From positions 34,531,648-34,595,647 of the forward strand of contig NC_092673.1 in the NCBI RefSeq assembly GCF_964355755.1: a stretch of 64,000 nt of DNA. Direction: 5' to 3'. The stretch comes from Antedon mediterranea (taxonomy: Eukaryota > Animalia > Echinodermata). The notes under the pieces were generated by a model. That model ran no database searches. It was not told where the DNA came from and saw only the letters and a list, made by a program, of their open reading frames with translations. Shown piece after piece: positions 1-64,000 of this stretch. Positions within the stretch are counted from its first letter, which is position 1. Every line of letters begins with the position of its first letter. The position numbers were made by a program, and so were the translations under genes.

Positions 1-559
1 ATCCAAAAATTCACAAACAATTCTGTAGTTGGAGAAAAAATAAACTAATAAAAAGTGAGCCATAAAACCGAATGACTATATTTTATATATATATAATATT
101 GATAGATATTGCAATAATAATGATATATAGTGGTTACAGTATGTTGGCGGTTACATTATTATTAGCAAACTACATATTGCTCAGTTAATCTAGTATGTTA
201 AATGAGTAATGTGTTGAAATCACTAGGGATTGTATTCATTAACAATAACTCATGAATGATTACACATTTTAATAATTGCATTAATTTCAAGGTAACATAT
301 TCATCATCGCCAGATTTTTTCGAAGAATCGTAGAAATTTATTGGTTCTGGTTATATTGAAATTGTTTTTCATTTTATTTATTATTTAGTAGCTAATTATT
401 GAGTACTGATAAAACTAGCTGATATCCATGTATATACATGGGTTGTCCTACTTGACATCCTATCCTATCTCTTTAACATCATGCAAAATGAGCAAGCAAA
501 TATGTTCAATCATATCCCATGAAATTGGTCTAAAAATGTTTTGGGGAAATTAGGAGGAA

Positions 560-1675
560 TGTTAGTGGACAGTGCACGAGTATCAACTCTATTATACTGT
601 AACAAGGTTCAGCAATATGTAGATGTTAGTGCACAGTGCATGAGTATCAACTCTATATTATACTGTAACAAGGTTCAGCAATATGTAGATGTTAGTGCAC
701 AGTGCATGAGTATCAACTCTATTATACTGTAACAAGGTTCAGCAATATGTAGATGTTAGTGCACAGTGCACGAGTATCAACTCTATTATACTGTAACAAG
801 GTTCAGCAATATGTAGATGTCAACTCTATTATACTGTAACAAGGTTCAGCAATATGTAGATGTTAGTGCACAGTGCATGAGTATCAACTCTATTATACTG
901 TAACAAGGTTCAGCAATATGTAGATGTTAGTGCACAGTGCACGAGTATCAACTCTATTATACTGTAACAAGGTTCAGCAATATGTAGATGTCAACTCTAT
1001 TATACTGTAACAAGGTTCAGCAATATGTAGATGTTAGTGCACAGTGCATGAGTATCAACTCTATTATACTGTAACAAGGTTCAGCAATATGTAGATGTTA
1101 GTGCACAGTGCATGAGTATCAACTCTATAATACTGTAACAAGGTTCAGCAATATGTAGATGTCAGTGCACAGTGCATGAGTATCAACTCTATTATACTGT
1201 AACAAGGTTCAGCAATATGTAGATGTTAGTGCACAGTGCATGAGTATCAACTCTATTATACTGTAACAAGGTTCAGCAATATGTAGATGTTAGTGCACAG
1301 TGCATGAGTATCAACTCTATTATACTGTAACAAGGTTCAGCAATATGTAGATGTTAGTGCACAGTGCATGAGTATCAACTCTATTATACTGTAACAAGGT
1401 TCAGCAATATGTAGATGTTAGTGCACAGTGCATGAGTATCAACTCTATTATACTGTAACAAGGTTCAGCAATATGTAGATGTTAGTGCACAGTGCATGAG
1501 TATCAACTCTATTATACTGTAACAAGGTTCAGCAATATGTAGATGTTAGTGCATAGTGCATGAGTATCAACTCTATTATACTGTAACAAGGTTCAGCAAT
1601 ATGTAGATGTTAGTGCACAGTGCATGAGTATCAACTCTATTATACTGTAACAAGGTTCAGCAATATGTAGATGTT
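560..1675. repeat. 64-bp tandem repeat (minisatellite), ~17-18 copies
   Basis: Unit GTGCACAGTGCATGAGTATCAACTCTATTATACTGTAACAAGGTTCAGCAATATGTAGATGTTA recurs every 64 bp; two units (~820, ~990) share the same ~21-bp internal deletion. Confidence 0.95.
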
Positions 1676-1762
1676 GAGCTATAGATTGCCTCAAACTACT
1701 CCAAAAACAAGGTGATTAATACATTGTGAATAACTTTGATCGTGCCATTTATTATTTTTCAG

Positions 1763-13766
<12,004 letters not shown>

Positions 13767-15191
13767 TATGATTCAATTGTATAACTTATTCTGTTTATAT
13801 CTGGACTTAATTCTGTACACCTTGCAGTGAACACAAATCACATCAAACCTACAGTACATTCAATTATGTAAATGTTTTAAACTGATTAGTACAGTATTTA
13901 TACTGTTGACATTATTATTAAACTCCAACAGAATCAGTTCTGTCAAAACCAATTCTGTTTAACAGTAGTAACACATTTGAGAGTATATTCTGGATATTCT
14001 ATTTATTCAATTCCTCTTCTCAGTGTATCCTAACCAAATGTGTTGCAGTTATTATACAGTATACTTTACTAATAAACTACTACTACTACTATTCAGTTCT
14101 ATAGCAATAACTTAATGTACCAAATGCAAGAGAAAAGGGGAATTTACCAAATGCATGTAAATAAAAAGAAAACATTGTGGAGATAAAAAAACTTTTGAAA
14201 ATTTGGTGCTTACAGTATAGAAACTTTGTAAAATTGCTATAAGGTCTACTTCCCTTAGCCTAAAAACTATGTACAGTATTTAAGAAGTTCTGATTATTAA
14301 ACCATATACCATGTAGGTTTTGTACAGAGTGTATCCAATGCCAAGAAATGTACTAACAACAAAATGATAGCTTTCATGATGACACCAAATTATCTGGGAA
14401 GATAATTCATTTACTGTATTTTGTATGTAAATGAACTTAAAATTAAATTTATTTTATATTTATTTTAATAGGGAATACTTGTATTTCTATCGGTGCAATT
14501 AAATTCCAATTAATTTCATTCCAAAATAAACATATCTACATATCTGTATTCTATTTTTAAATGTATATATTATCTATGTTTGTGGTTATTTAAGGTTAAA
14601 TGATAAATATTAACTTATGTTGTATATTTCTCTAAACTGTGAACACAATTTGTAAAAATATATTTATTTCAATTAAAAAATGTATTTAGTTTCAATGAAT
14701 ACCAGAGGATCCACTGAATAATTTCAGATAATTAATTTTAATTCATCATAATTCCATAAAACTGTGCAATACAATATAATAAATTCAATAAATGTTTACA
14801 TATTTATATAATACAATTAACATTCTAACATGTATTTAATTATGTATTATATTTTACTGAATTATGTATTTTAGCTTGCAAGTTCAGGAAATTTAAAGGT
14901 GTACAATAAAACAATAAATTAATAATAATTTTAGTTTGTTTCTGCAGATGACAAAACAAAGAGTAATATGTGTATTGTTTATTAAACTACAAGTTTGATA
15001 AAATAATAGTTAAGTAATTATTAAATTCAAAACTCAGGTTGATAAAAATGAAATGCACTCTAACAATGATCAATTCTTGTGCTTTATTTGTGTACTGTTT
15101 AGAATTTCTGTTGTTACATTAATAACATAATCAAATGGGAAAATATTAAAATTTCCCTTTACAAACATATAAAAAAAACACCAATTTCTCT

Positions 15192-15315
15192 AAAGTTCTG
15201 TCTACACTATCAAACTAGTTTGACAAAAAAAGTTTGTGCCCAAATATGGCAGTGATATACCCATATATGGGTACATCATTTTTTTTGTGTCACATAAAGT
15301 TTTATAATGTAAAGG
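15192..15315. mobile_element. Second, decayed copy of the ~150-bp MITE
   Basis: TGTCTACACTATCAAACTAGTTTGACAAAAAAAG...TGTGCCCAAATATGGCAGTGAT is the reverse complement of the right half of 3473-3630. Confidence 0.65.
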
Positions 15316-16146
15316 ATTTATAGTAATATGCCCAGCACATAAATTCAAAACATGGTGAAAATTATGGTAGTACGCCTATGTATACACAGTATTCAAAGCA
15401 TCAAGATTTTTTGTATATAATGCACTAGGCCTAGATAGAAACCTAAGATTTGATAAAATAGTTGTTGTACAGAGAAAGAGTAGTCCTAAAATACTTAAAT
15501 GCAAGTTCTTTTATAGTTCTAAAATAGTATTCATTCCACATGTGAACAACGGAACGCGACTTGGCCTAGGCTAAGAACAGAAACGTTTGTTGTAAGATCA
15601 AGCCTCTGTCAGAGAGGGTCGAGTTGAGTAGCCTACAGGCTACCTGCGTCGAAAAAATAGGACAACTTGGGCCTAGTTTAAATTCACTTTTAAACTAGTT
15701 TATTTAACTAAATCTACTGTTCATATCTACATACCTTTAACAATGCTATTCCAAGATGTGTATTATTAGCCTATATGCCTTCAAAATAATACTTTTAAGT
15801 TTTATTCAAGTTTTTGGCCTAAATCGTTTGATGGTGATTCTCGTTTGATGATCGTAAAGCGGTAAACGTCACTGATTGTCTTGAACCAATGCAGTAATCT
15901 GATTGGTCAAATGTCTTCTAGTAGTGATTCGTTAAGTGAGTAGTCATTTTTGAATGAGGTGGAGTCAGCGCGGAAGCAACACGTTTACTCATGATTTAAT
16001 TAGTGCGATTTGTGCGTATATGTAGAGGCCTAGCTATAGCACGTCACAATCGAAGACGGATTATTTTATGTGAATTAATAACGTTTATTAAACGCCAAAT
16101 TCGAAATTCAAAGGACAAAACTTGTGCACTGACAGGCCTACATTAC

Positions 16147-19100
16147 TTAGATTGAATATATAGGTGATGTGTTGTTTGTAGTTGAGCAGGTTGACACCAC
16201 TCCAGAGTCCCAAGTTCCTTGGAAGTCATTTGGATTGAAATTGGTGTAAGTTGGTTCAGTATCTGCGATATCCTCCTGAGAACCGATAACAGAGTTTGTC
16301 CAAGACCACGCATCGTTCGACACGTAGGTATTACGCTTTGCCGTATTCCTACTCTGATTATGGCTTTTCAAGCTGTAATAAAAATAAAAATAATTTACTT
16401 ATGGATGGGCTGTGACAATGTGAAAATGTGGTGTATTTTTTTAGTGCAATTCGACGACGGTGACAACAATCACGACAAGTGAGGACAATAATGATGACAT
16501 GCCAATGGTGATTATGACTGCACTCAAAAATACATAACTAACATATATCACTGTGATGATCGTGATTATGACAATGATAGCATCGTTTCTGATAGCGATA
16601 AGATAATGATGAATCAATAATGATGATAATGATGATAACGATTATGATATTAACGACTATGCTCATGATAATAAGGATGATAATGATATTAATAACGATA
16701 AAATGATAATCAAGATTAATAGCGATGACGATTTTATGATGGTTATTTGTTGTTGAGACGGCATGAGGATGAAAGTTGAGGATTGTATGACATAAAGAAC
16801 AAGTAGGCATGTCTAACAATGTACATCAAACAAAACACATGATGAAGTGAGATACCACACACCATGGCCTACGTTTCAATCCATATATACAATAATATAA
16901 TAATAAACAAACTATTAAAGATTGCATTTTCTTACCATTGCATTAAATGTATCCAGCTTATACGTTTATAATTTAAAAACCAACATTGTCTGTTTAGTAT
17001 TTATTGTGCTATTACTCCTCATAATGGACAGAAAGAGGGATGGGGCAGCGATACGACACACACACACGTCAGCACTCCTCATAATGGACAGAAAGAGGGG
17101 GTGGGGCAGCGATACGACACACACACACACGTCAGCACTCCTCATAATGGACAGAAAGAGGGGATGGGGCAGCGATACGGCACACACACGTCAGCACTCC
17201 TCATAATGGACAGAAAGAGGGGGTGGGGCAGCAATACGACACACACACACGTCAGCACTCCTCATAATGGACAGAAAGAAGGGGTGGGGCAGCGACACAC
17301 ACACGCATGTCAACACTCCTCATAATGGACAGAAAGAGGGGGTGGGGCAGCGATACGACACACACACACACACGTCAGCACTCCTCATAATGGACAGAAA
17401 GAGGGGGTGGGGCAGTGATACGACACACACACACGTCAGCACTCCTCATAATGGACAGAAAGAGGGGGTGGGGCAGCGATACGACACACAAACACACGTC
17501 AGCACTCCTCATAATGGACAGAAAGAGGGGTGGGGCAGCGATACGACACACACACACGTCAGCACTCTTCATAATGGACAGAAAGAGGGGGTGGGGCAGC
17601 GATACGACACACACACACGTCAGCACTCCTCATAAAGGACAGAAAGATGGGGGTGGGGCAGCGATACGACACACACACGTCAGAACTCCTCATAATGGAC
17701 AGAAAGAGGGGGTGGGGCAGCGATACGACACACACACACCTCAGCACTCCTCATAATGGACAGAAAGAGGGGGTGGGGCAGCGATACGACACACACGCCA
17801 GCAACGTTAGTGGTGAATTCATAAGGGCCAGCAGAGAAATAGGTTTGAGACGTGTTACGAAAACATTAGCCATTTTTTAGCCAATTTTTTTCTGTCTTGA
17901 ATATAAGACAGGGGATAATAGGATTCTATCACATCTACCTCCTTTTAAAAATCAGTTCGCAATTTTAAAAACTAAACTATTAAAATAGTTTTAATTTGTT
18001 TTTAGTGATGTTTTAAAATAATTATAATTCATCATTGTCTACAGTAACCATAGTTACGTACACTATATCTTCATTGTCATTATCAGAGGGCACAGACGAT
18101 GAGCTAGGTGATCTTTTCAGGTATTTCTCGAGTGAGAAACTTAATGTAATGATGGCAACTGACAGAAAACTTAAGGCAGCTATTGACAGCATAAATACAT
18201 TCTGGAATAAAAGGAAAGAAATAAAATAAGCTGGGAGGTTGTGCTAAATCTAACTGTAATAGTTAGTTTTTATACAATGGGTAAGTTTAAGCGGTGCAAA
18301 CTATTCTAATATATAAAAAGTGCATATCCTAACAGTTCAGCCTTTGTAAAATGTGGGTTTGAAAATTCTAAGATGAAGTCCTCCTTGGCTACACCCTCGA
18401 AATCTTAAAAAATAAAAGCTACTCTGATGTAAACAATTAGATATACTTATTAAATCGATTAGGCCTAAATAGTGAAATTGATTCCACTCTGACCATAGAG
18501 GAAGTGGAAGTTCTAGGGCCTGATCAGGCTCAGACATATCTAGCCGAGAGTAAGTTAGTCTCATAGGCATAGTAAATAGCTAAGCCTGAACGGGTTCATA
18601 GTTTCCAATTAATAAAGGCTGCTGGTAACTTACCAATGCACCATGGCAATATTCACAAGGAGCTGCTATGCTTGAATCGTACGCGACGCTGATTGGTTTA
18701 CAGTAACCGACGTCATTTTCCATCTAAAAGAAAACATGAGTTTACATGATTCTGTATGTTGTAGCCCAACACCAGTTATGATTCACGATTTTGAATATGA
18801 GGAGGAGGCCCAGGATTAAATGGTTTGCAGAATGGGTTCTTCATTGCATGGAGGGGCTTTAAAAAAGACTATAAAATACGAATAAGCCTACCTTGTTTCT
18901 TGTAAAGCTCGTATATTCATGTGCATATGACGTCACTCGGCTGGTACACGACTTAAAGGACTAACAATGAAAATATCATTATTAAGTAAAATATATATGA
19001 ATACATTCTAAAGGTCTTGTATTATTCTTATATAAGAAAAAGAACTGATTTGACAAAAATGATCCTAATAAGCGTATAGTACGGCAACATCAAACTTACC

Positions 19101-22100
19101 TTTCTGAACGTCGGAGTTGCATCGTTTACTATGTATTTCAGGAGGACATCTAAGTTTTCATACAGCGTTACTGTTGAGTCCTTAAAAGACAACAAGGTTA
19201 CCAACATAATGTGACGATCCCTATTGTTATTACTTGTGTATACGTACGGGTCGTTATGATAGAAAGTTATACCGTTCTCTCTGAGAAAAGTCCGAGTAAA
19301 AAGCCTTGAGAGAGAAAGTATCATTCCTACCATACATGAATACATGCGACTATACATATTGTGTTACAATTGTCATTCTTACCCCAATAATATCGACATT
19401 TACTTCCAGTTGTTCAATCTCTTGTATTAATCCTTCCTAAAATATTACACAAAAAGAACGAAAGAAAAATTATATATTGAGAGATAAATTACTATTGTCA
19501 GCAATATTAAAAATTATAACTTACTTACATACATACCGAATGTAGTAAAGTATAATTATTTAAGAACCAATTGTATATTATATTACTATTTATGTTAGTG
19601 GGGAGGAAACGTTTTAAATAAATAGAATTCGTAAATGACATACCGGTAATGTTATTAGCTATATGTTGAATAGTTTCCATTATTTATAATGGGTATTATA
19701 TTATATTATAATAAACTATGCTATGTAAACACTTGTTGTACTCGGTTTATTAACATCTTTTTGTTTCAAGCTTTTTTTGTTTTTTTAAGAAAAAAAAACA
19801 TTTGAAAAATTATTTTTTTTCTAGAAAATAAAACGTTTTAAAAAATTACAACAATTATTAAAATTTTATAATAATCTTATATAAAGATTAGGAAGAATTT
19901 AGACCCTATTCAAGTTTTGGGTTTGCTTACTGTCATGAGAAGAACGGGTTGTACGTGATGGCGATCTAAATCATCCAATCTGGTTGCCGTAGACCTTATT
20001 TCTCTGGCTAAATTCTGTAAAAGAAGTGTGTTTAATGCAAAGATAATTATTAATTTTACGTTTTTTAGAAAGGTTTTAAAACATATTTTATTTCGAAACT
20101 ATCGTGATATTTCTAATAAATTTAATTGATTGTTGTGCAGATAGCTTAGAATACGCCTTAAAGCCTTTCAGTTGAGCACCCGCTCTTAATATGCTGTAGC
20201 GTGTGATACTTAAAAAGGTGATATAGGCCTACACAATATCAAAAGGTCAGGCAACACGAATAAAGGACTGTAACTTGTGCGTTCAATAATTAATATCAAT
20301 AACTTCTGTGACCTCATACAAAGGGAGTATTATGTATGAATGTGGTGGTTGTGTTGATGTGTGAGTGCGAGGGGACACACAATACCTTAAATCACATGTT
20401 TTATATTGACTTTGTTGAATCGACTATTATGTATTTTATCCGTTTATTTTATATTGACACTGTTGATTCGTCTATTTGTTATTTAAATACTTTTATATAG
20501 TTTATTTTATATCATTGTTGTTACTTTGGGAGTACGGAACCTGAACTCTTGTTATAGTGATTAGGTTCACTTTTAGGTTCCTGCCTACTCCCTTAGTTTC
20601 TGTGTTTTTGTTTGTTTGTAACTGGTTTTTGGCAATAAATAATAATAATAATAATACTTACTGTATTTCCAGCGGCATCTAGTATATCTGCATCAATTTT
20701 CAATGCACTAATGTATTCCTTCAGCGGTAACGAATGCAACTCTGTTGCCACCTAAATAAAGAATTACAAATGTTTAAACATAATATAAAATTGGTTTCCA
20801 ACTAGAGACAACGGTTTAAAAACTAAATTAAAAACACAACAAACATTTTTTTAAATGTTAAATAGTCTTCCAAATAATACTTGATGAAGTGAATTGAAAT
20901 TGAAATGTAGGCCTATTGCAATGGTAAAAATAAAATACCGATTGAAGTTGATACAAAATTCGATAAACAGGTAGGCCTATAGGAATAGGTATGGGCCTTG
21001 TTGAATATCTCGTATTGGTTCCACTAATTGATACATCTAAAAGCTGAAACTTAAAAGACCACAAACCTCCTGGACAAAAGACATAAGGCCTAAGACCGAT
21101 GGACGTCCTTCTGGCAATTCATCAGGAAGAAACACGTTTGCATCTGTCCTCACGATCTCATCAACTGCACTTTGAACAGCATTCTCAATTATTCTCGTCT
21201 CTTTAAAATACTACATACACAAATTACTTTAGTATATTCCATCTATTTATATATATATATTCTCCTTTTTTTTTTCTTTCAATTATTTTTAACACTTAAC
21301 TAGACTCGTTTCTAGATGACTTGCGATAGTCAGTTAGAATCTGTCTATTGAAAGCTGCAGAATCGAGTGAAATTGAAATTAAATATTGTTTAACATATTT
21401 CTTAAATCACGATATCTTAATAAAATTTATAAATTATATTCATGTAAAAGTGTAAACCTACCTATTTTTTTCTCCTTCTTCAAAAAATATTAAGAAAACT
21501 GTAACTATTGTATTAATAATTATATTACTAAAAATGCTACCTAATTATTTCTCCAATGATAAGACATACCTTCAATGTATTTATATCCGGATAAAGATCG
21601 TGGGTAATTTTCAAATTTATTGCTGTAAAAATATCTTGATTCAAATCACATGCTCTGTGTAAACAGAATTTTGAATAAATACATTTTAAAATTTATGAAA
21701 CAGAAAGTTATATTTTTATTGGCCACTTTATTAGTTTTAGATGCTGGAATGTTGCTTTTATATTCGATTATGTTTTACTAACTGAATAATAGATTTAGCC
21801 GTTGACGCATTGTTAAACTGCAGTATCTCTTTCATTGGTGTTATTCCATCTTTCCAATACTCGGGATTATCGAATACCTGAGAAAGATAAAGACACAATA
21901 GATGGATCAGCAATAGATTATTTAAAATATAGACGAATTTCTTGATTTTGCGTTCCTGATTCAATCAATGTCCTATCAATACGGCCTAAACCTCCTGCTT
22001 ATAGTTACATTACACAATAATTGATCTAAGAACTACATGATGTGTGCGTTCGTAGGTATTTTTAAGTGTACAAAATATAACGGACTCTCTGAATAGATAC

Positions 22101-25100
22101 AAGTCAATGATTACATTTTGTAAGCATGCAACGTCATACGCGTCACGTAAGTGAGTTGACCAAGTGACAGTTCGAGATGGTCTGTCTCGCGTCGTGATTG
22201 GTGCAGTTAGGGCCTTTTGCGTCGAAGTGGGACCCAAGATTTTGCGATTGCAATAGGTGCTTAAAATCAGCTCAATCATTGAGTATGAGAAAATAAACAA
22301 TATGAAAACGAAAAAATAAGACATTTCATTGCCATTTTAGACCTATTGGTTATTCGATACAGTTGAAAGAAAAAAGCGTTTTTTTTGTGTAAATCAACAC
22401 TAAAACTTTTTACGCATTTACCGTGTGTAGAAAAGACAAACTATGTCTGTGGCAAATTTAGATTAACGTGTGTCTCGTCTACAATAAATAATAATAAAAT
22501 CATTTATATGAACAATGTTTGGGAAGACTGGATTAATTGTAGTGGTTTGGTTTCTTTTTTTAAATAACAGTAGGCCTAACTCAAGTGGATTCTAGTATTG
22601 GCTTCTGTGATCATTGACAATAATCCGAACAGGATGCCAAGTAATTCCAAATCATAACTGGATAGTTATTATAGCTATTATTATAATTCATAAACAAATT
22701 AGAAACAATCATTCTATAGACTTCTGTCCTAGACATCACTTATGTTAGAAGGTCAGTTTTTTCGTATACGTATCTGTTTATTTTGTTTTTTTTATTTTAT
22801 TTTATTCAGTTCGTTAATAAATAGTATAAATAAACTAAGCGCTTATCATAAACTGAGCGAAATAATGTAAAATCTAGAGAGGGCACGCAATTTAATATTT
22901 CTGCCTATATTATAGATAACCCTCGAGATTTGTGACATCACCAATATATTGATTTATTGAAATCATGATAGGAATGTTCTATTGGTATATATCTAATACA
23001 CTAAGAAAACCTTATCGAACTAACCTTATCGAATATAGTTGAATCAGAAAACGGCTCACAAATATTGCTTACACTTGCCGAAACAAAAAACAGCAGAGAT
23101 AAAGAAATAAAGAAAATAACAGAAAAGAATACTGTACAGACACCAGTCCTGAAAAGTGGAGTATATATATTAACATTGTAAGCATTATTATTAAAATTGT
23201 AACCATTTTCATTTGTATAAATATGTAGGCCTACTAGTCTCGCCCTCTTACTACTTCAAACCTAGATCTGCTTCAGTTTATAGTTTCAAAATTCTGTTTT
23301 TGTAAAATTAGAACATTATTTGAAAATTATTCATTGATATGTCAAAGGCAATAATCAGGACTAGCGTATAACGTGGTGTAAGAAAGAAAAGCATATTTGG
23401 ATTTCCAAGCATTGTATAATCATAATATCTTTATTTATACTTACGCAACTATGAATTTGCTACCTCTATCTGAGGACTTACTGCGCATGCTCGGTATTGA
23501 TGCTGAATTGTAACCCTTTGCGCCAAGACATACTCCGCTACATCCTAAAACCACCAAGGTGATGACGCATATGAAAATAATTACTGTAACAACAACTCTA
23601 AAAACAGAATTTAATAAAGAAATTGTAACATTTGCATATTACTGTGTACAATCTGAAAATCTACAAAATTATTGCATTATTAATAGTAGCATGTAAAAAT
23701 AATAGATAGAAAATTTATAAATATATTAAAAAATATATGGATAGTAAATAATGATGGTATGTAATTCAGAATTCTGATTGTGATATGTTGATAGTTTACC
23801 TTAGTTTGTTATACATCTCCGCCTGCGGAGACGCATCATCTACTTTGTTAACATATGCCTCCGTGAACGTATTAAGCTTACTACGCGCCTGAAATAAAAT
23901 AAACACTTACATAACATTTTATGTTCATCACCAATAACACTACCGTCAGGTTGGTCGCGCACCTTCATGAACTTTTGTACGCGGTACGCGACCGTCGATT
24001 GTGTTACTTTCTTGACGTCACTGACAACAAACAACGATTTATAGATGAGGTAGTAAGATGTAACTTTTCATCAGTGAGATACAAATAAACAAATAACTTA
24101 CATTTATAATCACATGGGAAAGCTCCGATTCCGTTTTATTTATTATCTCATTCCAATCGTCAATCTCTACCATCATCGCTAAAAATAGAAATAAATGCAC
24201 GGTAATTAAATAAATATATTTGTACAATTCATTTCATTACATTCATCATGTGAACAAAATTTGTTTGTATTTAAAACTTAATTGACGATGTTTAATGTAA
24301 AGTAACACATAGCAGTGACGAATTATAAAGTACATGAGGCATTACCTTTTCTCTCCTCTTTTGTTTTATTATTGACGATACCTTCCATCTCGGACAACAT
24401 TCGGGCTTCCTTCAATAAATATAAAATTAGTACAATTAGGACTACAATTCAACTATTTTTAAACAAATATTTACATGACTTACATTTATAGATTTTTGTC
24501 AGATTGACTATGATAAGTTTTAAACGTTACTGAGTGGTTCTTACCGCGTTTGTAAGCCGTGTGACCAAATCCAACGTTTCGTCGGGAACCAGCATTCCAA
24601 CCAAAATCCCGAAAACTGTTACATCCGGTACCTATATCAATATAATGATTTATAATGTGTATATACCATAGGGTGCTGCATATAATAAAACATATAGGCC
24701 TACGGTAACAATTTAAACAAACAATTATGTAAGAAAATGCATAATTAAAGCTATCTTCACACTTAGCACACATTACGCCCCATTTTTCAAGATTTTTTAT
24801 CCGGCCGGACCACAAATCTGGCCTCAGTGTGAACATATATTTACTCTTAAATTAAACTAAAGTACAAATAGCATTAATAAAATAGGCCTCAGGTATATAT
24901 TACTTACTCATCATATATTACACTCTCTCTTACCTAAACCTCCCACACACACAACCATCAGCTCCGACGCGTTAGATCGTTCACCCTCCCCAAAGTCCGG
25001 ACACAACGCACAAAAAACTTCATTACTTTCCACGGAGTTTTCAATGATTGGTGAATGATCAGTAACTGAGTTATGATAAGCAAATTGTGAACCTCTATTG

Positions 25101-26707
25101 GTTTGTGTTACTGGATGTACTATGATGGCCATTGAAAGACTGATTTGTGGACTATGATATATTTTAGTATTACTTGTTTGGACTGTGTTATACTATGTGT
25201 TTACATATTTACTATTATATTTATGTCAACTTCATCACTGCTTACTTGATGCAATAAAGGAAATAAATAATAATAATAATAATAATAATACTTACGCCCG
25301 TTTCCGTATCTATTGGCACTGACAGTTCCCTGCCATCCGGTATATCCATGCACACTTTGACGTTTTCTTCAATGTGTATCACCTCATACACGCACTCTCT
25401 CTTTAATCGTTGTAAATCTAGCGTTAAGGTTCCGAGTTCGGTGCGCAAGTTGTTGACAACTCGGACTACGTCCTGTATATCCGTGCCTATCCTCACAACT
25501 AACATGTCAACACCCGTCAAAGCCTGGAATATTGCTGTAAGATTAATCAAATATGTCATTATAATGAAGAGGTGGGGATATAAAAGTTTGAAACCCACAC
25601 CTGATCACAAAAGTCAGCATATACGATAGTGTATGCTGTTTATTGTCACTATAGACCTACTGCTTAAAAAGTAAAATTTAACATATGATTAGTTAGTCGC
25701 GTGTATTTTACTGTGAAAGTGATAGATGAATGCTATGTTGTGATAAGAATGTCTGTATTTTTATAATAAGTTGCTGTTACAAAAAAGAAACTCAATAAAT
25801 ATAGGAATAGGAATACATTTAATACATAACCTCATTATTTTCGATCTACTCTAAACCAAGAAAGAGCTATGACCTCAATTCAAACAATATAGTCGACCTC
25901 TCATAGACTAAATTTCATGATCGGTACATTCTATTTCATATATTTAGTTAGGATTAATTAATACAATACATTGCCTGTGACAAAATGGGTGGGTGTACCT
26001 CTTTAAACTAGTTTTCTCGTTCACAATTAACACTAGACAAGGCAACGTATTGTAATACAAACATTTTCAGTTTCATAACGTTTAAACTTTTGAACTCAAT
26101 TGGATATACGGCGGCCGGAAACGGGTTTTAAAGACATTTTCTGATATATCCATTAAGAAATGTCATTTTCACCATACAACTGTATATACTTGTATTTATG
26201 TCACTGGAGGGCAACGAAAAAAGCCGAGACAAAAGAAAGCACACAACTCCAAACTTGATGGAATATGTCATTTATTGAATGACGGAAACGATTAGGAATA
26301 AAACAAATTGGGCAGCCACAACATAATCTGTACATACTTGTATTTAACTCTTTAACAACGTTCACTTCGAAATCTAAGTCAGCTGACACAGGCTGCGTCA
26401 CTTGGCTTCCAATATCTAATAAAAAATAATTTAAATAATCAAAGACAACAATACGATACAATAATAATATTAATAAACATAATAATAAATAAACAAATGA
26501 GAATTGTATTCTCATTTTTAAATGTTTTAATCACGTGAGACTGCATTGTATTGATTTACATATTTAAATGTTTTAATCACGTGAGGCTGCATTGTATTGA
26601 TTTACATATTTAAATGTTTTAATCACGTGAGGCTGCATTGTATTGATTTACATATTTAAATGTTTTAATCACGTGAGACTGCATTGTATTGATTTACATA
26701 TTTAAAT

Positions 26708-26743
<36 letters not shown>

Positions 26744-29700
26744 TTTTTATATCAAACCAACAGTGTAAAACACCAATAACAGGTTGAAAATAAAAGCTAA
26801 ACTATAAAATATGAGCCAATATAATATATACAAATGAAAAAGAAAATTTAAATAATTTCATTAATAATACATTTAAATTGAGAAAAATTACAGTTAAAAA
26901 TATCTAAAGAATATTAATCACGTGAGACTGCATTGTATTGATTTACATTTTTAAATGTTTTAATCACGTGAGACTGCATTGTATTGATTTACATATTTAA
27001 ATGTTTTAATCACGTGAGACTGCATTGTATTGATTTACATTTTTAAATGTTTTAATCACGTGAGACTGCATTGTATTGATTTACATATTTAAATGTTTTA
27101 ATCACGTGAGACTGCATTGTATTGATTTACATTTTTAAATGTTTTAATCACGTGAGACTGCATTGTATTGATTTACATTTTTAAATGTTTTAATCACGTG
27201 AGACTGCATTGTATTGATTTACATATTTAAATGTTTTAATCACGTGAGACTGCATTGTATTGATTTACATTTTTAAATGTTTTAATCACGTGAGACTGCA
27301 TTGTATTGATTTACATTTTTAAATGTTTTAATCACGTGAGACTGCATTGTATTGATTTACATTTTTAAATGTTTTAATCACGTGAGACTGCATTGTATTG
27401 ATTTACATTTTTAAATGTTTTAATCACGTGAGGCTGCATTGTATTGATTTACATATTTAAATGTTTTAATCACGTGAGACTGCATTGTATTGATTTACAT
27501 ATTTAAATGTTTTAATCACGTGAGACTGCATTGTATTGATTTACATTTTTAAATGTTTTAATCACGTGAGACTGCATTGTATTGATTTACATATTTAAAT
27601 GTTTTAATCACGTGAGACTGCATTGTATTGATTTACATTTTTAAATGTTTTAATCACGTGAGACTGCATTGTATTGATTTACATTTTTAAATGTTTTAAT
27701 CACGTGAGACTGCATTGTATTGATTTACATATTTAAATGTTTTAATCACGTGAGACTGCATTGTATTGATTTACATTTTTAAATGTTTTAATCACGTGAG
27801 ACTGCATTGTATTGATTTACATATTTAAATGTTTTAATCACGTGAGACTGCATTGTATTGATTTACATTTTTAAATGTTTTAATCACGTGAGACTGCATT
27901 GTATTGATTTACATTTTTAAATGTTTTAATCACGTGAGACTGCATTGTATTGATTTACATATTTAAATGTTTTAATCACGTGAGACTGCATTGTATTGAT
28001 TTACATTTTTAAATGTTTTAATCACGTGAGACTGCATTGTATTGATTTACATTTTTAAATGTTTTAATCACGTGAGACTGCATTGTATTGATTTACATTT
28101 TTAAATGTTTTAATCACGTGAGACTGCATTGTATTGATTTACATTTTTAAATGTTTTAATCACGTGAGACTGCATTGTATTGATTTACATTTTTAAATGT
28201 TTTAATCACGTGAGGCTGCATTGTATTGATTTACATATTTAAATGTTTTAATCACGTGAGACTGCATTGTATTGATTTACATATTTAAATGTTTTAATCA
28301 CGTGAGACTGCATTGTATTGATTTACATTTTTAAATGTTTTAATCACGTGAGACTGCATTGTATTGATTTACATATTTAAATGTTTTAATCACGTGAGAC
28401 TGCATTGTATTGATTTACATTTTTAAATGTTTTAATCACGTGAGACTGCATTGTATTGATTTACATATTTAAATGTTTTAATCACGTGAGACTGCATTGT
28501 ATTGATTTACATTTTTAAATGTTTTAATCACGTGAGACTGCATTGTATTGATTTACATTTTTAAATGTTTTAATCACGTGAGACTGCATTGTATTGATTT
28601 ACATTTTTAAATGTTTTAATCACGTGAGACTGCATTGTATTGATTTACATTTTTAAATGTTTTAATCACGTGAGACTGCATTGTATTGATTTACATTTTT
28701 AAATGTTTTAATCACGTGAGACTGCATTGTATTGATTTACATTTTTAAATGTTTTAATCACGTGAGGCTGCATTGCATTGATTTACATATTTAAATGTTT
28801 TAATCACGTGAGACTGCATTGTATTGATTTACATATTTAAATGTTTTAATCACGTGAGACTGCATTTTATTGATTTACATATTTAAATGTTTTAATCACG
28901 TGAGACTGCATTTTATTGATTTACATATTTAAATGTTTTAATCACGTGAGACTGCATTGTATTGATTTACATATTTAAATGTTTTAATCACGTGAGACTG
29001 CATTGTATTGATTTACATATTTAAATGTTTTAATCACGTGAGACTGCATTGCATTGATTTACATATTTATTTTAGTTTCTAATTTGAAGAATCTCTTAAA
29101 TCAAAGGTAAGAGGAGGAGATATATTAGGGAAAAAACAAATAAAAAGAAACAAAAACAGAAATTTCAGTTTTAGATACAATTTGTTATGAAATTTAATGA
29201 AATTAACATTAATTAAATAATATGATTAATATAACTGTAATCTTCATTAATATAGATTATGATGTAATTATAACGAAGATTATGATATATTGCAATAGAA
29301 GTAATATATGAGTAAATCTCACAAAAGACAAACCAACTTAATGTCAATACAGTAATACCTCAACAATCGCCAAATTGAAACGGAATTTATTTACAAAAAC
29401 AAACAATTTATTAAGCAGTAGATTAAAAACTCTAAAACAATATTTAATAAAATGTGGAAAATCATTTTGCATATAAAAAAATCGTTGATGGAAAAAAGGA
29501 AAGGCACTGCCCGGATTTGAACCGGGGATCTCCTGTTTACTAGACAGGCGCTTTAACCGCTAAGCCACAGCGCCACCTGATAAGACCACAAATTATATGC
29601 ATTGTAAACCGCTATACAACAGATATACAAAAGCTTAAATAAATCACTATTGTTAATTCAAGCGGAAAGGTAAAGTTTTGTAGCAAACATAAAAGTTTTG

Positions 29701-32700
29701 TAGTGATTCAAATACTTTATTGTTTAAATAATATTAGTCAAGAAACATGATATAATCATAGTAAAAAAGTGCTAAAACAATTTCAACATATTAATAGATA
29801 GTGGTGACGTAACAGGTGTTTTGTATTATCAATCGAAAGCCATATGTTTGGATATCGATCAGTTCCCGGTACACGTCAGCATTGATTGACGCGAATATGT
29901 ATACGTCATAATCTGTCAGCATAAGTAACAATGCTTTATTTATTTTCTAAAATGCTAGCAATAACAAATTAAGTACCTATTTAGGATGCACCAATGAGAT
30001 GAAACTAAGTCGAAATATATTTTCAACATTTATTTTATATCATGATTATGCAACTTATTAAAAAGTACTGTCATTGATTGTTTAAGTTTTATAACTTAAG
30101 AGATAAACACACTAAAATATGTTGACGAATAGTGTAACCAAGAAAAACAACATTCCAACACCAAAACCATGTGCGCGTATTACGTGACAAACAGGACGTA
30201 CCCGAGAATGTCAGTCATAAAAAAGTGACCCGCGTTTTACGCTTTGGCAATATTCATAATAAAAGTAAAGGTAAGGTCAAATCTTGTGCGCTGATATTTG
30301 TCAAAATTAAAGATTACGATTAGATATAACAGCGACTGTCGTACTTAAATCAACAAAAGCGAGAATTAAAAAGAAAGAAATGTTCCGGTCTGTTGGACAT
30401 TAGAACAATACTCAGTTCGCACTTTGGAAGAATGATCTTGTTTGTACATAAAATGTATGAAGATATAAAGATTGGCACTGTCATATTATAAAAATGGTTA
30501 GGCACTGACTGGATTTGAACCGGGGATCTCCTGTTTACTAGAGTACACTTACAGTAAAGCAATTAACAATTCTTTTAAAGTAATTATAATAAATAGCCAA
30601 AAAAAAAAGAAAAAAAAAGAGGCACTGCCCGGATTTGAACCGGGGATCTCCTGTTTACTAGACAGGCGCTTTAACCGCTAAGCCACAGCGCCAAGCTGTA
30701 TAATTAAGAAATTGGACTAATTCTAAAATAGAAAGAAAATGTTTAACTTATAATACAATCCTAAACAACAATTCCTTACTAAAATAAATATTTACTCGTG
30801 GGGTCCAAGCAACTCAGAAAGATAGCCACGAAAAAGCAAAGAAAAATCATAATTATTTAGTGAACATATTCATTTCAACGATTACAAATAATGCATATAA
30901 TAATGCCTGAAAATGAGTCCGGTTTTATTTAGATTTTACATGAAAATAAAATCAGGCGCTGAAGGTCAACTGTTTACCATCCAGCGACGATTAAAATGAA
31001 ATATTTCACGTAATAAATGTTCTTTACACGGTAAAGATGCAGTTTCATGAACAATGAAGAATGTTTTTAAAAAAGACTTTGAATAGGCCATTTCGCAGTT
31101 TTAATCAAGTTAATCAATTCCATAGAAAAAAAACTAAACTAACTATTAATGATTTCCAAATAAACGGTTCAATTCAACTAAAAACCCAGTCAATTTGATT
31201 TTTTTGCGTTAAATTACCGTTTTTCTGATAAAAGAACAAACATAATTTATATTTTCTATTCAATTTTTGGTCAAACTATTATGTAACATTAAAATGACAA
31301 ATTCAACAAACTGTTACAATTATTTCTAGGGAACAATATATATAGAATTCTACTGTATACTAACAGACAAACTTAAAAGTAGTAAAGATTATGCTTACCG
31401 TCGAGGAAGTTTTTTGTCAATTCAAACACAGTCTGACGATTTTCAAAACCTAACTCTTTAGTTGCCTAAAATAGAACAAACGAAATAATTAAAGAATGTT
31501 TTCTAATCATTATGACGACAATGATTATGATGCTCGCAATTACAGTTGTTTTGTGACGATAATAATGTTTACATTTTCGTAACAATAAATAAATTATATT
31601 TTATTTCACGTTTTAATTTTAAAGATTCTTCGTCAACCCATGACGAATTAAGTAACATGATTGGTAATGATTTAACGGTATGGTATAGACATAGGCCCAC
31701 TAATGACTCCATGCAATGAAAGAAACACACTATCGTAATACAAAAGAGATACAATTTGTGGTTACTTTTATTTTATGTCGTCATCATTATGATGTACTAA
31801 ATTTGATTACTCTTAAAGTGTTACAGGCCCTTATAAATAGTGTATTTAATTTCTGTATATATACAGTATTAATACAGTAGGCCAATTACCAATATTACAT
31901 ACGTCGCCTTACCAAAAATAAGTTGTCTGTAAATAGAGTGACATCATGATGTGTATTCTTCGCTGATTGGTCAATGTTGTCCCAACAAGCTCCTAAACGA
32001 TGGCTTGATATCACCATCATTAATGCCGATGCTCTATAATATTAACATAAGTGTCTCTTGTTAATTCAACCACTTAACCTATATAATCTGATAGGTTTGT
32101 TTAGAACAATTAAAATATGACCGCAGTATATGTCTTTTTTTTTTATCTCATACTCATCCAACAGCGAGTAACTCGCCAATTACAGGATGGATAAACTATT
32201 TAATAATTTATCGTGCTTATAAACTAAGTCTCATTTGAGGCTTAGGGAGTGGAGTTGAAAGAGTCATGAGTTACAACCCTGCACTAGGTCAGGATTGAAC
32301 CCGGGACCTTGGGATTGGAAGGCAAGCACGTTAACCACCAAGCTACAGCTCCACTTTTTGTTAACAAAAAAAAAAGTTTGTATAGATTTGTTCACAATAT
32401 TTATGAAATAGAATATATTATTGCCTGGTTGCAGTACACATTTTGCGTGAAAAAAGTAAAGAAAACATTTTATTTTCTGAGTATACCATATACAATGTCA
32501 GAAAATCCCCATCCCAGGGTTTTGGGGCAATTTTTTTTTGTACGTACGCGTCGTGATATTTTGCTCCCACACCCTTCCCATCTAGCATTGTGAAAACAAG
32601 CTATTTGCAATCAACCGAATTACGTTCGGGGTTTTTTCAAATCATTTTATTTTCTGTTATCTCGTTATCTAAATGTTTTGAAATGAAATTTAAAATAATA

Positions 32701-35700
32701 ATAGTTGAAATCACGACGCTTACAGTGTCATCAATGTGAAGATAAACAAACTGAGACCAATCATGACAGCATTCTTGTCGCTTAACGTCGCTACATGCTG
32801 CTCGCTTCGGCTTCCTCCACATTTCCCAAATAGACGACAGCAGCAGTAAATAAACGCTACTGTCGGGATGACAACAGCTAGTATGATACTAAAGCTGGAC
32901 AAGATTATTATGGGCTGCTCAAAAGCGACAACCTATAGAAGAAAAACATTAAAATAATTAATGAGTTTAAAATATGTTATTCATCTTTATGCAGGATTTA
33001 TCTATGATTAGAGGAAGTCACCATATTTCGTCTAGTCTGATTCTAGTAGCAGGCCTAGATTAGTTATAGTAGCCTAGTAGGCCTAAGCTATTAATAACTA
33101 AATGTTTTAGATTCATTCATTCATCTAGACAAAGATGACAATACATATGCATGTGAACTTAAAGGCAAATTGCCATCCCAACAATATCTCCTAAATTTAA
33201 TACAACAAACAATTGAATTTTCGTATGCATTTACATTTGTAACGAAAAAGTGAACACTTTACACAGTTTGTTTTGGACACTTACAGTTTAATGAACACTT
33301 GACCACCACGTTTTTGTGGTCAGTGAGCACCATTGGCCAAAGTGCTTTGTTAAAGGTCAAAGACAACAGATTTAGATGAAATTAAATGTTAGCATTACCT
33401 TCCTGAATATAGCAATTCAAAACAATAAGTAGGCTTATTGATAATAATAATTAGAATACCTACGATCAACACTTATTATTCTTTTATTTTTAACTTTATA
33501 TATTAATTTATTTTCTTTTAATTTTATATATTTGTTTATTTATCAATTTTCTTTTCTTTTATTATTTTATATTTGTTTATTTATCTATTTTCTTTTCTTT
33601 TATTATTATATATTTGTTTTTTTATTTATTTTCTTTCACTTATCTTTGTAAATGTAATGATCTCTTCAAAAAGAAATTAATACATAGGCCAGTATACTTA
33701 TTTAGTTATAAAAATTGGCTTGCTACTTTCTCACAAAAAAAAGTTCACCTTTATATCCATGAGTAATCCCCTAAAAGTAATAAATGTTATTTTAAAAGGA
33801 AACGATACAAACAATATTTGAAATCAATGCTTATTATATTAGTTCCTTATTTCTTTTCTTACAATGGTCTAACTTATGATCACGTCAACAACGTTTTATG
33901 ATCACGTCAACAACGTATTATGCCAATGGACCTTGCAATGACAATGTCAACACGAGGACAAGACCTTATACGCGTAGGCCGATTAAAACAATACACCATT
34001 CAATTAATATAGAGTACAAATTACTGTATAACTATTTATAATTTTTGCATATCATATTTGTTATCGTATGTTAAGTTAACGCACTTATTCATGAATACGT
34101 ATATTGTCACTGTTGGCATCTGAACATTTCAATATAAACCAACAAAGTTAAGATTAATTTTTAGAAATCATGGATTAACTAAAAGCTTCATATAAAGAGC
34201 GTATAACCGCTTTGAGAGTCGAGTACACATGAAAGCCAATATATGCGGATATGACTCCTTGAACTTTTTTTCATTTTCAAAATAAAAACTTATTTAGTTA
34301 ATTTGATTAATAAAGAAATCAAAATAAATACATACATTAAAGAGGCAGTTTATTTAAAAATTGTTCTAGATTTAGGATTAAAATTTATTTCTCAAATTAG
34401 ATGTAATAATTTGTATAAGTGGTTCTTTACGAATCTAACGAAATATGAAATGATTCTGCTTGCAAGTCATGATCCATAATTGTTATTAAGGTAACATTTT
34501 ATCCATAAAAACCACTGACATAGTTAACTTATAAAAAGCCAATCCTATATTAGTTCACCATCATTTTAAAAATGTTTGTATTTTAGTAAAAGATTACTTT
34601 CAATAAAAGTAGAAATCTTCACATTGATAGGTGTATTCAAACATTATACAATAACGACATATAACCTCAACTTAATAAATTATGCAAATTTGTTTATTTT
34701 TTTTGCTCTTTGCATAGAAAAGATATATAAGTATATAAGTTGTGGAACTGTTACCTTTTCAACAATTTTGTCTGATGACTCTCTCTGAAGTTCAAATGGT
34801 ATCAAATCTATCAAAATCAAAGAGAAATACTATTAAATAACAATGACAGAGATCTTAAATGGTTTAAATGTAATTTATTATAGTGTCGTTTTTACTACGG
34901 TTCAGTTCCATTTTTTTTCTCTCTTTCTGATTACTGTTTGTCTTGTTCCCTGCTTTCATTTTTATGAGAAAAATAATTTAAATAAAATGAAAAAAATGTT
35001 ATTAATCATTTAAATGAAAATCACAAGAAACTTTAAAACCATTTAAAAATTATAATTTTTCTAAATCTTTAACGAGGGAGTAAGAAGTATATCCAATTGT
35101 TCTTTTTTCTTCCTTTGAGCTAAAACGCACATGAAATAATTGTAGCGTGATTCCCGAGGGAATGATTGCATTAAGCGATTCGATTTTCCTGTCTAAGAAA
35201 CGGGAAGGAAAATCCAGTGGGCATACAGCAGTTGGGATGTACTACAATGCTGGCATTTATGCCATGAAAATAAGAACAGAAACTGTCCTTTCATACGGTT
35301 ATTAATTCATGTGGGAATTGTATCTAAATCCACGCAGTTCAACAGTAGTTATTCTGGTCTAATTCAGCGTTTGATATAATAAAAATATAATTATTGTTAT
35401 GATAATGTACAATACAAATTGATGAAAGGTTCGTGAGTTTTCCATGTAATGTCACTCTTCCATGGTACGATATACAAAATAAAGGGATGCAAAATGTATA
35501 AAATAGTGTTCAGACAACTTTATCTCGAGGTCGATATAACTATATCATATTGTATTTAATTGATTAATTATCTTAGGCATATTCATATCTATATATAATA
35601 TCTATTGTTGATAGATTTTTGTTACCAAAAAAAAAGCTCAACAACTTACCCAATGGGACGTTTTCGTCTTTCACAATAAGGCGGGAAAATATTGCGACGG

Positions 35701-35844
35701 CATCCGACAAAGGAGATGCATACCAGTTGTTGTCTGTCACATTTGACTCATAACTTCCACCATTTTCACTAAACATAAAGCTAATATTCCCATCGTTCAA
35801 TTGTAATTTTGACATCCTCGCGGTTTTAGATGGGCGCAAAACTG
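16147..35844 (-). CDS. Prominin-family pentaspan membrane glycoprotein (24 coding exons, ~903 aa visible; signal-peptide exon not located)
   Basis: Minus-strand exons 35844-35650, 34807-34755, 32932-32724, 32033-31913, 31465-31399, 26415-26338, 25534-25296, 24631-24545, 24409-24346, 24178-24102, 23888-23800, 23597-23445, 23148-23025, 21877-21783, 21654-21570, 21210-21067, 20751-20662, 20014-19931, 19436-19383, 19180-19100, 18960-18892, 18723-18634, 18201-18062, 16372-16147; all AG/GT, phases chain into one open frame. Prominin hallmarks: TM1[15 protein letters not shown]2, TM3[23 protein letters not shown]4-[22 protein letters not shown]...C...LNVF-TM5-LEKYLKR. AATAAA on minus strand at 16084-16089. 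Confidence 0.9.
16450..16780. repeat. Degenerate (GAT/AAT/GAC)n low-complexity tract
   Basis: Imperfect trinucleotide periodicity ATGATAATGATGATAACG... Confidence 0.7.
17013..17797. repeat. ~61-bp minisatellite with internal (CA)n, ~13 copies
   Basis: Unit ACTCCTCATAATGGACAGAAAGAGGGGGTGGGGCAGCGATACG(AC)nGTCAGC; lies in the last prominin intron. Confidence 0.95.
20386..20652 (+). mobile_element. 5'-truncated LINE 3' UTR fragment
   Basis: Hairpin GGGAGTACGGAACCTGAAC...GGTTCCTGCCTACTCCC, then AATAAA + (TAA)n; candidate TSD AATAC at 20381-20385 and 20653-20657. Confidence 0.6.
24908..25288 (+). mobile_element. 5'-truncated LINE (ORF2 C-terminus + 3' UTR)
   Basis: Encodes [36 protein letters not shown]...* (one slip in an AC run), resembling LINE ORF2 C-termini; AATAAA + (TAA)n tail; 7-bp TSD TACTTAC at 24901-24907 and 25289-25295. 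Confidence 0.8.
26513..29068. repeat. 46-bp satellite, ~51 copies, each with TCACGTGA
   Basis: Unit AATGTTTTAATCACGTGAGACTGCATTGTATTGATTTACAT(A/T)TTTA; highly homogeneous; interrupted at ~26710-26915. Confidence 0.95.
26710..26914 (-). mobile_element. ~205-bp poly(A)-tailed retro-insertion inside the 46-bp satellite
   Basis: Long T-run on + strand followed by unique AT-rich sequence; satellite resumes in register (AATGTT|TTAATCACG); stem-loop next to the tail; no clear TSD. Confidence 0.7.
29502..29574 (-). tRNA. tRNA-Thr(AGT)
   Basis: GGCGCTGTGGCTTAGCGGTTAAAGCGCCTGTCT-AGT-AAACAGGAGATCCCCGGTTCAAATCCGGGCAGTGCCT: full cloverleaf, A and B boxes, T-run terminator just downstream; unique flanks. 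Confidence 0.95.
30500..30542 (-). pseudogene. 3' half of tRNA-Thr(AGT)
   Basis: Only acceptor 3' strand, T arm and anticodon loop remain, with T-stem mismatches. Confidence 0.8.
30620..30692 (-). tRNA. tRNA-Thr(AGT)
   Basis: Identical 73-nt sequence to 29502-29574, followed by a long T-run terminator on the minus strand. Confidence 0.95.
32135..32352 (-). mobile_element. tRNA-derived SINE (~218 bp)
   Basis: Minus strand begins GGAGCTGTAGCTTGGTGGTTAACG (A box) ... GGTTCAATCC (B box), continues into a non-tRNA body, a 3' stem-loop and an A10 tail. Confidence 0.8.
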
Positions 35845-38800
35845 CTGAAAAAAAAATGAATATACCTATATTCTAATTCAATTACGAATAGGCAATGCAC
35901 TTTATATGCGTGTGAAAGTCAGATTCATGTTATTATACGAATTGCCGATATAGAGTTTGGCAAGTGGATCAGACCATCTACCATGTACAAAGGCTTGTTG
36001 TGTAAATTCGCACGTCTTTTCTGCCGATCTCGTAATTAGCAGTGTTTATAGGCCTACACCGTCGTTGGTAAAGCGTTAAATAACCATATTGCGCCTGTTC
36101 TGGAAGAAACTAACTACCAACTCTCAGTTTAGCTCACTTCCGACTCAAAAGACATATACGGCACTGAGTGGATTAATATTATTGGCGTAGTCTACAAGGT
36201 CAGTAAATGGCATAATCCATAGGATGGTACACGAGCTTTAATTGACTTATGTCTTAAGTGCACCCACGGCACTCACATTTTCCCCAAACTTCCGTTATCA
36301 CCGGAATTATTTGTAATTAACAAAATATACAATAATTTAACTACAAAGTAAACTATAAGTAACAAACAATGAGGAATTACTAACTAAAACATTTTGTATA
36401 TTAAAATAGTATACGATAAAAAAATAAGGTACTGCCCGGAATTGAACCGGGGATCAACTATTTAATAGACAGGCGCTTTAACTAGTAACCCACAGCGCCT
36501 TGCTGCAATGCTGAACTATAATAACTTAAAAACGTTTTTTTATATTAAAATGGTATACGATCCAAATTAAGGCACTGCCCGGATTTGAACCAGGGATCTC
36601 TTGTTTACTAGACAGGCGCTTTAACCGCTAAGCAACAGCGTCTTCCTGTATTGCTTAATTACGTTAAGAAAAATAGGAACTAAAAAACGTTTTGTATATT
36701 AAAATGGTATACGATGAATATTAAGGCACTGACTGGATTTGAACCGGAGATCTCCTGGCGCTTTAACCGCTAAACCACAGCGTCTTGCTGTAATTCTGAA
36801 TTACGTTTAAAAAAATAATAACCTAAAAAAGTTTTTGGTAAATTAAACTGGTATACGATCTAAATTAAGGCACTGCCCGGATTTGAACCAGGGATCTCTT
36901 GTTTACAAGACAGGCACTTTAAACGCTAAGCCACAGCGCCTTCATGTATTGCTTAATTACGTTAAATAAAATAATAAATTTAAAACGTTTTTGTATATTA
37001 AAATGGTGTACGATAAAAATTGATGCACTGCCCTGATTTGAACCAGGGATCTCCTGTTTACAAGACAGGCACTTTAACGGCTAAGCTACAGCGCCTTGCT
37101 GTAATTTTGAATTACGTTAAAAAAATAATAATTAAAAAACAGTTTGTATATTAAAATGGTATACGATAAAAATAAAGGCACTGCCCGGATTTGAACCGGG
37201 AATCTCCCGTTTACTAGACAGGCGCTTTAACCACTAAGCCACAGCACCTTGCTGTAGTTTTGAATTACGTTACCCAAATAATAATGAAAAAACATTTTGT
37301 ATATTAAAATGGTATACAATAAAAATAAAGGCACTGCCCGGAATTGAACCTGGGATCTCCTGTTTACAAGACAGGCGCTTTAACCGCCAAGCTTTGCTGT
37401 AATTTTGAATTACGTTAAAAAAATAATAATTAAAAAACATTTTGTATATTAAAATAATATACGATAAAAATAAAGGCACTGCCAGGATTTGAACCGGGGA
37501 CCTCCTGTTTACTAGACAGGCGCTTTAACCGCTAAGCCACAGCGCCTTACTGTAATGCTGAATAACGTTAAGAAAAATAATAACTTAAAAAGTTTTTATA
37601 TATTAAAATGGTATACGATAAAAATTAAGGCACTGGCTGGATTTGAACCAGGGATCTCTTGTTTACTAGACAGGCACTTTAACCGCTACGCCACAGCGCC
37701 TTGCTGTAATGCTGAATTACGTTTAAAAAAAAAATAACTTAAAAAAGTTTTGGTAAATTGAACTGGTATACGATCAAAATTAAGGCACTGCCCGGATTTG
37801 AACCAGGGATCTCCTGTTTACTAGACAGGCGCTGTAACCGCTAAGCCTCAGCACCTTGCTGTAATTTTGATTTACGTTAAAAAAAATAATAATAAAAAAA
37901 CATTTTGTATATTATAATGGTATACGATAAAAATGAAGGCACTTTCCAGATTTGAACCGGGGATCTCCTGTTTACAAGACAGGCACTTTAACCGCTAAGC
38001 CACAGCGCCTTGCTGTAATACTGACTACCTTAAAAAAAAAAATAACTGAAAAACGTTTTGTATATTAAAATGGTATACAATAAAAACCAAGGCACTGCCC
38101 GGATTTGAACCTGGGATCTCCTGTTTACAAGACAGGCGCTTTAACCGCTAAGCAACAGCGCCCTTCCTGTATTGCTTAATTACGTTAAAAAAAATAATAA
38201 TGAAAAAACATTTTGTATATTATAATGGTAGATGATAAAAATTAAGGCACCACCTGGATTTGAACTGGGGATCTCCTGTTTACTAGACAGGCACTTTAAC
38301 CGCTAAGCCACAGTGCCTTGCTACAACGCTGAACTACGTTAAAAAAATAATAACTAAAAAACGTTTTGTATATTCAAATGGTATACAATAAAAATTAAGG
38401 CACTGCCCGGATTTGAACCGGGGATCTCCTGTTTACAAGACAGGCGCTTTAACAGCTAAACCACAGCGCCTTCATGTATTGCTTAATTACGTTAAATAAA
38501 ATAATAAATTTAAAACGTTTTTGTACATTATAATGGTGTACGATAAAAATTGAGGCACTGCCCTGATTTGAACTAGGGATCTCCTGTTTACAAGACAGGC
38601 GCTTTAACCGCTAATCCACAGCGCCTTGCTGTAATTTTGAATTACGTTAAAAAAATAATAATTAAAAAACATTTTGTATATTAAAATGGTATACGATAAA
38701 AATGAAGGCAGCGCCCGGATTTGAACCGGGGATCTCTTGTTTACTAGACAGGCGCTTTAACCGCTAATCCACAGCGCCTTGCTGTAAGTTTGAATTACGT

Positions 38801-40543
38801 TAACAAAATAATAATAAAAAAACATTTTGTATATTAAAATGGTATACGATAAAAATGAAGGCACTGCCCGGATTTGAACCGGGAATCTCCTGTTTACAAG
38901 ACAGGCGCTTTAACCGCTGAGCCACAGCGCGTTGCTGTAATGCTGAATTACGTTAAAAAAATAAAAACTTAAAAAAGTTTTGGTAAATTAAACTGATATA
39001 CGATCAAAATTAAGGAACTGCCCGGATTTGAACCAGGGATCTCCTGTTTACTAGGCAGGCGCTTTAACCGCTAAGCTTTGCTGTAATTTTGAATTACGTT
39101 AAAAAAATAATAATTAAAAAACATTTTGTATATTAAAATAATATACGATAAAAATAAAGGCACTGCCAGGATTTGAACCGGGGACCTCCTGTTTACTAGA
39201 CAGGCGCTTTAACCGCTAAGCCACAGCGCCTTACTGTAATGCTGAATAACGTTAAGAAAAATAATAACTTAAAAAGTTTTTATATATTAAAATGGTATAC
39301 GATAAAAATTAAGGCACTGGCTGGATTTGAACCAGGGATCTCTTGTTTACTAGACAGGCACTTTAACCGCTACGCCACAGCGCCTTGCTGTAATGCTGAA
39401 TTACGTTTAAAAAAAAATAACTTAAAAAAGTTTTGGTAAATTGAACTGGTATACGATCAAAATTAAGGCACTGCCCGGATTTGAACCAGGGATCTCCTGT
39501 TTACTAGACAGGCGCTGTAACCGCTAAGCCACAGCACCTTGCTGTAATTTTGATTTACGTTAAAAAAAATAATAATGAAAAAACATTTTGTATATTATAA
39601 TGGTATACGATAAAAATGAAGGCACTTCCCAGATTTGAACCGGGGATCTCCTGTTTACAAGACAGGCACTTTAACCGCTAAGCCACAGCGCCTTGCTGTA
39701 ATGCTGACTACCTTAAAAAAAAAATAACTGAAAAACGTTTTGTATATTAAAATGGTATACAATAAAAACCAAGGCACTGCCCGGATTTGAACCTGGGATC
39801 TCCTGTTTACAAGACAGGCGCTTTAACCGCTAAGCAACAGCGCCCTTCCTGTATTGCTTAATTACGTTAAAAAAAATAATAATGAAAAAACATTTTGTAT
39901 ATTATAATGGTATATGATAAAAATTAAGGCACCACCTGGATTTGAACTGGGGATCTCCTGTTTACTAGACAGGCACTTCAACCGCTAAGCCACAGTGCTT
40001 TGCTACAACGCTGAACTACGTTAAAAAAATAATAACTAAAAAACGTTTTGTATATTCAAATGGTATATAATAAAAATTAAGGCACTGCCCGGATTTGAAC
40101 CGGGGATCTCCTGTTTACAAGACAGGCGCTTTAACAGCTAAACCACAGGGCCTTCATGTATTGCTTAATTACGTTAAATAAAATAATAAATTTAAAACGT
40201 TTTTGTACATTATAATGGTGTACGATAAAAATTGAGGCACTGCCCTGATTTGAACTAGGGATCTCCTGTTTACAAGACAGGCGCTTTAACCGCTAACCCA
40301 CAGCGCCTTGCTGTAATTTTGAATTACGTTAAAAAAATAATAATTAAAAAACATTTTGTATATTAAAATGGTATACGATAAAAATGAAGGCACTGCCCGG
40401 ATTTGAACCGGGGATCTCCTGATTACTAGACAGGCGCTTTAACCGCTAAGCCACAGCGCCTTACTGTGGTTTTGAATTACGTTAACAAAATAATAATTAA
40501 AAAACATTAATTTGTATATTAAAATGGTATACGATAAAAATGA

Positions 40544-40616
40544 AGGCACTGCCCGGATTTGAACCGGGGATCTCCTGTTTACTAGACAGGCGCTTTAACC
40601 GCTAAGCCACAGCGCC
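40544..40616 (-). tRNA. tRNA-Thr(AGT), representative perfect array copy
   Basis: Identical to the singleton genes; further perfect copies near 43129, 44053, 48606 and 49529. Confidence 0.9.
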
Positions 40617-40851
40617 TTACTGTAGTTTTGAATTACGTTAACAAAATAATAATGAAAAAACATTTTGTATATTAAAATGGTATACGATAAAAATGAAGGC
40701 ACTGCCCGGATTTGAACCGGGGATCTCCTGTTTACAAGACAGGCGCTTTAACCGCTAAACCACAGCGTCTTGCTGTAAATCTGAATTACGTTTAAAAAAA
40801 TAATATCTTAAAAAAGTTTTTGGTAATTTAACTGGTATACGATCTAAATTA

Positions 40852-40924
40852 AGGCACTGCCCGGATTTGAACCGGGGATCTCCTGTTTACAAGACAGGCA
40901 CTTTAACCGCTAAGCCACAGCGCC
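40852..40924 (-). tRNA. tRNA-Thr(TGT), representative near-intact array copy
   Basis: Same body with CT-TGT-AA loop; the only other change makes the first D-stem pair G-T. Confidence 0.65.
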
Positions 40925-43900
40925 TTCATGTATTGCTTAATTACGTTAAATAAAATAATAAATTCAAAACGTTTTTGTATATTAAAATGGTGTACGATAA
41001 AAATTGAGGCACTGCCCTGATTTGAACCAGGGATCTCCTGTTTACAAGACAGGCACTTTAACGGCTAAGCTACAGCGCCTTGCTGTAATCTTGAATTACG
41101 TTAAAAAAATTAATAATTAAAAAACAGTTTGTATATTAAATTGGTATACGATAAAAATAAAGGCACTGCCCGGATTTGAACCGGGAATCTCACGTTTACT
41201 AGACAGGCGCTTTAACCACTAAGCCACAGCGCCTTGCTGTAGTTTTGAATTACGTTACCAAAAAAATAATGAAAAAACATTTTGTATATTAAAATGGTAT
41301 ACAATAAAAATAAAGGCACTGCCCGGAAGTGAACCTGGGATCTCCTGTTTACTAGACGCTAAGCCACAGCGCCTTACTGTAATGCTGAATTACGTTAAGA
41401 AAAATAATAACTTAAAAAGTTTTTGTATATTAAAATGGTATACAATAAAAATCAAGGCAGTGCCCGGATTTGAACCCGGGATCTCCTGTTTACAAGACAG
41501 GCGCTTTAACCGCTAAGCAACAGCGACCTGCTGTAATTTTGATTTACGTTAAAAAAAATAATAATGAAAAAAAATTTTGTATATTATAATGGTATATGAT
41601 AAAAATTAAGACAGCGCCCGGATTTGAACCGGGGATCTCCTGTTTACAAGACAGGCGCTTTAACCGCTAAGCAACAGTGCCTTCCTGTATTGCTTAATTA
41701 CGTTAAGAAAAATAATAACTAAAAAACGTTTTGTATATTAAAATGGTATACGATGGATATTAAGGCACTGATTGGATTTGAACCGGGGATCTCCTGTTTA
41801 CTAGACAGGAGCTTTAAGCTTGCTGTAATGATGAATTCGGTTAAAAAGATAGTAACTGAAAAAACGTTTTGTATATTAAAATGGTATACGATAAAAATGA
41901 AGGCACTGCCCGGATTTGAACCGGGGATCTCCTGTTTACAAGACAGGCGCTTTAACCGCTAAACCACAGCGCCTTGCTGTAATGCTGACTACCTTAAAAA
42001 AAAAATAACTGAAAAACGTTTTGTATATTAAAATGGTATACAATAAAAATAAAGGCACTGCCCGGATTTGAACCGGGGATCTCCTGTTTACTAGACAGGC
42101 ACTTTAACCGCTACGCCACAGCGCCTTGCTGTAATGCTGAATTACGTTTAAAAAAAAATAACTTAAAAAAGTTTTGGTAAATTGAACTGGTATACGATCA
42201 AAATTAAGGCACTGCCCGGATTTGAACCAGGGATCTCCTGTTTACTAGACAGGCGCTGTAACCGCTAAGCCACAGCACCTTGCTGTAATTTTGATTTACG
42301 TTAAAAAAAATAATAATGAAAAAACATTTTGTATATTATAATGGTATACGATAAAAATGAAGGCACTTCCCAGATTTGAACCGGGGATCTCCTGTTTACA
42401 AGACAGGCACTTTAACCGCTAAGCCACAGCGCCTTGCTGTAATGCTGACTACCTTAAAAAAAAAATAACTGAAAAACGTTTTGTATATTAAAATGGTATA
42501 CAATAAAAACCAAGGCACTGCCCGGATTTGAACCTGGGATCTCCTGTTTACAAGACAGGCGCTTTAACCGCTAAGCAACAGCGCCCTTCCTGTATTGCTT
42601 AATTACGTTAAAAAAAATAATAATGAAAAAACATTTTGTATATTATAATGGTATATGATAAAAATTAAGGCACCACCTGGATTTGAACTGGGGATCTCCT
42701 GTTTACTAGACAGGCGCTTTAACCGCTAAGCCACAGTGCTTTGCTACAACGCTGAACTACGTTAAAAAAATAATAACTAAAAAACGTTTTGTATATTCAA
42801 ATGGTATACAATAAAAATTAAGGCACTGCCCGGATTTGAACCGGGGATCTCCTGTTTACAAGACAGGCGCTTTAACAGCTAAACCACAGGGCCTTCATGT
42901 ATTGCTTAATTACGTTAAATAAAATAATAAATTTAAAACGTTTTTGTACATTATAATGGTGTACGATAAAAATTGAGGCACTGCCCTGATTTGAACTAGG
43001 GATCTCCTGTTTACAAGACAGGCGCTTTAACCGCTAATCCACAGCGCCTTGCTGTAATTTTGAATTACGTTAAAAAAATAATAATTAAAAAACATTTTGT
43101 ATATTAAAATGGTATACGATAAAAATGAAGGCACTGCCCGGATTTGAACCGGGGATCTCCTGTTTACTAGACAGGCGCTTTAACCGCTAAGCCACAGCGC
43201 CTTACTGTGGTTTTGAATTACGTTAACAAAATAATAATGAAAAAACATTTTGTTTATTAAAATGGTATACGATAAAAATGAAGGCAGTGCCCGGATTTGA
43301 ACCGGGGATCTCTTGTTTACTAGACAGGCGCTTTAACCGCTAATCCACACCGCCTTGCTGTAAGTTTGAATTACGTTAAAAAAATAATAACTTAAAAAAG
43401 TTTTGGTAAATTAAACTGATATACGATCAAAATTAAGGAACTGCCCGGATTTGAACCAGGGATCTCCTGTTTACTAGGCAGGCGATTTAACCGCTACGCC
43501 ACAGCGCTTTGCTACATCGCTGAACTACGTTAAAAAAATAATAACTAAAAAACATTTTGTATATTCAAATGGTATACAATAAAAATTAAGGCACTGCCCG
43601 GATTTGAACCGGGGATCTCCTGTTCACAAGACAGGCGCTTTAACAGCTAAACCACAGCGCCTTCATGTATTGCTTAATTACGTTAAAGAAAATAATAAAT
43701 TTAAAACGTTTTTGTACATTATAATGGTGTACGATAAAAATTTAGGCACTGCCCTGATTTGAACTAGGGATCTCCTGTTTACAAGACAGGCGTTTTAACC
43801 GCTAATCCACAGCGCCTTGCTGTAATTTTGAATTACGTTAAAAAAATAATAATTAAAAAACATTAATTTGTATATTAAAATGGTATACGATAAAAATGAA

Positions 43901-46900
43901 GGCACTGCCCGGATTTGAACCGGGGATCTCCTGTTTACTAGACAGGCGCTTTAACCGCTAAACCACAGCGCCTTACTGTAGTTTTGAATTACGTTAACAA
44001 AATAATAATGAAAAAACATTTTGTATATTAAAATGGTATACGATAAAAATGAAGGCACTGCCCGGATTTGAACCGGGGATCTCCTGTTTACTAGACAGGC
44101 GCTTTAACCGCTAAGCCACAGCGCCTTACTGTAGTTTTGAATTACGTTAACAAAATAATAATGAAAAAACATTTTGTATATTAAAATGGTATACGATAAA
44201 AAATGAAGGCACTGACCGGATTTGAACCGGGAATCTCCTGTTTACAAGACAGGCGCTTTAACCGCTAAACCACAGCGTCTTGCTGTAAATCTGAATTACG
44301 TTTAAAAAAATAATATCTTAAAAAAGTTTTTGGTAATTTAACTGGTATACGATCTAAATTAAGGCACTGCCCGGATTTGAACCGGGGATCTCCTGTTTAC
44401 AAGACAGGCACTTTAACCGCTAAGCCACAGCGCCTTCATGTATTGCTTAATTACGTTAAATAAAATAATAAATTCAAAACGTTTTTGTATATTAAAATGG
44501 TGTACGATAAAAATTGAGGCACTGCCCTGTATTGAACCAGGGATCTCCTGTTTACAAGACAGGCACTTTAACGGCTAAGCTACAGCGCCTTGCTGTAATC
44601 TTGAATTACGTTAAAAAAATTAATAATTAAAAAACAGTTTGTATATTAAATTGGTATACGATAAAAATAAAGGCACTGCCCGGATTTGAACCGGGAATCT
44701 CACGTTTACTAGACAGGCGCTTTAACCACTAAGCCACAGCGCCTTGCTGTAGTTTTGAATTACGTTACCAAAAAAATAATGAAAAAACATTTTGTATATT
44801 AAAATGGTATACAATAAAAATAAAGGCACTGCCCGGAAGTGAACCTGGGATCTCCTGTTTACTAGACGCTAAGCCACAGCGCCTTACTGTAATGCTGAAT
44901 TACGTTAAGAAAAATAATAACTTAAAAAGTTTTTGTATATTAAAATGGTATACAATAAAAATCAAGGCAGTGCCCGGATTTGAACCCGGGATCTCCTGTT
45001 TACAAGACAGGCGCTTTAACCGCTAAGCAACAGCGACCTGCTGTAATTTTGATTTACGTTAAAAAAAATAATAATGAAAAAAAATTTTGTATATTATAAT
45101 GGTATATGATAAAAATTAAGACAGCGCCCGGATTTGAACCGGGGATCTCCTGTTTACAAGACAGGCGCTTTAACCGCTAAGCAACAGTGCCTTCCTGTAT
45201 TGCTTAATTACGTTAAGAAAAATAATAACTAAAAAACGTTTTGTATATTAAAATGGTATACGATGGATATTAAGGCACTGATTGGATTTGAACCGGGGAT
45301 CTCCTGTTTACTAGACAGGAGCTTTAAGCTTGCTGTAATGATGAATTCGGTTAAAAAGATAGTAACTGAAAAAACGTTTTGTATATTAAAATGGTATACG
45401 ATAAAAATGAAGGCACTGCCCGGATTTGAACCAAGAATCTCCTGTTTACAAGACAGGCGCTTTAACCGCTAAGCCACAGCGCCTTGCTGTAATGCTGACT
45501 ACCTTAAAAAAAAAATAACTGAAAAACGTTTTGTATATTAAAATGGTATACAATAAAAATAAAGGCACTGCCCGGATTTGAACCGGGGATCTCCTGTTTA
45601 CTAGACAGGCGCTTTAACCGCTAAGCCACAGCACCCTCCTGTATTTCTTAATTACGTTAAGAAAAATAATAACTGAAAAACATTTTGTTTAATAAAATGG
45701 TATACGATAAAAATTAAGGCACTGGCTGGAGTTGAACCGGGGATCTCTTGTTTACTAGACAGGCGCTTTAACCAATAAGCCACAGCGCCTTGCTGTAATT
45801 TTGAATTACGTTAAAAAAATAATGATTAAAAAACATTTTGTATATTAAAATGGTATACGATAAAAATGAAGGCACTGCCCGGATTTGAACCAGGGATCTC
45901 CTGTTTACTAGACAGGCTCTTTAACCGCTAAGCCAAAGCGCCTTGCTGTAATGCTGACTACCTTAAAAAAAAATAACTGAAAAACGTTTTGTATATTAAA
46001 ATGGTATACAATAAAAATAAAGGCACTGCCCGGATTTGAACCGGGGATCTCCTGTTTACTAGACGCTAAGCCACAGCGCCTTACTGTAATGCTGATTTAC
46101 GTTAAGAAAAATAATAACTTAAAAAGTTTTTGTATATTAAAATGGTATACAATAAAAATCAAGGCACTGCCCGGATTTGAACCGGGGATCTCCTGTTTAC
46201 AAGACAGGCGCTTTAACCGCTAAGCAATAGCGACTTGCTGTAATTTTGATTTACGTTAAAAAAAATAATAATGAAAAAACATTTTGTATATTATAATGGC
46301 ATATGATAAAAATTAAGACAGCGCCCGGATTTGAACCGGGGATCTCCTGTTTACAAGACAGGCGCTTTAACCGCTAAGCAACAGCTCCTTCCTGTATTGC
46401 TTAATTACGTTAAGAAAAATAATAACTAAAAAACGTTTTGTATATTAAAATGGTATACGATGGATATTAAGGCACTGATTGGATTTGAACCGGGGATCTC
46501 CTGTTTACTAGACAGGCGCTTTAACCTTCCTGTAATGATGAATTCGGTTAAAAAGATAGTAACTGAAAAAACGTTTTGTATATTAAAATGGTATACGATA
46601 AAAATGAAGGCACTGCCCGGATTTGAACCAAGAATCTTCTGTTTACAAGACAGGTGCTTTAACCGCTAAGCCACAGCTCCTTGCTGTTATGCTGACTACC
46701 TTAAAAAAAAAATAACTGAAAAACGTTTTGTATATTAAAATGGTATACAATAAAAATCAAGGCACTGCCCGGATTTGAACCAGGGATCTCCTGTTTACTA
46801 GAAAGGCACTTTAACCGTTAAACCACAATGCCTTCCTGTATTGCTTAATTACGTTAAGAAAAATAATAACTTAAAAAAGTTTTGGTAAATTGAACTGGTA

Positions 46901-49900
46901 TACGATCAAAATTAAGGCACTGCCCGGATTTGAACCGGGGATCTCCTGTTTACAAGACAGGCGCTTTAACCGCTAAGCAACAGCACCCTCCTGTATTGCT
47001 TAATTACGTTAAGAAAAATAATAACTGAAAAACATTTTGTTTAATAAAATGGTATACGATAAAAATTAAGGCACTGGCTGGAGTTGAACCGTGGATCTCT
47101 TGTTTACTAGACAGGCGCTTTAACCAATAAGCCACAGCACCTTGCTGTAATTTTGAATTACGTTAAAAAAAATGATAATTTAAAAACATTTTGTATATTA
47201 AAATGGTATACGATAAAAATGAAGGCACTGCCCGGATTTGAACCAGGGATCTCCTGTTTACTAGACAGGCGCTTTAACCGCTAAGCCACAGCACCTTACT
47301 GTAGTTTTGAATTACGTTAACAAAACAATAATGAAAAAACATTTTGTATATTAAAATGGTATACGATAAAAATAAAGGCCCTGCACGGATTTGAACCGGG
47401 GATCTCCTGTTTAGAAGACAGGCGCTTTAACCGCTAAGCAACAGCGCCTTCCTGTATTGCTTAATTACGTTAAGAAAAATAATAACTAAAAAACGTTTTG
47501 TATATTAAAATGGTATACGATGGATATTAAGGCACTGATTGGATTTGAACCGGGGACCTCCTGTTTACTAGACAGGCACTTTAACCGCTACGCCACAGCG
47601 CCTTGCTGTAATGCTGAATTACGTTTAAAAAAAAATAACTTAAAAAAGTTTTGGTAAATTGAACTGGTATACGATCAAAATTAAGGCACTGCCCGGATTT
47701 GAACCAGGGATCTCCTGTTTACTAGACAGGCGCTGTAACCGCTAAGCCACAGCACCTTGCTGTAATTTTGATTTACGTTAAAAAAAATAATAATGAAAAA
47801 ACATTTTGTATATTATAATGGTATACGATAAAAATGAAGGCACTTCCCAGATTTGAACCGGGGATCTCCTGTTTACAAGACAGGCACTTTAACCGCTAAG
47901 CCACAGCGCCTTGCTGTAATGCTGACTACCTTAAAAAAAAAATAACTGAAAAACGTTTTGTATATTAAAATGGTATACAATAAAAACCAAGGCACTGCCC
48001 GGATTTGAACCTGGGATCTCCTGTTTACAAGACAGGCGCTTTAACCGCTAAGCAACAGCGCCCTTCCTGTATTGCTTAATTACGTTAAAAAAAATAATAA
48101 TGAAAAAACATTTTGTATATTATAATGGTATATGATAAAAATTAAGGCACCACCTGGATTTGAACTGGGGATCTCCTGTTTACTAGACAGGCGCTTTAAC
48201 CGCTAAGCCACAGTGCTTTGCTACAACGCTGAACTACGTTAAAAAAATAATAACTAAAAAACGTTTTGTATATTCAAATGGTATACAATAAAAATTAAGG
48301 CACTGCCCGGATTTGAACCGGGGATCTCCTGTTTACAAGACAGGCGCTTTAACAGCTAAACCACAGGGCCTTCATGTATTGCTTAATTACGTTAAATAAA
48401 ATAATAAATTTAAAACGTTTTTGTACATTATAATGGTGTACGATAAAAATTGAGGCACTGCCCTGATTTGAACTAGGGATCTCCTGTTTACAAGACAGGC
48501 GCTTTAACCGCTAATCCACAGCGCCTTGCTGTAATTTTGAATTACGTTAAAAAAATAATAATTAAAAAACATTTTGTATATTAAAATGGTATACGATAAA
48601 AATGAAGGCACTGCCCGGATTTGAACCGGGGATCTCCTGTTTACTAGACAGGCGCTTTAACCGCTAAGCCACAGCGCCTTACTGTGGTTTTGAATTACGT
48701 TAACAAAATAATAATGAAAAAACATTTTGTATATTAAAATGGTATACGATAAAAATGAAGGCAGTGCCCGGATTTGAACCGGGGATCTCTTGTTTACTAG
48801 ACAGGCGCTTTAACCGCTAATCCACACCGCCTTGCTGTAAGTTTGAATTACGTTAAAAAAATAATAACTTAAAAAAGTTTTGGTAAATTAAACTGATATA
48901 CGATCAAAATTAAGGAACTGCCCGGATTTGAACCAGGGATCTCCTGTTTACTAGGCAGGCGATTTAACCGCTACGCCACAGCGCTTTGCTACATCGCTGA
49001 ACTACGTTAAAAAAATAATAACTAAAAAACATTTTGTATATTCAAATGGTATACAATAAAAATTAAGGCACTGCCCGGATTTGAACCGGGGATCTCCTGT
49101 TCACAAGACAGGCGCTTTAACAGCTAAACCACAGCGCCTTCATGTATTGCTTAATTACGTTAAAGAAAATAATAAATTTAAAACGTTTTTGTACATTATA
49201 ATGGTGTACGATAAAAATTTAGGCACTGCCCTGATTTGAACTAGGGATCTCCTGTTTACAAGACAGGCGTTTTAACCGCTAATCCACAGCGCCTTGCTGT
49301 AATTTTGAATTACGTTAAAAAAATAATAATTAAAAAACATTAATTTGTATATTAAAATGGTATACGATAAAAATGAAGGCACTGCCCGGATTTGAACCGG
49401 GGATCTCCTGTTTACTAGACAGGCGCTTTAACCGCTAAACCACAGCGCCTTACTGTAGTTTTGAATTACGTTAACAAAATAATAATGAAAAACATTTTGT
49501 ATATTAAAATGGTATACGATAAAAATGAAGGCACTGCCCGGATTTGAACCGGGGATCTCCTGTTTACTAGACAGGCGCTTTAACCGCTAAGCCACAGCGC
49601 CTTACTGTAGTTTTGAATTACGTTAACAAAATAATAATGAAAAAACATTTTGTATATTAAAATGGTATACGATAAAAAATGAAGGCACTGACCGGATTTG
49701 AACCGGGAATCTCCTGTTTACAAGACAGGCGCTTTAACCGCTAAACCACAGCGTCTTGCTGTAAATCTGAATTACGTTTAAAAAAATAATATCTTAAAAA
49801 AGTTTTTGGTAATTTAACTGGTATACGATCTAAATTAAGGCACTGCCCGGATTTGAACCGGGGATCTCCTGTTTACAAGACAGGCACTTTAACCGCTAAG

Positions 49901-52900
49901 CCACAGCGCCTTCATGTATTGCTTAATTACGTTAAATAAAATAATAAATTCAAAACGTTTTTGTATATTAAAATGGTGTACGATAAAAATTGAGGCACTG
50001 CCCTGTATTGAACCAGGGATCTCCTGTTTACAAGACAGGCACTTTAACGGCTAAGCTACAGCGCCTTGCTGTAATCTTGAATTACGTTAAAAAAATTAAT
50101 AATTAAAAAACAGTTTGTATATTAAATTGGTATACGATAAAAATAAAGGCACTGCCCGGATTTGAACCGGGAATCTCACGTTTACTAGACAGGCGCTTTA
50201 ACCACTAAGCCACAGCGCCTTGCTGTAGTTTTGAATTACGTTACCAAAAAAATAATGAAAAAACATTTTGTATATTAAAATGGTATACAATAAAAATAAA
50301 GGCACTGCCCGGAAGTGAACCTGGGATCTCCTGTTTACTAGACGCTAAGCCACAGCGCCTTACTGTAATGCTGAATTACGTTAAGAAAAATAATAACTTA
50401 AAAAGTTTTTGTATATTAAAATGGTATACAATAAAAATCAAGGCAGTGCCCGGATTTGAACCCGGGATCTCCTGTTTACAAGACAGGCGCTTTAACCGCT
50501 AAGCAACAGCGACCTGCTGTAATTTTGATTTACGTTAAAAAAAATAATAATGAAAAAAAATTTTGTATATTATAATGGTATATGATAAAAATTAAGACAG
50601 CGCCCGGATTTGAACCGGGGATCTCCTGTTTACAAGACAGGCGCTTTAACCGCTAAGCAACAGTGCCTTCCTGTATTGCTTAATTACGTTAAGAAAAATA
50701 ATAACTAAAAAACGTTTTGTATATTAAAATGGTATACGATGGATATTAAGGCACTGATTGGATTTGAACCGGGGATCTCCTGTTTACTAGACAGGAGCTT
50801 TAAGCTTGCTGTAATGATGAATTCGGTTAAAAAGATAGTAACTGAAAAAACGTTTTGTATATTAAAATGGTATACGATAAAAATGAAGGCACTGCCCGGA
50901 TTTGAACCAAGAATCTCCTGTTTACAAGACAGGCGCTTTAACCGCTAAGCCACAGCGCCTTGCTGTAATGCTGACTACCTTAAAAAAAAAATAACTGAAA
51001 AACGTTTTGTATATTAAAATGGTATACAATAAAAATAAAGGCACTGCCCGGATTTGAACCGGGGATCTCCTGTTTACTAGACAGGCGCTTTAACCGCTAA
51101 GCCACAGCACCCTCCTGTATTTCTTAATTACGTTAAGAAAAATAATAACTGAAAAACATTTTGTTTAATAAAATGGTATACGATAAAAATTAAGGCACTG
51201 GCTGGAGTTGAACCGGGGATCTCTTGTTTACTAGACAGGCGCTTTAACCAATAAGCCACAGCGCCTTGCTGTAATTTTGAATTACGTTAAAAAAATAATG
51301 ATTAAAAAACATTTTGTATATTAAAATGGTATACGATAAAAATGAAGGCACTGCCCGGATTTGAACCAGGGATCTCCTGTTTACTAGACAGGCTCTTTAA
51401 CCGCTAAGCCAAAGCGCCTTGCTGTAATGCTGACTACCTTAAAAAAAAATAACTGAAAAACGTTTTGTATATTAAAATGGTATACAATAAAAATAAAGGC
51501 ACTGCCCGGATTTGAACCGGGGATCTCCTGTTTACTAGACGCTAAGCCACAGCGCCTTACTGTAATGCTGATTTACGTTAAGAAAAATAATAACTTAAAA
51601 AGTTTTTGTATATTAAAATGGTATACAATAAAAATCAAGGCACTGCCCGGATTTGAACCGGGGATCTCCTGTTTACAAGACAGGCGCTTTAACCGCTAAG
51701 CAATAGCGACTTGCTGTAATTTTGATTTACGTTAAAAAAAATAATAATGAAAAAACATTTTGTATATTATAATGGTATATGATAAAAATTAAGACAGCGC
51801 CCGGATTTGAACCGGGGATCTCCTGTTTACAAGACAGGCGCTTTAACCGCTAAGCAACAGCTCCTTCCTGTATTGCTTAATTACGTTAAGAAAAATAATA
51901 ACTAAAAAACGTTTTGTATATTAAAATGGTATACGATGGATATTAAGGCACTGATTGGATTTGAACCGGGGATCTCCTGTTTACTAGACAGGCGCTTTAA
52001 CCTTCCTGTAATGATGAATTCGGTTAAAAAGATAGTAACTGAAAAAACGTTTTGTATATTAAAATGGTATACGATAAAAATGAAGGCACTGCCCGGATTT
52101 GAACCAAGAATCTTCTGTTTACAAGACAGGTGCTTTAACCGCTAAGCCACAGCTCCTTGCTGTTATGCTGACTACCTTAAAAAAAAAATAACTGAAAAAC
52201 GTTTTGTATATTAAAATGGTATACAATAAAAATCAAGGCACTGCCCGGATTTGAACCAGGGATCTCCTGTTTACTAGAAAGGCACTTTAACCGTTAAACC
52301 ACAACGCCTTCCTGTATTGCTTAATTACGTTAAGAAAAATAATAACTTAAAAAAGTTTTGGTAAATTGAACTGGTATACGATCAAAATTAAGGCACTGCC
52401 CGGATTTGAACCGGGGATCTCCTGTTTACAAGACAGGCGCTTTAACCGCTAAGCAACAGCACCCTCCTGTATTGCTTAATTACGTTAAGAAAAATAATAA
52501 CTGAAAAACATTTTGTTTAATAAAATGGTATACGATAAAAATTAAGGCACTGGCTGGAGTTGAACCGTGGATCTCTTGTTTACTAGACAGGCGCTTTAAC
52601 CAATAAGCCACAGCACCTTGCTGTAATTTTGAATTACGTTAAAAAAAATGATAATTTAAAAACATTTTGTATATTAAAATGGTATACGATAAAAATGAAG
52701 GCACTGCCCGGATTTGAACCAGGGATCTCCTGTTTACTAGACAGGCGCTTTAACCGCTAAGCCACAGCACCTTACTGTAGTTTTGAATTACGTTAACAAA
52801 ACAATAATGAAAAAACATTTTGTATATTAAAATGGTATACGATAAAAATAAAGGCCCTGCACGGATTTGAACCGGGGATCTCCTGTTTAGAAGACAGGCG

Positions 52901-55900
52901 CTTTAACCGCTAAGCAACAGCGCCTTCCTGTATTGCTTAATTACGTTAAGAAAAATAATAACTAAAAAACGTTTTGTATATTAAAATGGTATACGATGGA
53001 TATTAAGGCACTGATTGGATTTGAACCGGGGACCTCCTGTTTACTAGACAGGCGCTTTAACCTTCCTGTAATGATGAATTCGGTTAAAAAGATAGTAACT
53101 GAAAAAACGTTTTGTATATTAAAATGGTATACGATAAAAATGAAGGCACTGCCCGGATTTGAACCAAGAATCTCCTGTTTACAAGACAGGCGCTTTAACC
53201 GCTAATCCACAGCGCCTTGCTGTGATGCTGACTACCTTAAAAAAAAAATAACTGAAAAACCTTTTGTATATTAAAATGGTATACAATAAAAATAAAGGCA
53301 CTGCCCGGATTTGAACCGAGGATCTCCTGTTTACTAGACGCTAAGCCACAGCGCCTTACTGTAATGCTGAATTACGTTAAGAAAAATAATAACTAAAAAA
53401 CGTTTTGTATATTAAAATGGTATACGATGGATATTAAGGCACTGATTGGATTTGAACCGGGGATCTCCTGTTTACTAGACAGGCGCTTTAACCTTCCTGT
53501 AATGATGAATTCGGTTAAAAAGATAGTAACTGAAAAAACGTTTTGTATATTAAAATGGTATACGATAAAAATGAAGGCACTGCCCGGATTTGAACCAAGA
53601 ATCTTCTGTTTACAAGACAGGTGCTTTAACCGCTAAGCCACAGCTCCTTGCTGTAATGCTGACTACCTTAAAAAAAAAATAACTGAAAAACGTTTTGTAT
53701 ATTAAAATGGTATACAATAAAAATCAAGGCACTGCCCGGATTTGAACCAGGGATCTCCTGTTTACTAGAAAGGCACTTTAACCGTTAAACCACAACGCCT
53801 TCCTGTATTGCTTAATTACGTTAAGAAAAATAATAACTTAAAAAAGTTTTGGTAAATTGAACTGGTATACGATCAAAATTAAGGCACTGCCCGGATTTGA
53901 ACCGGGGATCTCCTGTTTACAAGACAGGCGCTTTAACCGCTAAGCAACAGCACCCTCCTGTATTGCTTAATTACGTTAAGAAAAATAATAACTGAAAAAC
54001 ATTTTGTTTAATAAAATGGTATACGATAAAAATTAAGGCACTGGCTGGAGTTGAACCGTGGATCTCTTGTTTACTAGACAGGCGCTTTAACCAATAAGCC
54101 ACAGCACCTTGCTGTAATTTTGAATTACGTTAAAAAAAATGATAATTTAAAAACATTTTGTATATTAAAATGGTATACGATAAAAATGAAGGCACTGCCC
54201 GGATTTGAACCAGGGATCTCCTGTTTACTAGACAGGCGCTTTAACCGCTAAGCCACAGCACCTTACTGTAGTTTTGAATTACGTTAACAAAACAATAATG
54301 AAAAAACATTTTGTATATTAAAATGGTATACGATAAAAATAAAGGCCCTGCACGGATTTGAACCGGGGATCTCCTGTTTAGAAGACAGGCGCTTTAACCG
54401 CTAAGCAACAGCGCCTTCCTGTATTGCTTAATTACGTTAAGAAAAATAATAACTAAAAAACGTTTTGTATATTAAAATGGTATACGATGGATATTAAGGC
54501 ACTGATTGGATTTGAACCGGGGACCTCCTGTTTACTAGACAGGCGCTTTAACCTTCCTGTAATGATGAATTCGGTTAAAAAGATAGTAACTGAAAAAACG
54601 TTTTGTATATTAAAATGGTATACGATAAAAATGAAGGCACTGCCCGGATTTGAACCAAGAATCTCCTGTTTACAAGACAGGCGCTTTAACCGCTAATCCA
54701 CAGCGCCTTGCTGTGATGCTGACTACCTTAAAAAAAAAATAACTGAAAAACCTTTTGTATATTAAAATGGTATACAATAAAAATAAAGGCACTGCCCGGA
54801 TTTGAACCGAGGATCTCCTGTTTACTAGACGCTAAGCCACAGCGCCTTACTGTAATGCTGAATTACGTTAAGAAAAATAATAACTTAAAAAGTTTTTGTA
54901 TATTAAAATGGTATACAATAAAAATCAAGGCAGTGCCCGGATTTGAACCCGGGATCTCCTGTTTACAAGACAGGCGCTTTAACCGCTAAGCCACAGCGCC
55001 TTGCTGTGATGCTGACTACCTTAAAAAAAAAATAACTGAAAAACCTTTTGTATATTAAAATGGTATACAATAAAAATAAAGGCACTGCCCGGATTTGAAC
55101 CGAGGATCTCCTGTTTACTAGACGCTAAGCCACAGCGCCTTACTGTAATGCGGAATTACGTTAAGAAAAATAATAACTTAAAAAGTTTTTGTATATTAAA
55201 ATGGTATACAATAAAAATCAAGGCACTGCCCGGATTTGAACCCGGGATCTCCTGTTTACTAGACAGGCGCTTTAACCGCTAAGCCACAGCGCCTTACTGT
55301 AGTTTTGAATTAGGTTAACAAAATAATAATGAAAAAACATTTTGTATATTAAAATGGTATACGATAAAAATGAAGGCCCTGCCCGGATTTGAACCGGGGA
55401 TCTCCTGTTTACAAGACAGGCGCTTTAACCGCTAAGCCACAGCGCCTTGCTGTAATGCTGAATTACGTTAAAAAAATAATAACTTAAAAAAGTTTTTGTA
55501 AATTAAACTGGTATACGATCAGAATTAAGGCACTGCCCGGATTTGAACCAGGGATCTCCTGTTTACTAGACAGGCACTTTAACCGCTAAACCACAACGCC
55601 TTCCTGTATTGCTTAATTACGTTAAGAAAAATAATAACTTAAAAAAGTTTTGGTAAATTGAACTGGTATACGATCAAAATCAAGGCACTGCCCGGATTTG
55701 AACCGGGGATCTCCTGTTTACAAGACAGGCGCTTTAACCGCTAAGCAACAGCACCCTCCTGTATTGCTTAATTACGTTATGAAAAATAATAACTGAAAAA
55801 CATTTTGTTTAATAAAATGGTATACGATAAAAATTAAGGCAGTGGCTGGAGTTGAACCGGGGATCTCTTGTTTACTAGACAGGCGCTTTAACCAATAAGC

Positions 55901-58299
55901 CACAGCGCCTTGCTGTAATTTTGAATTACGTTAAAAAAATAATAATTAAAAAACATTTTGTATATTAAAATGGTATACGATAAAAATGAAGGCACTGCCG
56001 GATTTGATCCAGGGATCTCCTGTTTACTAGACAGGCGCTTTAACCGCTAAGCCACAGCTCCTTAATGTAGTTTTGAATTACGTTAACCAAATAATAATGA
56101 AAAAACATTTTGTATATTAAAATGGTATACGATAAAAATAAAGGCCCTGCACGGATTTGAACCGGGGATCTCCTGTTCACAAGACAGGCGCTTTAACCGC
56201 TAAGCCACAGCGCCTTCCTGTATTGCTTAATTACGTTAAGAAAAATAATAACTAAAAAACGTTTTGTATATTAAAATGGTATACGATGGATATTAAGGCA
56301 CTGATTGGATTTGAACTGTTTACTAGACAGGCGCTTTAACCTTGCTGTAATGATGAATTCGGTTAAAAAGATAGTAACTGAAAAAACATTTTGTATATTA
56401 AAATGGTATACGATAAAAATAGAGGCCCTGCACAGATTTGAACCGGGGATCTCCTGTTTACAAGACAGGCGCTTTAACCGCTAAGCCACAGCGCCATGCT
56501 GTAATGCTGACTACCTTAAAAAAAAATAACTGAAAAACGTTTTGTATATTAAAATGGTATACAATAAAAATAAAGGCACTCCCCGGATTTGAACCGGGGA
56601 TCTCCTGTTTACTAGACGCTAAGCCACAGCGCCTTACTGTAATGCTGAATTACGTTAAGAAAAATAATAACTTAAAAAGTTTTTGTATATTAAAATGGTA
56701 TACAATAAAAATCAAGGCACTGCCCGGATTTGAATCGGGGATCTCCTGTTTACAAGACAGGCGCTTTAACCGCTGAGCAACAGCGACTTGCTGTAATTTT
56801 GATTTACGTTAAAAAAAATAATAATGAAAAAACATTTTGTATATTATAATGGTATATGATAAAAATTAAGACAGCGCCCGGATTTGAACCGGGGATATCC
56901 TGTTTACAAGACAGACGCTTTAACCGCTAAGCAACAGCGCCTTCCTGTATTGCTTAATTACGTTAAGAAAAATAATAACTAAAAAACGTTTTGTATATTA
57001 AAATGGTATACGATGGATATTAAGGCACTGATTGGATTTGAACCGGGGATCTCCTGTTTACTAGACAGGCGCTTTAACCTTGCTCGAATGATGAATTCGG
57101 TTAAAAAGATAGTAACTGAAAAAACGTTTTGTATATTAAAATGGTATACGATAAAAATGAAGGCACTGCCCGGATTTGAACCAAGAATCTCCTGTTTACA
57201 AGACAGGCGCTTTAACCGCTAAGCCACAGCGCCTTGCTGTAATGCTGACTACCTTAAAAAAAAAATAACTGAAAAACGTTTTGTATATTAAAATGGTATA
57301 CAATAAAAATAAAGGCACTGCCCGGATTTGAACCGGGGATCTCCTGTTTACTAGACAGACGCTTTAACCGCTAAGCCACAGCGCCTTACTGTAGTTTTGA
57401 ATTACGTTAACAAAATAATAATGAAAAAACATTTTGTATATTAAAATGGTATACGATAAAAAGAAGGCCCTGCCCGGATTTGAACCGGGGATCTCCTGTT
57501 TACAAGACAGGCGCTTTAACCGCTAAGCCACAGCGCCTTGCTGTAATGCTGAATTACGTTAAAAAAATAATAATGAAAAAACATTTTGTATATTAAAATG
57601 GTATACGATAAAAATGAAGGCCCTGCCCGGATTTGAACCGAGGATCTCCTGTTTACTAGACGCTAAGCCACAGCGCCTTACTGTAATGCTGAATTACGTT
57701 AAGAAAAATAATAACTTAAAAAGTTTTTGTATATTAAAATGGTATACAATAAAAATCAAGGCAGTGCCCGGATTTGAACCCGGGATCTCCTGTTTACAAG
57801 ACAGGCGCTTTAACCGCTAAGCAACAGCGACTTGCAGTAATTTTGATTTACGTTAAAAAAAATAATAATGTAAAAACATTTTGTATATTATAATGGTATA
57901 TGATAAAAATTAAGACAGCGCCCGGATTTGAACCGGGGATCTCCTGTTTACAAGACAGGCGCTTTAACCGCTAAGCAACAGCGCCATCCTGTATTGCTTA
58001 ATTACGTTAAGAAAAATAATAACTAAAAAACGTTTTGTATATTAAAATGGTATACGATGGATATTAAGGCACTGATTGGATTTGAACCGGGGATCTCCTG
58101 TTTACTAGACAGGCGCTTTCATTTCATTTTTTTTTCATTTTCATTTATTCCACATTTATTTAGTCATCAATTACAGTACATCATAATTACAGTACAACTG
58201 AGAACAGGGATCCTGCATAAAAAAGCTATAGCTTCGTTTTTTTGTAGGACCCTTTTACATAAGAACAAGTATATAGAACTTAAATAAACAAAGGTGTTG

Positions 58300-61200
58300 T
58301 TAATCAGCATATAGTGATAAAAAGTATTTTTTAACCTGTTTTTTTATACATTTATTTTGTTTCTTTAAGATAACCGGTTTATTACCACCATTACAAGTGA
58401 ATTCTTTCCACAATTTTGGTCCATATATGTGTATAAACTGTTGACTGCAAGTTAGTCTTGTGAAGGGAATTTCGAATTCAGTTTCTGTTCTGAGGTTATG
58501 AGTAGGCCTAATACTGTCACAGTAATTAAAAATATTTAAAATGTGATGTGGTAATTCATTGAATTTTACGTTTGCCATAAATCCTATGACGTTTACTTTG
58601 TAAATATCATAAACGTTTAATATTTTTAGTTTCTTAAACAGTGGCTCTGAGGCTTGTCTGGATTTAGAGAAGGTAATGCATTTTACAGCTCTCTTTTGGA
58701 GTTTTAGTATTACTTCTAACGTGCTCTTGTATGTATTTCCCCATATTAAGTTACCATACTGAAGGTGAGGTAATACTAAGGTGTTATAAAGACTAATACG
58801 GACTTTATGAGGAAAGAATTCTCTTACTTTTAAAAGTATACCAATTGCCCTAGACATTTTTTTCCTAATAAGCTGTATGTGATGTTTCCAGTTAAGATTT
58901 TCGTTTAACATTACACCTAGAAATGTCACATTTTCTTTTCTATGTAATAACACATTATTCATTTTTATTTTAAACTGGTTTTTGTCAAAGTTCTTTTGGC
59001 TAGTTCTAAAAACAACGTAATTAGTTTTGCTGACATTCAGTAACAGTTTATTTGCTTTAAGCCATACGTTTATTTTTTCTAGTTCAATATTCATAGTATG
59101 GTTTAACATTGTAGGGTCATCTCCCCTTGTTATACAAGTTGTGTCGTCAGCAAAACTAATTATATCTATTTTACTACTTGCTCGACTTATATCATTGATG
59201 TAAATTAAAAACAAAAGTGGTCCTAAAACAGAACCCTGTGGCACCCCTATATTGGTGTCTTTTAAACATGATGATCTACCGTTGGCATAAACATATTGTT
59301 TGCGGCCACTTAAATAGTTTCTAAACCACATTAAAACGATGCCTCTTATACCATAATGCGCCAATTTGCTCAACAGAATACTGTGATCGATAATGTCAAA
59401 CGCTTTTGACAAATCCATAAAGGTAGTAAGTGCATATTCCTTTTTTTCAAATGCATTTAATATTTTATGGACCAAGTCGATCATAGCATGAGAAGTTGAG
59501 TGTTTGTTTCTAAATCCATATTGATTGTTGCTTAACACTTTACATTTTGTAAGATAATTGTATAATTGATTATGGATAATCTTTTCAAAAACTTTCGAAA
59601 AAATGGGCAACAGCGATATGGGACGATAGTTTGAGGCCAAATGGCGGTCCCCTTTTTTATGTATGGGAACTACTTTGGAAATTTTCAACTTCCCTGGTAT
59701 TAGTCCAGTTTGAAGTGATAAATTAAAAATATATGTCAGCGGCTTTAAAATATTGTATTTTACTTCCTTTACAACTTTAGCTGAAATGTCATCAAATCCG
59801 GAGGCTTTGTTTGAATCGAGAGATTCAATAACTTTTATTACCTCCTCCTCATCAACATAGCAAAAAAACATTGAGTTACGTTGTTTGTTTGTGAGGTATT
59901 CAGAATATTTTGTCGTAGTAGACTCAATATTGTCTTGAACCTTACAACCTACATTAATAAAATAATCATTAATATGATTTACAACATTTTCGCAACCATG
60001 TATAGTTTCATTGCTATGTGTAAAAGAAGATGGAACTTTAGTTTTTCCTTTATTCGGATCAATTACATCATTTATAACATTCCATGTTTTTTTAATATTA
60101 CCATTTGTTCGATTGAAAAGATTTTCATAATACATCTTTTTGGCGATTTTGCACGTGCGTGCAAAAGCTTTTTTAAATTCTTTATACGTATTTTTGTTTT
60201 TTACAGTAGGGTTTTTTATGAACCTTTTATACAGTACATGCTTTCTTTTACTTGACCTTAGTAACCCAAAACTCATCCAGGGCTGCTTGAATTTGTCATA
60301 CTGTTTTGATGACTTTACAGTTTTTTTAAGGTGTTTGTTATATAGAAACTTAAAATTATCCAGAAAATCATTATAAGCGATTTCTGGATCAGTCGCTTCA
60401 TATACTCCAAGCCACTCTGCACTTAATAAATCACTATTTAGTTTCATAATATTTCTATTGTTAACTATATACGTGTCACATGAGACTGAGGTGCCTTTAT
60501 TCATGTGCGTGTTTACGTGGGAAGACGAAGCAGAGTGAGTTATTTGATATACTGGTAAATGGTCGGAAATGTCCGAGATTAGTATACCAGATAGAACTTT
60601 TTCGGAAATTGTATTTGAAAATATGTTGTCAATTAGTGTTACTGACTGATCTTGTATTCTAGTTGGTCTAGATATAGATGGATAAAACGAGTGAGATATC
60701 ATTATTTCAATAAAATCATTTACATCACTGCATGTTACATGTTTAAGCAGATTGATATTAAAATCTCCCATGATATAACATGGTTTACCTTCTTTGTCTA
60801 TAGCAGTGAGGACATCTTCAAGTGAATCATTAAAAACATCTATTTTCATGTCTGGTGGTCTGTAGACAGTACCAACAATTGCATTTTTACACTTTTTTTC
60901 AATTATCTCAATAAACAGACATTCACAGAACTTAATTTTCAAATCGGTTCTTGTTTTGACCTCTATAGTATTTGAAATAAACAAGCCAACACCACCTCCT
61001 TTTCGATTTTCCCTGTCTAGAGCATGGAAATCGTAGTTTGGTAAGTATGGTCTAGGTGATGTTTCTTTAAGCCATGTTTCTGATAAGCCAATTACAGTGA
61101 ATGGGTGTTTAATGCCGTTTAAACAAGTAATTAATTCATCTAAGTGTTTGTTAATACTTCTGATATTATAGTGTAAAAATGAGTAGCTGATATTATTTAT

Positions 61201-61416
61201 TTTATTAACCGAGTCATTTAACTGGTCTGTGCTCATATACGAGCATGTCTCTATCGTACATATTTTATTGCTAAGACTATGATCAGTTAGTTCATCCTGT
61301 TCGTCAAAGTTGTTACATAGAGTAATAGGATTGAATAATATATCAGTTTGATTTGATAGATTGTCATTGTTTATACTTGTTGCGCTTTCAGGGTTTGCTT
61401 GAGTAGACTTTTCCAT
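58300..61416 (-). CDS. LINE ORF2: APE endonuclease + reverse transcriptase (1038 aa)
   Basis: HYNIRS, GLSETW, GGGV, VYRPP, MGDFN, TLIDNIF, SDHLP; NYRPISLL, DLSKAFD, GVPQGSVLGPLLFLIYIND, FADD; no stops or frameshifts. Confidence 0.96.
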   Translation of the reverse strand: MEKSTQANPESATSINNDNLSNQTDILFNPITLCNNFDEQDELTDHSLSNKICTIETCSYMSTDQLNDSVNKINNISYSFLHYNIRSINKHLDELITCLNGIKHPFTVIGLSETWLKETSPRPYLPNYDFHALDRENRKGGGVGLFISNTIEVKTRTDLKIKFCECLFIEIIEKKCKNAIVGTVYRPPDMKIDVFNDSLEDVLTAIDKEGKPCYIMGDFNINLLKHVTCSDVNDFIEIMISHSFYPSISRPTRIQDQSVTLIDNIFSNTISEKVLSGILISDISDHLPVYQITHSASSSHVNTHMNKGTSVSCDTYIVNNRNIMKLNSDLLSAEWLGVYEATDPEIAYNDFLDNFKFLYNKHLKKTVKSSKQYDKFKQPWMSFGLLRSSKRKHVLYKRFIKNPTVKNKNTYKEFKKAFARTCKIAKKMYYENLFNRTNGNIKKTWNVINDVIDPNKGKTKVPSSFTHSNETIHGCENVVNHINDYFINVGCKVQDNIESTTTKYSEYLTNKQRNSMFFCYVDEEEVIKVIESLDSNKASGFDDISAKVVKEVKYNILKPLTYIFNLSLQTGLIPGKLKISKVVPIHKKGDRHLASNYRPISLLPIFSKVFEKIIHNQLYNYLTKCKVLSNNQYGFRNKHSTSHAMIDLVHKILNAFEKKEYALTTFMDLSKAFDIIDHSILLSKLAHYGIRGIVLMWFRNYLSGRKQYVYANGRSSCLKDTNIGVPQGSVLGPLLFLIYINDISRASSKIDIISFADDTTCITRGDDPTMLNHTMNIELEKINVWLKANKLLLNVSKTNYVVFRTSQKNFDKNQFKIKMNNVLLHRKENVTFLGVMLNENLNWKHHIQLIRKKMSRAIGILLKVREFFPHKVRISLYNTLVLPHLQYGNLIWGNTYKSTLEVILKLQKRAVKCITFSKSRQASEPLFKKLKILNVYDIYKVNVIGFMANVKFNELPHHILNIFNYCDSIRPTHNLRTETEFEIPFTRLTCSQQFIHIYGPKLWKEFTCNGGNKPVILKKQNKCIKKQVKKYFLSLYAD

Positions 61417-61426
61417 GTTACTTTGG

Positions 61427-63037
61427 TTATTTCGGTTTTAACTTCTGTCTCTTGTACGATGTACTCGGGCGTTGTAACTTGAGGGTTAACTGGACTTTGC
61501 ATCGAATGTTGCTAGCAAGTAGACTTGTTCCATTTTGAGATAGGTGATATCCGTCTTGGGCCAATAAATTGTAGATAATGTTACCATTTCTAAGAAAATT
61601 GCTGTTGTCACAGAATGACAAGTTGTGTATATTGTCAAGTCTCATTGCGTGCTTGATTTCTGCGTTTACCATCTCAATTTTGTAATTTAGTTCCCCTACT
61701 CTCGGTAGACCCAGTGAGATGATAAAGTGGGTATTTGGGAATTCAATGGCATAACTTTTTATCATACTGTAGAGGGCGTTTGCACACTCCTCTGCGCTCA
61801 TATTTTTTATAGTGTTTGTGATTTCATGTATCACGATGCAGTCCGGGTCTTCCTGGAGGTTTTCTAGCGCGTCGCTAATGTCCGATAGGGTATACGCTTG
61901 TATTATTGTTGTATTTGCCATTGGAAGGAGACGATGAGCATCTATATTTTTTAGATGCGAGTTTCCTATTACCGTTATTGATGTTTTTTTTGATTGGCCC
62001 CTTTTTGGTCCGCCTACGCTGGTACTCCTACGATTTTCATGTTGATGTATCGGTAGACTTTTTATAGCATCTGCGTATGTTTGTTGTTTTTTTGCTTTCT
62101 GAACTATGTTGTAGTCAGAGGTATCAACAGCTATTTGTGTTCTTTTTATTTCATATGTTTCATCTTTTGCTTTAGATAGTTTTCGTTCTGTTTCAGTAAT
62201 CTTGTTTTGTAACGTCGTTATTTGATCTTCTTTAGTAGCTATTAGTTTTTCATATGATTTTATTGATTGTAAGTCGGATTGTAGTTTTCTGTTGTCTGTC
62301 TCTAATTGTTTTATTCTTTCAGTTGATTTATCGACATCTTTTCTTAGTTTGGTGTTTTCTTCGGATTTTTTTGGACAGCTTGGTGTGTTTCGAATTTGTT
62401 TTAATGATTCTATTTCTGACATAAGTTTTTTGTTTTCTGTCTGAAGTCTGCTGTTTTCGCCTGTGATCATCTTCACTTTTAGATCACAGTTCTCTTTGAT
62501 TACATTAAGCAGCGTGTCGGCGAAAAAACTTTCTAACTTTTTGATAGCATGTTTACAATCTATATGGGATTTAGATTGTGTGCTTTTACCAATCGTGTTT
62601 CCAGTGTCCGATGCTTTTATCGGTGTAGGTAGCCCTAGTAGTAGTTGTTGAGCTACACTATCAATGTAGTTTTCAGTTTCAGTGATGATGTCAATATCAG
62701 GGGTGATTTGGTCTTGATGATGTGTTGGATATTCCTTATTCAATATCGGTGGTAAGTCAAGTGATATTCCATCTGTATCAATAGCCTCGTTTATATTGCT
62801 ATTTGCGGGCACATCTTTTTCTTTATCAGTATTGTGATTGCTTATATCAGTTACCACGTTATCAATGTGCACATCATTTGCCTTTAGGTAATTAAGGGCT
62901 TTTTCCATATTGTAGAAAGACTGGAATTGGGCCCCATGAACGCTATCTGTGTTTTCTTGGCATTCAAGCCAGGACTTATATATTCCAGGATTTCTTCCCA
63001 CGGCGACTGCATAGATTTTTTTCTTTCTACACGCCAT
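61427..63037 (-). CDS. LINE ORF1 (536 aa): RNase H1-like hybrid-binding (Cauli_VI) domain + coiled coil + SGNH esterase-like domain
   Basis: ATG at 63037 (MACRKKK...). N-terminus IYAVAVGRNPGIYKSWLECQENTDSVHGAQFQSFYNMEKALNYL; central K/E/L/Q heptad region; C-terminus VIGNSH...VIHEITN...IISLGLPR...DGYHLSQNG. Confidence 0.88.
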   Translation of the reverse strand: MACRKKKIYAVAVGRNPGIYKSWLECQENTDSVHGAQFQSFYNMEKALNYLKANDVHIDNVVTDISNHNTDKEKDVPANSNINEAIDTDGISLDLPPILNKEYPTHHQDQITPDIDIITETENYIDSVAQQLLLGLPTPIKASDTGNTIGKSTQSKSHIDCKHAIKKLESFFADTLLNVIKENCDLKVKMITGENSRLQTENKKLMSEIESLKQIRNTPSCPKKSEENTKLRKDVDKSTERIKQLETDNRKLQSDLQSIKSYEKLIATKEDQITTLQNKITETERKLSKAKDETYEIKRTQIAVDTSDYNIVQKAKKQQTYADAIKSLPIHQHENRRSTSVGGPKRGQSKKTSITVIGNSHLKNIDAHRLLPMANTTIIQAYTLSDISDALENLQEDPDCIVIHEITNTIKNMSAEECANALYSMIKSYAIEFPNTHFIISLGLPRVGELNYKIEMVNAEIKHAMRLDNIHNLSFCDNSNFLRNGNIIYNLLAQDGYHLSQNGTSLLASNIRCKVQLTLKLQRPSTSYKRQKLKPK

Positions 63038-64000
63038 AACGTTATCGTGCTTGTGTTTGTATTTGCATATGAACGAAATGGTACGATTTTGTTTGTGACA
63101 GAAACAATAGACAATACTGTTGCCAAGCTTTAAGCTTGCTGTAATGATAAATTCGGTTAAAAAGATAGTAACTGAAAAAACGTTTTGTATATTAAAATGG
63201 TATACGATAAAAATGAAGGCACTGCCCGGATTTGAACCATGAATCTCCTGTTTACAAGACAAGTGCTTTAACCACTAAGCCACAGCGCCTTGCTGTAATG
63301 CTGACTACCTTAAAAAAAAAATAACTGAAAAACCTTTTGTATATTAAAATGGTATACAATAAAAATAAAGGCACTGCCCGGATTTGAACCGGGGATCTCC
63401 TGTTTACTAGACGCTAAGCCACAGCGCCTTACTGTAATGCTGAATTACGTTAAGAAAAATAATAACTTAAAAAGTTTTTGTATATTAAAATGGTATACAA
63501 TAAAAATCAAGGCAGTGCCCGGATTTGAACCGGGGATCTCCTGTTTACTAGACAGGCGCTTTAACCGCTAAGCCACAGCGCCTTACTGTAGTTTTGAATT
63601 ACGTTAACAAAATAATAATGAAAAAACATTTTGTATATTAAAATGGTATACGATAGAAATGAAGGCCCTGCCCGGATTTGAACCGGGGATCTCTTGTTTA
63701 CAAGACAGGCGCTTTAACCGCAAAGCCACAGCGCCTTACTGTAGTTTTGAATTACGTTAACAAAATAATAATGAAAAAACATTTTGTATATTAAAATGGT
63801 ATACGATAAAAATGAAGGCCCTGCCCGGATTTGAACCAGGGATCTCCTGTTTACAAGACAGGCGCTTTAACCGCTAAGCCACAGCGCCTTACTGTAGTTT
63901 TGAATTACGTTAACAAAATAATAATGAAAAAAAATTTTGTATATTAAAATGGTATACGATAAAAATGAAGGCCCTGCCCGGATTTGAACCGGGGATCTCC

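What the first reader, a model, noticed from the sequence alone, without database searches (positions are those of the whole stretch)
62882..63019. LINE ORF1 carries an RNase H1-type RNA:DNA hybrid-binding domain: candidate R-loop-guided retrotransposon in a tRNA array
Seen: ORF1 begins KKIYAVAVGRNPGIYKSWLECQENTDSVHGAQFQSFYNMEKALNYL. Known: this fits the YAVxxGxxxGxYxxWxxC...GAxFxxF...A pattern of the RNase H1 N-terminal hybrid-binding / caulimovirus P6 domain (Pfam Cauli_VI), which binds RNA:DNA hybrids and dsRNA; CR1-group ORF1s are usually described with PHD, zinc finger/leucine zipper, RRM or esterase modules; tRNA genes are R-loop-prone. I see no RNase H catalytic domain in either ORF. 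Inference: a captured hybrid-binding module, multimerised by the coiled coil, could steer the RNP to R-loops at Pol III genes or shield the TPRT RNA:cDNA hybrid from host RNase H. I do not recall this architecture being described but cannot check the literature.
Basis: partly seen in the sequence, partly recalled or inferred. Interest (0 to 1): 0.86.

Follow-up and report, generated by a model that had tools for sequence, protein, structure and literature searches.

The report
LINE ORF1 carrying RNase H1 pieces
A young jumping-gene (LINE) copy carries, at the front of its packaging protein, the RNA:DNA-binding domain of RNase H1, likely a leftover of a whole captured RNase H1 that would help process the element's own RNA:cDNA intermediate rather than steer it to tRNA genes.

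Summary
The domain is real. ORF1 residues 7-50 match Pfam Cauli_VI end to end (E 3e-15), and a model overlays the human RNase H1 hybrid-binding domain (HBD) at 0.7 A. ORF1 is HBD + coiled coil + SGNH esterase, ahead of an APE-RT ORF2. It is not a one-off: 22 of 66 long SGNH relatives carry the HBD, and 10 proteins carry HBD + catalytic RNase H + SGNH. The HBD is therefore most likely the retained half of a captured RNase H1. Schneider 2013 reported that no esterase ORF1 had a folded RNA-binding domain. One relative has the same ORF1 ahead of a very different, probably RTEX-type ORF2, suggesting an ORF1 swap. tRNA/R-loop targeting is not supported. This copy is 5'-truncated and sits in a tRNA unit lacking its 5' part, with empty sister units. 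Junction flanks shown from other samples are not array DNA, though only 24 of 212 were shown. 'Shielding' conflicts with published data that RNase H helps LINEs. Two basic binding residues are lost here. Binding is untested.

The parts
58115..58119 (.). Target-site duplication, left copy (GCTTT on +)
   Evidence: same 5 bases at 63127-63131; empty sister units at 41811, 45321, 50797
58120..58299 (-). 3' UTR ending in a short (A)nTG-type microsatellite tail
   Evidence: tail type typical of CR1/L2/RTE groups (recalled)
58300..61416 (-). ORF2, 1038 aa, intact: APE endonuclease (res 83-286) + reverse transcriptase (res 585-836); no RNase H; CR1-group-like (Crack/Daphne/L2-2 label recalled, not tested against references)
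61427..63037 (-). ORF1, 536 aa, intact: HBD + disordered linker + coiled coil + linker + SGNH esterase
   Evidence: the ORF1/ORF2 junction is bridged by contigs of other samples (records 7, 22, 30)
62882..63019 (-). RNase H1-type hybrid-binding domain (ORF1 res 7-52). W23 and F38 (human W43, F58) are kept; Q39 and S40 replace human K59 and K60
62135..62569 (-). Predicted coiled coil (res 157-301)
   Evidence: long helices, mostly pLDDT above 90; weak coiled-coil Pfam hits
61478..61987 (-). SGNH esterase (res 351-520) with S360, N408, D495, H498 and the transposon-type H404/S441 pair
   Evidence: includes 4c1b, ZfL2-1 ORF1 esterase; Z 19.1, rmsd 2.1, 164 aligned
63038..63126 (-). Remnant of the 5' UTR. 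The copy is 5'-truncated; in four other runs the element continues at least 156-371 nt further. There is a 2-nt microhomology with the target
63127..63131 (.). Target-site duplication, right copy
36757..58119 (-). tRNA-Thr tandem array, 154-bp period, about 141 copies (continues at 63127-64000). The interrupted unit lacks the tRNA's 5' part

Best explanation
This is an intact, recently inserted, 5'-truncated LINE whose esterase-type ORF1 protein carries the hybrid-binding domain of RNase H1, likely kept from a whole RNase H1 captured long ago, and the domain would hold the multimeric ORF1 protein on the element's own RNA:cDNA hybrid during target-primed reverse transcription. Shown: the domain and its fold; the family of HBD + coiled coil + SGNH proteins; relatives with HBD + catalytic RNase H + SGNH; a LINE context for two HBD-bearing members. 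Inferred: the ancestral ORF1 supplied RNA removal in cis, the job host RNase H2 does for L1 and ZfL2-2. Inferred: lineages then lost the catalytic part, the HBD, or both; in this element the HBD only tethers or chaperones, and a host RNase H does the cutting. Inferred: this RTEX-type ORF1 was joined to a CR1-group ORF2 by module exchange. The tRNA-array location is likely incidental.
For: HBD. Family: of 155 proteins scanned, 141 have the SGNH domain; 66 of those are 430 aa or longer, and 22 of the 66 also have an N-terminal HBD (the query profile contained the HBD, which favours them). HBD-bearing rows are scattered over deep branches of the SGNH tree: 21 of 65 rows, 15 changes, no clear clustering (36 of 500 shuffles as low), as expected for an old domain lost repeatedly. 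Of 24 RNase H domains found in 193 proteins, 14 sit in SGNH proteins (10 of them with the HBD); 12 of the 14 keep D-E-D-D, and they group with eukaryote-type RNase H1 (several are near-copies). Two Pinctada relatives, 42% identical, have HBD + RNase H (P0279) or HBD alone (P0310). The W43-equivalent is kept in 28 of 29 ORF1 HBDs, Y29 in 27 of 29, and K/R at K59 in 22 of 29. W43A abolishes hybrid binding in the human enzyme (PMC6846478). LINEs without their own RNase H need cellular RNase H (PMC6068448). ORF1 swap: window vs L001 SGNH is 50% identical, but RT is 33% and the APE barely matches (7.9 bits, against 54.7 bits to an L2-like ORF in the window). The domain layout matches RTEX ORF1s in Schneider Table S1.
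Against: No binding or retrotransposition data exist. This copy has Q and S at K59/K60 and lacks R32/R33/R57; the K59A and K60A changes cut human binding nearly 10-fold. The closest named relative, P0003 (Antedon mediterranea, 47%), has no HBD as annotated. Genomic context was seen for only two HBD-bearing proteins (window and L001) plus one SGNH-only fragment (L003). None of the RNase H-bearing proteins was shown to be a LINE ORF1. The ORF1-borne RNase H domains are not one clade in the tree (4 changes, long branches), so a single capture is not shown. HBDs also bind dsRNA, and the yeast one more tightly than hybrid (PMC7657459).
Confidence: 0.45

Rival explanations
1. The HBD serves mainly as a double-stranded-RNA binder that lets the esterase ORF1p grip stem-loops of its own mRNA for RNP assembly, replacing the RRM that this ORF1 class lacks.
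For: Esterase ORF1ps lack a folded RNA-binding domain, and how they bind RNA is an open question (PMC3905857 section 13). [quoted passage not shown] Human K60 is G in 25 of 29 ORF1 HBDs, so the surface differs from the human one.
Against: Co-occurrence with an intact catalytic RNase H in relatives points to hybrids. The human and fly enzymes bind dsRNA much more weakly and ssRNA not at all. Many SGNH relatives lack the HBD (44 of 66, though some may be truncated).
Confidence: 0.25
2. In this element the HBD is a decaying remnant left after loss of the catalytic domain and does nothing important.
For: K59Q/K60S and loss of other basic residues. Loss in the nearest named relative P0003. HBD identity to L001 (35%) is no higher than that of the coiled coil (33%) and lower than SGNH (49%).
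Against: The full 44-position profile matches at 56.6 bits. The core aromatic residues are kept across deep branches, and many HBD-only lineages exist without catalytic domains, while linkers diverge (22-24%).
Confidence: 0.15
3. The HBD steers insertion to R-loops, especially at Pol III tRNA genes.
For: The copy sits in a tRNA-Thr array in the same orientation as the tRNAs. Tandem HBDs detect R-loops in cells (PMC10639055), so a multimeric ORF1p could do so.
Against: There is one insertion among about 141 units, in a unit lacking the tRNA's 5' part, and three near-exact sister units are empty. Depth falls steeply from 3' to 5' (X2 11,510 to 172), as with many truncated copies. None of the 24 loose ends shown (of 212) resembles the array unit, judged by eye. 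No contig in four runs bridges the 5' junction. Caveat: the tool drops human-like reads, which could hide junctions containing the tRNA core.
Confidence: 0.1
4. The HBD shields the TPRT hybrid from host RNase H.
For: A catalytically empty HBD could compete with host enzymes (inference only).
Against: Cellular RNase H promotes L1 and ZfL2-2 retrotransposition. Relatives carry an RNase H with intact catalytic residues in the same protein.
Confidence: 0.05

Closest known systems
Esterase-type ORF1p of RTEX and CR1/L2 LINEs (ZfL2-1 ORF1p, PDB 4c1b; RTEX-NV/BF/SK; Schneider 2013, PMC3905857)
   Same: Coiled coil plus C-terminal SGNH esterase. Length and layout resemble RTEX ORF1s (e.g. RTEX-3_NV CC 148-261, esterase 371-538; here 157-301 and 351-520). 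The H/S pair 37 residues apart matches the transposon-specific H191/S228.
   Different: Has an N-terminal RNase H1 HBD, a folded nucleic-acid-binding domain reported absent from this class. Relatives add catalytic RNase H, PHD or NADAR. Here it is coupled to a CR1-group-like ORF2.
Eukaryotic RNase H1 (HBD 3bsu, 1qhk)
   Same: HBD sequence and fold. In relatives, HBD + linker + catalytic domain in the same order, with DEDD.
   Different: No catalytic domain in this element. K59/K60 are replaced. Fused to a retrotransposon ORF1.
LINEs with RNase H in ORF2 (plant L1 RNH, PMC5203782 passages; I-group and Proto1, recalled)
   Same: A non-LTR element, or in the relatives a presumed one, carrying its own RNase H part.
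   Different: In those elements RNase H lies downstream of RT in ORF2 and no HBD is described. Here the module is at the ORF1 N-terminus.
Small-RNA-gene-targeting elements (Dada, Utopia: search listing only; Dewa and Dictyostelium TRE recalled)
   Same: Copy found inside a tRNA gene array.
   Different: No repeated same-site insertion seen. The other flanks shown are not array DNA.
Caulimovirus P6/TAV (source of the Pfam name)
   Same: Same small domain family.
   Different: No other viral feature; no relatives among viral contigs. Relatives point to cellular-type RNase H1 as donor (inferred).

Membership tests
RNase H1 HBD (Cauli_VI) | Profile match above the curated cut-off over the full length | tested here: met
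   56.6 bits vs cut-off 21, profile 1-44/44
RNase H1 HBD (Cauli_VI) | beta-beta-alpha-beta-alpha fold | tested here: met
   predicted model; 3bsu rmsd 0.7 A over 46 columns
RNase H1 HBD (Cauli_VI) | Binding-surface residues W43, F58, K59, K60 | tested here: inconclusive
   W and F kept, K59->Q and K60->S
RNase H1 HBD (Cauli_VI) | Binds RNA:DNA hybrids | not testable with these tools
   needs EMSA or BLI
Non-LTR retrotransposon (LINE) | ORF1 + APE-RT ORF2, 3' repeat tail, TSD, 5' truncation | tested here: met
Esterase-type ORF1p | Coiled coil + SGNH fold with catalytic S, N, D, H and transposon-specific H/S | tested here: met
   the H/S equivalence rests on spacing; activity not tested
CR1 group (Crack/Daphne/L2-2) by ORF2 | RT phylogeny with labelled Repbase references | not testable with these tools
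   No labelled references were available. The APE is closer to an L2-like ORF than to L001. The label is recalled.
RTEX clade | RTEX-type RT/APE in ORF2 | tested here: inconclusive
   The ORF1 layout fits RTEX. The window ORF2 is unlike the ORF2 behind its ORF1 relatives L001/L003. The RTEX label for L001 is recalled from motifs.
tRNA-gene-targeting retroelement | Repeated independent insertions at tRNA genes | tested here: inconclusive
   One insertion. Other flanks shown are non-array, but only 24 of 212 were shown and human-like reads are filtered. No genome was held.
RNase H-encoding LINE | Catalytic RNase H domain in this element | tested here: not met
   none in ORF1 or ORF2 at E<=0.1; present only in relatives

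The most novel reading that the evidence does not exclude
A widespread marine-invertebrate lineage of LINEs put a complete host-type RNase H1 (HBD + active nuclease) into ORF1p rather than ORF2p, so the RNP coat itself finds and degrades the RNA of the TPRT hybrid. The ORF1 cassette has since shed or gained modules (HBD, RNase H, PHD, NADAR) and moved between the RTE and CR1 groups; this element is an HBD-only, CR1-coupled derivative. That would overturn the generalisation that esterase ORF1ps have no folded nucleic-acid-binding domain and would place ORF1p at the integration site.
Probability: 0.4. Interest if true: 0.75.

Novelty: new variant of a known kind. Interest (0 to 1): 0.58.

Why it matters
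How LINEs remove their RNA template before second-strand synthesis, and whether ORF1p acts at the integration site, are open questions. So is how esterase-type ORF1ps touch nucleic acid at all. A natural series of ORF1s with HBD + RNase H, HBD only, RNase H only or neither makes both questions testable by domain swaps in a standard retrotransposition assay. It also gives a concrete candidate for ORF1 exchange between distant LINE groups.

Tried and rejected
No host genome was held, so insertions could not be mapped genome-wide. Viral contigs: 79 pattern matches, no relative. L002 and L003 show no HBD in six frames; L003 starts inside the SGNH domain and L002 is broken. An Atlas search with P0279 gave only a sub-threshold feature hit. 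Cluster look-ups gave no names for 10 of 10 deeper representatives. No RNA holder was listed for the element, which says nothing about expression. The array spacer had no cover in organism B runs while the element did; an uncovered part is not evidence. A coiled-coil oligomer prediction did not run, so the oligomeric state is unknown. Earlier scan findings: four look-ups returned nothing. Ten paper searches and term finds in PMC4120745, PMC13343379, PMC11203168, PMC10294476 and PMC5203782 found no description of an HBD or RNase H in a LINE ORF1. Repbase, Dfam, subscription journals and PMC2829327 were not available, and supplement file 1 of PMC3905857 was not searchable. Rejected: a chance motif; a nested-insertion artefact at the ORF1/ORF2 junction (bridged in three other runs); a direct caulimovirus origin.

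Full report
Observation. The minus strand carries two intact ORFs: ORF1 at 63037-61427 (536 aa) and ORF2 at 61416-58300 (1038 aa), 10 nt apart. ORF1 residues 7-50 match Pfam Cauli_VI over the whole profile (E 3.1e-15, 56.6 bits, cut-off 21). ORF2 has APE and RT domains, and neither ORF has an RNase H catalytic hit at E<=0.1. PDB sequence hits for the N-terminus are the yeast and human RNase H1 N-domains. A model of residues 1-60 overlays human HBD 3bsu at 0.7 A over 46 columns. The full-length model shows the HBD at pLDDT about 95, a disordered linker, long helices at 157-301 and an SGNH domain at 351-520. Foldseek hits include the ZfL2-1 ORF1 esterase 4c1b, and VIA-align gives Z 19.1 to an SGNH esterase.

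The insertion. The element spans 58120-63126 between 5-bp duplications at 58115-58119 and 63127-63131, inside a 154-bp tRNA-Thr array of about 141 units to its left. The interrupted unit lacks the 5' part of the tRNA. Three near-exact sister units are empty (240-242 of 245 bases match the empty site), and seven more share a similar deletion. Public contigs from four runs (three studies, two organism labels) all continue past 63128 into element-specific sequence for at least 156-371 nt, and none bridges the element-array junction. This copy is therefore 5'-truncated in its UTR, and the insertion was not seen in those runs; contigs drop rare variants. Summed depth falls from 11,510 at the 3' end to 172 over ORF1 in X2, and similarly in X1 and X6. 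Depth is not copy number, but the shape fits many truncated copies. None of the 24 loose ends shown (of 212) resembles the array unit by eye. The tool removes human-like reads, which may hide junctions containing the tRNA core, so this weakens targeting without excluding it. Contigs of three runs bridge the ORF1/ORF2 junction, so the two ORFs are one element. The nearest named ORF1 relative is from the crinoid Antedon mediterranea (47%); an echinoderm host is inferred.

The family. A profile of six ORF1s against 1.84 billion representatives gave 101 hits at E<=1e-30. Among 155 proteins examined (11 and 144 new), 141 have the SGNH domain; 66 of those are at least 430 aa long, and 22 of the 66 also have an N-terminal HBD. 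The query favoured HBD-bearing proteins, and some of those lacking it may be truncated. Pfam on the 68 new proteins of at least 430 aa shows HBD, PHD, NADAR and RNase H modules in varying combinations. The Atlas's top feature hit (0.91) is a 75-member eukaryotic cluster with Cauli_VI in all members. On an SGNH tree of 65 rows (two short domains dropped) the 21 HBD rows need 15 changes and are not clearly clustered (36 of 500 shuffles as low). That fits an old domain lost often, though repeated gain is not excluded. A last search found further HBD + RNase H + NADAR + SGNH proteins, one from Pinctada imbricata automatically named 'ribonuclease H'; a related Pinctada cluster has four members. Of 24 RNase H domains in 193 proteins, 14 lie in SGNH proteins (10 with the HBD, 4 without), 12 of the 14 keep D-E-D-D, and they fall with eukaryote-type RNase H1 but do not form one clade (several rows are near-copies). 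P0279 (HBD + RNase H) and P0310 (HBD only) are 42% identical. I infer that the HBD is the retained half of a captured RNase H1. No genomic context was seen for any RNase H-bearing protein; their LINE status is inferred from architecture.

ORF1 exchange. The metagenome scan confirmed 3 of 534 pattern matches. L001 has an HBD + coiled coil + SGNH ORF1 followed by an APE-RT ORF2. L003 has an SGNH end followed by an APE 56-58% identical to that of L001. Window vs L001: SGNH 50%, RT 33%, APE only 7.9 bits, whereas the window APE scores 54.7 bits to an L2-like ORF elsewhere in the window. RT identity alone does not separate these pairs (33% vs 34%); the APE does. An ORF1 domain more conserved than the RT is the reverse of the usual order, which suggests module exchange. 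The ORF1 layout matches RTEX ORF1s in Schneider's Table S1. The RTEX label for L001 and the Crack/Daphne-like label for the window ORF2 are recalled, not tested on references.

Binding surface. The alignment to 3bsu and the numbering in PMC6846478 (passages) map human W43, F58, K59, K60 to W23, F38, Q39, S40. W43A or deletion of F58-K60 abolishes hybrid binding, and the K59A/K60A changes cut it nearly 10-fold. Across 29 ORF1-type HBDs, W is kept in 28, the Y29 equivalent in 27, K/R at 59 in 22 (Q in 7), and position 60 is G in 25. The family likely still binds duplex nucleic acid. This copy is probably a weaker binder, which multimerisation could offset (inferred; tandem HBDs work as an R-loop sensor, PMC10639055 passages). 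HBDs also bind dsRNA, the yeast one preferentially (PMC7657459 passages).

Mechanism. RNase H2, and partly RNase H1, promote L1 retrotransposition, and the paper extends this to other elements lacking their own RNase H, testing the CR1-group ZfL2-2 (PMC6068448 passages). That makes shielding unlikely and makes an ORF1-borne RNase H1 sensible. Best reading (0.45): the HBD engages the element's RNA:cDNA hybrid; relatives would cut it in cis, and this element would rely on host enzyme. Rivals: dsRNA-based RNP assembly (0.25), vestige (0.15), R-loop/tRNA targeting (0.10), shielding (0.05).

What is known. Schneider 2013 (PMC3905857; passages, sections 12 and 13, and part 1 of supplement file 2) states that no esterase ORF1p in Repbase had an RRM or other folded RNA-binding domain. 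Metcalfe and Casane 2014 and a 2026 CR1-group survey have zero occurrences of RNase or ribonuclease (term finds). PMC5203782 mentions RNase H only in ORF2. PMC11203168, PMC5408684, PMC10294476 and PMC5753468 were seen as passages only. Ten searches found no report of this architecture.

Verdict. A real, apparently undescribed ORF1 architecture shared by a broad family of marine-invertebrate proteins. It is a new variant of a known kind, and the tRNA-targeting story is unsupported. Interest 0.58.

Noticed in passing
window 4159-7284 (+): A second intact APE-RT ORF (1041 aa stop to stop), L2-like, 26% identical to the element's ORF2.
   Followed up: partly
window 36757-64000: The tRNA-Thr array mixes AGT and TGT anticodons on one tRNA body, has a few TCT (Arg) and one ATT (Asn) call, recurring deleted units and a higher-order repeat of about 5.5 kb; 121 ARAGORN calls in the window.
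   Followed up: partly
proteins P0010, P0156, P0161, P0174, P0181, P0200, P0231, P0234, P0249; Atlas rows: SGNH-type ORF1 relatives often carry a NADAR domain between the coiled coil and the esterase. Atlas neighbours carry 2OG-Fe(II) (AlkB-like) or KH domains (leads only). These ORF1s seem to collect nucleic-acid-related modules.
   Followed up: partly
beyond window 63128 in runs X1, X2, X6, X8: The element's own longer 5' UTR has a CCAAT-box-like word just upstream of the truncation point, a possible internal Pol II promoter (motif reading recalled).
   Followed up: no
cluster of P0278 (P0301-P0303): Several near-identical HBD + RNase H + NADAR + SGNH proteins come from contigs of 42.9-44.9 kb; the similar sizes could be chance or point to a larger element.
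   Followed up: no
window 13011-13766 (+): A 251-aa acidic ORF, probably an exon of a host gene.
   Followed up: no
window 559-1675, 7359-8216, 17014-17796, 26914-29069: Minisatellite arrays with periods of 64, 17, 61 and 46 bp.
   Followed up: no
window 29502-29574 and 30619-30692 (-): Two isolated tRNA-Thr(AGT) calls upstream of the array.
   Followed up: no
proteins P0147, P0169, P0186, P0196, P0248, P0266, P0276: Proteins with 5-8 tandem HBDs, some with a bacterial-type RNase H, were drawn in by the profile.
   Followed up: no
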